64,000 nt of DNA from Kiritimatiellia bacterium (GCA_018001225.1 JAGNIJ010000006.1:29188-93187); one strand, 5' to 3'. Counted from the stretch's first letter, positions 1-64,000 are shown. Program-made: numbers and translations. The notes: generated from the letters alone by a model not told the origin.

Positions 1-1
1 C

Positions 2-1129
2 ATGGAAAACTCGGGCGATATTTATCGCAAGGCGAATCAACCCTATCACGTGTCCCGCCGTTCCCGGCAACTGTGGGCCAGGCAGAGGGTGACGCCGGCT
101 ACCCCTCCCGCCGGAGATTCCCCGGGCGTGTCCCCGGCCCCGGAGGGGGCCCCTCCGCCCCGCGGCCGTGTCCGCCGCCGGCGCAAGAACACGTTCAGAT
201 CCCTCTGGCGAAAATACTTGAGCGGCCGTCTCAACAACTTGCTGGTCGCCTTCAGCCTGTTCATGGGCGGCGTCATGATGCTGGTGGTCCTGTCGCACTT
301 CCTGCGCTACCGGGCGGCGACCCGGCAGCAGGCGCGGGCCGCGGAAACCCCGGGCCCTCTCCCGGAAGCGGTCTCGACCAACACGATCCCCGCCGAATTG
401 CCGGACCGGATCGCCGCCTGGCGGCAGCTGCCGGACCGGCTGGCCGAGGCGGAAGGGCTGCGGATGAAGAACCGGAAGGCCGAGGCGGAAGCCCACTTGC
501 GCACGGCGCTGGAAATTCACCCGGCGTCGGCGGCCCTGCACCTGGCCCTGGCGCGGCACCTCGCCGACACCGCCCGCCCCGCGGACGCGGTGGCGCACCT
601 GGTCGCGGCCCTGGATGCGCAGCCGGCCGACGCCGGCGCGCGCCTCCTGCTGGCCGAGACGCTCGAGCAACTCGGCGAGCACGAGTTGTGCCGCCAGGTC
701 GCCGAGTGGATGCTCGAAAGCGATCCCTATTCCGAGGAGGCCCATCGCCTCGCCGCCACGTCGTATCTCAAGAGCGACCAGCCCCGCGCCGCTATCCCTC
801 ACTTGAGGAAGATCGTCAACCTGGAACTCGACAGCCTGGATGTCCAGAACGACCTGGCCGAGGCGTACAGCCTCGCGGGAGAATACGAGAAGGCGCTGAC
901 CACGCTGGAAAGCATCCTTCAGCAGGAGCCCGGCCATCCGTCGGCCCTGTTCACCCTGGCCGTTTGCCATGCGCGGCAGGCGAAGACGAACGAGGTCCTG
1001 GCCACCTTCCAGCGGGCCTCGGCGCTGATCGGCGCCGACGCGGTCAACGAGTGGATGAGCCGGCCGGAGTTGCAAGCCTGGCGAACGCCATCGGACGAAT
1101 CCGCGGCGAGCCCGGAAGCCGGGCCCTGA
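2..1129 (+). CDS. TPR-repeat membrane protein (possibly 5'-truncated by window edge)
   Basis: One hydrophobic TM segment (LLVAFSLFMGGVMMLVVLSHFL) followed by several TPR-like helical repeats (AEAHLRTALEIHPASAALHLALARHL..., EAYSLAGEYEKALTTLESILQQEP). Begins at ATG at window position 2. Confidence 0.55.
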   Translation: MENSGDIYRKANQPYHVSRRSRQLWARQRVTPATPPAGDSPGVSPAPEGAPPPRGRVRRRRKNTFRSLWRKYLSGRLNNLLVAFSLFMGGVMMLVVLSHFLRYRAATRQQARAAETPGPLPEAVSTNTIPAELPDRIAAWRQLPDRLAEAEGLRMKNRKAEAEAHLRTALEIHPASAALHLALARHLADTARPADAVAHLVAALDAQPADAGARLLLAETLEQLGEHELCRQVAEWMLESDPYSEEAHRLAATSYLKSDQPRAAIPHLRKIVNLELDSLDVQNDLAEAYSLAGEYEKALTTLESILQQEPGHPSALFTLAVCHARQAKTNEVLATFQRASALIGADAVNEWMSRPELQAWRTPSDESAASPEAGP

Positions 1130-1137
1130 CGGTCGCG

Positions 1138-1347
1138 CTACCCGTTCTTGGGGGCCGAGTCCGGTTTCTGGTCTTCTTCCGGCTTGGCCTCGGCGCCTTC
1201 CTTCTGGCCCTTCTTGAACTCCTGCATGCTGCGCCCCAGAGAGCGCGCCAGCTCGGGCAGTTTCTTCGCGCCGAAGAGCAGCAGGATCACCAGGAGAATC
1301 AGGATGATTTCCGGAACGCCCAGTCTGCTTAAAAACGCCAGGTTCAT
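1138..1347 (-). CDS. tatA: Twin-arginine translocase subunit TatA/E
   Basis: 69 aa. N-terminal TM helix then amphipathic helix and acidic tail (MNLAFLSRLGVPEIILILLVILLLFGAKKLPELARSLG...); classic TatA architecture and length. Confidence 0.8.
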   Translation of the reverse strand: MNLAFLSRLGVPEIILILLVILLLFGAKKLPELARSLGRSMQEFKKGQKEGAEAKPEEDQKPDSAPKNG

Positions 1348-1696
1348 AGGTTTTCCCCGTCCTTCCCCGGTGCCGCCGTGTCCCGGGCGTCTTTTCGGGC
1401 TGCGTCCCCGTTTTGCGGCCGGCCCGCGACCACGTCCGCCGTGACGAACGGGGGCCGGAACGGCCCGGTCACCCGGAGCGTGCCTGCCGGTTCATTTCCT
1501 CGATACAGTGTGAGTGTTTCACCCTCGGAAGGCAAGCGCTCACATTGCAGGACGACGAACCCGGCGGCCGAGTTGACCCGGATCACCCGCCCGACGAACG
1601 CCGGGGGCGGCACGGGGGCGGGGTTCGGCGGGACGGGCGCCCGGCACCCGGCCAGGGCCAGCACCGCCCCGGCGATCACGGCCGGCCATTTCACGG
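1344..1696 (-). CDS. small putative lipoprotein (GTG start), translationally coupled between glycosylase gene and tatA
   Basis: In-frame lipobox (VIAGAVLALAGC) after a GTG that overlaps the stop of the upstream gene as GTGA. Its own stop overlaps the tatA ATG as ATGA. No ATG start available. The rest of the 400-aa ORF in this frame is a GC artefact. Confidence 0.3.
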
Positions 1697-2419
1697 CCGG
1701 GGTCCTCCCCGGGGCAGCCAGCGGGCCAGCGGGCAATCCGCGCAGCGCGGCGCGGCGCGGCAGTGCGTCTTGCCCAGCCGGACGATGAGGGCGTGGAACT
1801 CGTTGAACAACCGGGTCTCCCGCGGCAGCGCGCGCGTGAACGCGCGCGCGATGTCGTCGTAGGACGCCCGCGGATCGATCCATCCGTGCCGCGCCATGAA
1901 CCGGCGCGTGTACGCGTCCACGACGAACACCGGCCGGCCCGCGGCATACAGCAGGATGCTGTCCGCCGTTTCGGGGCCGATCCCGTGGATGTCGAGCAGC
2001 TCCGCGCGGAGCGCGCCGGTCTCGAGCCGGAACAGCCGCGGCAGGCTGCCGTGTCGCGCGGTCACGCGGGAGGTCAGGGCGCGGAGCCGGCGGGCCTTGA
2101 CGCGGAAATAGCCGGCCGGGCGGATCAGGGTTTCCAGCCGGCGCCGGGGCAGGGCGTGGAGCCGCGGGAGGGACAGCGCGCCCGCGCGGCGCAGCCGCGC
2201 GATGGCCTTTTCCACGTTGCCCCAGGCGGTGTTCTGGGTGAGGACCGCGCCGACGACCACCTCGAAGCGGGTGCGGCCCGGCCACCAGTGCTGGGGCCCC
2301 CACGCGCGGAAGAGCGCGCGGAACACCGCGCGCCAGGTCCTGGATTTCGGGCTCTTCATGAGGCGGTTCCCATGATAGCGCAGATCGCGCGGCCTGGCCA
2401 TCGCCGCGAGACCCTTCAC
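1691..2419 (-). CDS. HhH-GPD superfamily base-excision DNA glycosylase (endonuclease III-like)
   Basis: VLTQNTAWGNVEKAI motif typical of the EndoIII/HhH-GPD family, then the helix-hairpin-helix LPGIGPETAD-like segment (IHGIGPETADSILLYA). C-terminal Cys cluster is partial (C-X5-C-X2-C only). Alternative start at 2401. Confidence 0.65.
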   Translation of the reverse strand: MKGLAAMARPRDLRYHGNRLMKSPKSRTWRAVFRALFRAWGPQHWWPGRTRFEVVVGAVLTQNTAWGNVEKAIARLRRAGALSLPRLHALPRRRLETLIRPAGYFRVKARRLRALTSRVTARHGSLPRLFRLETGALRAELLDIHGIGPETADSILLYAAGRPVFVVDAYTRRFMARHGWIDPRASYDDIARAFTRALPRETRLFNEFHALIVRLGKTHCRAAPRCADCPLARWLPRGGPRP

Positions 2420-2478
2420 GCGCGGGAGGGTTGCGCGCGCCGCGTCCGCACGGTAAGGTAACCGACAACCGGAGAGCG

Positions 2479-3867
2479 ATGATGCGATTACAATTCCTCG
2501 GCGGCGTGGACACGGTGACCGGCACCCAGCACCTCGTCGAATCCAACGGCGCTCGCGTGCTGCGCGACTGCGGCCTCTACCAGGGCCGCCGCGCGGAGTC
2601 CCGGGAGATCAACAGCCGCCTGCCGTTCGATCCGAAGAGTCTCGACTCCGTGGTCCTCTCGCACGCGCACATCGACCACTGCGGCAACCTGCCCTCCCTC
2701 GCGCGCGCCGGCTTCCGCGGACCGATCCACGCCACCACGGCCACCGCGGCGCTCTGCGGCGTGATGCTGCGGGACTCGGCGCACATCCAGGAGCAGGACG
2801 CCGCCTACCTGAACCAGAAGACCAGCCGGAAGGGCGAGGAGCCCGTGGTGCCCCTCTATACCCTGCGGGACGCCGAGGCCGCGCTGGGGCTGTTCCGGGG
2901 CTACCGCTACGGGGAGCCCGTGGACGTCGCGCCCGGCCTGCAGGCGACGTTCCGCGACGCCGGCCACATCCTCGGCGCCGCGCTGACGGTTTTCACGGAA
3001 CGGCGCGACGGCGCGGAGAAACGCGCCGGCTTCGCCGTGGACCTGGGGCGCGAGGGCCTGCCCCTGATCCGCGACCCCGAGCCCATGGAGAACCTGGATG
3101 CCCTGGTGCTGGAAAGCACCTACGGCGACCGCCTGCACGGCGAGGCCGCCGCCGCGGAGGACCAGTTATGCGACGTCGTCCAGCGGACCCTGCGGCGCGG
3201 CGGCAAGGTAATGATTCCCTCGTTCGCGCTGGAGCGGACGCAGGAGGTGGTCTACCACCTCGCCTCGCTGGTCCAGGCCGGGCGCCTCGCCAACCTGCGG
3301 GTCTACGTCGACAGCCCCATGGCCACCGCGATCAGCGGCCTGTTCGAGCAGTTCGCGGACTACCTGGACGACGAGTACCGCCAGCTCAACCACCGGTTCG
3401 GCTCGGTCATGTACCCGGAATGGGTGCGGTACATCGCCAGCGTCGACGAGTCCAAGGCCGTGACCGCCTGCCCGGATTCCTGCATCATCATCGCCGCCTC
3501 CGGCATGTGCGAGCACGGGCGCATCCTGCACCATCTCAAGCACGGCATCGAGAACCCGAAGAACACCGTGGTCATGGTCGGGTTCCAGGCCGCGCACACC
3601 CTCGGCCGCCGCCTGCTGAACGGCGAGAAGAAGGTCCGCATCTTCGGCGACTGGTTCGAACCGAAAGCGGAAGTGGTCGATCTCGATGCCTTCAGCGCGC
3701 ACGCGGACCGGAATGAACTGCTGGACTACGTCGCCCGCACCCGGCCGAAGCGGATCTTCCTGGTGCACGGCGAGCCGGACCAGCGCGCGGCGCTCGCCGC
3801 CGCGCTGAAGGAGAAGACCGACGCGCCCGTTGAACTGCCGAAACCGGGAGACGTAGCGGATATCTAG
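2479..3867 (+). CDS. MBL-fold metallo-hydrolase, beta-CASP family ribonuclease (RNase J / CPSF-like)
   Basis: HAHIDHCG metallo-beta-lactamase motif, the N-terminal LQFLGGVDTVTG pattern, and a C-terminal beta-CASP/RNA-specificity region. Start chosen at MMRLQF (in-frame ATGs also at 2431 and 2482). Confidence 0.75.
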   Translation: MMRLQFLGGVDTVTGTQHLVESNGARVLRDCGLYQGRRAESREINSRLPFDPKSLDSVVLSHAHIDHCGNLPSLARAGFRGPIHATTATAALCGVMLRDSAHIQEQDAAYLNQKTSRKGEEPVVPLYTLRDAEAALGLFRGYRYGEPVDVAPGLQATFRDAGHILGAALTVFTERRDGAEKRAGFAVDLGREGLPLIRDPEPMENLDALVLESTYGDRLHGEAAAAEDQLCDVVQRTLRRGGKVMIPSFALERTQEVVYHLASLVQAGRLANLRVYVDSPMATAISGLFEQFADYLDDEYRQLNHRFGSVMYPEWVRYIASVDESKAVTACPDSCIIIAASGMCEHGRILHHLKHGIENPKNTVVMVGFQAAHTLGRRLLNGEKKVRIFGDWFEPKAEVVDLDAFSAHADRNELLDYVARTRPKRIFLVHGEPDQRAALAAALKEKTDAPVELPKPGDVADI

Positions 3868-4005
3868 AATACAAACCTCCCCGGCGACCTTGTGTCGCCG
3901 GAAGGAAGGTTGGGTTGAACGGAGCGCTTTTCCAGACCTTCGCTCCCGCGACACAAGGTCGCGGGGGGCGAGACCAACCAGAAACACCGGACACCTTTTC
4001 TCCCC

Positions 4006-4902
4006 ATGCCCCACCCGAACTCATCGGACCTGAAACCCGCGGCCCTGGTGGCCGTGGTCGGCCGCGCCAACGCGGGCAAATCCACGCTGGTCAACGCGCT
4101 GGTCGGCGAGAAGGTCAGCATCGTCAGCCCCGTGGCCCAGACCACGCGGACGCGGGTGCGGGCGATCCTGACCGAGCCGCGCGGGCAACTGGTATTTCTC
4201 GACACGCCCGGCGTCCACAAGGCGACGTACGACCTCGGCAAGGTCATGAACCGCGCCGCCCGCGCCTCGGTGGAGGGCGCCGATATCGTCCTGCTGGTTC
4301 TCGATGCCTCGCGGCCGCTGCGCGAGGAGGATCTGGGCTGGATCAAGCGGCTGGGCCGCGGCGAGACACCCGTGGTGGTCGCGCTCAACCAGGCCGACCG
4401 GGGCGCGGCGCACGCGCCGGACGGCGGGAGCGCGTGGGAGAAGCCGCCCGCCGCGCAGGTCGCGGTGTCCGGGTTGACGGGGCAGGGGACCGGCGAGTTG
4501 CTCGCGGCCCTGTTCCGGCTCGCGCCTGCCGGCCCGCCGCTGTTCCCCGACAACGTGGTCACCGACTATCCCCGCAAGCTCATCATCGCCGACACCGTGC
4601 GCGAGAAGTATTTCCAGGTGCTGAAGGAGGAGTTGCCCCATGCCCTCGCGGTCGAGGTGGAAAGCTTGGAGGAGGGGCCGGACGGGTGGGTTGCCGAGGG
4701 GACGGTTTTCGTGCAGAAGAGTTCCCAGAAAGGCATCGTGCTGGGGGCGAAGGGCCGCCTGCTCAAGCGCGTCCAGGCCGCCGCGGAAAAGGAACTTGCC
4801 GAGATCTACGGGCATCCGGTGACCCTGTACCTCTGGGTCAAGGTGGACCCGAACTGGAGCCGGAATTTCTGGATGCTCCGGCGGCTCGGGTACGTGGAAT
4901 AA
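4006..4902 (+). CDS. era: GTPase Era
   Basis: G1 P-loop GRANAGKST, G3 DTPG, G4 NQAD motifs, plus a C-terminal KH-domain region (VESLEEGPDGWVAEGTVFVQKSSQKGIVLGAKG). Confidence 0.85.
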   Translation: MPHPNSSDLKPAALVAVVGRANAGKSTLVNALVGEKVSIVSPVAQTTRTRVRAILTEPRGQLVFLDTPGVHKATYDLGKVMNRAARASVEGADIVLLVLDASRPLREEDLGWIKRLGRGETPVVVALNQADRGAAHAPDGGSAWEKPPAAQVAVSGLTGQGTGELLAALFRLAPAGPPLFPDNVVTDYPRKLIIADTVREKYFQVLKEELPHALAVEVESLEEGPDGWVAEGTVFVQKSSQKGIVLGAKGRLLKRVQAAAEKELAEIYGHPVTLYLWVKVDPNWSRNFWMLRRLGYVE

Positions 4903-4999
4903 GCTTCGCCGCGCTGGAGGCGGGCCGCCCCCGGCCCGCGTCGGACGTCTTGTCGCCGCTTGACTCGATCACCGTACGGGGTATTGTGAAATGGATCGC

Positions 5000-5095
5000 T
5001 CGCGGGGGAGCTTGCTCGGCAGGCTGAGATTCCTCCATGAAGGAGAACCCCTGGAACCTGTACGGGTAATACCGTCGAAGGGAAGCGGCGCGAAC
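5000..5095 (+). promoter_or_regulatory. TPP (THI-box) riboswitch aptamer in the 5' leader of the PurM-family gene
   Basis: GGGGAGC...CUGAGA..(hairpin)..ACCC..GGAACCUGUACGGGUAAUACCGUCGAAGGGAA matches the conserved THI-element blocks (CUGAGA, ACCC, GAACCUG, GGnUAAUACC, CGnAGGGAA). Followed by a perfect hairpin ACGGGGTCTC...GAGACCCGT and the RBS GAAGGAGAA. Confidence 0.7.
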
Positions 5096-5172
5096 GGGGT
5101 CTCCCGGCGAGACCCGTTGCATTCCCGCCCCCGGGCCAGGACTCCCACGCGAACGGCCGAAGGAGAACCGCC

Positions 5173-6219
5173 ATGGCCCAACTCGGAAAAATCACGGACG
5201 ATTTCTTCCAGAAGATCATCAAGCCCCGCCTCGGCGCGAAGCGGCCCGAGGTGGCCGTCGGTCCCGAGCAGGGCGTGGACGTCGGCATCATCGAGCTCGG
5301 CGAGTACGCCCTCGCGATGACCGCCGACCCGGTGTTCATCGTGCCCGAGTACGGCTTCGAGCGCTCGGCCTGGTTCGCGATCCATATCCTCGCCAGCGAC
5401 GCGGCCACCTCTGGCCTGCCGCCGGCCTTCCTTTCCATCGATCTCAACCTTCCGCCCGAATTGCCCGACGCGGACCTGGCGGCGATGTGGGAGGTGATCC
5501 ACCGCGAGTGCGAAAAGATGGGCGCGGCGATCGTCACGGGGCACACCGGCCGGTATGATAATTGCCATTATCCCATGGTCGGCGGGGCGACGTTCATGGC
5601 CCTGGGCCCGCGGGATGCGTACTGCTCGCCGAAGTTCTGCCGGCCGGGCGACCGGATCATCATCACCAAGGGGCCCGCCGTCGAGGCCACGGGCATCTTC
5701 GCCGCGATGTTCCCAGGCCGGATCGAGAACGAATTCGGGGCCGCGGTCCGGAAACAGGCGGAGGACGTTTTCTACAAGATGTCCGTGGTCGAGGACGCGC
5801 GGATCGCGGCGTCCGTCGGCACGCGCGATCGCGGTGTGGCCGCGATGCACGACGCGACCGAGTACGGCATCACCGGCGGCCTGCTGGAATTCGCGAAGGC
5901 CGCGGGGCTGGGCCTGGTGGCGCACTACGACGAGATCGTCATGACGCCGGCCGTCGCGGAAATCTGCCGGTTGTTCGAAATGGAGCCCTTCAGCAGCATC
6001 AGCGAGGGCACGCTCATCGCCGCGGTCCGGCCGCACGCCGCCGGAGAAGTGTTGCGGCGGCTCCAGGATCGGGGCATTCTGGCCTCGATTTGCGGCGAGA
6101 TGACGCCGGCGTCGGACGGGATCCACGCGGTGATCGGCGGGAAGAAAAAGCCGATGGAACACCCGGGCGAGGATCCCTTCTGGGCCGCGTTCTTCCGCGC
6201 GCTGAAAGAGCGGGGATGA
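5173..6219 (+). CDS. AIR-synthase-related (PurM superfamily) protein, putative thiamine-monophosphate kinase-like enzyme under TPP riboswitch control
   Basis: PurM-like N-terminal domain pattern (GVDVGII...AMTADP...ASDAATSG, comparable to ThiL/HypE/PurM). The upstream THI-box suggests a thiamine-related role. No C-terminal Cys, unlike HypE. Confidence 0.6.
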   Translation: MAQLGKITDDFFQKIIKPRLGAKRPEVAVGPEQGVDVGIIELGEYALAMTADPVFIVPEYGFERSAWFAIHILASDAATSGLPPAFLSIDLNLPPELPDADLAAMWEVIHRECEKMGAAIVTGHTGRYDNCHYPMVGGATFMALGPRDAYCSPKFCRPGDRIIITKGPAVEATGIFAAMFPGRIENEFGAAVRKQAEDVFYKMSVVEDARIAASVGTRDRGVAAMHDATEYGITGGLLEFAKAAGLGLVAHYDEIVMTPAVAEICRLFEMEPFSSISEGTLIAAVRPHAAGEVLRRLQDRGILASICGEMTPASDGIHAVIGGKKKPMEHPGEDPFWAAFFRALKERG

Positions 6220-6244
6220 ACCACGGATTACACGGATCGCGCGG

Positions 6245-7849
6245 ATGAATTCAAGCATGGCTCCATCCGCGTTATCCACGACATCCGCGGGTTCACCTTC
6301 CGCGGAACGGGCCGGCTCCGAACGTCGGCGCTTGGTGGCGATGGTGCTGGTTCTCGCGCTGGTGGCCGTCCTGCCGTACACGCGCGGCCTGAAGCATGAG
6401 TTCGTCTACGACGACCTGGGCTCGATCGCGGAAAACGCCTTCCTGAATGAACCTGGCGCCGCCGCCCGCGCGTTGACCGGCCGCACGCTGCTGGACACGA
6501 CCGTCCCCGACGGGCGCCGGCCGGTCGTGATCGCGTCCTACTTGCTGGACCGGGCGCTGTGGGGCCTGCGGCCCTTCGGCTTTCACCTGGCGAACGTGCT
6601 GCTGCACGCGGGTGTTGTTCTTCTGCTATTCGGGCTCTTGCGCCGGTTGACGGGCGGGCGCTTCATTCCCTGGGCCGCCGCCCTGCTGTTCGCGCTGCAT
6701 CCCGTGGATGTCGAGGTGGTCCAGTCGCCGGCATTCCGCGAGGACCTGCTGGCGGCCCTGTTCGGCCTGGCGTTCCTGCGGGTCGCACTGGCCGGCGGTC
6801 CGGCGGCGTGGTGGTCCGTCCCGCTGCTGGGTCTGGCGCTGCTTTCCAAGGAGTCGGCGGTGGTTCTCGTTCCGCTGCTCGGCTGGATGGCGCTCTGCTT
6901 TCCTGTCGCGGGTCCGGATCGCCGAAAAGCGGTCCGCCTCTTGCTGGCCGGCCTCGGGTTGATCCTCGCCGCCGCCGCCCTGTGGTGGGGTAGCGGTTCG
7001 GTGCAGGCGGCGATGGGGGCCCCGGTCGGCATCGGCCTGCCGTTCCCGGAGAACCTCTGGACGGCGCCCTGGCTCTGGGTGAAGGCCCTGCGCTACCTGG
7101 TCCTGCCGTGGCCCCTGGTCGTGGACCACGTGGTGGAGCCCGTGCCGTCCTGGTCGTCGCCGGCCTGCCTCGCGGGCATCGCGCTCGCGGCGGGATTGGG
7201 CGCGGTTGCGTGGCTGATGCGCCGCCGGGCCCCGGACCTCGCGCTGGGGTTGGGCTGGCTGCTGCTGGCTTTCCTGCCGGTCTCGAACCTGGTTCCGCTC
7301 TTCAATCCGTTCGCCGAGCGCTATCTCTACTTCATGGCGCCCGGCGCCGCGCTGCTGGCGGCCGGGCTGCTGGCCCGGTGGCCCTCGCCCCGCGCGCGGG
7401 CGGCCGGCCTGGCCGCACTCGCCGCCGCCGGCGCGGCCCTGATCCTCCTGCGGCTCCCGGACTGGTCGGACAACGCCACGCTGTGGCGCCGCACGCTGGA
7501 GCGGGAGCCCCGCAGCGCGCGGGCGCATACCTGGGTCGCGCTGGATCTGAAACACAGGGGCGAACTCGACGAGGCGCGCCGCCTGCTGGAAGAGGCGGAC
7601 CGGCTGAACCCGCAGGACACGTCGGCGCTGGTCAATCTCGCGATCCTGTCGGGGCAGGCGGGGCAGCTCGAGGCGGCGGTGGCCCTGCTGCGCGAGGCGA
7701 CCCGCCGCCGGCCGGACAAGGCGGACGCGTGGTGGAACCTGGCCGTGGCCCTGAACCTCCAGGGCCGGACCGACGAGGCGGCGGACGCCGTGCGCCGCAC
7801 CCTGGAGGCCGATCCCCGCCACCCGGCCGCGCGCGCCGCCCGGGAATAA
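6245..7849 (+). CDS. TMTC-like polytopic membrane protein (DUF1736-like N-terminal region) with C-terminal TPR repeats; putative glycosyl/mannosyl-transferase family
   Basis: About 10 predicted TM helices with the hallmark FVYDDL motif near the N-terminus, then TPR repeats (AHTWVALDLKHRGELDEARRLLEEADRLNPQD...). Confidence 0.55.
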   Translation: MNSSMAPSALSTTSAGSPSAERAGSERRRLVAMVLVLALVAVLPYTRGLKHEFVYDDLGSIAENAFLNEPGAAARALTGRTLLDTTVPDGRRPVVIASYLLDRALWGLRPFGFHLANVLLHAGVVLLLFGLLRRLTGGRFIPWAAALLFALHPVDVEVVQSPAFREDLLAALFGLAFLRVALAGGPAAWWSVPLLGLALLSKESAVVLVPLLGWMALCFPVAGPDRRKAVRLLLAGLGLILAAAALWWGSGSVQAAMGAPVGIGLPFPENLWTAPWLWVKALRYLVLPWPLVVDHVVEPVPSWSSPACLAGIALAAGLGAVAWLMRRRAPDLALGLGWLLLAFLPVSNLVPLFNPFAERYLYFMAPGAALLAAGLLARWPSPRARAAGLAALAAAGAALILLRLPDWSDNATLWRRTLEREPRSARAHTWVALDLKHRGELDEARRLLEEADRLNPQDTSALVNLAILSGQAGQLEAAVALLREATRRRPDKADAWWNLAVALNLQGRTDEAADAVRRTLEADPRHPAARAARE

Positions 7850-7854
7850 TCGTA

Positions 7855-7886
7855 ACAAAACACATCACGGCCGTGATGTATTTTGT
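7855..7886. promoter_or_regulatory. 32-bp near-perfect palindrome (ACAAAACACATCACGG|CCGTGATGTATTTTGT) between the TMTC-like gene and gspE
   Basis: 16-bp arms with one mismatch, AT-rich relative to surroundings. Lies 6 nt after the upstream stop and about 90 nt before the gspE start. No T-tract follows, so not a classical terminator. Confidence 0.4.
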
Positions 7887-7976
7887 TGCAGTTAATCCAT
7901 GTGAACGCGGGGGCCCTCGGGGCGGACTAAACGGGTGCGGGGCGGCCGGATGGCCCTTGAATCCGGCTGCCCGACC

Positions 7977-16743: not shown

Positions 16744-19287
16744 ATGACCATGACACAAACAGGCCAAAAGAAATGGGCGAAGGCGCTGACCTGGTGGATG
16801 ATTCTTTCCTTCGCGGCCGCCGCCCTCCCGGCGCGTGGCCAGCCGCCGCCCGGCTTTCCCCCGGCGCCGGAAAGTGGAGAGGAGGAGAAATCCGTCAAGG
16901 TGGGTGACGACAAGCTGCTTTCGTTGAGTTTCCGCGACGCGCCGATCGAGCAGGTGGTGATGTTCTACAGCGAGCTGGTGGGGCGCACCCTGCTCCGCGC
17001 CCAGGGCCTCCCCGGCGGCACGATCACCCTCAAGTCCCAGACCCGGCTCACCCAGCGCGAGGCCCTCGAGGCCATCGAGAGCGTGCTGGCCATGAACCAG
17101 GTGGGCCTCGTGCCCATGGGCGAGAAGTTCCTCAAGGTCGTGCCCATCGGCAACGTGCGCGGCGAGGGCATGAAGCTTTCCCTCGAGATGCCGGAGACCC
17201 CGTTCCCCGAGACCGACCAGCTCGTCAGCCAGGTCGTGCCCCTGAAGTACATCGAGCCGGCCGAGGCCAACACGGTCCTGACCGGTTTCCTGCACGCGTC
17301 GTTCGGCAAGGTGCAGGTTCTCGAGCGGACCAGCAGCCTGCTGATCACCGATACCGCCGCCAACATGCAGCGCATCCTGGAAATCCTCGCGTACGTGGAC
17401 CAGCCCACGGAGGCGCGGGTGGAAACCCGGATCTACGAGATCAAGCACACCGAGGCCGCCAAGCTCGCCTCCCGCCTGAACGAACTGATCGCCGATACCC
17501 AGGCCAAGGAGGAGAAACCCCGCGTGGCCGCGCCGGTGACGTCCTCCATTCCCACGCCGCCGGGCGTTATCCGCGCCCGCCAGGCCGGCGCGGCCCCGGA
17601 CCAGGCCGCGCAGGACCTCGAGGCCGCGCTCGCCGAGCGCGGCATTGTCCAGGGCAAGGTCAAGATCGTCGCCGACGACCGCACCAACATCCTGATCGTG
17701 CTTTCGCGGCCCTCCAACTTCACCTTCTTCGACAAGATCATCACCGTGCTGGACCGGGAGGTGGACCCCGAGGTCGTCGTCAAGGTCCTGCCGCTCGAGT
17801 TCGCCAAGGCGAAGGACATCGCCGGCATCCTCAACGAGTTCATCGGTGCCGCGACGTCCGAGTCCAAGGACGCCCCGGCCGGGACGGGCCAGGCCCCCGC
17901 GGAAGGCGCGACGCCGGAGGCGGCGCGCAGCCAGGCCTTGCAGGAGTTCGTGGCGCAGCGGGCCGAGGCGCGCATGCGCCAGATCGCGTCGGGCGAAAAG
18001 ACCCGCATCGGCGAGCTCTCGCCCAACACGAAGATCCTGGCCGACGAGCGCACCAACGCCCTGCTGCTCATGGGCACGGTGAACGACATCAACGCATTGA
18101 TGGACATCATCGGCCAGCTCGACACCATGCTGGCCCAGGTCCTGATCGAGGCCGTGATCCTCGAGGTCAGCCTCACCAAGAGCCTGGACTACGGCGTCGA
18201 CTGGCTCCAGCGGTCCATGGCCGTCTACTCCGACGACAAGGTTGGCGCCGACGGCGGCGTCACGGTCAGCCAGCCGCTTTATTCCTTCGGCGGCGGCCAG
18301 CGCTTGAGCGACGGTACCGTCTTCCGGGACGGCAGCCAGATCACCCGGACCGACAGCGGGATCGGGGCGGGCGGGCTGACCTACTACTCCACGCTGGTCA
18401 ACCTGAACATCGATGCCGTCATCCGCATGGCCGCCGGGTCGTCCGACGCCCGCATCCTGTCCACCCCCGTCATCCTGACCACGGACAACACCGAGGCCAC
18501 CATCGTGGTCGGCGAGGAGCGGCCGGTCGTGACCTCCACCAGCACCTCCAGCGGCGGGCAGCAGACCTCCAGCTACGAGTACCGCAACATCGGCATCGAC
18601 CTCGCCGTCACGCCCCGGATCAACCCGGCCCGGTTTGTCACCATGGAGATCAAGCAGTCGGCCGACAACGTCGGCGGGTTCGAGACCATCGACGGCAACC
18701 GCGTGCCGGTGATCACGAAGCGCGAAATGGCCGCCCAGGTGGCCGTGGGGGACCGCTCGACCATCGTGCTGGGCGGGCTGGTCAGCACCGACCGCCGGGC
18801 CACGCGGGTCAAGGTGCCCATCCTCGGCGACATCCCGATCATCGGCACGCTCTTCCGGAACGACACCCGGGACGACAACCGCACCGAACTGCTCGTGCTC
18901 ATGACGCCGTACGTCCTGATGACCCAGGAGGAGGCGCGGAAGGAAACCGCGCGCCTGCACCGGGCCACGCGCTACTCCCAAACCCGGTGGCAGCGCGGCT
19001 GGTCGGACAGCGAGCTCGCCGGCCCGTCGAAGACGCGGGAACTGAAGATGGCGCCCTCGCTGCTGGACGATCCCGGGCAGAAGAAAAAGCGGAAGATCAA
19101 GGAAGCCAAAACGATTTCCCTGACGCCGGCCGAGACCAATGCGCCCACGCAGTCCCGCTTCCTCGTCACCGTCCCGGAGGATATCTCGTCCTCCCTCTTC
19201 AGCGAGCCCGCGGACGGCGGGGCGGAAGAGGGCGCCGCGCCCGAGGGCGGCGGCGAGGACGATCCGAACGCGCCCGTGCCGCCGTGA
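16744..19287 (+). CDS. gspD: Type II secretion system secretin GspD
   Basis: Signal peptide, N0 and N-domain repeats (SLSFRDAPIEQVVMFYSELVGRTLL; PLKYIEPAEANTVLTGFL), and the secretin core (VLIEAVILEVSLTKSLDYG..., VPILGDIPIIGTLFRN). Long acidic C-terminal extension. Confidence 0.85.
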   Translation: MTMTQTGQKKWAKALTWWMILSFAAAALPARGQPPPGFPPAPESGEEEKSVKVGDDKLLSLSFRDAPIEQVVMFYSELVGRTLLRAQGLPGGTITLKSQTRLTQREALEAIESVLAMNQVGLVPMGEKFLKVVPIGNVRGEGMKLSLEMPETPFPETDQLVSQVVPLKYIEPAEANTVLTGFLHASFGKVQVLERTSSLLITDTAANMQRILEILAYVDQPTEARVETRIYEIKHTEAAKLASRLNELIADTQAKEEKPRVAAPVTSSIPTPPGVIRARQAGAAPDQAAQDLEAALAERGIVQGKVKIVADDRTNILIVLSRPSNFTFFDKIITVLDREVDPEVVVKVLPLEFAKAKDIAGILNEFIGAATSESKDAPAGTGQAPAEGATPEAARSQALQEFVAQRAEARMRQIASGEKTRIGELSPNTKILADERTNALLLMGTVNDINALMDIIGQLDTMLAQVLIEAVILEVSLTKSLDYGVDWLQRSMAVYSDDKVGADGGVTVSQPLYSFGGGQRLSDGTVFRDGSQITRTDSGIGAGGLTYYSTLVNLNIDAVIRMAAGSSDARILSTPVILTTDNTEATIVVGEERPVVTSTSTSSGGQQTSSYEYRNIGIDLAVTPRINPARFVTMEIKQSADNVGGFETIDGNRVPVITKREMAAQVAVGDRSTIVLGGLVSTDRRATRVKVPILGDIPIIGTLFRNDTRDDNRTELLVLMTPYVLMTQEEARKETARLHRATRYSQTRWQRGWSDSELAGPSKTRELKMAPSLLDDPGQKKKRKIKEAKTISLTPAETNAPTQSRFLVTVPEDISSSLFSEPADGGAEEGAAPEGGGEDDPNAPVPP

Positions 19288-19313
19288 GCCGTCCGGCGGT
19301 CCGGCTTTGATCC

Positions 19314-19342
19314 TTGACGCGTGCGCACCCCGGCCGTAGTGT
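19314..19342 (+). promoter_or_regulatory. Putative sigma-70 promoter for ilvC (TTGACG-N17-TAGTGT)
   Basis: Good -35, 17-bp spacer, and an extended TG at the -10. Lies 35 nt upstream of the ilvC ATG. Confidence 0.35.
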
Positions 19343-19376
19343 TTCCCGCTTCGCGTAATGGAAAGGAGCAACGGTT

Positions 19377-20477
19377 ATGGCAGTCATTGATTTCGGCGGC
19401 GTGAAGGAAAAGGTCATCACCCGCAAGGAGTTCCCGCTTTCGAAGGCCCGGAAGGTCCTGAAGGGAGAGGTCATCGCGATCATCGGCTACGGCGTGCAGG
19501 GCCCCGCCCAGTCGCTGAACCTCAAGGACAACGGCTTCAAGGTCATCATCGGCCAGGCCCCGGAGTTCAAACGCGACTGGGACCGCGCGGTGGCCGACGG
19601 CTGGGTGCCCGGCAAGACGCTCTTCGACATCGAGACGGCCGTGAAGAAGGCCACGGTCATCCAGTTGCTCGTCTCCGACGCCGCGCAGCGCGCCGTCTGG
19701 CCGGTGATCAAGAAGAACCTGAAGAAGGGCGACGCGCTCTACTTCTCGCACGGCTTCTCGATCACCTACAAGGACAAGTCCGGCGTGGTGCCGCCGAAGT
19801 GGGTCGACGTGATCATGGTCGCCCCGAAAGGGTCCGGCACCTCCGTGCGCCGTAACTTCCTCTCGGGCGCGGGCATCAACTCGAGCTACGCGGTCTACCA
19901 GGACGCCACGGGCCGCGCGAAGCAGCGCTGCCTCGCGCTCGGCATCGGGATCGGATCGGGTTATCTGTTCCCGACCACGTTCCCGCACGAGACCAACAGC
20001 GACCTGACCGGCGAGCGCGGCGTGCTGATGGGCTGCCTGGCGGGCGTGATGGAGGCCCAGTACGACACGCTCCGCAAGAACGGCCACTCGCCGAGCGAGG
20101 CGTTCAACGAGACCGTGGAGGAATTGACGCAGAGCCTGATCCGCCTCGTGGACGAACGCGGCATGGACTGGATGTACTCGAACTGCTCGGCCACGGCCCA
20201 GCGCGGCGCGTTGGACTGGAAGCCGAAGTTCAAGGCGGCGGTCCTGCCGGTGTTCCGCAAGCTGTACCAGCGCGTCTGCAGCGGCCAGGAGGCCGAGCGC
20301 GTCATCCAGGTCTGCGGGAAGAAGAACTACCAGCAGCGGCTGGCGAAGGAACTGGGCGCCATCCGGGATTCCGAGATGTGGCGCGCTGGCGCCGCCGTGC
20401 GCGCGCTGCGCCCGAAGGATACCGGCCGCGAGATCAAGAGCGGCACCAAGGGCGTCGGCGGCCGGGCCGCGAACTGA
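19377..20477 (+). CDS. ilvC: Ketol-acid reductoisomerase
   Basis: IIGYGVQGPAQSLNLKDNG Rossmann motif and class I KARI length and core. Confidence 0.85.
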   Translation: MAVIDFGGVKEKVITRKEFPLSKARKVLKGEVIAIIGYGVQGPAQSLNLKDNGFKVIIGQAPEFKRDWDRAVADGWVPGKTLFDIETAVKKATVIQLLVSDAAQRAVWPVIKKNLKKGDALYFSHGFSITYKDKSGVVPPKWVDVIMVAPKGSGTSVRRNFLSGAGINSSYAVYQDATGRAKQRCLALGIGIGSGYLFPTTFPHETNSDLTGERGVLMGCLAGVMEAQYDTLRKNGHSPSEAFNETVEELTQSLIRLVDERGMDWMYSNCSATAQRGALDWKPKFKAAVLPVFRKLYQRVCSGQEAERVIQVCGKKNYQQRLAKELGAIRDSEMWRAGAAVRALRPKDTGREIKSGTKGVGGRAAN

Positions 20478-20490
20478 AGAAGACCTGAAA

Positions 20491-20528
20491 CAAAAAGGCC
20501 GCGTCCATCCGGGCGCGGCCTTTTCTCT
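20491..20528. terminator. Bidirectional rho-independent terminator between convergent ilvC and parA
   Basis: AAAAAGGCCGCGTCCATCCGGGCGCGGCCTTTTCT: a GC hairpin flanked by an A-run and a T-run. Confidence 0.6.
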
Positions 20529-20538
20529 TCGAAGGTCC

Positions 20539-21426
20539 CTATGGCGCTGGCGTCGAGGGCGATGCCGCGCTACTCTGTTCCGTGGCCGGAGGAGGCGGCA
20601 GCGTTTCAGGCTGGGCCGGGGTCTCCTCCCCCTCGTCCTTTTCCTTGCCCGCCATGCGCCGGCGCTTGAGAAACTCCCTCGCCAACTGCCGGTAAGCCGC
20701 CGAACCGGTGCAGTGCCGGTCGTAAAGAATGATGGGTTTCCCGAAGCTCGGCGCCTCGCTCAAGCGCACGCTGCGCGGGATCAGGGTCTCGAACACCCGG
20801 TCGCCGAAGTGGTTCAGCACTTCCTGCACGACCTGCTGCGAGAGGTTCGTGCGGATATCGTACATCGTCAGCACGATGCCCTCGATGTGCAGCCCCGGGT
20901 TCGCGCCGCTGTCGCTGATGCGCTGGATCAGCTTCGCGATGACGCTCAAGCCCTCGAGGGCGTAGTACTCGCACTGGATCGGGATCAGCAGCGATTCCGA
21001 ACCCGCCAGCGCGTTCATCGTCAGGATGCCGAGCGACGGCGGGCAGTCGACGAGGATGTAGTCGTAGCGGTCCGACGCGGCCACGGGGGCGACGGCCTCC
21101 TTGAACCGGTGCAGGTAGCGGTCCGCGCGGGCGATGTCCACCTCGGCGCCCGCCAGGTCGAGTTCGGAGGGCACCACGTCCAGCCGGTCCATCACGGTCT
21201 TCTGGATGAGCGGGTCGAGCGGGATCTCGCCCAGCAGGGCGCGGTAGATGCTCGCGCCCTCTTTTTTTTCTAGGCCCAGGCCGCTCGTCGCGTTGGCCTG
21301 CGGATCGAGATCGATCAGCAGGATTCGCTTGCGCCGCTCGGCGAGACAGGCGGCCAGGTTGACCGCCGTCGTGGTCTTGCCGACGCCGCCCTTCTGGTTC
21401 GCCACCGCGATGATGGGAATGGCCAT
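20539..21426 (-). CDS. parA: ParA/Soj-family partition ATPase (Walker-type, MinD/ParA superfamily)
   Basis: MAIPIIAVANQKGGVGKTTTAVNLAA deviant Walker A and the ParA core. The 150-aa upstream extension in the ORF track is rejected. No parB adjacent. Confidence 0.8.
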   Translation of the reverse strand: MAIPIIAVANQKGGVGKTTTAVNLAACLAERRKRILLIDLDPQANATSGLGLEKKEGASIYRALLGEIPLDPLIQKTVMDRLDVVPSELDLAGAEVDIARADRYLHRFKEAVAPVAASDRYDYILVDCPPSLGILTMNALAGSESLLIPIQCEYYALEGLSVIAKLIQRISDSGANPGLHIEGIVLTMYDIRTNLSQQVVQEVLNHFGDRVFETLIPRSVRLSEAPSFGKPIILYDRHCTGSAAYRQLAREFLKRRRMAGKEKDEGEETPAQPETLPPPPATEQSSAASPSTPAP

Positions 21427-21506
21427 GATCGGGCCGAGAATACGGGGGAAGAGGGCCCGGCTCAAGCTGAAGTTGCGCCGCGGGAGGCGGGCCGCCCCCG
21501 GCCCGC

Positions 21507-24500
21507 TTACGGGGAGAGCACCCGGACCCGGTACAGGCGCGAGGTGATGCTCGGCGTGGCGAAGTTGGTGTCCACGTACGTAGTCGTGCCGGAACTGCCC
21601 CAAAACGCGCCGCCGAGGTAGAGCCAGCCGTTCGTAAAGGGCGGCGCGGCGCTGCGATAGAGAACCTGGTAGCGGCGGTTGGTGCTGGACAGGAACCGGA
21701 TCTGCGCCCAGCGGCTGGTCGGAATCGCGGCCGCCTGGGTCACGCGCAGGAGGCTGTTGGCGAGGTTGGGGTCGGTATCCGCCATGTACTCCTCGTAATT
21801 CGACAACCCGTCGCCCTCGATGTCGATGTTGCGGTCCGCGTCGTTCGTGGGATTGAGGCCGTTGGTCTGCTCCCACGTATTCGGCATGCCGTCGCCATCC
21901 CGGTCGCTGTCGCAGGCGTCGCCGACGCCATCACCGTCCAAGTCGGCCTGGTCCAGGTTGGCGACGTTGATGCAGTTGTCCTCGATGTCGCGGAGGCCGT
22001 CGGAATCCGCGTCGTGGTTGGTGTTGCACAGCGTGCAACGCAGGACGACGTCGTCCACCTCCCAGAACAGTTCGTTCCGGGCGTTGTAATAGCGGAACCG
22101 GATGCCCACGTTGGTCAGGCCGGCGAGCGGGGTGGTGAGGTTGATGGTCTCGGTGGCCGGGCCCCGGTAGTCGGCCCGCGACTTCCGCCAGACGTTCGAC
22201 CATGGGCCGGAGAACCCGCTTCGGCAGATATCCACGTCGCAGGTTTCGGACCGGTTGCCGGAGTACCAGTCGAAATCGGTCTTGAACTCGAGTTCCACCG
22301 AGCTCACGGCGCCCAGGTTCAGCACGGGTGGGCGCATTTCCACGTCCATCGTCACGCGGGAGTAGAACCGGCTGTCGGCGATGGCCATGCCGTTGGAGCC
22401 GCCGGTGCCGTTGACCACGTCGCGCGGATTGTCGAACCGCCACGCGGCGGTGCCGCTGTTGGTGGCCAGGGTCCAGCCCGCGGGCAGCGTTTCGGAGGAG
22501 AACGACTCGTCCAGCAGGTTGGTGGTCACGATCGCCCCGGTACACTCATCGCATGCGTCGCCCGTGCCGTCCCCGTCCCGGTCAAGCTGGTTGGCATTGG
22601 CGATGCCCGGGCAGTTGTCCACGCTGTCCTCGACGCCGTCGAGGTCCGCGTCCACGGCGCAGGCGTCGCCGATGCCGTCCCCGTTGGAGTCCTGCTGCCC
22701 GGGATTGGAGGTGGTCGGGCAGTTGTCGCTGTCGTTCGGGATGCCATCGTTGTCGCTGTCGTCGTCGCAGGCGTCGCCCTGTGAGTCCCCGTCGGCATTT
22801 TCCTGCAGCGGGTTGTATGCGGAGGAGCAGTTGTCGAGCGAGTTCGACACCCCGTCGCCGTCCAGGTCGAGGTCGCACGCATCGCCCTGCCCGTCGCCGT
22901 CCAGGTCGGCCTGGTCCGGGTTGTAGGTGGCCGGGCAGTTGTCCTCGTCGTCGTAGATCCCGTCGTTGTCGTCGTCGTAATCGCAGGCATCGCCGTCGCC
23001 GTCGCCGTCACTGTCCACCTGGTCGGCATTGGCGAGATACGGGCAATTGTCGCTGGCGTTCAGCACGCCGTCGTCGTCGATGTCCGGATCGCAGGCGTCG
23101 CCGAGCCCGTCGCCGTCCGCGTCGCTCTGGATGGGGTTCCAGTTGGTGGGGCAGTTGTCGTCCGGGTCGAAGAAACTGTCGCTGTCGGTGTCTTTCTCGC
23201 CGGTGACCAGGCTGCCGGAGATCTGCCCGCTGTTGATCGCGCCCGGGGTGGCCGTGGCCAGGATCCAGTTCGTGGTCGTGCCGATGATATCGTTGGGCGC
23301 CTGGAGCGTGGTGTCTGTCGAGGAATCGGCGCGCAGAACGTGAAGGTAGGTGTTCTCGAGCGACGAGATGTTGGTGAACACGGTGCCGGGGTCGTCGTAG
23401 GCCAGGTCGCCCGCGCCGCCCCAAGCGATGGCGTCGAGGATATTGGTCACCGAGTCGTAGAGGACCAGGCCGTCGCCGGGCCCGTTTTGAAGGCTATCCG
23501 GCAGCAAGAGGTCGGTATTGGCCACGTTGTTGCTGTTCTGGCTAATCACCACGAAGCCCATGGCCTGTCCGTTGGTGTTGACCACGCCGTCGTCCGGCAC
23601 GGTGATGGAAGGCAGGTCATACCGCCACAAACCGCCCTCTTCGTTCGTGGCCCCGTTGAAATGGCGGATGAAATAGCCCTGGAGATTCACCCCGGCCGGC
23701 GCGATGAGTTCAACAAACTCGTTGGTGTCCGTGCTGTTGCCGTCCGCTTGAACCTCGTTGAAGAACGGGCGGGATGCCGCCTCGTAGGTGGCCGGGAAAG
23801 CGTAACTGTTGGTCACGGTGAAGCCCGGGCTGACGGCGTTGGTGCCCTGGAACGCATACCGGACATAATAATCGAAGCTGTCGCCGGCGTCGGGCGACAT
23901 GGAGAGGGTGCCGGTGGACCACTGGTTGCTCGCGCCCTCCGTCATGGCGTTGCTCACCCAGGCGCCGCTCGCGATCCGGTAGAACGCCGCGGCGGCCAGG
24001 TTGGAGGCGGGGAGGTTGTCCTGGAGCGCGACCACGATCGCCACGGCCGTGGTGTGGAAGGGCGCGGAGGGCGACAGGCGCAGGGAGGAACTGACCACGC
24101 CGGCCTGGTCGCAGGCCGCGTGGACCCGGGGCGTGGCCAAGGCCCCCGCCACGAGGGTCCACTCGTTGGTGTCGAATTCCGACAGGGGATCGCAGACCCC
24201 GGCCTTGCGGTACACCGCGTTGCTGCGGTAGGCCCAGGCCATGCTGTAGTCGTTGGTGCTCGCCGGCTCGCCGGAGACGCCGTAGATGTCCATGATCGAG
24301 CCGGCCGAGTTTTTCAGCGCCACCACGTCGTTGCCGTTCAGGAACAACAGGTTGGTGTGCGCCCGTTCCGCGCCCAGGCCGTACGCGTTGAAGAAATCGG
24401 AGGTCCGGGCCGTGACGATGTAGGTCTGGCCCGCGGCGATCGAGTTGCTCAACGGCACGTTCAGCGTCGTGGAGCCGTCCCGGTAGATGACCAGCGTGTA

Positions 24501-25634
24501 GTTGGTCAGCGAATAACCGGCCGTGCCGGAGTTGTACAACTCGACGTAGTTCGCGCCGGCGTTGGTCGGATGGTCCACCACCTCGCTGATCAGCGCGACC
24601 GGGTTCAGGCAGGGGAGCGAGTCCATCAAATGAATGTCGGAGAAAATCAGGAAGTGATCGGACGAGTTGGTGCTGGTCGAGGCGGCGAGGGGCGCGCCGT
24701 ACTTCGTCAACCCGCCGCTGCCGTCGTCCTGGGCGGAGTTGTAGATCTCGCCGACAGGGGCCCCGTACGGGCTGTCCATGATCTGGCCGCTGAAATAGAA
24801 GTAGTCGTAGCGCGGCCCGGTCATGTACGTGTTCATGTTCGTGCTGTCTTCCTGGAAGATGTTGAACTGCTCCAGGCCGATCTCGGCGGGCTTGTCGGTC
24901 GGGTGAAGCCGGTACTTGACCGCGTAGACAATGTCCGTTCCCACGGCGAAATCGGCCGGGTAATCCCCGGCCGGTTGCGAGGCAAAACTATCCACCTGAC
25001 TGTCGGTCACGTCCTCGTTGAAGTCCCCCGTGATCACGTACTCCGTGTCCAGCGGGTAGGTCTCGGCCCAGCCGGCGATGTTGGTCACCGTGCGCATGAG
25101 CTCCAGGGCCCGCCGGAACTGATCGGCGCTGGTGTCGGCGGCCTTGTTGTGCACGCAGTAATAATGGAAGGGGTTCAACGCGCCGGGCACCTGGATCACC
25201 GCGTGCAGCGGCCAGCGGGTCATCTCCTTGGCGCCGTCCGGCTCCTTGATTTCGTACGTGGCCGTGATGGGGTAGCGGCTGTAGAACCCGTTGCGGTGCG
25301 CGCCGGCGTACGTGCCGCCCGTGCCGTAGGCGTAATAGGGATAGTCCAGCTCCGCGGCGAGCGTTACCCAGTAATCGTAGTCGCCGTCGTTCAATTCCTG
25401 GAAGGCGATGATGTCGGGATTGATCCGCTGCAGGATGCCCTTGGCCGCGTTGTAATTGGTGGAGCCGACCGCCCCGACGCCGAACAGCGTGTTCCACGAG
25501 GCGATGCGGACCTTCACGGCCTCCGCCGGAAGCGCCAGGCCCACCGCCATCAAGCCATAAACACAGACACGAGCCGCCTTCCTGCACCACCATGCCCTGC
25601 CCGTCATCAACATGACCTCCCAGCCCTTATGCAA
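21507..25634 (-). CDS. Large secreted endonuclease/exonuclease/phosphatase (EEP) family protein with two lamin-tail (LTD) domains and many thrombospondin type 3 Ca-binding repeats
   Basis: Signal peptide and an EEP domain ([12 protein letters not shown]...[11 protein letters not shown]). Two LTD-like segments ([22 protein letters not shown]...; [23 protein letters not shown]...). Runs of DxDxDGxxDxxDNCP TSP3 repeats and a C-terminal beta-rich domain. Confidence 0.7.
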
Positions 25635-25803
25635 AGTGCCTTTTAATGCTAATCCAGATTTAATCAGCAGGAAATGCGCCAGTGTTCATTTCCACGCGCG
25701 CCCACCCTCCTATTTGTCCGCGCTGCAGGTCAAAACGCCTTTAAAAACTGGAAAAACGGCAAAAAGGCTCTCTCAAAAAATAAAAAATGCAAACAGGATT
25801 TTC

Positions 25804-26898
25804 CTACGGTTGGAGCGGGACGGATGGCGGCGAGGCGGGGGCTTCGAGCCCCTTGGAGGTGCCTTCCAACTGCTCCATGTGCCCCTCGATTTTTGTCAGC
25901 CGCTTTTCGGCTTCGTCGTATTTCTTCTTCGAGTTGTCGAGGTGCTGGCCGATCAGCCGGAAGGCCTCGTCGAACCTCTCCAGGTCGCGCCGCAGCCCGA
26001 CGAGCTTGTCGAGCAGCTCCCGCGCGCTCTCCTCGATCCGCAGCCCCTTGAGCCCGAGCAGGATGGTCTGGAGGTAGGCGTAGAAGCTGTTCGGCGAAAC
26101 GGGGATCACCCGCTTCTTGAGGGCGTACTGGAACAGGGCCGACTCGCCCTCGGCGCTGTCGTCCTTGATGATGGTCTCGTAGTAGACGTTCTCCGCCGGG
26201 ATGTACATCAGCGCGAAGTCGAACGTGCCCTCGTCGGTCCGGATGTACTTTTCCGCGATCGCGTCGATGTGCTTCTTGACGTCGCGCGCGAAGAGCTTGC
26301 GCGCCGCGGCGCGCGCCTCGTCGCCGGCGGCCGCGACGAGCTGCCGGAAGTTGTCGAGGGGAAACTTGGCGTCCACGGGCACCATCCCGCTCCGGAGCAC
26401 GATCACCGCGTCCACGGCCTGGCCGTTGCGGAACGCGTGCTGCATCCGGTAGTGCTCCGGCGGCAGGATCTGGCCGAGCAGGTCGTCCAGGAACAGCTCG
26501 CCGATGTTGCCCCGTAGCTTCGGCGCGCGCAGGATTTCCTGCAGGCCCGCGATGTCGCGCCCGACGTCGAAGATGCGCTTCGAGGCCTCGTCGAGCTGGC
26601 CCAGTTTCACGCTGACGCCCTGGATGACGCGCGCGGCGCCGTCGAGCCGCTCGTCCATCCCCTTGCGCGTGGCGTCCAGGGCCTGGCCGATCTGGCCCGA
26701 GAAGCCCCGCAGGGCGGCCTGCAGCGCCTCGGCCTGCTGGGCGGTCTGCTGGGCCACGGCGTGGACCTGGTTCTGGAGCAGGGTCAGGGCCGTATCGTTC
26801 CGCGCGCGCTCCAGGGCCTGGCGGATCGCCCGGGAGAGCCACCAGGCCGCGCCGACGAGCACGAACGCCAGCAGGAGCGCGGGGAGGAGATAGGGCAT
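25804..26898 (-). CDS. rmuC: DNA recombination protein RmuC
   Basis: N-terminal TM, a long coiled coil, and the conserved VPVDAKFPLDNF core with the RmuC C-terminal domain. Confidence 0.75.
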   Translation of the reverse strand: MPYLLPALLLAFVLVGAAWWLSRAIRQALERARNDTALTLLQNQVHAVAQQTAQQAEALQAALRGFSGQIGQALDATRKGMDERLDGAARVIQGVSVKLGQLDEASKRIFDVGRDIAGLQEILRAPKLRGNIGELFLDDLLGQILPPEHYRMQHAFRNGQAVDAVIVLRSGMVPVDAKFPLDNFRQLVAAAGDEARAAARKLFARDVKKHIDAIAEKYIRTDEGTFDFALMYIPAENVYYETIIKDDSAEGESALFQYALKKRVIPVSPNSFYAYLQTILLGLKGLRIEESARELLDKLVGLRRDLERFDEAFRLIGQHLDNSKKKYDEAEKRLTKIEGHMEQLEGTSKGLEAPASPPSVPLQP

Positions 26899-26911
26899 CG
26901 CCGCTCCGGGT

Positions 26912-27754
26912 TCAGCGCACGAGCATCACGGGCAGGCGCGACAGGGTGACCAGCGTGGTCGTGGTGCTGCCGAGGATCATCTCGCGCACGCGGCTGTGCC
27001 CGTAGGCGCCGACGACGATCAGGTCGCACTGCTCCTGCTGCGCGCATTCGAGGATGGTCGCGGCCGAGCGGCCGTGGCCGATCTGCGCCCGCGCGCGGGC
27101 CCCGTGCGCCCCGACCAGCGCCATGGCGTCCTTCGAGACCGCCGCCGCCTTCTCCTTGTCGCCGGATTCGGCGACCGTGAGCACGACGATCTCCAGGTCG
27201 AGCGCGACGGCCAGCTCGGCGGCCTCGCGGAGGGCCTGGCTGGCGTGGAGGCTGCCGTCGTAGGCGGCGAGGATCCGCGTGAACGGCTTGAAGCGGTCGG
27301 GGACGACGAGGCACGGCTTGATGGAATGGCGGATCACCCGCTCGACGGTGGATCCCATCAGGTCGCCCATCCAGTCCGCGTGCTCCCCGCGCTGGCCCAT
27401 GACCACCAGTTCCGCGCGGGTTTCCTCCTCGAGGATGACGCGCGCCGGGTGGCCCATCTTGAGCCAGCTCTCCGCCTGGAGGCCGGCCTTTGTGCAGCGG
27501 TCGTCGAAGGCCCGCACGACGGCCTGGCCCTTCTGCTCCATGAGGGTGCGGAACTGCTGCAACTGCGCCCCGTAAGGTTGGGCTCCGACCCAGCCCGAAA
27601 GGTCGGCCATCAGCGGGCCCTCCAGCATGCGCGAGTCGAGGACGTGCAGGCCCAGCAGCCGCGCCTGCAGCTTGGAGGTGAGATGAAGAGCCAGGTCGCA
27701 GGCCGCGTCGCTGTGCGGGGACCCGTCCAGGCACACCAGGATGCTCTTGATCAT
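26912..27754 (-). CDS. Tandem-domain universal stress protein (UspA family)
   Basis: Two UspA-like halves, each ending in the G-x2-G-x9-G(S/T) ATP-binding-type motif (LGSTVERVIRHSIKPCLVV; LGSTTTTLVTLSRLPVMLV). Confidence 0.7.
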   Translation of the reverse strand: MIKSILVCLDGSPHSDAACDLALHLTSKLQARLLGLHVLDSRMLEGPLMADLSGWVGAQPYGAQLQQFRTLMEQKGQAVVRAFDDRCTKAGLQAESWLKMGHPARVILEEETRAELVVMGQRGEHADWMGDLMGSTVERVIRHSIKPCLVVPDRFKPFTRILAAYDGSLHASQALREAAELAVALDLEIVVLTVAESGDKEKAAAVSKDAMALVGAHGARARAQIGHGRSAATILECAQQEQCDLIVVGAYGHSRVREMILGSTTTTLVTLSRLPVMLVR

Positions 27755-27931
27755 GGCTTTCTCCTTTGTATGGGTAACGCTTCCTCTATCCCATCCTGCC
27801 CGATCCCCGGCCTCGTGTCGAGCGAAGAGGGCCGATCATATTTCATAAAAGGTGATCGTTTTTTTAACCGGGCGGCGCGGCGCCCGCCCGGCGAAGGCGA
27901 TTCTTGCTACCGGCCGCCGGGGATTGATAGG

Positions 27932-30295
27932 ATGCCCGGTATGGCGGCCTTGAAAGATTTCCGGCGTACCGGCTGGCGGGATGCGGCGGGGATTCTCCTG
28001 CTGGCCCTGGCGGTGCTCCTGGTGTTGAGCCTGGGATCCTACCGGGCGGAGGATATCTCCGTCATCCAGGAACCCCCGAACGACCCGACCATGAACTTCG
28101 TCGGGCCGGTCGGGGCGTGGCTCGCGTTCCTGCTGTTCATGGGCCTCGGCCTGGGGGCCTGGCTGGCGCCGCTCGTCCTGGCCGGGGCGGGCCTGTACCT
28201 GCTGTTCCAGCGCGAAGGCCGGTTCTGGCCCAAGGCCGTGTGGATGCTGGGCGGCCTGCTGGCCGCCGCCACCCTGCTCGATCTGCACGCGGGAGGCGCC
28301 CGGGAGTGGCTCCACCGCGTCAATGCCGCGAGTCCCGGCGGCCTGCTGGGCTGCGGGCTCGGTGAGGGATTCCTGGTGCGTCTGCTGGGCCGCCCCGGCA
28401 CCACGGTGGTCGCCGCGGCCGTACTCCTGGCCGCCGTGATCTTCGTGGCCGAGACCCATCCGCTGCATGTGCTGCGCAAGCTGGGCTCTTGGTTCGGCGT
28501 CCTGGCCGCCGCGCTGACCGCCCGGATGGCCCGGCGCCGGGAGGGGCGCGAGGCCGCCGCCGCGGAGCAGAAGGAAATCGACCGCCGCCGCCAGCGTCTC
28601 GAGGAGGCCATGCGGGAGGCGGCCGCGCGGCGCACGGAATCCGCGCGTCCCGCCGCGCCCGCCAGGACTCCCCCGGCGGAGCCGCCCCCGCCGCCGCGCA
28701 AGCCGGAGCGCGAGCCGCCCGCCGAGCCGCCGCGCCCACCCCGTCCGCCGCGTCCGCCCAAGCCCGCGCCGCCTCCGGCGCCCGCCCCGCTGGCGCCGGT
28801 CGGCAACCTGCCGCTGCCCGGCCTCGACCTGCTCGATCCCATCCCGCCGGATTCCGAGCGCGAGATCAAGGGCGACTACCGCGCGGGCGCCGAGATCCTC
28901 AAGGAAACCATGTCGGAATTCGGCGTGGAGGTGGACGTCACCCACGTGGAGAGCGGGCCGGTGGTGACGCGCTATGAATTGCTGCCGGCGCCCGGCGTGC
29001 GGGTCGAGCGTATCGTCGCCTTGAGCAACAACATCGCCCTGGCCATGAAGGCCGAGAGCGTGCGCGTCCAGGCCCCGATCCCCGGCAAGGGCGTGGTCGG
29101 CATCGAGGTGCCCAATTCCAAGACCACGATGGTCTGCCTCCGCGAGATCCTCGAAAGCCCCGCCTGGAAAAACTCCCCGGCCGCGCTGCCGCTCGCGCTC
29201 GGCAAGGACGTCGGCGGGCGCGATCTCGTGGCCGACCTGGGCGAGATGCCGCACATGCTGATCGCCGGCGCGACCGGCTCCGGCAAGACCGTCTGCATGA
29301 ACTCCATCCTCGCGGGCCTGCTGATGACCCGCACGCCGGACCAGATGCGCCTGATGCTGATCGACCCGAAGATCGTCGAATTCTCCGTCTACAACCACCT
29401 GCCGCACCTCGTCGTGCCCGTGATCACGGATTCCAAGAAGGTCGGCATCGGGCTGCGCTGGGCGATCAACGAGATGGAGAAGCGCTACAAGCTTTTCGCC
29501 AAGGTCGGCGTCCGCAACATCCAGTCCTTCAACCGGCGGCCGCTGATGAAGCAGGCGGAACTGTTCCCGGAGGGCGGGGCCGAGGCGCCGCCGCCCGAGG
29601 AGCAGATCCCCGACCGCCTGCCGTACATCGTGATCATCGTGGACGAACTGGCCGACCTGATGCTCGTGGCCCAGGCGGAGATCGAGCTGTCCATCACCCG
29701 GCTGGCCCAGCTCTCCCGCGCCGTGGGCATCCACATGATCCTCGCGACGCAGCGCCCGTCCGTGAACGTGATCACCGGGACGATCAAGGCCAACTTCCCG
29801 GCGCGCATCAGCTTCCAGGTGGCCCAGAAGGTGGACAGCCGCACCATCCTCGACGCCAACGGCGCGGACAAGCTGCTCGGCAAGGGCGACATGCTCTTCC
29901 TGCCGCCCGGCACCAGCAAGCTCGTTCGGGCCCAGGGCACCCTGACCACCGACGCCGAGATCCGGCGGCTGACGGAATACTGGAAGAAGCAGGGCGCCCC
30001 CAGCTACGAGGCCGCCGTCAAGGACAAGATCGAGGGCAAGACCGCCGACCTGCCGGAGATGGAAGAGGACGACGAACTGCTCGACCAGGCCATCGAGGTC
30101 ATCCGCCAGACGCGCCGCGCGTCCACCTCCTCGCTGCAGCGGCGCCTGCGCATCGGGTACACGCGCGCGGCCCGCTTGATCGACCTGCTCGAGGAGCGCG
30201 GCGTGGTCGGCCCGCCCTCCGGCTCCGACCCGCGGGAGATCCTGATCGACCTGGACGGCGAAATCCCGCAGAATGAGCCCGACGAAGAGAGCTGA
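27932..30295 (+). CDS. ftsK: DNA translocase FtsK/SpoIIIE
   Basis: N-terminal 4-TM domain, Pro/Ala-rich linker, motor domain with Walker A GATGSGKT, and a C-terminal gamma winged-helix (SSLQRRLRIGYTRAARLIDLLE). The upstream part of the ORF-track frame is rejected. Confidence 0.85.
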   Translation: MPGMAALKDFRRTGWRDAAGILLLALAVLLVLSLGSYRAEDISVIQEPPNDPTMNFVGPVGAWLAFLLFMGLGLGAWLAPLVLAGAGLYLLFQREGRFWPKAVWMLGGLLAAATLLDLHAGGAREWLHRVNAASPGGLLGCGLGEGFLVRLLGRPGTTVVAAAVLLAAVIFVAETHPLHVLRKLGSWFGVLAAALTARMARRREGREAAAAEQKEIDRRRQRLEEAMREAAARRTESARPAAPARTPPAEPPPPPRKPEREPPAEPPRPPRPPRPPKPAPPPAPAPLAPVGNLPLPGLDLLDPIPPDSEREIKGDYRAGAEILKETMSEFGVEVDVTHVESGPVVTRYELLPAPGVRVERIVALSNNIALAMKAESVRVQAPIPGKGVVGIEVPNSKTTMVCLREILESPAWKNSPAALPLALGKDVGGRDLVADLGEMPHMLIAGATGSGKTVCMNSILAGLLMTRTPDQMRLMLIDPKIVEFSVYNHLPHLVVPVITDSKKVGIGLRWAINEMEKRYKLFAKVGVRNIQSFNRRPLMKQAELFPEGGAEAPPPEEQIPDRLPYIVIIVDELADLMLVAQAEIELSITRLAQLSRAVGIHMILATQRPSVNVITGTIKANFPARISFQVAQKVDSRTILDANGADKLLGKGDMLFLPPGTSKLVRAQGTLTTDAEIRRLTEYWKKQGAPSYEAAVKDKIEGKTADLPEMEEDDELLDQAIEVIRQTRRASTSSLQRRLRIGYTRAARLIDLLEERGVVGPPSGSDPREILIDLDGEIPQNEPDEES

Positions 30296-30300
30296 CGCCC

Positions 30301-30885
30301 ATGCTGGACATCGGACAGACCCTGCGCGAGGCCCGGGAGAGGAAGAAAGTGACGTGCTCCCAGGCCGCGTCCGCGACGCGGATGAAGGTCCAGCACGTTG
30401 AGGCCCTCGAGCGCAATGACTTCAAGCCCATGGCCGCGCCGACGTACGCCAAGGGGTTCATCCGCCTGTACGCGGGCTACCTGGGCCTGGACCCCGGGCC
30501 CCTGATCCGGGCCTACACGGAGCAGCATGCGGCCAAGGAGCCGCCCTCGCTCGTGGCGGAGGACCGCAACTATTCGCGCCCTTCGCTGGCGGACCTCGCG
30601 AGCCGCCAGGCGCGGCGCCTCTGGGCCGCGTGCCGCCCGAAGCTGGTGGCGTGGAAGAGACCGCTGTGGATCGCCGGCCTGCTCGTTCTCGTGTTCATCG
30701 CGTGGCGGCTGTGGCGGGGCCGGGAGAAGGCGATGCCCGCGCCGCCCGAGGCGGTCGAGACCCGGGCCGCGGAGCCCGCGAGCCCGCGCCCGCCCCTGCC
30801 GCTGCTCCGGGAACCCCCGGACGCCTACCTGGATGACGTGAAACCCGCGGCGGAGCGGACGCCGCCTCCCGGACCGGCCCGATGA
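30301..30885 (+). CDS. RodZ-like cytoskeleton protein (XRE-type HTH + TM)
   Basis: N-terminal HTH (IGQTLREARERKKVTCSQAASATRMKVQHVEALE), a single TM (LWIAGLLVLVFIAWRLW), and a Pro-rich tail. Confidence 0.5.
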   Translation: MLDIGQTLREARERKKVTCSQAASATRMKVQHVEALERNDFKPMAAPTYAKGFIRLYAGYLGLDPGPLIRAYTEQHAAKEPPSLVAEDRNYSRPSLADLASRQARRLWAACRPKLVAWKRPLWIAGLLVLVFIAWRLWRGREKAMPAPPEAVETRAAEPASPRPPLPLLREPPDAYLDDVKPAAERTPPPGPAR

Positions 30886-31466
30886 ATCTGCCGAACATGC
30901 TGACCTTGAGCCGCCTCCTGCTGGCCGCCGTGATGATGGCCTTTCTGTCGCTGGAGTTTCCCTTCGCGCGGACCGCGGCGCTGCTCGTCTTCAGTGCCGC
31001 GGCGATCACGGACTATTTCGACGGCTACCTGGCCCGGCGCCACTACGGCATCACGGCGTTCGGGCAGCTGATGGACCCGCTCACGGACAAGGTGCTGGTC
31101 TGCGCCGCGTTTGTCAGCTTCGTCGGGATGCAACTGGTGCCCGCGTGGATCGCGGTGGTGATCATCGGCCGCGAATTCCTGGTCACGGGGCTTCGCCTGC
31201 TGGCCGCGCATCGCGGCCACGTGGTCTCCGCGGGGCGGTGGGGCAAGCACAAGACCGTTTGGCAGATCACGGCCATCGTGCTGGTGCTGATGGGCCTGGC
31301 GCTGCGCCACGATTTCCTGGGCCGGGCCTCGCCCGCGGCGCTGGAGTCCTTCGACCTGTGGTTCGGCCGCCTGACCTACGCGATCTCGCTGGCCGTCGCG
31401 GGAATCACGCTGGTCTCCGGCGGGCTGTATTTCCGGGAGCACCGGGACGTGATCGACGCCCGCTAA
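30882..31466 (+). CDS. pgsA: CDP-diacylglycerol--glycerol-3-phosphate 3-phosphatidyltransferase
   Basis: CDP-alcohol phosphatidyltransferase motif D-x2-DG-x2-AR...G-x3-D-x3-D (ITDYFDGYLARR...GQLMDPLTDK). Confidence 0.8.
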   Translation: MNLPNMLTLSRLLLAAVMMAFLSLEFPFARTAALLVFSAAAITDYFDGYLARRHYGITAFGQLMDPLTDKVLVCAAFVSFVGMQLVPAWIAVVIIGREFLVTGLRLLAAHRGHVVSAGRWGKHKTVWQITAIVLVLMGLALRHDFLGRASPAALESFDLWFGRLTYAISLAVAGITLVSGGLYFREHRDVIDAR

Positions 31467-31591
31467 TACCAGGTACGGGTGAGAGGCGGTACGAACGGCG
31501 TCGCAGAGCTCCGCCCTCCAGTGGCAGGAATCATGGAGGGGCGAGCTCCTGCGAGCCCGAAATCTACCCGCCTCACCCGGATTTGGTATAA
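31465..31591. repeat. MITE-like 127-bp hairpin element, copy 1 (terminal inverted repeats ATACCAGGTACGGGTGAGAGGCGG / CCGCCTCACCCGGATTTGGTAT)
   Basis: About 97% identical to the second copy at 38556-38684. Terminal plus nested internal inverted repeats (CGCAGAGCTCCGCCCTCC...GGAGGGGCGAGCTCCTGCG). Sits in a convergent intergenic gap and abuts the pgsA stop codon. Confidence 0.65.
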
Positions 31592-31611
31592 CTCGTGGCG
31601 GCCTCGCGCCG

Positions 31612-32451
31612 TCAGGCCGGATTCTCCGCCGCCTCCGCCTCGATCTGCTTGCGGATCCGGTCCAGGCAGGCGTCGTAGGCCAGCGCGGTCGTGAGGAAGA
31701 AATGGCAGGAGCGCCCGGTGAGGCGCCGGACCTCGTCGCGCAGCTCGGTGTCGTAGGGGTTGAGCAGGGCCACCAGCGCGTCGGAATTCATCAGCTCGAA
31801 CACCACCGCGGCGCGGCGCGCCATGAAATCCGCGGGCAGCAGGCTGTAGGCCTCCTTCGGCAGGTCGAACTGCCCGAGCGGGATGATCGGCAGCCCGCTG
31901 TTGATGGACATGAACTGCAGGATCTTGTCGATCTGCTTGAACCCCCGGTCGTAGAGGACGTGCTGGACCGTGACGGGCACGACCACCGTGCGCATGGAAT
32001 TCTCGCTTAAGTCGTGCGCGATGGAGGCGTAGTCCTCCTGGGAGAGCTCCCCGGCCTGCGCCAGGTTCCAGGCCAGCGCGAGCTCGGGGGCGATATCCAC
32101 GCCGCGGCGGCGGACGGGTTCGGCGGCGGCGGCCGCGGGCTCCACGGGCGAGGTCAGGCGGGTGAGCCGCTCCGCCAGGGCCGCCGCGGGGGGCTGGCCC
32201 GCGCCCAGCTCGTGGAGCTTCTCGATGATCCGGGGCGCGGCCTCGGCGTCCGATTCGTCCGCCACGACGCGCGCCAGGCGGACCAGGTACTCGAGGGCCT
32301 TGGGGCGGTCGCCGATCTCCTCGTAGGCGTCGAACAGGGTCTCGAGCGCCAGCCGGTCGTCCGGCAGGGCTTCGAGGATCTGCTCGAAGGCGGCGATGGC
32401 CTCCCGTACGTGGGGGGCATCTCCCGAGGCGTCCTGTGGGTTCTTGTCCAT
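31612..32451 (-). CDS. Stand-alone GspE-N-terminal-like (T2SSE_N / MshEN-like) domain protein
   Basis: C-terminal half matches the T2SSE_N fold pattern (LLPADFMARRAAVVFELMNSDALVALLNPYDTELRDEVRRLTGRSCHFFLTTALAYDACLD). No ATPase domain. Divergently adjacent to a PilB/GspE-like ATPase. Start taken at MDKNPQ (alternative at 32499). Confidence 0.5.
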   Translation of the reverse strand: MDKNPQDASGDAPHVREAIAAFEQILEALPDDRLALETLFDAYEEIGDRPKALEYLVRLARVVADESDAEAAPRIIEKLHELGAGQPPAAALAERLTRLTSPVEPAAAAAEPVRRRGVDIAPELALAWNLAQAGELSQEDYASIAHDLSENSMRTVVVPVTVQHVLYDRGFKQIDKILQFMSINSGLPIIPLGQFDLPKEAYSLLPADFMARRAAVVFELMNSDALVALLNPYDTELRDEVRRLTGRSCHFFLTTALAYDACLDRIRKQIEAEAAENPA

Positions 32452-32585
32452 CCGGCTTTCCTGTTGGGCCTTTGTCCTATATAATACACAAGATGCCATT
32501 TGTCATCCAGCGCCTGCGGCCGGGCGGGCCGGCGGCGGTTGGCATTGCAGTTGCTTGAAGGACAGGGAACGGGAAGGAAAGCGCC

Positions 32586-34298
32586 ATGGAAGCGGGTTCG
32601 TTGGGCGAACGGGTACTGGATATTCTGTTGCAGCGCCGGGACATTCCCGAGGAACCGCTGCGCGAAGTGCGGCAGGAGGCCAGCACCTCCGGCCGGCGGC
32701 TGGAGAAGCTGCTGGTCGAGAAAAACCTGGTCTCCGCCCTCGACATGACCCTTGCCCTGGCCGAGCATCTGAAAATTCCGCCGATCACGCTGACCCATTT
32801 CACGCCCAATCCCGACCTGCTCCAGATCCTGCCGATGGAACTGCTGGCGGCGCACGCCATGCTCCCGCTGGACCGCACGGGCTCCATGCTCACGCTGGCC
32901 GTGGCCGATCCCTTCGACGTGGTCGGCCTCGAGGAGGTCCATACCCATACCCACCTGGAGATCGTGCCCGTCGTGGCCGCCGAGAAGGAGGTCACCGACC
33001 TGCTCCAGCGGTTCACGAAGGCGCCGGGCCAGGGGCTCGAGGAAATCATCCGGGACGTGAGTGAAGGCGAGGTCGAGGTCGGCCGCGAGGAGAAGGAGGA
33101 GATCAGCCTCGAGGAGATGCTGGAGAGCGCCGGCGACGCGCCGGTCATCCGGATCGTCAACTCGATCATGATCGAGGCGATCCGCAAGCACGCCAGCGAT
33201 ATCCACGTGGAGCCGATGGAAAAAAGCATCCGGCTGCGCTACCGCATCGACGGCTCCCTGTACGAAACGCCGAGCCCGCCGAAGTCGCTGCAGTCCGCGA
33301 TCATCTCGCGCGTGAAGATCATGGCCAACCTCAACATCGCCGAGCGCCGCATCCCGCAGGACGGCCGCTTCCGCATTCGCGCTGTCGGCAAGGAGGCCGA
33401 CGTGCGCGTCAGCATCCTGCCCACCGTGCACGGCGAGAAGATCGTCATGCGCATCCTCGACCGCGCCGCGCTGGCGCCCAACCTGGCGTCGTTGGGGCTG
33501 GACAAGAAGGCCTACGAGGATCTGCGGTATTCCATCGGCCAGCCGCACGGCATGATCCTGGTCACCGGGCCGACGGGCAGCGGCAAGACCACCACCCTCT
33601 ATTCCGCCCTGCAGGAGCTGAACACCCTCGACGTCAATATCATCACGATCGAGGACCCGGTGGAGTACCAGTTGCAGGGCATCAACCAGATCCAGGCCCA
33701 CCCGGAGGTCGGCCTGACCTTCGCCACCGGCCTGCGCTCCATCCTGCGGCAGGACCCCGACATCGTGATGGTCGGCGAAATACGCGACCAGGAAACGGCC
33801 GCCATCGCCGTCCAGGCCGCCCTGACCGGCCACCTGCTGTTGAGCACCCTGCACACGAACGACGCCGCCGGCGCCGTGGCCCGGCTCCTCTACATGGGCA
33901 TCGAGGCGTTCCTGCTGGCCTCGTCGCTGATCATGACCCAGGCGCAGCGGCTGTACCGCAAGCTCTGCCCGGCCTGCAAGAAGGAGCGCCGGATGCCCCT
34001 CGAAATTCTGCGGCTGAACCATATCGACCCGGAACGGTTCGCCGACGTCAAGATGTACGAGGCCGTCGGCTGCCCGAAATGCTTCAACACGGGCTACCGG
34101 GGCCGGGCGGCGCTGATGGAGGTTCTGCTCCTGGATGACCCGGTGCGCGCCCTGATCCTCGAGGAAGCCAGCGCGGGCGCGATCCGGGAGCAGGCCGTCA
34201 AGGGTGGCATGCTCACCCTCCGCGAGGCGGGATTGCAGCGCGTCCGCGAGGGGATCACCAGCATCGAGGAAGCGCTGCTCGTCACCAGCGGAGACTAG
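32586..34298 (+). CDS. PilB/GspE-family secretion ATPase (second copy)
   Basis: T2SSE_N domain, Walker A GPTGSGKTTT, and the tetra-Cys motif CPAC...CPKC. Paralogous to gspE at 7977. Confidence 0.8.
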   Translation: MEAGSLGERVLDILLQRRDIPEEPLREVRQEASTSGRRLEKLLVEKNLVSALDMTLALAEHLKIPPITLTHFTPNPDLLQILPMELLAAHAMLPLDRTGSMLTLAVADPFDVVGLEEVHTHTHLEIVPVVAAEKEVTDLLQRFTKAPGQGLEEIIRDVSEGEVEVGREEKEEISLEEMLESAGDAPVIRIVNSIMIEAIRKHASDIHVEPMEKSIRLRYRIDGSLYETPSPPKSLQSAIISRVKIMANLNIAERRIPQDGRFRIRAVGKEADVRVSILPTVHGEKIVMRILDRAALAPNLASLGLDKKAYEDLRYSIGQPHGMILVTGPTGSGKTTTLYSALQELNTLDVNIITIEDPVEYQLQGINQIQAHPEVGLTFATGLRSILRQDPDIVMVGEIRDQETAAIAVQAALTGHLLLSTLHTNDAAGAVARLLYMGIEAFLLASSLIMTQAQRLYRKLCPACKKERRMPLEILRLNHIDPERFADVKMYEAVGCPKCFNTGYRGRAALMEVLLLDDPVRALILEEASAGAIREQAVKGGMLTLREAGLQRVREGITSIEEALLVTSGD

Positions 34299-34327
34299 GG
34301 AAGGCGACGGCGCGAGGAGAAATCACG

Positions 34328-35458
34328 ATGGCCATCAGCACAACGCCGGGAAGCCGGTCCCGTTCCGCCGCGACCGCCGCCTCGGCCCCGATCCGGAAGC
34401 GCCGGATCCCCGGCGCGCAGAAGATCAAGGCCAAGGAACTGCCGGCCTTCACCCGCCAGATGGGCGCCATGCTGTCGGCCGGTCTGCCGGTGGTCCAGAC
34501 CCTGGAGGCGCTGGAGGAGCAGAACACCAACAAGGTCTTCAAGCACGTCATCAGCGGCGTCAAGTCGCGCATCGAGGGCGGGGCGTCTTTTTCCGAGGCG
34601 CTGGCCCAGTACCCGGACATCTTCGACGAGCTCTACATCAGCATGCTGCGGGCCGGGGAGAGCGGGGGCATGCTGGCGGAAACCACCGCCCGCATCGCGA
34701 CCTTTCTCGAGGGCTGGGTGCGGCTGAAGCGCAAGGTCAAGTCGGCCATGATGTACCCCGTCATCGTGATGGTGGTCGCCCTGCTTATCACGTCGTCCCT
34801 GATCATCTGGATCGTGCCCATCTTCGCGAGCATCTATGCCGACTTCGGGGCGGATCTTCCCGGCCCCACCCAGTGGCTCATGAACGTCAGCACCGCCATG
34901 CGCAAGAACGCGGTTTTTGTCGTGGCGGGGATCGTCGTGACGGCGATCGCCCTGGGCCAGTTCAAGAAAACCGAGAAGGGGGCGTTCATGTGGGACGGGA
35001 TCAAGCTCCGGCTCCCGGTTGTCGGCGAACTGGTGCGCAAGATATCCCTCGCCCGATTCTCCTCCACCTTCGCCCAACTGACGCGCAGCGGGGTGCCGAT
35101 CCTGCAAACCATGGAGATCGTCGCCTACGCGACGGGGAACAAGGTGCTGGGCAAGATCGTCCTTGACGCGCGGACCAACGTCGAGCGGGGCGAGCCCCTC
35201 TCCGCGGCCCTCAACAAGAGCAGGGCCTATCCCCGCCTGCTGATCCACATGCTCACGGCGGGCGAAAAAACAGGCCGCGTGGACGAGATGCTCGCCAAGA
35301 TCGCCGACTTCTATAACGACGAAGTGGAGACCACGCTCGCGGGCCTGACCTCCCTCATTGAGCCCCTGCTGATCGTGTTCCTGGGCGTGATCATCGGCGG
35401 CGTCGTGGTCTGCATGTTCATGCCCATCTTCAAGATGCATGAGATCGTAGGCTTCTGA
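34328..35458 (+). CDS. PilC/GspF-family platform protein (second copy)
   Basis: Two PilC/GspF repeats and 3 TM. Paralogous to gspF at 9736. Confidence 0.75.
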   Translation: MAISTTPGSRSRSAATAASAPIRKRRIPGAQKIKAKELPAFTRQMGAMLSAGLPVVQTLEALEEQNTNKVFKHVISGVKSRIEGGASFSEALAQYPDIFDELYISMLRAGESGGMLAETTARIATFLEGWVRLKRKVKSAMMYPVIVMVVALLITSSLIIWIVPIFASIYADFGADLPGPTQWLMNVSTAMRKNAVFVVAGIVVTAIALGQFKKTEKGAFMWDGIKLRLPVVGELVRKISLARFSSTFAQLTRSGVPILQTMEIVAYATGNKVLGKIVLDARTNVERGEPLSAALNKSRAYPRLLIHMLTAGEKTGRVDEMLAKIADFYNDEVETTLAGLTSLIEPLLIVFLGVIIGGVVVCMFMPIFKMHEIVGF

Positions 35459-35668
35459 AGCCCGCTCTGAATCCGGCGGCAGGGCAGAATCGAGATGCGT
35501 TGCGTGATCCACGCGCATGCTCCAACACCCCTTTGGATAATCGCCGCCGGACCACTCCCTTTGCATGAAAAATGCATCCATTTTTTACAAAATGAGAACA
35601 TTTTTCTTAACATTGAGTGGATAAACCTGTACTCTTACCCCGGTGGTCGGGTTGTCTTGGAGATTATT

Positions 35669-37048
35669 ATGGCGCGAATACTCTTGGTGGATGACGAGGC
35701 CAGTATCCTTAGCGTGTTAAGCACCTTGCTCAAGGCCGAGGGGCACGAGGTGCTGCCGGTCATGGGCGGCGAGAAGGCGCAGGACCTCATCCGCAACGAG
35801 CAGTTCGACCTCATGATCTCGGACATCCGGATGAGCCCCGTAGACGGCATGCAGCTTCTCCAGCAGATCCGCAAGGAAAAGCCCCAGACGGCGGTAATCA
35901 TGATCACGGCGTACGGGTCAGTGGAGACTGCCGTCGAAAGCATGAAGCAGGGCGCCTTTGACTACGTGACCAAACCCTTCAAGGTGGACGAGCTCCTGCT
36001 GACCGTCCAGCGGGCGCTGGAGTACGGGGCGGCGATGGCGGAGAACGTTGAACTCAAGGCCCAGATCGAATCGCGTTACCATTTCGAGAACATCATTGCC
36101 GAGAGCGCGGCCATGCGCCGGGTCTGCGAAATGATCGAGCGGGTGGCCCCGACGGATACCACCGTGCTGATCCTGGGGGAGAGCGGGACGGGCAAGGAAC
36201 TGGTGGCCAAGGCCATTCATGCCCACAGCCGCCGGAAGAACAAGCGGTTCCTGCCCATCAACTGCGCGGCCATGCCCGAGCCGCTCCTGGAGTCAGAGAT
36301 GTTCGGGCACGTCAAGGGCGCCTTCACGGGAGCCACCGTCAACAAGGATGGCTTGTTCGAGGCCGCCAACGGCGGGACGATCTTCCTGGACGAGATCGGG
36401 GCCATGCCGCCCAGCATCCAGGGCAAGCTCCTGCGAGTGCTCCAGGACAAGCAGATTCGGCGGGTGGGGGGGACCGACTCGGTGGCCGTGGATGTCCGTG
36501 TCCTGGCCGCCACAAACGACCGGCTGGAAAATCTGATCGAGCAGGGCAAGTTCCGGGAAGACCTGTATTATCGTTTGAGCGTTATCCCTATAGAAATCAA
36601 GCCGCTGCGGGAGCGTATCGAGGATGTCCTTCCCTTGTGCTATCACTTTCTCCGCCAGGAGGCGGGCCCCAACCGCGAGCCTTTGCCCGTGGATCCGGAT
36701 GCCCAGTTGGTCATGGAGCAGTACTCCTGGCCGGGTAACGTGCGGGAACTGGAAAACGCCGTCCGCCACGCCATGACCTTCGCACAGGAAAAGGGGCGTA
36801 TCACGAGGGATGTCCTGCCCGCGAAGATTGTCGCGGCAGTCGACAGCGGAGCCACGACCGCGGCGGCGATAGGAATCCGCGCCGAGCAGTTCAAGGGTAA
36901 ATCACTGAAGAGCTTCCTTCGCAGCAAGGAAAAAGAGTACCTTGAGCAGGTGCTAAAGAACGTTGATGGTGATAAAGCCAAGGCCGCCAAGGCGTTAAAG
37001 ATAAGCCTTGCCACTCTCTACCGGAAGCTTCCGGAGCCCAGAGAATAA
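35669..37048 (+). CDS. Sigma-54-dependent response regulator (NtrC/PilR family enhancer-binding protein)
   Basis: REC domain (LLVDDE...D in LMISDIRM), AAA+ sigma-54 activator domain with Walker A GESGTGKE and the GAFTGA motif, and a C-terminal Fis-type HTH. Preceded by a low-GC leader containing the palindrome TGCATGAAAAATGCA. Confidence 0.85.
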   Translation: MARILLVDDEASILSVLSTLLKAEGHEVLPVMGGEKAQDLIRNEQFDLMISDIRMSPVDGMQLLQQIRKEKPQTAVIMITAYGSVETAVESMKQGAFDYVTKPFKVDELLLTVQRALEYGAAMAENVELKAQIESRYHFENIIAESAAMRRVCEMIERVAPTDTTVLILGESGTGKELVAKAIHAHSRRKNKRFLPINCAAMPEPLLESEMFGHVKGAFTGATVNKDGLFEAANGGTIFLDEIGAMPPSIQGKLLRVLQDKQIRRVGGTDSVAVDVRVLAATNDRLENLIEQGKFREDLYYRLSVIPIEIKPLRERIEDVLPLCYHFLRQEAGPNREPLPVDPDAQLVMEQYSWPGNVRELENAVRHAMTFAQEKGRITRDVLPAKIVAAVDSGATTAAAIGIRAEQFKGKSLKSFLRSKEKEYLEQVLKNVDGDKAKAAKALKISLATLYRKLPEPRE

Positions 37049-37300
37049 GGCTTGTTGCAAACGTTTTATAACAAGTAACTTGTCCCTCGCTATACCGCTT
37101 TCGATTATTTTCAAAGTTGTTATGTCATCTTTTATAATTTGATTACACATTGTCGATTGTTAAAATATTGTGTATTATATTGTCTATTAAATAGTTGCGA
37201 AGATGTTATCCGTCGCCGAAGCATTTTTTTATTCCAATGTGCGCATCGGTATCTATTGGTTTTGTATCTTTTTCGGCCCTTTGAATGGCCTTGGCTCGCA

Positions 37301-37316
37301 TGGCATGGTGATTGCT
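37301..37316 (+). promoter_or_regulatory. Sigma-54 (-24/-12) promoter TGGCATGGTGATTGCT upstream of first pilin gene
   Basis: GG-N10-GC spacing with TGGCA and TTGC elements (consensus TGGCACG-N4-TTGCW). About 65 nt upstream of the ATG at 37383, in an AT-rich 300-bp intergenic region. The TTCCAATGT half-motif lies at 37232-37240. Confidence 0.6.
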
Positions 37317-37382
37317 TATTATCAATACGAAGGGCTGGGGTAGCCCATGGCGGATAAGAGAAAACAACTAGAGGAGAATGCA

Positions 37383-37733
37383 ATGAGAAGGAATGCTGGT
37401 TTCACGCTGGTGGAGATCATGATCGTTGTGGCCATCATTGGCCTGTTGGCGGCCATCGCCATTCCGTCGTTTGTGCGCGCGCGCCAGACGACCCAGACCA
37501 ATACCTGCATCAACAACCTCCGGCTGATTGATGCGGCCAAGCAGCAGTGGGCGCTGGAAACGGGCGCGGCGGCCGATGCGGCCCCGGGCGAAGCGGACAT
37601 CCAGCCCTACATGAAGAATGATGAATCCCCGATTTGCCCCCTCTCCGATGCGTTTGATTACACCATCGGCGACCTGGCAACGGATCCGACCTGCGCGAAT
37701 TTCAACGCCGATTCGCATAACGCCGTTCTGTAA
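37383..37733 (+). CDS. Prepilin-type (type IV pilin / pseudopilin-like) protein with CINNLRLID...QWALE motif
   Basis: MRRNAG|FTLVEIMIVVAIIGLLAAIAIPSF class III signal. 116 aa. Paralog of 37864-38241. An alternative upstream ATG at 37347 precedes the predicted transcription start. Confidence 0.7.
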   Translation: MRRNAGFTLVEIMIVVAIIGLLAAIAIPSFVRARQTTQTNTCINNLRLIDAAKQQWALETGAAADAAPGEADIQPYMKNDESPICPLSDAFDYTIGDLATDPTCANFNADSHNAVL

Positions 37734-37741
37734 GTGGTCAG

Positions 37742-37785
37742 TCCACCCGTTAGCAGCCCCGGCATGGCGCCGGGGCTGCTTTTTT
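37742..37785 (+). terminator. Rho-independent terminator after first pilin gene
   Basis: AGCAGCCCCGGCATGGCGCCGGGGCTGCTTTTTTTG: a perfect GC stem plus a T7 run. Confidence 0.75.
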
Positions 37786-37824
37786 TGTGTAATTATTTGC
37801 CCGTGAAATAGATAAGCTGGAGCT

Positions 37825-37840
37825 TGGCATGAAGCCTGCT
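37825..37840 (+). promoter_or_regulatory. Second sigma-54 promoter TGGCATGAAGCCTGCT upstream of second pilin gene
   Basis: GG-N10-GC with TGGCAT and CTGC elements, about 25 nt upstream of the ATG at 37864. Confidence 0.5.
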
Positions 37841-37863
37841 TTATTTATATGCACTCGGGCCCC

Positions 37864-38241
37864 ATGAAAAGGCGAATCCAGTGTCGCACGGCGGTGGTTC
37901 CGAAACGGGCGACTCTACGGCGCGGGTTCACCTTGCTTGAAATCATGATCGTGGTCAGTTTCATTGGGCTCCTGGCAGGATTGGCCGTTCCCGGCTTGCT
38001 GCGCGCAAGGCAGTCCTCCCAGCGGGTGCGGTGCATCGACAATCTTCGTCAGATCGATTCCGCGAAGGAGCAGTGGGCCATGGAGAATTTCGCCGGCGAG
38101 GGGGACCCGGTGGGCGAGGGGGACATCACCCCGTATTTCCAGAGGGGTTTCCCCGTGTGCCCCGCCCGGGGCGAGTACACGATCATGGCGATCGGACAGA
38201 ATCCGCAGTGCGACCAGGACGGTCACGTGTTGCGCGAGTAG
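37864..38241 (+). CDS. Prepilin-type protein, paralog of 37383 (CIDNLRQIDSAKEQWAME motif)
   Basis: RRG|FTLLEIMIVVSFIGLLAGLAVPGL class III signal. Conserved C-x-NLR-ID-AK-QWA-E block shared with the upstream pilin. Leader is 21 aa from ATG 37864; a GTG at about 37894 would give 11 aa. Confidence 0.65.
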   Translation: MKRRIQCRTAVVPKRATLRRGFTLLEIMIVVSFIGLLAGLAVPGLLRARQSSQRVRCIDNLRQIDSAKEQWAMENFAGEGDPVGEGDITPYFQRGFPVCPARGEYTIMAIGQNPQCDQDGHVLRE

Positions 38242-38298
38242 TTCGGTCTCCGGCGCAGCAATTCGAATTATGACCTACCCGCCTCGGAAGCGATGTGT

Positions 38299-38394
38299 TG
38301 TCATTCCGAGCGAAGCGGGGAATCTCCAGCGTTCTTCACGACTCCGGAGATCCCTCCCGCCGGAGGTGGGCAGGCGGCTCCGCTCGGGATGACA
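38299..38394 (+). repeat. Long-range inverted repeat TGTCATTCCGAGCG ... CGCTCGGGATGACA enclosing a GC-rich 68-nt segment downstream of the pilin genes
   Basis: 14-bp arms with one mismatch, read directly. Lies in a 310-bp non-coding stretch with further local hairpins. Possible RNA stability or terminator element, or a small RNA. Confidence 0.35.
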
Positions 38395-38555
38395 GAACCC
38401 CGTTTGGAACAGGCCCAAATGCGAATGGCGGCTTCCGGCGTTGGGGGGATCGTACAGGCTTGTAACTGGATAGGATGAAGGCTCCGGGCCATCCTGCTTC
38501 TACGGCCTTACGGCCGCGCTACCAGCAGGAGGTTTGCAGCGCGCCCGTCAGGGCG

Positions 38556-38684
38556 TAATACCATGTACGGGTGAGAGGCGGTGCGAACGGCGTCGCAGAG
38601 CTCCGCCCTCCAGTGGCAGGAATCATGGAGGGGCGAGCTCCTGCGAGCCCGAAATCTACCCGCCTTCACCCGGATTTGGTATAA
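38556..38684. repeat. MITE-like hairpin element, copy 2
   Basis: Near-identical to 31465-31591 (2-3 substitutions and a 1-nt indel). Also sits in a convergent intergenic gap. Confidence 0.65.
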
Positions 38685-38715
38685 GACCGGCATTGAAGTT
38701 TCCGGCCCGTCCCGT

Positions 38716-39918
38716 TCAGCGCGGTACGATATCCCTGCAGAACGTGACGAATGTATTGCGGCGCCGAGTCAAGGGCGCGGAAACTTCCACGGAGCGCAGG
38801 GTATTCCCCATGGAATTCTTGAACACGACCTTGACCGAGGAGAGATCCTTCGGCGCCCGGACCCGCGCCACCTGCATCCACCGGGGCAGCGTTTGCCACC
38901 GCCGGACATCCGGCTGCTCCAGCAGCCCGATCAGGATGAATCGGACCAGTTCCCCCCAGCCTTCGCTATGAGTTTCATGCTCGACGGCTTCGGCGATGGC
39001 TTCCTTGAGAATGATGCGGCCGACGGTCTTGGCGGTCTGCTGCAGCGCGCGCAGTTTTTCGGTCAGAAAGGTCAGCTCGACCGTGTCGGAGAGGTTGTAG
39101 CTCCGGCCCAGGAGTTGGTTCCCGGCATAAATCTCGGCATAGGCCGCCGGCTCCGGGTGCCAGTCCTCGCGCCACTGGGCGTCGGCCCGGGGGGCGCGGC
39201 CGATCAGGACGAAGGCGACCAGTTCCGCCGGCCAGCGTTCTTCGGTTTCCGCGGGAGGGGCGGCGGGCTGGCCGTCCGCGCCGGGCGGGGGTCGCACGTA
39301 AAGGCGGCCGGTGTTCTCGTTCACGGCGAGCCCGCCCATGAGCTCCGAGGCGCGCTTGTACTGCAGGGCCGCATTGGAATCGTCGTCGATCATCTCCAGG
39401 CAGAACCCGGCCATGTACCGCGAGTAGGCGTCCTCGGGATACTCGCCCCGGATGTCCGGTTCCAGGGACTTGATGATGCGGCGCGACTCGACCGCGGCAT
39501 CGTCCCATTTCCCCAGGGCCAGGTAGTTCTTGGCCGCCATGGCGTGGAGCAAGGTCCGCTCGAACGGCGCCCCGCGGAAATTCTGGACGCCGTCGTTGAC
39601 CACCCAGCTGGCGGCGCCCTTGGAGACGCTGTAGGTCTGCAACTCCTCGAGCCGCTGGTTCGCCGCGTCGAAGTCCTTGGCGCTGTCCTCGTAGCGCCCC
39701 GCCGCTTGCCGGATGGTGCCGCGCTCCATCAGGAAGAGGACCTCGTCCTTTTCCGGGGGCTTGGCCGTCTCCAGCACCTGGTCAGCCTGGGCCGTCCGCC
39801 CGAGGTAGTAGTTCTGGCGGGCGGCTTCCAGGCCGGGGGTGGCGCATCCGGCGCCCAGGCCCGCGAGGGCCAGCAGGGCGCAAAGCCTCACCCAGGCAAT
39901 GGCGCGCGGACGGGCCAT
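38716..39918 (-). CDS. Lipoprotein of unknown function (signal peptide + lipobox LAGLGAGC)
   Basis: Lipobox at residues 18-25. 400 aa with an N-terminal TPR-like region. Sits directly upstream of, and apparently co-transcribed with, the LpoB-like lipoprotein gene. Confidence 0.55.
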   Translation of the reverse strand: MARPRAIAWVRLCALLALAGLGAGCATPGLEAARQNYYLGRTAQADQVLETAKPPEKDEVLFLMERGTIRQAAGRYEDSAKDFDAANQRLEELQTYSVSKGAASWVVNDGVQNFRGAPFERTLLHAMAAKNYLALGKWDDAAVESRRIIKSLEPDIRGEYPEDAYSRYMAGFCLEMIDDDSNAALQYKRASELMGGLAVNENTGRLYVRPPPGADGQPAAPPAETEERWPAELVAFVLIGRAPRADAQWREDWHPEPAAYAEIYAGNQLLGRSYNLSDTVELTFLTEKLRALQQTAKTVGRIILKEAIAEAVEHETHSEGWGELVRFILIGLLEQPDVRRWQTLPRWMQVARVRAPKDLSSVKVVFKNSMGNTLRSVEVSAPLTRRRNTFVTFCRDIVPR

Positions 39919-39928
39919 GGGAGCTCCT

Positions 39929-40552
39929 TTACCAGCCGATCAGCGGCAGGCTGGCCTGGCGGGCGAATTCCTTCTCCGTGGTCCAGGAAATCAGGCCCGT
40001 TTCCAGGTCGGTGATCTCGATCGTCAGCTTGTAGTAGTTGCGCTGCTGCTTCGAGACGCGGACCTGGCGCTTCGACCGGTCCTCCATCTCGATCAGCGAG
40101 CCGGTAAGCATGTACTTGGCGCCGAGTTGGCGGCCGATCGCCGTCTGGGTCTCCGCCGTGGCGTGCGCGGCCTGGTAGCCCTGCTCCTTGAGCAGTTCCT
40201 CGCGCCGGGACTCGTTGACGAACTGGGCCTTGCCGGCCTGGATGATCATCGTGCGGATGCGGTCCGTCAGGGCCTTGAGGTCGCGGTGGTCCATCGTCCG
40301 GTTCTGCACGCCCGCGATCATCATGATCGGGGGCTGGGGCTGGTCGTTGAGGAAGGGGCTGGCCAGCAGTTCGTTGGCGACCTCCTCCGTGAGGAAGCGC
40401 ATGTCGGTGTAATCGTACGTGGAGCCGAAATGCTGGCGGTCCTCCACGTTGACATCGGTCGTCGAGGCGCGGAACGCGGCGCATCCCGCCGAAAACACCA
40501 GCGCGACCAGGGCCAGGCTGCTCACTCCCATCCATTTCATCAGGCGATTCAT
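39929..40552 (-). CDS. LpoB/CsgG-fold-like small lipoprotein (possible penicillin-binding-protein activator LpoB family)
   Basis: Lipobox VFSAGC. About 200 aa. C-terminal YYKLTIEITDLETGLISWT motif resembling the LpoB/YcfM family. Confidence 0.4.
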   Translation of the reverse strand: MNRLMKWMGVSSLALVALVFSAGCAAFRASTTDVNVEDRQHFGSTYDYTDMRFLTEEVANELLASPFLNDQPQPPIMMIAGVQNRTMDHRDLKALTDRIRTMIIQAGKAQFVNESRREELLKEQGYQAAHATAETQTAIGRQLGAKYMLTGSLIEMEDRSKRQVRVSKQQRNYYKLTIEITDLETGLISWTTEKEFARQASLPLIGW

Positions 40553-40735
40553 GGCTGTCTCCTTTGTTGGTCCACTCGCTTGAAACCCGTATACCGCTTT
40601 CCCGCGGCTGAATCAACACGCATCGGTTTCCGCACGGTTAGACGGCGGCCCGTCCGGATCATTCAAAAATGCCGGTTGCCCTCCCGGCGTTTTGTGCTAA
40701 AGTCCCCCGGTTTGCGGCCCGAAAGGCCGCCGGGC

Positions 40736-40808
40736 GACCCCATCATCTAGAGGCCTAGGATACCAGGTTTTCATCCTGGACACACGGGTTCGAATCCCGT
40801 TGGGGTCG
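40736..40808 (+). tRNA. tRNA-Glu (anticodon TTC)
   Basis: GACCCCATCATCTAGAGGCCTAGGATACCAGGTTTTCATCCTGGACACACGGGTTCGAATCCCGTTGGGGTCG. The 7-bp acceptor, D-arm, anticodon loop TTTTCAT and T-loop GGTTCGAATCC resemble E. coli tRNA-Glu. No encoded CCA. Confidence 0.8.
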
Positions 40809-40871
40809 TTCTTCAATGCGGCGGGCGGGCGCGAGTCGGACGTCCGCCGATTCCACGGGAAAGGTGCGAGC

Positions 40872-41930
40872 ATGAAAAGCTACAACATAGCGGTAATCGG
40901 CGGCGACGGAACGGGGCCGGAGGTCGTGCGCGAGGGCCTCAAGGTCCTGAACGCGGCGGCGGCGAAATTCGGGTTCAAGCTGAACACGACCGACTTCGAC
41001 TTCGGGGGCGATCGCTACCTGCGGACGGGCGAAGTCCTGCCGGACAGCGCCTCCGGCGAAATGCGCAAGTTCGATGCCATCTACCTCGGCGCCATCGGCC
41101 ACCCGGACGTCAAGCCCGGCATCCTCGAGAAGGGCATCCTGCTGCGCCTTCGCTTCGAGCTGGACCAGTATATCAACCTGCGGCCGGTCAAGCTCTATCC
41201 CGGTGTCGCCTGCCCCCTGGTCGGCAAGGGCCCCGAGCACATCGACTACGTCGTGGTGCGCGAGAACACGGGCGACCTGTACACGGGCACGGGCGGCTTC
41301 ACGATGAAGGGCACCCCGCACGAGGTGGCCGTGCAATCGGCGGTCTATACCCGGTTCCAGGTGGACCGTTGCCTGAAGTACGCCTTCGAGTACACGCGGA
41401 AGCGGAACAAGAGAAAGACCCTAGCGCTGTGCGGGAAGACGAACGTGCTGACCTACGTCTACGACCTGTGGGAGCGCGCGTTCCACGAGATGGGCGCGAA
41501 GGACTTCGCGGACATCAAGCGCGAGTACTATCACGTGGACGCGACCTGCATGTGGATGGTCAAGAATCCCGAGTGGTTCGACGTGATCGTCACGGGTAAC
41601 ATGTTCGGCGACATCATCACCGACCTCGGCGCCATCACGCAGGGCGGCATGGGTATCGCGGCCGGCGGCAACATCAACCCGGAGGGCGTGAGCATGTTCG
41701 AGCCGATCGGCGGCTCCGCGCCCAAGTACACGGGCCGGAACGTCATCAACCCGCTGGCGGCCGTCTGCGCCGGCGGCATGATGCTGGACACGCTCGGGGA
41801 ATCCGCCGCGGCGGCCGCGATCGAGAAGGCGGTCATGGATGTCACGGCGAACAAGCTCAAGAGCCTGGCCGCCGGGAAGATGGGCTACGGCACGACCCAG
41901 GTCGGAGACCTGGTGGCGGAACGGGTATAG
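40872..41930 (+). CDS. Isopropylmalate/tartrate dehydrogenase family enzyme (LeuB-like, NAD-dependent beta-hydroxyacid decarboxylating dehydrogenase)
   Basis: [14 protein letters not shown]-terminus, and substrate-binding and GGSAPKYTG motifs of the IDH/IPMDH family. The [17 protein letters not shown] segment resembles the tartrate-dehydrogenase subgroup. The ORF-track N-extension overlapping the tRNA is rejected. Confidence 0.7.
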
Positions 41931-41941
41931 TAGAAGGGGTT

Positions 41942-42005
41942 AGGGTTCAGTGGTCAGGGTTCAGGAGAAAGGCTCTCGAATCCTGAACCCCGAACCCTGA
42001 ACCCT
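41942..42005. repeat. 64-bp hairpin built from GGGTTCA heptamers (AGGGTTCAGTGGTCAGGGTTCAGG ... CCTGAACCCCGAACCCTGAACCCT)
   Basis: About 24-bp arms with 3 mismatches and a 16-nt loop. Lies between the leuB-like gene and asd. REP-like element or transcript-stabilising hairpin. Confidence 0.5.
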
Positions 42006-42025
42006 CGTAACTGTGGAGACCGGTC

Positions 42026-43030
42026 ATGAAGAACTGCAACGTCTGCGTCGTGGGCATTGGGGCGGTCGGCACCGAGATGGTGCGCCTGCTCAAGTTGCGT
42101 AATTTTCCCGTGGCGAACCTGACCATCTTCGCGCGCAGCGAGCGCACGGAGGTGATCGACGGGGTGGAGTATCCCGTCAAGGTCGGCTCGCCCGAGGCGT
42201 TCGAGGGCATGGATTTCGCCTTCTTCGCCGGGACCGAGGGCGCGAAGGGCGCCTCCCAGACCCTGGGCTGGGAGGCCGCCAAGCGCGGCTGTGTTGTCGT
42301 GGACAACGGCGACGACTTCCGCATGGACCCGCGCGTCCCGCTGGTGATCCCCGAGATCAACCCGGAGGCGCTGAAGGGCCACCCGAACTTCATCGCGAAT
42401 CCCAACTGCAGCACGATCATCGCCCTGATGCCGCTGGCGCCACTGCACCGCGCCGCGAAGATCAAGCGGATCGTGGCGAGTACCTACCAGGCTGTGTCCG
42501 GCACCGGCGCGCCGGCCGTGCGGGAGTTGGAGGCGCAGACCCGCGCGTGGGTGACCGGCCAGCCGCTGCCCCGCGAGGTGTACCCGCACCAGATCGCCTT
42601 CAACCTGATCCCGGGCGTGGGCTCGTTCAAGGACGACTCGGGCGAGAGCTCCGAGGAGATCAAGATGCGCAAGGAAACCCATAAAATCCTGGGCGATTCG
42701 TCGATCCGGGTGGGGAACACCTGCGTGCGCGTGCCGGTGGTCAACGGGCACAGCATCGCGATCAACGTCGAATTCGAAAAGCCCTTGAGCCCCGCCCAGG
42801 CGCGTGACCTGCTCGCGAAGGCGCCCGGCATCAAGGTCGTGGACGACCCGAAGAACGCCGTGTACCCGATGCCGAAGGATGCCTCGGGGGGCTATGACGT
42901 GCTGGTCGGCCGCATTCGTAAGGACCAGAGTTGCGACAACGGGCTGGTGCTGTGGGCCTCCGGCGACAACATCTGGAAGGGCGCCGCCCAGAACGCCATC
43001 CAGATCGCCGAGGCGCTGATCAAGGGGTAG
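42026..43030 (+). CDS. asd: Aspartate-semialdehyde dehydrogenase
   Basis: VVGIGAVG Rossmann motif, catalytic NPNCSTI segment, and the overall ASD core. Confidence 0.85.
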   Translation: MKNCNVCVVGIGAVGTEMVRLLKLRNFPVANLTIFARSERTEVIDGVEYPVKVGSPEAFEGMDFAFFAGTEGAKGASQTLGWEAAKRGCVVVDNGDDFRMDPRVPLVIPEINPEALKGHPNFIANPNCSTIIALMPLAPLHRAAKIKRIVASTYQAVSGTGAPAVRELEAQTRAWVTGQPLPREVYPHQIAFNLIPGVGSFKDDSGESSEEIKMRKETHKILGDSSIRVGNTCVRVPVVNGHSIAINVEFEKPLSPAQARDLLAKAPGIKVVDDPKNAVYPMPKDASGGYDVLVGRIRKDQSCDNGLVLWASGDNIWKGAAQNAIQIAEALIKG

Positions 43031-43046
43031 GACGAAAGACGCTTTT

Positions 43047-43193
43047 TTACCGGTCGTTCAAGCCCGGGATCGTGGGGGCCGTTTCCCAGGGCTGCGGCGT
43101 GTTCCAGGGAAGATCGGAGTCCTGGTCCGGCGTCGCGCACCCGGAGAACAGCAGGCCCAGCATCAGGCCGAGGAAACCCAGGACGGCCTTCAT
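43047..43193 (-). CDS. 48-aa putative small lipoprotein (below ORF-track length cut-off)
   Basis: Reverse-strand translation MKAVLGFLGLMLGLLFSGCATPDQDSDLPWNTPQPWETAPTIPGLNDR carries a signal peptide and lipobox. Its start lies 3 nt after the stop of the next small ORF. Confidence 0.3.
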   Translation of the reverse strand: MKAVLGFLGLMLGLLFSGCATPDQDSDLPWNTPQPWETAPTIPGLNDR

Positions 43194-43196
43194 GGG

Positions 43197-43322
43197 TCAG
43201 GGCCAGACCGAGGGTTCCGCCCCGTAGTGGACCAGCTCGAACGCCTGCAGCCCGATCAGGACCAGGAAGCAGACGACCGAAACCAGGGCCAGCCACGCGG
43301 CCAGTTTAGAAGATAAGGACAT
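43197..43322 (-). CDS. 41-aa putative single-TM small protein
   Basis: Reverse-strand translation MSLSSKLAAWLALVSVVCFLVLIGLQAFELVHYGAEPSVWP. Overlaps the 3' end of the coiled-coil gene by 17 nt. Confidence 0.25.
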   Translation of the reverse strand: MSLSSKLAAWLALVSVVCFLVLIGLQAFELVHYGAEPSVWP

Positions 43323-44136
43323 CGTCGCCCTCTTTCACCGGGACCTGTTCCCAATCCTTCACGATGTCGGCGATGGCCGTGTTCTGCTCGACGGTGCTGA
43401 CCTTGACCTTGCCGACCAGCTTGTCGTCACGGTGCACGTGCAATTCCGTGTTGGGCACAATGCCCTCTTCCTGGCCGAGATCCAGGACCACGAAGTTCCA
43501 GTCGGGATTCACCACCAGGATGCGCCCGGTGAGCCCCATCAGTTTCTTCGGGCTGCCCGTCGGCGGCTCGATCTTGGCGATGTAGTTCTCCAGCGTGGTG
43601 ATGGTGGACTTGAGATCCGCGATCTGGTCGTCCTTCTTCGCCATCTCCAGGTTGATCTCGTCGATCTGGGCCTGGAGGCCGATCTTATCCTGCTCGAGCT
43701 GGTCGATGCGGCCGTTGGCCTGCGCGATCTCGGCGTCCTTCTGCTCGATGGTGGCGTTGAGCTGGACGATCTGGTTCTTGGCCACTTCGAGTTCCGCGCG
43801 GGTGTCGGCGAGCATCTGCTCCGTCTCGGCCAGCTTGGTCTTCGTGGCGGCCAGGTCGGCCTTGGTGTTCTGGAGGTCGTCGTACTGGTTGCCCGCGGCG
43901 ACGGCCATGAGGTCGAGCTGGGGCTTCAACTGGGTTACGTCCTTCAGGGCGGCGACGTTGAGCTGGTCGTAGTGGAACTTGGCGGCGATGTCGGCCAAGC
44001 CGGTCTCGTGCAGCCGCGTGCGCTCCTTGAGGATCTCGCGCTTGGAGAACAGCAGGATCCCTAGAACGAGCGAAGCGATGCTCAAAAGGAGGAGGACGAT
44101 CACCAACGGTTTTAGCGCCTTGCCCATAGGATTCAC
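43306..44136 (-). CDS. Membrane-anchored coiled-coil protein with C-terminal beta domain, unknown function
   Basis: N-terminal TM (LVIVLLLLSIASLVLGILLF), about 150 aa of heptad-rich coiled coil (Q/E/A/L/K-rich), then the segment GRILVVNPDWNFVVLDLGQEEG. Confidence 0.5.
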   Translation of the reverse strand: MNPMGKALKPLVIVLLLLSIASLVLGILLFSKREILKERTRLHETGLADIAAKFHYDQLNVAALKDVTQLKPQLDLMAVAAGNQYDDLQNTKADLAATKTKLAETEQMLADTRAELEVAKNQIVQLNATIEQKDAEIAQANGRIDQLEQDKIGLQAQIDEINLEMAKKDDQIADLKSTITTLENYIAKIEPPTGSPKKLMGLTGRILVVNPDWNFVVLDLGQEEGIVPNTELHVHRDDKLVGKVKVSTVEQNTAIADIVKDWEQVPVKEGDDVLIF

Positions 44137-44224
44137 CTCCGCGATAAGCGGTTTCCCATCTTCTACTAACGCACTCTAGGAGAGGGCGGGGGCGCTGTCA
44201 ACGGTAAAGCGGCCCGGGGCGCCC

Positions 44225-46669
44225 CTAGATGAAGAGGGTGGTTCCCGCCCGGTCCGCCTCGCCCAGGAAGGAGGCCACACCGCCCAGTTCGATGCCGTCG
44301 AGCAGCTCCTCGCGCTTCAGGCCCATGACGTCCATGGTCATTGTGCAGGCGATCATCCGCGCCCCGCCGCGCCGGGCCGATTCAATCAGGTCCGGCAGGG
44401 CGGTGACGTTCTTGTCCTTCATGACCTTCTTCATCATCGCCGTGCCCGCGCCCAGCATGTGGAGCTTGGAGAGTTTCAGCGCCCCGGCGCCCCGCGGCAT
44501 CATGGCTCCGAACATCTTCTCCAGGAACGGCTTCCGGATCGGCGCCGCATTCCGCCTGCGCAGGGCGTTCAGGCCCCAGAAGGTGAAGAACAGGCTGACC
44601 TCGTTGCCCATCGCCAGCGCGCCGTTGGCGATGATCAGGGCGGCCATGACCCTGTCCAGGTCGCCGGAAAAGACGACGAAGGTTTTGCGGCCGGACCGGC
44701 CCGCGGGCTCGGCCGACCGGGCCGGGGCGCCGCCCTTGCGGATGCGCGCCTCCAGCACGGCGCCCTTCCGGTCGAGCGACACCAGTTCATGGCCCTGGCC
44801 CCGGCACCAGGCCGGGGCGTCCGAGGCAAAGCCCGGGTCGGCCACGCGCACGAGGACTTCGTCCCCGGCGGCCAGTCCGTCCATTTTCTCCTTCAGGCGC
44901 AGGATCGGGCCCGGGCATTGCAGCGCCGTGCAATCCAGTTCCACGGTCTTTCCCGTTGGCGCGGACTGTTCCGCCATCTTTTCCTCGGCGTAGGCCAGGA
45001 ACGGCACCTCGGCCTCCTCCGCGCCGAGCGGTCCGTGCCACTGCCGGAAGGTCCGGCTCCCGCCCGCGAGCGTGGCGACATCGCGGAATCCCCGCTGTTT
45101 CAGCAGGCGATAGGCCAGGTAGCTGCGGAAGCCGACGGTGCAATACACGCGCGCCGGACGGTGCGAATCCAGTTCGCCGATGCGCGACCGGAGCTGGCCC
45201 AGCGGGATGTTCCGCGCGCCGGGGATGTGCCAGGTCTCGAATTCCGGGGCGCCGCGCACGTCCAGGATCAGCGCGCCCTCCGTGTTCGTCGGATAGTCCT
45301 CCGCGTACCAGAATTCCACGTCGCCCCGCAGCAGGTTGGCCCCGACGAAGCCCGCCATGTTCACCGGGTCCTTCGCCGATCCGAACGGCGGCGCATAGGA
45401 AAGTTCCAGGTTCTCCAGGTCATAGACCGTCAGCCCGGCGCGGACCGCCGTGGCGAAGACGTCCAGCCGCTTGTCCACGCCGTCAAACCCGACGACCTGC
45501 GCTCCGAGCAGCCGCCCCGTGTCCGGCGCGAAGAGGACCTTGATGTGCATCGGCGCCGTGCCGGGGTAGTAGCCGGCGTGGCCGGACGGGTGCAGGTAGA
45601 CCTTGCGGAAAGGCGTGCCGGCGCGGACCAGGCCCTTCTCGATGGCCCCCGTGCCGCCCGCGGTCATGTCGAAGATCTTCACGATCGCCGTGCCCTGCGA
45701 GCTGTCGTAGGTCGTGTCCCGCCCGCAAATGTTCTCCGCCGCGATCCGGCCCTGCCGGTTGGCGGGCCCGGCGAGGGGAATCAGCCACGCGTCGGGCAGC
45801 ACGACGTGCGCGACCTCGACGGCATCGCCGGCCGCGTAGATGTCCGGATCGGACGTGCGCATGTGGGCGTCCGCCTTGATGCCGCCGCGCGGCCCGAGTT
45901 CCAGCCCGGCGGCTTTCGCGAGGGCGGTATCCGGCCGCACGCCGGCGGAGAGGACGACGAAGTCCGCGGTCAGGACCGTGCCGTTCTTGAGTTCGACGGC
46001 GGCCCGGCCGCCGGCATCCCGGAACGCCGCGGCCGCGGTGCCCAGGTGGAGATTCACGCCGTGCTGCCGCAGGTGGTCCTCGAGCGGCGCGACCATTTCC
46101 TTGTCCAGCGGCGGCATGACCTGGTCGAGCATCTCGACCAGGTCGACCGCGAGGCCGCGGTGGCGCAGGTTCTCCGCCATCTCGACGCCGATGTACCCGC
46201 CGCCGATGACCACGGCGTTCTTCGCGCCGCGATCGACGGCCTCCTTGATCGCGTCCATGTCGTCCATGTTCCGCAGGACGTACACGCGGGGGTGGTCGAG
46301 GCCGGGCAGCGGGGGTTTGAGCGGCGTCGCGCCGGGGCAGAGCACCAGCTTGTCGTACGCCTCGTCGTATTCCCGGCCCGTGGCGAGCTCGCGCACGCGG
46401 ACTTTCCGGGTCGCCCGGTCGATGGCGAGCGCCTCGTGGCCGGTCCGCACGTCGAGGTCGAGCGAGGCCTTCAGGCTCTCGGGGGTCTGGAGGAGGAGTT
46501 GGGCGCGGTCGCGGATCACCCCGCCGATATGGTAGGGCAGGCCGCAGTTGGCGAAGGACACGTAGCGGCTGCGCTCCAGCACCACGATGTCCGCGCGCTC
46601 GTCCAGCCGCCGGGCCCGCGCCGCCGTGGACATGCCCGCCGCCACTCCGCCGATGACCACCAGTTTCAT
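44225..46669 (-). CDS. Multidomain CoA-disulfide/persulfide reductase-like flavoprotein: pyridine-nucleotide-disulfide oxidoreductase + rhodanese + TusA-like (CPGP) + DsrE/DsrF-like domain
   Basis: FAD-binding motif VVIGGVAAG and the redox Cys of the CoADR family (SFANCGLPY). Rhodanese segment with an active-site Cys (VYCTVGFRS). TusA motif LDCTALQCPGPILRLK. C-terminal DsrE-like Cys. Start at MKLVVIGG (in-frame ATG also at 46705). Confidence 0.7.
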   Translation of the reverse strand: MKLVVIGGVAAGMSTAARARRLDERADIVVLERSRYVSFANCGLPYHIGGVIRDRAQLLLQTPESLKASLDLDVRTGHEALAIDRATRKVRVRELATGREYDEAYDKLVLCPGATPLKPPLPGLDHPRVYVLRNMDDMDAIKEAVDRGAKNAVVIGGGYIGVEMAENLRHRGLAVDLVEMLDQVMPPLDKEMVAPLEDHLRQHGVNLHLGTAAAAFRDAGGRAAVELKNGTVLTADFVVLSAGVRPDTALAKAAGLELGPRGGIKADAHMRTSDPDIYAAGDAVEVAHVVLPDAWLIPLAGPANRQGRIAAENICGRDTTYDSSQGTAIVKIFDMTAGGTGAIEKGLVRAGTPFRKVYLHPSGHAGYYPGTAPMHIKVLFAPDTGRLLGAQVVGFDGVDKRLDVFATAVRAGLTVYDLENLELSYAPPFGSAKDPVNMAGFVGANLLRGDVEFWYAEDYPTNTEGALILDVRGAPEFETWHIPGARNIPLGQLRSRIGELDSHRPARVYCTVGFRSYLAYRLLKQRGFRDVATLAGGSRTFRQWHGPLGAEEAEVPFLAYAEEKMAEQSAPTGKTVELDCTALQCPGPILRLKEKMDGLAAGDEVLVRVADPGFASDAPAWCRGQGHELVSLDRKGAVLEARIRKGGAPARSAEPAGRSGRKTFVVFSGDLDRVMAALIIANGALAMGNEVSLFFTFWGLNALRRRNAAPIRKPFLEKMFGAMMPRGAGALKLSKLHMLGAGTAMMKKVMKDKNVTALPDLIESARRGGARMIACTMTMDVMGLKREELLDGIELGGVASFLGEADRAGTTLFI

Positions 46670-46724
46670 ATCCTGCTCCTTTCGGGTCGGGAGAAGATAA
46701 CGCAAAAGCGGGCGGGGTCCAGTC

Positions 46725-47267
46725 TCAAGACCGCCTGTGCGCGCGCCAGGCGTACAACGCCAGCCACGTCGCCGGCAGCGCTAACCAGTAGAGCGCAACG
46801 AGCCACGGATGCTGCCACCAGGAGAGCCCGTTGAAGGCCCAGGAGGAGAGCGGGAAGAACAGCTCCGTGTGGAACTTGCCCGGGCTCGCGTGCGTCAGCG
46901 CGTCGAGGACCAGGTGGAGCGGCCAGGCCAGCGAGGGCAGGACGAGCGGCTGCCGCACGAGAACCAGCAGGCCGGAAACCGCCAGGGCGACGAGCAGGCT
47001 GTGCGCGTAGCGGTAATGGACCAGCCCGTCACCGCCGAACTCGCGGAAGAAATGACCGACGTGGTCGCCGTGGTCGAACCGGAGAAACGGCAGGCCCATG
47101 GAGAGCAGGTCCGGCAGCACGCCGAAGAGCATGGCGAGCCAGACCGTCGGGTCCCGGAACCAGCTCCGGCCGGCGCCCGCGCGGCCGCCGGCCAGTCCAG
47201 ACCGGCTGCACATCGTCGCGCCGTAGATCGCATGGGCCAGCACATCCATGGCGGCAAGATACTGCAC
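46725..47267 (-). CDS. Membrane-bound metal-dependent hydrolase-like protein (YdjM/DUF457-like)
   Basis: Four hydrophobic segments and His-rich motifs (DHGDHVGH, HYRYAHS). Assignment is tentative. Confidence 0.35.
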   Translation of the reverse strand: MQYLAAMDVLAHAIYGATMCSRSGLAGGRAGAGRSWFRDPTVWLAMLFGVLPDLLSMGLPFLRFDHGDHVGHFFREFGGDGLVHYRYAHSLLVALAVSGLLVLVRQPLVLPSLAWPLHLVLDALTHASPGKFHTELFFPLSSWAFNGLSWWQHPWLVALYWLALPATWLALYAWRAHRRS

Positions 47268-47346
47268 GAGGCCGGGCCTGTCAGCCCGGGGCCCTAAAAA
47301 AATCGGCCTTGCGCGCCTTTTTCGATGTGCTAGTCTTACTTTCGGC

Positions 47347-47421
<75 letters not shown>

Positions 47422-47630
47422 CTCCAAACCCCGGCTCTCCGCCAAAAACCGGGGCAAGCATCTGCCGGCCAGGCGTATACGTCGGCGGCCGCGCTGAAGA
47501 CATAAGGACGGGTTTCCCGGCAAGAAAGACGGCGGCCAAACGACTAAAGGCATAGTTGGCGCGGATCAATAGCATGGCGTTTACGCGCGGGAACCGCGCG
47601 TGTACACTGGTTCCACGCGCGCGAGAGTAG

Positions 47631-50600
47631 ATGAGGCGCACTTCATATAGCGTGGGGAGTGTGGTCTGCCGTGGCGGGCTGTTGCTGGGCCTGTGCGTGG
47701 CGCTGGCCGGGCCGGCGGCGGGCGAGGTGCTCTTCCAGGAGGACTTCGAGAGCGGTATCCTGGCGCCCTGCTGGGCGACAAACTCCACCGGCCAGGGACG
47801 CCTCCGCGTCACCGAGGACTGGACGCCCGCGGGCGGCGTCCGGCACGTGGTGATGGACGATTTTCAGAGCGACCTGGTCTCCTCCCGGAACGAACTGGTC
47901 CTGACCGTGGACCTCGGCGGGCAAAGCAATGTCGTTTTGAGTTTCCAGCACAAGTCGCTCAACGACGAGGATCACGAGATGCCCGACTCGTTCGGCGGCA
48001 GCCATGATTCGGACGGCGTGGCCGTCAGCGACGACGGCGGCACGACCTGGCACAAGATCCAGGGCCTGACCTCGTCCAATTTCACAGCCTCCGGCTACAA
48101 GTCGTTCGAGGTGCCGTTGACCCCGGGCGCGGCCTGGTCCCTGGTCGACGATTTCAAGATCAAGTTCCAGCAGTACGACGACTCGCCGGCAGAGGAGGAC
48201 GGGTTTGCGCTTGACGACATTCTCCTGGAGACGGTTTCCACGGCGCCCGGCGCGGACCTGACCTTGACCCTGGGGGCGCTGTTCTCCGGGCAGGGGCTCG
48301 CGGTTTCGAACGAGTACCCGCTGCTGTTGACGCTGGTGAACAAGGGGCCGCGGGAGGCCGTCGACGTCACGATCACCAACCGGCTGCCCGCGGGCGTCGA
48401 ACTCGTCACGGCCACGCTGGGCTACGAGGTCGATCCGGTCGGCCATGCCGTCCTATACCGCCTCGCGGAAATGGCCGCCGGCCAGACCTCCAGGTTCTGG
48501 ATGATCTGTTCGCCGGGGGTGACCGGCCTCTGCGTGTGGACGTCGGTCGTGACCTCCGCCGGCGCGGATACGAACGCCGCCGATAATACCGCGGCGTACC
48601 AAACCACGTTCGGGCCCCGGGGGGAACCCGCCGCGGATATCGGAGTTGAGGTCACGCTGTCCGATGCGGCCTGCCTTTCCCAGCCGTTCACCAACACGGT
48701 ACACTTGGAGAACTACACCGCCGAATACGTTTCCAACGTCCTGATCGTCAGCGAGTTCTCGGCGCCCGTGGAGATCCTGGACGGCTATTTCCGGGCCCAC
48801 AGCAACCAGCTGTGCAGTTCGCTCACCCTGACCCCTTCGTGGGGCGCCTTTTTCTCGTACCGGGTGCGGGCGACCCGGGAGGGCCTGCTGACGAACATCG
48901 TGCGGATCAGCGCGGCCCGCTCGCTGGCCTCCACGAACGGGCTGGTTTTCACCAATGTGATCCAGATCATCCCCGACTCGTCCTGGGAGCAGGTCCTGGA
49001 CGGCTACTGCGAGGGGCGCTACCTGGCCGGCGCCTATTCCGGCGGGGCGGACGACAGCCAGCCGGCGCTGGCGGACATGGACGCCGACGGCGACCCGGAC
49101 GCATTCATCGGCAGCGCGGACAAGCTGATGTATTACCGGAACATCGGCACCTCCAACGCGCCGGCGTGGGCGCCGCCCGTGCTGGTCCGACGGTTCTGGT
49201 CTAACGAGCGGCATGCCCCGGCCCCCGCGGACCTGGACGGGGACGGCGATCTCGATCTGCTGGTGGGCCGGCTCTGGGGAAACCTGATGCTGATCGAAAA
49301 CGAGGGCACCGCCACCAACGCCGCCTGGGGGGAACCCCAGTACAGCTACGGCGGCATCGACGTTGACTCCACCAGTGTCCCGGCCCTGGCCGACGTGGAC
49401 GGCGATGGCGACCCGGACCTTTTTGTCGGCAACGGCGACGGCGACATCCTCGTGTACACCAACACCGGGACCGCCGCCTCGGCCGCCTGGAGCGGGCCGT
49501 ACACCAACTTCCCGTGCCCGATTCCCAATTACGCGTACGCGGCGCCCCGGCTCGCGGACCTGGACGGCGACGGGGATTTCGATCTCGCGGCGGGCTACGA
49601 TCCGTATCCTTCACGGACCAACGCCTTCTGGCTCTACTGGGCCAACACCGGGACCGTCTTCCAGCCGCGGTGGGCGCCGTTCGCGACGCAGGAACTCGGG
49701 GTCGCCGCGGCGCACTACTTCGCCTCCTTCGCCCCGGCGTTTGCCGACCTGGACGGCGACGGTGACCTGGACGCCTGTATCGGCCAGTCGCAAGGCCGGC
49801 TGGATTTCGTGGCGAACCTGGGGCAGGCGACGCAGGCGGTGTGGCTGGGCCGGGGCGAACGGGTTTTCCTGCTGGACCTGCCCTCCCCGCAGATCGCCGG
49901 CGGCGACCTGGACGGCGACGGGGACGGCGACCTGCTGGTGAAGGGCCCGCACGACCCGCACCTGTGGCTGTACGAGAACGCGGGCACCCCCCTGCTGCCC
50001 ATCTGGCACCTGGCCACCACCAACTACCTGAACTGGACCGGCGGAGTCATTTACGGCATGACGTTCTGCGACATCGATGCCGACGACGATCCCGACCTGC
50101 TGGTCAACACGGCGGATCTCCTGGACGACACCCGCTGGATCATCATGTTTCTGGAAAACACCGGGACGGCGGCCCAGGCCTCCTGGGCCGCCCCGGTTCA
50201 TGACTACCTCGTCCTGAACGCCGCCACGGGCCATATGAACTACGGCGCGGTGGCGGCGGGCGACATGGATGACGACGGCGACTTCGACCTGTTCATCAAA
50301 GGATGGATCACCAACGGGCCCTTGCTCTACATCCAGAACACCGGGACGGCCGCCGCGGCCGCCTGGGCCCCTCCCGCGGATCCCGGAGTGGCCTGGTTCG
50401 GGGGGAATTACCATACGCCTCTGATCCTGGACATGGACGAGGACGGCGACCACGACCTGATCGGCATGACGGGCAGGGATTGGGTGTTCTACCCGAACAC
50501 CGGCGACGCGCAGCAGCCCCGGTGGTCGCTTCCGAGGCGTTTGTATGCCCCGGTGGACCCGTTCGGCCTCAACGATTTTGTGCAGTCCGGCGCCGCGATG

Positions 50601-53600
50601 GACCTGGATGCCGACGGCGATCTCGACCTGCTGTTCGCCACCGCGGAGGGCGGCTTGCTGTTCTACCGGAACCAGGCGGAGAAGCTGCAGGTGATCCCGG
50701 GGCAGCGGCCGCTGGAGCCGGGCGCGGGCTGCGATTTCAACCTCACGAACGGGTCGCCGGCCGCCTGGCAGTTCGTCGTGAACCGGAGCGGCGGAACGCT
50801 GGACCCGGCGACCGGCGCCTACCAGGCCGGCCCGACGCAGGCCCTCGACATCGTCGAGTCCCGCCTCGCGGACGGCCGCTACGGCCGGGCGTTCGTCCAG
50901 GTGATCAGCAACAGCCTGTCGGCCGGCCAGTCCCGGGCCATCGTGATGGCCGGCAGCAAGACCGCCGTGCTGACCGACGACCCGGCCTGGGAGGCGACCG
51001 ACTACCTGGCGGACCTGGCCTTCAACGCGCTGCGGGCCCGCGGCTACAGCAAGGGCAGCATGGCCTACTTGAGCCCCATGGTGGGACAGGACGTGGACGG
51101 CGACGGCTACCCCGACGTGACCCGGGCGACCACCCGGGCGAACGCCGAGTGGGCCTTCCAGACCTTCGCCCCGGGCGCGTCGAATCTCTTCGTCTACCTA
51201 GTCGACCACGGCGCCACGAACGAGGGCGGCGGATACTTCCGGCTGAACTCGACGGAGATTCTGGCGGCCACCAACCTGTCCGCCTGGCTCGACGGCCTGC
51301 AGGACGTTCACGGGATGGACGTGACCGTGGTGCTGGACTTCTGCCAGGCCGGCAGCTTCCTCGCACCCCTGGCGTATACCGGCGCCGCCGCGCGCATCGT
51401 CATCGCCGGCGCGGGCCCCGCCGAGGCCGCCTACTTCGTGGCGGGCGGGCTCGTGAGTTTTTCCGAGGCGTTCTTCCACGGCGTGCGGCTCGGGCTGGGG
51501 CTGGGCGAATCCTTCCGGGTGGCCCGCCGCGCGATGAGCGATTACCAGGACGCCTGGCTCGACGCGGACAAGGACGGCCGCTTCGACGAGGGCGTGGACG
51601 ACGCGGCCGGGGCGCTGGACCTGCCGGTGGGCGTGAGCATCGGCGGTGAACAGGGCGCCCCGCAGGTGGGGCTCATTGCGGACAACCAGTACCTGGACGG
51701 CGACAGCGCCGCGACCCTGTGGGCGGCGAACGTCTCCGCCGGGCAGCCGATCGACCGGGTCTGGTGCGTCGTGGTGCCGCCCGGGTATCAACCCGATCCC
51801 GACGTGCCCATCGCGTCCCTGCCCGAGATCGAACTGATCTATGCCGGCGGCCGGTACGAGGCGCAGTACACGGGTTTCGGCCAGGCGGGCACCTACAAGA
51901 TCATCTACTACGCCCACGCGCAGGGCGGAGGCGTGTCCCTGCCGAAGTACGGTTACGTCACGCAGGCCGGCGCGAACGAGCGCGCGATCCTTGTCGCCGG
52001 CGGGACGACCAACCTCGCCCTCTGGACCAACATCAACAGCGTGGCGAACGGCGCGTGGGAGACCCTGTTGGCCCGGCAGTTCACCACCGCCACGGTCTGC
52101 TACTTGAGCATGGACGCGGGGCAGCCGGGCGTGGACGGGGCGGTCTCCCTGGAGGCCGTCGGACAGGCCATCACGAACTGGGCCGGCGATTCGAAGAAGC
52201 TGACCCTGGTCCTCGTGGGCGAGGCGACGAACGATCTCCTGCGCCTCGCCGAGGGCGAGGACCTCGACGCACTCCAACTCGACGCCTGGCTGGACGCGTA
52301 CCAGGAGAGCAACCGGACGGTGATCGCCGCGATGGATTTCGCCGGCGCTGGAAGTTTCATCACCAACATGACCACGCCGCCCGGGCGCGAGCGAATCCTG
52401 ATCGCCGGTGCGGGGCCGGGCGAGCCCGCGGTCTGCGAGCAGTCCGGCTGGATCAGCTTCACCCGTGTATTTTTCAGCCACGTGTTCGACGGGCGCGACG
52501 TGCTCGAGTCCTTCCGGGCCGCGCGGGACATCGTCTTCAACCTCACCCGCGGCGCCCAGGACCCGCAGCTCGACGACAACGGCAACGGCGTGCCGAACGA
52601 GAAGGACGTCGAGGGCGCCGCGGCGCAAGGCGAGTACCTCGGGTCGGCCTTCGTGACCGGCGCCGAGGCGCCGGTGATCGGGGCCGTGACGCTGGACACC
52701 GTGCTGGCGGGCACGAACGCCCTCGTGCTCTGGGCCTCCGAGATCGTTGCGGCCGCCGGCGTGGACCGGGCCTGGTGCGTTGTTGCGCCGCCGTCCGACG
52801 CGGAGGATTCCGCCCTCGTGACCGTGGACCTGGCCTGGTCGGCCGGCGAAAGCCGCTACGAGGCGGCCTGCACGAACTTCACCGAGCCCGGCGTTTATAT
52901 CTGTACGTTTTTCGCCATGGATTACGACGGCGTGATCGGCGCGCCGCGCCAAGCCCAGGTCTTCAGCGCGGACCGGTACGAGCCGGACAACAGCGCGGAC
53001 GACGCCCGGCCCTTCGAGATCGCCGGCGTGCAGGTCCGCAATTTCCACGTCGCCGGCGACGAGGACTGGGTCGGGTTCTTTCTCGTCACCAACTACGTCT
53101 ACGAGCTGCGCACGCGGCAGCTCGGCACCAACGTGGACAGCGTCGTGGACCTGTACCGCGTGCTCGGCGACGGGAGCCTCTCCAACGTCGTGCACCAGGA
53201 CTTGCAGGGCGCGGGGGCCGGCCAGGGCGAGTACCTCCTGCTCGAGCACAGACCCGCGGGCCTGTACCTCGCGCGCGTGACCGCCTACCGGCCGTGGCAG
53301 GCGGGCCTGGGCACGGAATACGAGGTGCGCATCCACGTGCCGGCCGCGCCCTCGACGACCTTCCTCTGCATCCTCGGGGCGGACCTGCACGACTCGGATC
53401 GCTCCCCGCCGGGCGCGGTGGCCTGGGTGGACGGCGCGCCCCACGCTTTCTCCGGCGGCCGCAACTTGATCGAGCTGACGGGGATCGCGGCGAAGACGTA
53501 CACGATTACCGTGACGGCGCCCGGCTGCCTGCCCGCGCAGCACGCCAGCCGGGCCGGGCAGGTGGAGGACCAGAACAACCAGGCCTACGGCAATCCGCGG

Positions 53601-54350
53601 CGGGTGCGGGTCCGCAGCGGGGCGTTCGTCGCCGCGCCCTTCCTCCTGGAGCCCTGCGTGCGGGTCAAGGGTGTAGCGCGCGATGCCGCGACGGGCAAGC
53701 GCCTGAAGAACGCCAGCCTGGCCTTTGCGCCGAATTCCTCGTCCGGCCTGCCGTGCAGCCGGTACGACGGTTACCCGGGCTACGCCAGCTACCGCCGGCG
53801 CTGGCTCACCGCGCCGGACGGCCAGTTCCCGACCAACGTCTACCTGCCGCCGCGCGCGGGATGGCTGACGGTCACGGCCGACGGCTATTCGAACGCCGCG
53901 TTCTATCTGAACCTCGCCTTGCCGAACGGCAGCACGAACGAGGCCGGGGAACTGCCCTGCGGGCCGGTCGTCACCAACGCGGGCGGCTTGCCCAACCGGT
54001 GGATCAACCTGCACTTCGGTGGCCCGACCAATATCCTGGCGATGCAGGACACGGACGAGGACGGGCAGAGCAACTGGAACGAATTGTTGACCGACACCGA
54101 TCCCAACGACCCGGACAGCGTGTTCGCCCTCTTCGGGGCCGGCGTCGGCTTCATGCCGGCCGGGCTGCGGTTGCAATGGAGCGGCGTCGAGGGGCACGCC
54201 TACCAGGTGGCCGGGTGCAGCAACCTGTGGCCCGAGGCCTGGTCCGTCGTCGGCGGGCCGTGGACCAACTGGGACAATTCAGCCATGGAATGGACCAGCC
54301 CCGAACCGGCCGGCCGCGGCCTCTACCGCCTCGAGGAATTCCGGCCGTAG
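47631..54350 (+). CDS. 2239-aa secreted FG-GAP/VCBS-repeat protein with two tandem legumain-like (peptidase C13 / CD-clan) caspase-fold domains and C-terminal beta domains
   Basis: Signal peptide. Many FG-GAP-type repeats (ADLDGDGDLDL...). First domain has the legumain-like His and Cys dyad (FVYLVDHGATNEGGGYF; VVLDFCQAGSF). A duplicated second domain has both replaced (LVLVGEATNDL; AAMDFAGAGSF). Confidence 0.7.
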   Translation: MRRTSYSVGSVVCRGGLLLGLCVALAGPAAGEVLFQEDFESGILAPCWATNSTGQGRLRVTEDWTPAGGVRHVVMDDFQSDLVSSRNELVLTVDLGGQSNVVLSFQHKSLNDEDHEMPDSFGGSHDSDGVAVSDDGGTTWHKIQGLTSSNFTASGYKSFEVPLTPGAAWSLVDDFKIKFQQYDDSPAEEDGFALDDILLETVSTAPGADLTLTLGALFSGQGLAVSNEYPLLLTLVNKGPREAVDVTITNRLPAGVELVTATLGYEVDPVGHAVLYRLAEMAAGQTSRFWMICSPGVTGLCVWTSVVTSAGADTNAADNTAAYQTTFGPRGEPAADIGVEVTLSDAACLSQPFTNTVHLENYTAEYVSNVLIVSEFSAPVEILDGYFRAHSNQLCSSLTLTPSWGAFFSYRVRATREGLLTNIVRISAARSLASTNGLVFTNVIQIIPDSSWEQVLDGYCEGRYLAGAYSGGADDSQPALADMDADGDPDAFIGSADKLMYYRNIGTSNAPAWAPPVLVRRFWSNERHAPAPADLDGDGDLDLLVGRLWGNLMLIENEGTATNAAWGEPQYSYGGIDVDSTSVPALADVDGDGDPDLFVGNGDGDILVYTNTGTAASAAWSGPYTNFPCPIPNYAYAAPRLADLDGDGDFDLAAGYDPYPSRTNAFWLYWANTGTVFQPRWAPFATQELGVAAAHYFASFAPAFADLDGDGDLDACIGQSQGRLDFVANLGQATQAVWLGRGERVFLLDLPSPQIAGGDLDGDGDGDLLVKGPHDPHLWLYENAGTPLLPIWHLATTNYLNWTGGVIYGMTFCDIDADDDPDLLVNTADLLDDTRWIIMFLENTGTAAQASWAAPVHDYLVLNAATGHMNYGAVAAGDMDDDGDFDLFIKGWITNGPLLYIQNTGTAAAAAWAPPADPGVAWFGGNYHTPLILDMDEDGDHDLIGMTGRDWVFYPNTGDAQQPRWSLPRRLYAPVDPFGLNDFVQSGAAMDLDADGDLDLLFATAEGGLLFYRNQAEKLQVIPGQRPLEPGAGCDFNLTNGSPAAWQFVVNRSGGTLDPATGAYQAGPTQALDIVESRLADGRYGRAFVQVISNSLSAGQSRAIVMAGSKTAVLTDDPAWEATDYLADLAFNALRARGYSKGSMAYLSPMVGQDVDGDGYPDVTRATTRANAEWAFQTFAPGASNLFVYLVDHGATNEGGGYFRLNSTEILAATNLSAWLDGLQDVHGMDVTVVLDFCQAGSFLAPLAYTGAAARIVIAGAGPAEAAYFVAGGLVSFSEAFFHGVRLGLGLGESFRVARRAMSDYQDAWLDADKDGRFDEGVDDAAGALDLPVGVSIGGEQGAPQVGLIADNQYLDGDSAATLWAANVSAGQPIDRVWCVVVPPGYQPDPDVPIASLPEIELIYAGGRYEAQYTGFGQAGTYKIIYYAHAQGGGVSLPKYGYVTQAGANERAILVAGGTTNLALWTNINSVANGAWETLLARQFTTATVCYLSMDAGQPGVDGAVSLEAVGQAITNWAGDSKKLTLVLVGEATNDLLRLAEGEDLDALQLDAWLDAYQESNRTVIAAMDFAGAGSFITNMTTPPGRERILIAGAGPGEPAVCEQSGWISFTRVFFSHVFDGRDVLESFRAARDIVFNLTRGAQDPQLDDNGNGVPNEKDVEGAAAQGEYLGSAFVTGAEAPVIGAVTLDTVLAGTNALVLWASEIVAAAGVDRAWCVVAPPSDAEDSALVTVDLAWSAGESRYEAACTNFTEPGVYICTFFAMDYDGVIGAPRQAQVFSADRYEPDNSADDARPFEIAGVQVRNFHVAGDEDWVGFFLVTNYVYELRTRQLGTNVDSVVDLYRVLGDGSLSNVVHQDLQGAGAGQGEYLLLEHRPAGLYLARVTAYRPWQAGLGTEYEVRIHVPAAPSTTFLCILGADLHDSDRSPPGAVAWVDGAPHAFSGGRNLIELTGIAAKTYTITVTAPGCLPAQHASRAGQVEDQNNQAYGNPRRVRVRSGAFVAAPFLLEPCVRVKGVARDAATGKRLKNASLAFAPNSSSGLPCSRYDGYPGYASYRRRWLTAPDGQFPTNVYLPPRAGWLTVTADGYSNAAFYLNLALPNGSTNEAGELPCGPVVTNAGGLPNRWINLHFGGPTNILAMQDTDEDGQSNWNELLTDTDPNDPDSVFALFGAGVGFMPAGLRLQWSGVEGHAYQVAGCSNLWPEAWSVVGGPWTNWDNSAMEWTSPEPAGRGLYRLEEFRP

Positions 54351-54384
54351 GAGACCCGCGCCGGCCGTCGCGCTCCGCCGGACA

Positions 54385-56142
54385 TCAGAAGTGCTTGATG
54401 CAGGAGACGAAGACCTGGTGCTCGGTGACGTCGGTGCGGAGGTTCTCCGCCGGGACCAGGCTGCCGAGCACGTCGTCGCCCCGCGTGTAGACGTAGGCCA
54501 CGTCGAGGATCCAGCGCGCGGGCTTCTTCCCGAGGGCCACGCCCGTGCCCACGCTGCCGCTCCAGTACTGGTCGGGCTCGCCGATCGCCGGCCGCTCCTC
54601 CCACGCCACGCCCGCCCGCAGCGGGATCTCCACCCGCGGGAACACGAGCAGGTATTCGATCCCGCTCCGCACCGCCCACGTGTCGTCGAGCGGGTGCTCG
54701 CCGTGCGGGCTGCCGTCGAGCGGATTGATCTTTTCCTCGCCCTCGGCCTGGAAGGCGAAGTCCGACCAGCGCGTGTGGTTGACGTCCAGCGACGTGTACA
54801 GGCGGTCCGTCCAGCGCCACACCGCGCCCAGCGCGAAGGCCGCCGGGAAGGTGAACTCCACGTCCTTGGAAACGAGGCTCTCGGTGGACGTCACGTCCAG
54901 GACGCGCGTCCGGGCGGCGTTGTAGGTCGTCGCGGTGTCCCGGATGGTCTTGGTCTGTTCCGCGTCGGCGGTCCAAGGCAGATCCGCCGCGCCGCCGAGG
55001 CTCAAGTGCCGCGACACGGTCCACAGGAAGCCCAGCGTCGCGTTGAACCCGCACAGGTCGTCGATCCGGTTCTCCTCCTCGTACACGCCGTCCACCACGA
55101 TCCCGGACGAGTCCTCCGAGAAGGACCGCTCGGAGAAGTCGGGGAACGCGCCCGAACTGGAGAAGGGGATCTCGGGGAAGGGCGGGGGATATCGGATCAC
55201 GCCCTCGTACTCGTACGTCGAACTCGTCACGCGCGTGTCGCGCCGGGCGCTGTCCAGCGTGGACGAGCCCGTGTAGCGGGCCGTGGTCTTCGAGCGGATG
55301 TCCCGGTTCGGCATCGGGCTGTCCTGGTACAGGTTCAGCGAAAGCCCCGCGGCCAGGTTCGGCAGGATCTCCACCGCCATCGCGGGCGTGACGGCGTCGA
55401 TGATGCCCTGCTGTTCGAAGTCCAGCCCGGTCAGCAGGTCCGACCGCAGGATCTCCTGCAGCGCGCTGGTGTGGCGCGTGGTCAGGCGAGTGGTGAAGGT
55501 GACGGAGGCGGTGACGCCCTCCTCGAGCACGCTGTCGAAGCGGTCCACCTGCGTGGCGGTGTCCACGCGGGTCTCGGTCTTTCCGCCGGCCGCCGGCCGC
55601 GCGCCTTCTTTCGCCGTGGCGGTGAACTCCTGGGTGAAGTCGTAGGCCTCCTGGTAGTTCAGGGCGAAGACCACGTTGCGGTTGAAGAGCGTGACGGGAT
55701 AGGCGCAGCTGAAGTAGTTCAGGTTCTCGTTGCCGTACTCGTTGACCCCGACGATGAAGGCGTCGGAATCGGAGTTGTTTTCGTTCCGCTCGCGCGACGA
55801 GCGGACCATGATGGAGGCCTCGGGGCGCTCGAGCTGGATCAACCCGGCGGGATTCCACGAGGCCGCCGTCGCGTCGTCGGCGACCGCCGTGAACGCACCG
55901 GCCAGGCCGAGCGCCCGCGCGCCGGACCCACTGGGCAGCGGCGCGGAGAAGATGCTCGGCGGGCGAAAGGCCGGCGACGACGGCGCGCCGCCCTGGACCA
56001 GGGTGCCGCCCGGCCCGGCGTGATCCAGCGAGATGGTCACCGGCCCCGCCGGCGTCTCCACCGTGAAGTCCTCCGCGCGGACGGATCCGCCCAGGAGCAG
56101 CCCTGGCACAAGCAGGAAAACGGCTTTCTTTATCCAGTGCAT
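54385..56142 (-). CDS. FadL/TodX/OMPP1-family outer-membrane beta-barrel transporter
   Basis: Signal peptide, N-terminal hatch motif GLAGAFTAVADDATAASWNPAGL (the NPAG of the FadL family), and a C-terminal aromatic residue (…CIKHF). Confidence 0.65.
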   Translation of the reverse strand: MHWIKKAVFLLVPGLLLGGSVRAEDFTVETPAGPVTISLDHAGPGGTLVQGGAPSSPAFRPPSIFSAPLPSGSGARALGLAGAFTAVADDATAASWNPAGLIQLERPEASIMVRSSRERNENNSDSDAFIVGVNEYGNENLNYFSCAYPVTLFNRNVVFALNYQEAYDFTQEFTATAKEGARPAAGGKTETRVDTATQVDRFDSVLEEGVTASVTFTTRLTTRHTSALQEILRSDLLTGLDFEQQGIIDAVTPAMAVEILPNLAAGLSLNLYQDSPMPNRDIRSKTTARYTGSSTLDSARRDTRVTSSTYEYEGVIRYPPPFPEIPFSSSGAFPDFSERSFSEDSSGIVVDGVYEEENRIDDLCGFNATLGFLWTVSRHLSLGGAADLPWTADAEQTKTIRDTATTYNAARTRVLDVTSTESLVSKDVEFTFPAAFALGAVWRWTDRLYTSLDVNHTRWSDFAFQAEGEEKINPLDGSPHGEHPLDDTWAVRSGIEYLLVFPRVEIPLRAGVAWEERPAIGEPDQYWSGSVGTGVALGKKPARWILDVAYVYTRGDDVLGSLVPAENLRTDVTEHQVFVSCIKHF

Positions 56143-56196
56143 CGGTCTCCTCTTTTATAGCCGAAGCCCGGCGGCCCGGTCATGGAAAAAGACCGG

Positions 56197-57843
56197 CTAC
56201 GGGCCTTTTTCGCCGGCAGGCCGCGGGGCATCGTCGGGGCGCAGGGCTACAAGGGCAGCCGCCACCTGCTGCGCCAGGTCTGTGCAGGCGGCGGGAAGGG
56301 CGGCCTCGTCGAGGGCCACGCTCCACGACTCGAGGATGCGGCTGGTCTCCGTGTCCACGAGGCGCAGCAGGGCGGTCCATCCGTCCCCCTGCCGGGCCAC
56401 GTGGCCCAGCAGCAGCGTGCTGGCCGGGAGGAAGCGGCCGACCTGGAGCCGGGCCTGGGGATCGGCGAGGCTGGAGAATCCGAGGTTCAGTTCCTGTAGG
56501 GCCGCCTCCAGGTTCTCGCGCTCGACCGTGATGATCCGGTCCTGGCGCTGCAGCGCCGCCGTCAGGCCGATCCGGACGAGCGCGGCCATGTTCGCGCCGG
56601 CGGCATCCTCGCCCAGCGGCTCCGGACCGAGACAGGCAATCACGCGCGGCAGGACCCGGTCCGCCGGCGCCGCGGCGGGCGGCGCGGCGCGGACCTGTTC
56701 GATCAGTTGCCGGAGCGCCGCCTGTCGTTCCTGCCGCTTGCCACGGTGAAGGTGGTCCGACACGGCGGCGGTCAGCGAGCCTGGCTCCGGCGCGGCCTCC
56801 GCCAGGAGCCGCGCGGCCGAGTTGGTCGCGCCCTCGCGGTCCAGCCAGAGCGCGTCGCGGGCGGCCTGCACATCAGAGTCCGGCTCCGCGCCGCGCGCCG
56901 CGGCGGGCGCCTCGCCGAAGGCCAGGAGGGCGGGATCGGTGGAGAAGACGAATTCCCCGCCGCCGTGCGACGAAACCGCCAGCGGCCCTATCCGGACCCG
57001 CTGGCCGGTCAGGGCGCCGACTTTCTCGCGCACCGCCAGGGCCATGTCCGACGCCGAGAACACGGGGCTGTTGGGATTGCGGAGAAACTGGAGCAGCGCC
57101 TCGGCGAAGACGCTGTGCTCGAACCCGCTGTCCAGCACCGGCTCCAGGTCGCCGCTGGCGACGAGGTAGCGCGACGGCTGGTCGAGGGCCCGGGCGTACC
57201 AGGCCGCCGCCCGTTCCGCCGCCGGCTCGCCGCCCCGGAAGAGGGACCCGGCGTAGCAGGAATCCGCGATGACGAGGACGTGCCGCGCGCGCGAGGCGTT
57301 GATCATCTTCGTGATCATGCTGTTCCAGATCCAGTCCTCGCGGGCGTCGCGTCCTTCGGCTGTCTTCCGGGCGTCGCACGGGATCCAGAATCCCTCGTCC
57401 AGGGCCTCGTCGTAGGAGCCATGCCCCGCGTAGTAGATCAGCACGGCGTCGCGGTCGTCCAGGGTGGCCAGCTTGTCGAGGGCGGTGAGGATGCCGCTCT
57501 TCGAAGCCCGCGGGCCCGTCAGGAGATCGACGGAAAAACCGTATTGCAGCCGGAGCACCTCCGCCATGGCCTCGGCGTCCGCGCGGGCGGTCTTGAGATT
57601 CTCCCAGCCCCCGCCGGCCCGGGCGGCATAGTCGCCGATGCCGATGACCACGGCGTGGTAGTTCGGCGCGCCGGCGGCGTGTGCCCCGTCCGGCGCGACG
57701 CGGCCCGCGCCGCCCGCCGGGCCCCGGTACGTGGACGCGGAGCGCCCGAGGTAGATCACCAGACCCAGGCAGAGGCCGATCGCCAGCAGGAACGCCGCCG
57801 ACCGGGCCGCCGGTCCCGCCTCCTTTCTGGACTCATCGGGCAT
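56197..57843 (-). CDS. Membrane-anchored caspase (peptidase C14) domain protein with C-terminal LpoB/CsgG-like module
   Basis: N-terminal TM (AAFLLAIGLCLGLVIYLG). C14 domain with the His and Cys dyad (AVVIGIGDY...VLIYYAGHG...FWIPCD...VLVIADSCYAGS). C-terminal region contains a LLRLVDTETSRILESW motif shared with the LpoB-like lipoprotein at 39929. Confidence 0.75.
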   Translation of the reverse strand: MPDESRKEAGPAARSAAFLLAIGLCLGLVIYLGRSASTYRGPAGGAGRVAPDGAHAAGAPNYHAVVIGIGDYAARAGGGWENLKTARADAEAMAEVLRLQYGFSVDLLTGPRASKSGILTALDKLATLDDRDAVLIYYAGHGSYDEALDEGFWIPCDARKTAEGRDAREDWIWNSMITKMINASRARHVLVIADSCYAGSLFRGGEPAAERAAAWYARALDQPSRYLVASGDLEPVLDSGFEHSVFAEALLQFLRNPNSPVFSASDMALAVREKVGALTGQRVRIGPLAVSSHGGGEFVFSTDPALLAFGEAPAAARGAEPDSDVQAARDALWLDREGATNSAARLLAEAAPEPGSLTAAVSDHLHRGKRQERQAALRQLIEQVRAAPPAAAPADRVLPRVIACLGPEPLGEDAAGANMAALVRIGLTAALQRQDRIITVERENLEAALQELNLGFSSLADPQARLQVGRFLPASTLLLGHVARQGDGWTALLRLVDTETSRILESWSVALDEAALPAACTDLAQQVAAALVALRPDDAPRPAGEKGP

Positions 57844-59872
57844 AGATCACGTCTCCTTCAGCCAGGCCGGCCGCCGCGGCCGGGGGGCTCACTTTCGCCT
57901 GGGCCCGCTGGGCATAAACCCTTGATATGCATAGCTCAACCGCCTTCTCCGCGTGGAGCCGCACCGTGCATTCGGCCAGGCCCCCGCGTCCTTCGCCCGG
58001 CCCGTCCAGTACCAGGAACCGCATGCCGGGTTTCAGGCCCTGCGCGGCGCCGATCCCCACGGTGGCTATGTCGCTGGAGGCCGAGAGAATCTTCCCGTCC
58101 ATCAGGGGAAACTGCTGCTCGATCTTCATCGCCAGGCCCTCGACGCGGTCGCGCAGGTCCTTCTCGGGCGCCGGCACGTAGACATCTTCGGCGCACAGGA
58201 TCTCGCCGCTGGCGGAGTCCACGACGCGGCTGAAGATCGTCAGGCTTTCGCCCTGCGGGATCAGCAGCGTCAGGGCGAGCAACTCGGCGGGGACCAGCTT
58301 GCCGATGCGCAGCGCGGCCCGCGGGTCGGCCAGGTCCGACGCGCTCAACCGCTGTTCCTCGATCAGCGCGCCCCAGCCGTCCGCCCGCTCGAGCACCCGG
58401 AAGCGCGGCGGGTGCAGCAGCAGCTCGTGCTCCATCAGCCGGCCGACCTGTTCGGCCCGCGCGTCCACGACCGGCTCCGCCGCCGCCGCGGTGCTGACGG
58501 GCGATACGCCCAGGCTCAAGCGGTAGGCCTCGTCCAGGTACTCGGGGTCCTGGCCGATCACGACGCACTGTTCGCGGTTCCGGTGTCCGGCCCGGTCCAC
58601 GGCGACCACCTCGAACACGTTTGTGCCCGGGTCCAGCGCCAGCCGCCGGGCGAAGTGAAACTGCACGCAGCCCCGCGAGGCCTCGGGCAGCAGTTCCTCG
58701 CCGTTGATGGAAAGGGAAGTCAACCCTCCGCCGTCGGAGGTCGTGCCCTCGAGGTGAAACTCGCGGTTGAACACGCGGGTGCGGAGCGGCGTGTGCAGCC
58801 GCAGGCTGGGCCGGAGCCGATCGCCGCTCTCCGGGGCCGCGCGTTCCGGGACGTCCGCGCGCCCCTCCGCCGCCCGCGCGGCGTACCTCGGCGCGCGGTC
58901 CCGGGCGACCTCCGCGAAACGGTCCGCCTCCAACAGCCGGTCCAGCGTATTGCCCGCGAAGTCCGCGAGGTGTACCGCCCGCGTCCCGCCGAAAGGCACC
59001 AGGATCTTGAAGTCCGCCGCCTTCCCGTGGCCGGGCTCGAGCGGCCGGCCGTCCACCGACACCTGCGCCAGGCCGAACCGGTCCACGGCCCGGGCCTCGA
59101 CGGCCCACCCGTCCGCCTGCCGGTCCGCCTTGAGAATGGCCAGGCCCGGCGGTTGCCAGTCCGCGGTGACGCTCCAGCGCGCGCTCGTTTCGCGATCGGC
59201 CAGGTCGCGCGCGGCCACGAGGACGATGTTTTCGCCCTCCGCCAGTTCCACGGCCCGCGAGATCGGGACGACCGGCGCCGCCAGTTCGAGGAACAGGGGC
59301 CGGCCGTTGACGGTCACGGCCTGCACGTAGCCTTCCGCGGAGACCCGTCCGGCCACCGTCAGCGTTCGTTCCCGGCTCCAGGCGGGCGGGGGCGGGGCGA
59401 GGTCGATCCGCGGCGGGGGCTGCGCCCGGCCGCGCACGAGCTCAGCGCGCGCGAGGTTCAGGAAGTGCCGGGCGCGGCCGGAAGGCTGCTGCTCCAGCGA
59501 GTGCTCGAGGAAGCGCACGGCGTTGCTCGCCTCGCCGAGCCGAAAGAAACAGATGCCCAACTCGCGGTGGGGAAAGTAGTCGTCGATGAAATGAAACCCG
59601 TACGTTCGCGCGCGCCAGGTGTCGCGCGGGTAACCGTACACGGCGCCGCGCTCCAGGCCCAGGCAGATGCGGAACTGTTGCGCGGCGGCCGCGTCATCGC
59701 CGGCGTAGGACAGCGCCGTGCCGCGCTGGTAGAAGTTCCACCAGGTCTTGTGCCGAGGCGGGGGGGCGGCGTGGCCGGCGCGGGGCGAGGGCGCGCAGGC
59801 CGGGAGCAGCAGGCCGATCGCCGCGGCGGCGCCCGCCGCCGCGATCGACCGGAAAAGGCGCCGGGCATCCAT
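57833..59872 (-). CDS. Large lipoprotein (lipobox LLLPAC) with N-terminal TPR-like region, Ig-like middle and C-terminal LpoB/CsgG-like motif; unknown function
   Basis: Lipobox at residues 22-27. The TIFSRVVDSASGEILCAEDVYV motif resembles the motif in the caspase C-terminus and the LpoB-like protein. 11-nt overlap with the downstream caspase gene. Confidence 0.5.
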   Translation of the reverse strand: MDARRLFRSIAAAGAAAAIGLLLPACAPSPRAGHAAPPPRHKTWWNFYQRGTALSYAGDDAAAAQQFRICLGLERGAVYGYPRDTWRARTYGFHFIDDYFPHRELGICFFRLGEASNAVRFLEHSLEQQPSGRARHFLNLARAELVRGRAQPPPRIDLAPPPPAWSRERTLTVAGRVSAEGYVQAVTVNGRPLFLELAAPVVPISRAVELAEGENIVLVAARDLADRETSARWSVTADWQPPGLAILKADRQADGWAVEARAVDRFGLAQVSVDGRPLEPGHGKAADFKILVPFGGTRAVHLADFAGNTLDRLLEADRFAEVARDRAPRYAARAAEGRADVPERAAPESGDRLRPSLRLHTPLRTRVFNREFHLEGTTSDGGGLTSLSINGEELLPEASRGCVQFHFARRLALDPGTNVFEVVAVDRAGHRNREQCVVIGQDPEYLDEAYRLSLGVSPVSTAAAAEPVVDARAEQVGRLMEHELLLHPPRFRVLERADGWGALIEEQRLSASDLADPRAALRIGKLVPAELLALTLLIPQGESLTIFSRVVDSASGEILCAEDVYVPAPEKDLRDRVEGLAMKIEQQFPLMDGKILSASSDIATVGIGAAQGLKPGMRFLVLDGPGEGRGGLAECTVRLHAEKAVELCISRVYAQRAQAKVSPPAAAAGLAEGDVIYAR

Positions 59873-59887
59873 GTCTTGCTCCCCGGG

Positions 59888-60691
59888 CTAGAGGGCCGCC
59901 TCGGGGCGGCGCGCGCGGACGAGGTCCTCCGCGACCCGCTGCCCGAACTCCGGCAAGGCCCGCGAAAACGCCTCGGCGTTCTCGAAGCTGTGCGACCAGC
60001 GGAACACCAGGGTGTCCTCCCCGGGCCGGAAGGCGTCCACCTCGATGGACAGCATGTTCTCCGGCAATTCCTGGAGGCGGGTGGCGAGGCGCCACTCGGT
60101 GCGTTTTTTCAGCAGCGAGCGTGGCGCCGTCTTCCCCAGCGCCTGTTCGTACTGCGCGCCGATCTCGGCCTTCAGGGCGCCGGCGAGCGCCTCCATGGCG
60201 GCCCGGCGCGCGGCGTCGTCGCCGGCCGGGGCCCCCCGGTACTGGGCGGCCTCGATCCGGTCCGTCTGCCAGGCGAGGGTGGGGGAGAAGTAGTTGCGCG
60301 CGCCGAGGAGGACCAGCGCGCAGGCCGCCAGGGCGGCGACGGTCTGCAGCGCGCGCCAGGGCTGCAGGAGCCAGAGCCGCGCCTCGCCCGGAAAGGGCAG
60401 CACCTGGGGCGGCGCGGACTCTTCAGGCGCGGCAGCGCCCCAGCGTCCCGCCTCGGGCGAAGCCTCCCAGGCGCGCAGCACTTTTTTTGCCAGGTCGTCC
60501 TCCGTCACGGCGGCCTGCGTCCCGGCCTCGCGCAGCAGGCGGTCCATGTCCTCGATCTGGCGGTACTGCCGCTGCAGGTCCGGGTTCGTCTTCAGCGCTT
60601 CCCGCAGGCCGGCGGCTTCCGGTTCGTTCAGCTGGCCATGCACCAGAGCCCATAATTTGTCCGATTCGCTCATGTCATGGAGCTCCTTCAC
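59888..60691 (-). CDS. Putative anti-sigma factor (single-pass membrane protein) cognate to the upstream ECF sigma
   Basis: 4-nt overlap (ATGA) with the sigma gene. Cytoplasmic N-domain, one central TM (LQTVAALAACALVLLGARNY), and a periplasmic C-domain. No specific family motif recognised. Confidence 0.45.
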   Translation of the reverse strand: MKELHDMSESDKLWALVHGQLNEPEAAGLREALKTNPDLQRQYRQIEDMDRLLREAGTQAAVTEDDLAKKVLRAWEASPEAGRWGAAAPEESAPPQVLPFPGEARLWLLQPWRALQTVAALAACALVLLGARNYFSPTLAWQTDRIEAAQYRGAPAGDDAARRAAMEALAGALKAEIGAQYEQALGKTAPRSLLKKRTEWRLATRLQELPENMLSIEVDAFRPGEDTLVFRWSHSFENAEAFSRALPEFGQRVAEDLVRARRPEAAL

Positions 60692-61311
60692 AGGCCACTG
60701 TCGCCCGACAGGCGAAAATCTTCCCCGAAAAAGGAATCCAGGCTCAACATTTTCCGCATCTTTTCAAGGCACTTGGCCAGCCTGGAGCCGACCGTGTTGA
60801 TCGAGATGCCCAGTTCGTCCGCCATCTGCTTGTAGGATTGCTGGGCGAAGTAGAAGCGCTGGATGGCGACGCGGCAGAGCTCGTCCACCTGGTCCAGGAC
60901 GCGCTTCACCTGGCCGGCGACCTCGGCGTTGATCACGTCGCGGAGCGGATCCTGCGACCGGTCCGCCATGCGCGCCGTCTCCTCCTCCGGCCGCTGCCCG
61001 TCCCCGGTGGCCAGCGGCACCAGGATCTGCCGCGCGCGGATCTGGCGGCGCACCTCGTCGATGCAGCGGTTGATGCAGATGCGCTTGACGTAGTACTCGA
61101 CGGAGGATTCCTCGTTGAACGACTCGATCGCCTTGAAGAGGGCCAGGCGGATGCCCTGGGCCATGTCCTCCCGCGTCGGGGGCGAAAACCGCCACTTCGA
61201 CCAGGAGACCACCGAGCGGATCAGTTCGTCGTGCTGCGCAAAAAAATCGTCCCACGCCCGGCGGTCCCCGGATTGAAGCCGGCCAAGCTCTTCTGGGCTG
61301 ATGTCGCTCAT
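60688..61311 (-). CDS. ECF-type RNA polymerase sigma-70 family factor
   Basis: Region 2 (…ELIRSVVSWSKWRF…AQGIRLALFKAIESF) and the region 4 HTH (SYKQMADELGISINTVGSRLAKCLEKMRKML). Confidence 0.8.
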   Translation of the reverse strand: MSDISPEELGRLQSGDRRAWDDFFAQHDELIRSVVSWSKWRFSPPTREDMAQGIRLALFKAIESFNEESSVEYYVKRICINRCIDEVRRQIRARQILVPLATGDGQRPEEETARMADRSQDPLRDVINAEVAGQVKRVLDQVDELCRVAIQRFYFAQQSYKQMADELGISINTVGSRLAKCLEKMRKMLSLDSFFGEDFRLSGDSGL

Positions 61312-61398
61312 GCGCTTGGGCCTGGGCGCCCCTTTTGGTCACACGATAACCTCCCGGATTCCCGGTGTATACAGAAAAGTCCCGGCGCGCCGGGTTGG

Positions 61399-61437
61399 AA
61401 AAAAGCGGCCCGCCCCGCGCGGGGCGGGGCGGGCCGC
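61399..61437 (-). terminator. Rho-independent terminator (minus strand) after the beta-propeller gene, just upstream of the ECF sigma promoter region
   Basis: Perfect 14-bp GC stem GCGGCCCGCCCCGC/GCGGGGCGGGCCGC with a 5-nt loop, preceded on the plus strand by A6 (a T6 on the minus strand). Confidence 0.65.
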
Positions 61438-61477
61438 GTGCTGTGTCTCCTCGCGCGGAGCCGATTCGGCGTCGGGT

Positions 61478-63112
61478 TTATTGCAGGGTGTACTGCGCGT
61501 GGAGGATCACGGTGGGGCCGGGGACGCCGGCGGGCAGCGCCCGGGCCGGCCAGACGCGGAACCGGACCGGCATGTTGCCGGCCAGGGCCGAAGACGTTCC
61601 CGAGCCGGTCGCCACGAGCTGCGCGCCGGCGGAAAAGGAATTCTGGTAGATCGAGGTCATGCCGCGCACGTCCCACAACTGCACCCAGAGCACACGGTCG
61701 GCGGCCGGCACCCGCGCATCCCAGGTGATCTCGATGCTGAAGAGCACCGCCGTGCCCTGCCGGACGGAGCCCGGCGTGTACAAGCTGTAGGTCGCCTCGC
61801 GCAGGTTCTCGAAGAAGACCTCGTGGTGGTCGAACTTCAGGACGTCCACCCGGCCGAGATTCCTTTCGTTGTCGCCGTAGGCGGCGTCGATGGCTTCGGA
61901 CCCGGCCGCCAGGTTGCCGTCGATGGCGACGTCGTGAATGTAGGACGCGTACTCGCCGTTCTGCCACGGCAGGTGCTTGTAATAGAGCACGTTCCAGGCA
62001 TTGTAGGCCAGGCCGTAGACGTAGATTTCGCCGGTGGTGGGATCGTCCCACGGATCGGCCAGGGAGCCTACGACGATCTTCGAGCCGCTGACGTCCACCG
62101 AGTCGCCGAAGGCCTGGTAGTCCGCGTCGATCTCGGAGGCCAGGCGCGCCTTCCACTGCCATTGGTTCTGGCTGAACTCGTAGACGCGGGCGGCGCCCCG
62201 GTAGGTGTTCTCGGCGATCGAGCCGACGACGGCCCGCAGCCCGTCCATCGCCACGCTGTGGCCGAATCGGCCGCCCGCGACGACGCCGCGGATCCGCTGC
62301 GCCTGCTGCCACTGGTTGTTGGCCCACTGGTAGGCATAGACGCAGCCCCGCCCGGCTTCCTCTTCGGGCGCGCCGGCAAGGATGCGGGTGCCGCTGATGG
62401 CCACCGAGGTCCCGAACCGGAATCCCGCCTTGGTGACCTTGGCCACCTGGTTCCACGCGCCGTTGACCTTGCGGTAGAAATACACCGATGATTCCCCCGG
62501 CGAGCCCACCACCGCGAACTCGCCGTCCACGCCGACGGAGGCGCCGAACTTCGAGGTCCGGGGCGCGTTCGCGGAAGGCCGCAAGCGCGCGGTGCGCTGC
62601 CAGTTGGCGCCCTCGTAGAGGTAGACCGCGCCCGCGTAGACGTTCTGGTTGTCCTGCGCGGCCGTGGTCATGCGGACGTTGCCCGGCGCGCCCACGATGC
62701 ACTGCGTGCCCTTCAGGTCCACCGCGGCGCCGAAGAACGCCCCGCTCAACACGTCGTTCGCGGCGGAGGACGGCTCCAGCACGCGCGGGCCGGTGTTTGT
62801 CCGCCCGTTGTTGTCCAGGGTGTAGATATGCACCTTGCCGGCGTTCACCGCGCCCCCGATCTGCACGCCCGGCCGGCCGACGGCCAGCCGCTGGCCGGAC
62901 AGCGCGACGGCGTGCCCGAACAGGTGCGTGTTCCTGTTGTAGTCCGGCGCGATGGAGCCCGCGGCCTCCCAGATCTCTTCGAAGGGCGGCGAACCGCCAA
63001 GCGCCCCCGTCGCGGCCATGCAGACCAGCCCGATGCCCGCCAGTACCTTGGTCATCCCTTGCATTGCGAACCTCCCGTCTCCATGTTTTCGCCTCCCGCC
63101 GGAACCCTTCAT
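61478..63112 (-). CDS. Secreted FG-GAP-like beta-propeller repeat protein
   Basis: Signal peptide (MTKVLAGIGLVCMAATGALG). Repeated FG/SV..G....VGAP blades (FGHAVALSGQRLAVGRP; FGASVGVDGEFAVVGSP; FGTSVAISGTRILAGAP; FGHSVAMDGLRAVVGS; FGDSVDVSGSKIVVGS). Start may be at the internal MQGM or MTKV. Confidence 0.6.
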   Translation of the reverse strand: MKGSGGRRKHGDGRFAMQGMTKVLAGIGLVCMAATGALGGSPPFEEIWEAAGSIAPDYNRNTHLFGHAVALSGQRLAVGRPGVQIGGAVNAGKVHIYTLDNNGRTNTGPRVLEPSSAANDVLSGAFFGAAVDLKGTQCIVGAPGNVRMTTAAQDNQNVYAGAVYLYEGANWQRTARLRPSANAPRTSKFGASVGVDGEFAVVGSPGESSVYFYRKVNGAWNQVAKVTKAGFRFGTSVAISGTRILAGAPEEEAGRGCVYAYQWANNQWQQAQRIRGVVAGGRFGHSVAMDGLRAVVGSIAENTYRGAARVYEFSQNQWQWKARLASEIDADYQAFGDSVDVSGSKIVVGSLADPWDDPTTGEIYVYGLAYNAWNVLYYKHLPWQNGEYASYIHDVAIDGNLAAGSEAIDAAYGDNERNLGRVDVLKFDHHEVFFENLREATYSLYTPGSVRQGTAVLFSIEITWDARVPAADRVLWVQLWDVRGMTSIYQNSFSAGAQLVATGSGTSSALAGNMPVRFRVWPARALPAGVPGPTVILHAQYTLQ

Positions 63113-63259
63113 CAGGTCAGGGTTGTCAACCGGCGGGCGGTCTTGAGCGTATCAGTCGGCGCGGGGGCGGGATTCTTCCCGACTTTTTTACGCCCGGCAC
63201 TTTTCCGGTGGGAAGAAACAGCCCTTTCCGACGACTACACAGGCAGAGGAGCAAGAGTC

Positions 63260-63643
63260 ATGAATACCGAGGGGCGGGGCGAGACGGCGGCGACGATCCT
63301 GGTCATTGACGACAATTCGTGCATCCGGAACCTGCTGGCCCGGCTGCTGCAGCGCTACGGGCGGGTCGAGTGCGCCGCGACCGTCGACGAAGGCCTGCAG
63401 ATCTTCAGCCGGTGCGAGCCCGGCCTGGTGATTACCGACTACGAAATGCCGGGGCGGAACGGGATCGACGGCATCCGCGCGATGAAAGCCCTCGCGCCCG
63501 GCGTCCACATCGTCATGCTCACCGGCTCGGCCACGCGCGAGTTGATCGACGAGGCCAAGCGGGAAGGCGCCTGCGAGTGCCTCGAAAAACCCTTCGGACT
63601 GGACGCCCTCCGCGAACTCACCGCCCGCTGCCTGGCGGTCTGA
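63260..63643 (+). CDS. Single-domain response regulator (CheY-like receiver)
   Basis: ILVIDD...D in LVITDYEMPG...K in LEKPF. 127 aa with no output domain. Confidence 0.75.
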   Translation: MNTEGRGETAATILVIDDNSCIRNLLARLLQRYGRVECAATVDEGLQIFSRCEPGLVITDYEMPGRNGIDGIRAMKALAPGVHIVMLTGSATRELIDEAKREGACECLEKPFGLDALRELTARCLAV

Positions 63644-63699
63644 TGCGCCGCCCGCGGGATTGGACATCCGGCCGCCGATCTGCTAGGTGTAGCCCCACC

Positions 63700-63885
63700 A
63701 TGAAATTCAAGGTGGATCACGACCTGTGCATCGGCTGCGGCGCGTGCGAGAGGACATGTCCGGCGGTCTTCGAACTCGCCGGCGACCAATCCAGCGTCAA
63801 GCTCGACCCCGTGCCGCCGGAGCACCAGGAGAAGGCCCTCAAGGCCGAGGACGGCTGCCCCGTCAGCGCCATCTCGCACGAGTAG
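63700..63885 (+). CDS. Small 4Fe-4S ferredoxin
   Basis: CIGCGACERTCP cluster motif plus a distal CP. 61 aa. Start at MKFKVDHD; the ORF-track N-extension is rejected. Confidence 0.65.
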   Translation: MKFKVDHDLCIGCGACERTCPAVFELAGDQSSVKLDPVPPEHQEKALKAEDGCPVSAISHE

Positions 63886-63903
63886 CGCGCAGAAAGGTCC
63901 CGC

Positions 63904-64000
63904 ATGAGGTTGGGCGGGAAATGGAAGGGCCGCCGGCTCGCCGCGCTGTTGCTGGCGATGTGCCCGGCCGCGGGCGGTTCGGTTTCCACGAATATCGCGT
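63904..64000 (+). CDS. 5' end of an ORF with signal-peptide-like N-terminus (truncated by window end)
   Basis: MRLGGKWKGRRLAALLLAMCPAAGG... only 32 codons visible. Confidence 0.15.
   Translation, partial: MRLGGKWKGRRLAALLLAMCPAAGGSVSTNIA

Follow-up and report, generated by a model that had tools for sequence, protein, structure and literature searches.

A conserved sigma factor, anti-sigma factor, lipoprotein, caspase and barrel cassette as a candidate trans-envelope signalling system in Kiritimatiellota and Lentisphaerota

In a 64,000-nt stretch of DNA from a Kiritimatiellia bacterium (GCA_018001225.1, JAGNIJ010000006.1:29188-93187; hereafter the window), we describe a minus-strand cassette of five genes, which we read, with a probability of roughly one half, as a trans-envelope signalling cassette of the Kiritimatiellota and Lentisphaerota in which a caspase-family protein would act as the site-1 protease of an anti-sigma factor. 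In the resting state, the single-pass anti-sigma factor would hold its ECF sigma factor at the inner membrane. The caspase, facing the periplasm and tethered to the inner membrane by its transmembrane (TM) segment (some relatives have a lipid anchor instead) and a linker of ~25 residues, would be complexed with a TPR/Ig-like lipoprotein through homologous LpoB/TolB-N-like modules, and this complex would be coupled to a FadL-type barrel by way of a conserved N-terminal hatch and periplasmic extension. A signal arising at the cell surface or in the outer membrane, in which an adjacent giant surface protein may take part, would activate the caspase, perhaps through induced oligomerisation, as with initiator caspases and MALT1. 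The activated caspase would then cut the anti-sigma factor after the juxtamembrane Arg152 of an R-G pair, and this site-1 cut would be followed by intramembrane site-2 cleavage near an Ala-Ala pair in the TM helix and by release of the sigma factor. Where relatives have a TIR or Ser/Thr kinase domain on the cytoplasmic side, that domain would provide an additional or alternative output of the same periplasmic unit. The first-pass annotation of this DNA had proposed a proteolytic envelope-signalling pathway; the geometry and the conserved residues fit action on the anti-sigma factor, and from them we infer the mechanism itself.

Gene content and conservation of the cassette

All five open reading frames of the first-pass annotation were recovered where it had placed them, and the profile searches it had suggested identified the sigma factor, the caspase and the barrel, although the anti-sigma factor matched no Pfam or NCBIfam family. 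In order of transcription, they encode an ECF (group IV) sigma factor of 207 aa (60688-61311), a single-pass anti-sigma factor of 261 aa (59888-60673), a lipoprotein of 679 aa (57833-59872), a membrane-anchored, predicted periplasmic caspase-family (C14) protease of 548 aa (56197-57843) and a FadL/Toluene_X-family outer-membrane barrel of 585 aa (54385-56142). The sigma factor matches Sigma70_r2 (PF04542, 3.5e-8) and Sigma70_r4_2 (PF08281, 8e-8) with no match to region 3, and it scores 90.8 bits against TIGR02937, the ECF superfamily model, where the cut-off is 42.9. The ATGA overlap proposed for the sigma and anti-sigma genes proved incorrect, as the TGA of the sigma gene instead overlaps a GTG (60691) with which the longest anti-sigma reading frame starts. 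The homologs begin at the ATG at 60673 (MSE[ST]DK), 9 nt downstream of an AAGGAG Shine-Dalgarno sequence, and with this start the gap between the two genes is ~14 nt. At the next three junctions, in order of transcription, 15 nt separate the genes, 11 nt are shared and 54 nt separate them; every one of these junctions has a Shine-Dalgarno sequence, and such tight spacing fits a single transcript.

The strong terminator reported upstream of the unit was confirmed (minus strand, 61437 to 61405), with 14 G-C pairs, a 5-nt loop and a T6 tail. It lies directly 3' of the upstream FG-GAP gene, whose intrinsic terminator it is, it is kept in a related locus, L005, and it insulates the cassette. Between it and the sigma gene lies a 50-nt block, GCCGGGACTTTTCTGTATACACCGGGAATCCGGGAGGTTATCGTGTGACC (61337-61386, minus strand), which occurs once in the window and is nearly identical in L005, where the proteins are only ~65-72% identical to those of the window; it is a candidate promoter or operator. 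A bipartite motif common to the family was sought upstream of the sigma gene, and a common ECF promoter motif upstream of the sigma, barrel and giant genes, and neither was found.

Recurrent linkage bears out the earlier view that the five genes make up one unit. All five occur together in 17 loci including the window, in Kiritimatiellota and Lentisphaerota and down to ~40% protein identity, among them a locus of the cultured Tichowtungia aerotolerans, so that their adjacency is not fortuitous. The sigma and anti-sigma genes are adjacent in these 17 loci, with the anti-sigma gene immediately downstream, and the lipoprotein gene is linked to the caspase gene in every locus with enough flanking sequence (27/27). 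The barrel gene varies in position and strand: it may follow the other genes in the same orientation or lie upstream of the sigma gene and be transcribed divergently from it, and its linkage is always kept. A search that started from a distant representative of the anti-sigma family arrived at the same five-gene cassette, and the distant relatives that match the caspase domain only (L033-L090) had no cassette. The conservation supports a functional unit made up of the five gene products. One locus, L025, has the barrel, the lipoprotein and a TIR-caspase without the sigma/anti-sigma pair; thus, the lipoprotein-caspase-barrel core can work without that pair.

The caspase and the anti-sigma factor

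The first-pass annotation had recognised a C14 fold with an intact His/Cys dyad, and here the profile, the invariant residues and the structural model agree. Peptidase_C14 (PF00656) matches residues 63-276 with 67.5 bits against a cut-off of 21.4 (1.8e-18). The protein consists of a TM segment (15-33), the C14 domain (61-301), a helical linker (304-386) and an LpoB/TolB-N-like domain (398-536). The motifs YYAGHG and ADSCYAGS supply His141 and Cys196, and these two residues, together with D89 and D194, are invariant in 121/121 caspase homologs. An AF2 model (pLDDT 82) has a caspase/hemoglobinase fold, for which Foldseek returned MALT1 (E = 8e-10), GSU0716 and caspases 7, 8 and 9, with MALT1 and GSU0716 the closest. 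A match to CsgG at residues 427-482 was set aside as evidence of a curli channel, since only positions 44-98 of the 210 in the profile are covered and the fold is that of the LpoB C-domain and TolB N-domain.

In both sequence and fold, the closest matches of the caspase are MALT1, the yeast and plant metacaspases and GSU0716. It shares with them an Asp at -2 from the catalytic Cys (D194), and D89 aligns with the S1-pocket Asp of Yca1 (N-D-A) and MALT1 (V-D-V). It is only ~18-20% identical to these proteins, and unlike them it is periplasmic and is fused to an LpoB/TolB-N-like domain. The part that such residues play in the S1 pocket is established from the structures of MALT1 and the metacaspases; we take D89 and D194 to form an acidic S1 pocket of the metacaspase/paracaspase type, and because of these two residues cleavage after Arg or Lys is expected; the caspase is thus probably an Arg-specific (or Arg/Lys-specific) protease. 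As to its location, the TIR and kinase fusions found among relatives have a single TM segment between the cytoplasmic domain and the caspase, and one ortholog appears to be lipoprotein-anchored. Judged by these arrangements and by the C-terminal LpoB/TolB-N fold, the caspase domain is periplasmic.

The anti-sigma factor, numbered here from the GTG at 60691, has one TM segment (111-134) and a periplasmic alpha/beta domain (157-261). In an AF2 model, helices 9-17, 23-35, 37-58 and 64-76 form an N-terminal bundle, and residues 9-76 are the putative sigma-binding region. W14 and H18 are conserved; the protein was not assigned to the ZAS subclass, defined by the HxxxCxxC zinc motif, as no CxxC follows H18. 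Among 150 representatives drawn from a family of 663 clusters, which is otherwise very divergent, two short features stand out. The first is R152-G153 (60233-60238), with Arg in 146 and Lys in 2 of the 150 at position 152, Gly in 131 at position 153, and following residues rich in A/G/E/D/S/P. The second, within the TM helix, is A122-A123 (60323-60328), with Ala in 150/150 and 147/150, respectively. The Arg-Gly follows the Ala-Ala by ~29 residues, and across the family the spacing from A123 to R152 is 27-35 residues. No gene for a site-2 protease was found within the cassette.

The model places R152 on a loop that joins a short strand to helix 1 of the periplasmic domain, in a fairly confident region (pLDDT ~73-88). 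This Arg could serve structure or binding instead of being the scissile site. This bears on a reading in which the caspase would be a non-catalytic sensor or scaffold, for instance a dimerising binder of a ligand or peptide, with the anti-sigma factor controlled by binding or conformation without caspase cleavage. An ordered R152 region rather than a floppy linker would suit such control, as would the receptor-like appearance of the fusions to kinase or TIR outputs. However, invariance of His, Cys and both S1-pocket Asp residues in 121/121 homologs would be unexpected in a pseudo-protease, and we regard this reading as very improbable.

The fusions also bear on the earlier suggestion of a programmed-death-like or defence system. 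Many caspase paralogs within the same cassette type carry an N-terminal cytoplasmic Ser/Thr kinase domain or a TIR domain (TIR_2/ThsB_TIR-type, 9e-24), one TIR locus dispenses with the sigma/anti-sigma pair, and ECF/anti-sigma pairs are known to control defence loci elsewhere (PMC11506125, PMC10028731). It can be envisioned that the periplasmic caspase/LpoB-like unit senses an attack on the envelope, for example by phage, and triggers a TIR NADase or kinase together with a sigma-driven response, and the TIR fusions keep such a reading in view. The caspase of the window itself, however, has neither a TIR nor a kinase domain, PADLOC recognised it through a generic caspase model only (1.5e-9) with no match to the other six proteins, and the genes flanking the cassette serve housekeeping functions (Tat, queuosine, tRNA synthetase) and do not form defence islands. 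Relatives were absent from viral contigs, and none of this architecture was found in plasmids. The suggestion thus gained little, and we consider it improbable.

The lipoprotein, the barrel and the giant secreted neighbour

The lipoprotein has a lipobox (LLLPAC, Cys26), matches Glucodextran_B (3.4e-11) and, weakly, TPR profiles, and is made up of a WWNFYxRG motif, the TPR region, about three Ig-like domains and a weakly FlgT_C-like C-terminus. Its CsgG/LpoB-like module and that of the caspase are homologous (hhalign probability 99.5%, E = 6e-23), and the two proteins probably form a complex.

The barrel matches Toluene_X (PF03349) at 45.6 bits against a cut-off of 29.7 (4.6e-12). After a signal peptide ending in VRA/ED, it has a conserved N-terminal extension (residues 24-58) followed by a hatch-like segment of extreme conservation (59-107), whose motif, GARALGLAGAFTAVADDATAASWNPAGL, is the most conserved part of the protein and presumably resembles the FadL N-terminus. 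Assignment to PorV/PorQ of type IX secretion was rejected, as the scores were 25.4 against 90 for NF033709 and 33.4 against 325 for NF052325, and only ~40 N-terminal residues match.

On the plus strand, convergent with the cassette, lies the gene for a 2239-aa secreted FG-GAP/DUF11 protein with C13-like domains (47631-54350). The first-pass annotation had called these domains legumain-like. Domain 1 (~51108-51410) does keep the His and Cys (DHG...DFCQAGSF), but its Peptidase_C13 score of 19.1 bits is below the cut-off of 22.8, no PDB sequence matches, and domain 2 (~52113-52415) is a degenerate copy that has lost both catalytic residues (GEA...DFAGAGSF). The juxtaposition of the caspase operon with such a giant, also pointed out earlier, recurs in other lineages, and weak C13 matches are found again in the neighbours in L009 and L010. 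At least 14 independent loci encode large secreted proteins of several kinds (FG-GAP/C13-like, PKD/C13-like, NHL, and subtilase with LamG) beside the barrel, and the ~300 C-terminal residues of the giant (53400-54296) are common to cassette-linked proteins elsewhere. In 7 loci the barrel and giant genes are separated by a gene for a small TPR protein.

These recurrent neighbours leave room for another caspase substrate, and the features above would suit a system of cargo maturation or surface display. Here, the caspase would process the giant (or the lipoprotein or barrel), the FadL/PorV-like barrel would anchor or export the giant, and the sigma/anti-sigma pair would only regulate expression, being itself controlled by another protease. 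The weak PorV-like matches at the N-terminus of the barrel and the lack of the pair in L025 would fit as well. We nevertheless consider this reading unlikely: the neighbour is variable, its counterpart in Tichowtungia having only 317 aa and none being evident in L092, the PorV scores (25-33 bits) are far below their cut-offs (90-325), and it is left unexplained why the anti-sigma factor has an invariant R-G pair whose distance from the membrane is fixed.

Relation to known systems

The claim that a caspase wired to a sigma factor is not a described regulatory module has to be narrowed. Conserved operons of metacaspases with sigma-70-family factors were reported bioinformatically in 2012 from Myxococcus, Anaeromyxobacter, Haliangium, Sorangium, Ralstonia and Fibrobacter (PMC3501461); like our cassette, they place a bacterial C14 protease in one operon with a sigma factor, but they come from other phyla, and their mechanism and partners are not described there. 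In type III-E CRISPR systems, it was demonstrated experimentally that Cas7-11-Csx29 cleaves Csx30 and thereby relieves the inhibition of an ECF sigma factor, CASP-sigma (PMC10028731). In this case too, the gene for a caspase-fold (CHAT) protease lies beside those for an ECF sigma factor and its inhibitor, and proteolysis of the inhibitor is activating. However, Craspase is cytoplasmic, RNA-activated and CRISPR-associated, and Csx30 is soluble and unrelated to our anti-sigma factor, whereas the cassette is predicted to lie wholly in the envelope and has no CRISPR component. Given the 2012 operons and the action of Csx29 on an ECF sigma inhibitor, the regulatory logic has precedent. The part of the claim that stands is that a periplasmic caspase-sigma module looks to be without precedent, and the cassette looks like an undescribed cross-envelope signalling route.

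The RseA/RseP system offers a close parallel to the proposed order of cuts, and it is known that RseP cuts RseA at an Ala-Ala in the TM helix, exposing a VAA degron. In both systems a single-pass anti-sigma factor holds the ECF sigma factor, a periplasmic protease tethered to the inner membrane is placed to cut at site 1 next to the membrane, the TM helix has an Ala-Ala, and outer-membrane components would give the input. The two anti-sigma factors have no detectable sequence relationship in profile searches. Moreover, the candidate site-1 protease of the cassette is a caspase-fold Cys protease (clan CD) instead of a PDZ-containing serine protease, and it is encoded in the operon and partnered with an LpoB-module lipoprotein and a FadL-type barrel.

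As for the class of TonB-dependent transducers acting through FecR and FecI, no cassette protein matched TonB_dep_Rec, STN or FecR. The cassette differs from FecA/FecR/FecI in having a FadL/Toluene_X barrel, no FecR domain and two extra periplasmic proteins, the caspase and the lipoprotein. The three-compartment logic is nevertheless alike: the outer membrane has a barrel whose N-terminal periplasmic extension is conserved, the inner membrane has the anti-sigma factor, and an ECF sigma factor completes the set. As in that system, the cassette adjoins genes that may be under its control as part of a putative regulon.

Gene content and conservation of the cassette

All five minus-strand ORFs of the cassette lie exactly where the first-pass annotation had placed them, and profile searches upheld four of its five gene assignments. 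The sigma factor (60688..61311) is of the ECF type, with matches to Sigma70_r2 and r4_2 and a TIGR02937 score of 90.8 bits against a cut-off of 42.9; the 548-aa protein (56197..57843) matches Peptidase_C14 (1.8e-18) and has a short CsgG-like match near its C-terminus; the barrel (54385..56142) matches Toluene_X/FadL (4.6e-12); and the 679-aa protein (57833..59872) carries a Glucodextran_B Ig-like domain, weak TPR matches and the lipobox LLLPAC. For the anti-sigma factor (59888..60673) the profile searches gave no family match; it has a single TM segment and, in the model, an N-terminal helical bundle. The junctions between the genes are tight, with a Shine-Dalgarno sequence at each. The ATGA overlap proposed for the sigma and anti-sigma genes is incorrect, as the sigma stop codon overlaps a GTG and not an ATG. 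Since the anti-sigma homologs begin at ATG 60673, with AAGGAG 9 nt 5' of it, the protein is probably 261 aa long (its residue numbers below are counted from the GTG). The strong terminator said to insulate the upstream side was confirmed at 61437..61405, where 14 G-C pairs are followed by T6 at the end of the upstream FG-GAP gene.

The caspase family is large, with members in Kiritimatiellia, Lentisphaerae and Verrucomicrobia-labelled MAGs. In the neighbourhoods of relatives with 65%, 47%, 46% and 44% identity, a sigma factor, an anti-sigma factor, a TPR/Ig lipoprotein, the caspase and a Toluene_X barrel are encoded every time; one of these relatives comes from the isolate Tichowtungia aerotolerans, whose genome is complete. 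A metagenome scan supplied 80 further loci, in which neighbours were detected with HMMs made from the cassette proteins. Wherever a full-length family member had enough flank, the caspase was linked to the lipoprotein (27/27 loci), whose gene lies directly 5' of the caspase gene and often overlaps it, the sole exception being locus L013, where it is 4 kb downstream. All five genes occur together in 17 loci, including the window and L092, a locus whose cassette is also reached by a search seeded with a distant anti-sigma representative. The barrel gene sits either at the end of the operon, as in the window, or divergently upstream of the sigma gene, and linkage kept through rearrangement in this way is a well-known mark of functionally coupled genes; a fortuitous adjacency is ruled out by this conserved synteny. 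The association is specific to the full caspase architecture, since the cassette is missing around distant relatives whose similarity is confined to the caspase domain (L033-L090; residues 61-300, ~40% identity). The envelope-signalling protease system proposed in the first-pass annotation is largely borne out at the level of a conserved system, and we put the probability that the cassette is a conserved envelope signalling module at about 0.85. Among the domain-only relatives, runs of 3-4 caspase genes in tandem are frequent (L034, L084 and others, from soil and sediment metagenomes), and these arrays have no sigma, lipoprotein or barrel partners.

Upstream of the cassette, the FG-GAP gene (61478-63112, minus strand) encodes a 544-aa secreted FG-GAP_2 repeat protein (4e-31), beyond which are genes for a response regulator and a small ferredoxin (63150-63900). 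The same neighbours flank the cassette of L005, so that synteny with that Kiritimatiellia MAG exceeds the cassette itself. A conserved block 5' of the sigma gene (61337-61386, minus strand) contains the direct repeat CCGGGA...CCGGGA, which reads CCGGCA...CCGGCA in L005, both copies having been altered together; this 50-nt block, common to the two loci, occurs once within the window. A common ECF-type promoter was rejected after bipartite-motif enumeration over 16 sigma upstream regions, where conservation was only at the level of clades: the best motif was found in 5 of the 16, mainly in one clade, and shuffles gave 2-3.

A predicted periplasmic protease and its partners

In the AF2 model of the caspase (pLDDT 82), an N-terminal TM helix is joined by a disordered tether of ~25 residues to the C14 domain (61-301), from which a helical linker leads to an alpha/beta domain (398-536). 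The closest Foldseek matches of the protease domain were the MALT1 paracaspase (E = 8e-10) and Geobacter GSU0716, and the C-terminal domain matched the C-domain of LpoB and the N-domain of TolB, which are periplasmic interaction modules. None of H141, C196, D89 and D194 varies among 121 homologs. The counterpart of D89 in the alignment is the Asp of N-D-A in yeast metacaspase-1 and of V-D-V in MALT1, and D194 precedes the catalytic Cys by two residues; in MALT1 and the metacaspases, the S1 pocket is lined by both acidic residues, which set cleavage after Arg or Lys. From this correspondence we predict that the caspase is Arg/Lys-specific. That it serves as a non-catalytic scaffold is unlikely, given that the catalytic dyad and the pocket residues never vary.

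Many caspase paralogs begin with a TIR or Ser/Thr kinase domain, followed by a single TM segment and the caspase, and one ortholog seems to be lipoprotein-anchored, which means that the caspase domain is periplasmic. C404 and C520 of the LpoB-like domain are kept in at least 90% of the family and are compatible with a periplasmic disulfide. Paralogs with a cytoplasmic TIR_2/ThsB-like TIR or Ser/Thr kinase domain were found within the same cassette at loci L025 (9287-11770), L008 (7055-9430), L009 (8001-10865) and L026 (6107-8971). These TIR fusions, and the lack of a sigma/anti-sigma pair in the TIR locus L025, suggest a defence or programmed-death system, against which it can be said that the PADLOC match was to a generic caspase only, that no relatives are on viral contigs, that plasmid matches are only distant caspase domains in other architectures, and that housekeeping genes flank the cassette. 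No association with mobile elements or phages was found among viral contigs and plasmids.

The lipoprotein runs from its lipobox through a WWN[FY]YxRG motif, TPR and about three Ig-like domains to a CsgG/LpoB-like module, after which its C-terminus is weakly FlgT_C-like. The LpoB-like modules of lipoprotein and caspase are homologs by hhalign (probability 99.5%, E = 6e-23, 31% identity). In the barrel, the signal peptide is followed by a conserved extension of ~35 residues and then by FRPPSIFSAPLPSGSGARALGLAGAFTAVADDATAASWNPAGL, a segment far above the rest of the protein in conservation (top-residue frequency 0.90-0.96). A PorV/T9SS reading of the barrel and a CsgG-channel reading were ruled out by scores and coverage.

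The anti-sigma factor as a candidate substrate

Word-indexed searches with the anti-sigma factor returned only 5-11 proteins, and an exhaustive profile search was required to reveal a large, fast-diverging family of 663 clusters at 50% identity (E <= 1e-3), whose members are ~22-30% identical to the query. Only eleven positions, W141 among them, are more than 80% conserved in 150 representatives. In the middle of the TM helix A122 is present in all 150 and A123 in 147, while R152 is Arg in 146 and Lys in 2, and G153 is kept in 131. The spacing from A123 to R152 is 27-35 residues, and the sequence after R-G is rich in A/G/E/D/S/P. In the model, R152 is in a loop that follows a short strand and leads into a compact periplasmic alpha/beta domain at its first helix. 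That domain had only weak Foldseek matches (E ~1e-3), in the TolB-N/FlgT/LpoB/CsgG fold class, and gave no hhalign signal against the LpoB-like modules (probability 1.4%).

A membrane-tethered periplasmic protease, predicted to be Arg/Lys-directed, would be opposite an anti-sigma factor in whose periplasmic part nothing is invariant but a basic residue with Gly after it, a short and fixed distance away from the membrane, and the invariant TM Ala-Ala recalls the RseP cleavage site in RseA, where cutting exposes a VAA degron. Together these features fit a regulated-proteolysis cascade. The caspase could be the site-1 protease for the anti-sigma factor, with R152-G153 as the candidate scissile bond; we hold this specific model to be plausible at even odds or somewhat less. 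What is shown here extends as far as the invariant residues, and cleavage, signal, complex and regulon are inferred from there. The activation event would probably be induced oligomerisation, by analogy with initiator caspases and MALT1. The lipoprotein, via the shared LpoB-like module, and the barrel, via its conserved N-terminal segment, may deliver or gate a putative signal in a presumed complex, and the TIR and kinase fusions may give this same activation in the periplasm alternative or extra outputs on the cytoplasmic side. More speculatively, and in our opinion rather doubtfully, the cassette might represent a class of bacterial transmembrane receptor that has so far gone unrecognised. 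Its sensing and activating element would be a periplasmic caspase, activated by oligomerisation and assembled with a paralogous LpoB-like lipoprotein under a FadL-type barrel, and its output would be modular, be it an ECF sigma factor set free by proteolysis, a cytoplasmic TIR or a Ser/Thr kinase.

The logic is similar to that of DegS/RseA/RseP and the three-compartment layout to that of FecA/FecR/FecI, and profile searches found none of the defining proteins of either system in the cassette. The complete novelty first claimed for it has to be tempered by two precedents. In type III-E CRISPR loci, Csx29/Csx30/CASP-sigma, a caspase-fold protease has been shown experimentally to lift the inhibition of an ECF sigma factor, although that system is cytoplasmic and RNA-activated (PMC10028731). 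Conserved operons that combine a metacaspase with a sigma-70-family factor were already noted in 2012, for Myxococcus among other genera, and no mechanism was given (PMC3501461). Our literature search found no paper combining metacaspase, anti-sigma and periplasm, and the main text of the ECF reclassification paper makes no mention of caspases, FadL, CsgG or Kiritimatiellota/Lentisphaerota.

Bacterial caspase homologs are plentiful and, to our knowledge, a substrate or role is known for few. The cassette offers a concrete, testable hypothesis for one of them, with a candidate substrate, a candidate bond and a cultured host, T. aerotolerans (locus CP047593, 1.49 Mb). If the model is correct, a caspase would act as the site-1 protease of regulated intramembrane proteolysis, and the few site-1 proteases that control ECF sigma factors would be joined by one of a new class. 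It would also reveal how little-studied PVC phyla, Kiritimatiellota and Lentisphaerota among them, perceive what happens at the cell surface. The fused paralogs would illustrate how a single periplasmic sensing unit is plugged into varied cytoplasmic outputs, and on the receptor reading caspase and TIR signalling would be paired across a bacterial membrane.

Large secreted neighbours and other features of the window

The caspase might instead serve in the maturation or display of cargo, processing large secreted neighbour proteins rather than the anti-sigma factor. Such proteins adjoin the barrel in at least 14 independent loci, and include FG-GAP/C13-like (the 2239-aa protein in the window, 47631..54350, plus strand), PKD/C13-like, NHL, and subtilase and LamG kinds. 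They have a common C-terminal region of ~300 aa, which Tichowtungia keeps alone. Often a small TPR protein of ~185-215 aa is encoded between the barrel and the large secreted protein, as in seven loci (L008, 826-1590; L009, 14306-14863; L016; L019-L021; L025, 4049-4693); its gene is absent from the window. In L013, a Laminin_G_3 protein and a Peptidase_S8 subtilase (5253-9251) lie between the caspase and the lipoprotein/barrel genes. A PDB sequence search with the C13-like region of the giant protein found nothing, and alignment of the regions upstream of the giant genes was not informative.

A tRNA-Gly (CCC) gene (47347-47421, plus strand) is ~210 nt upstream of the giant FG-GAP gene, and this flank is not conserved, since the corresponding region of L005 fails to align with it. 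Between 34000 and 38000 the GC content falls to 0.56-0.62 (the window averages ~0.68), and from ~34300 to 38700 no long ORF of high GC3 was picked; the 34000-38000 stretch may be of foreign origin, hold an RNA gene or be non-coding. A tRNA-Glu (TTC) gene is at 40735-40809 on the plus strand.
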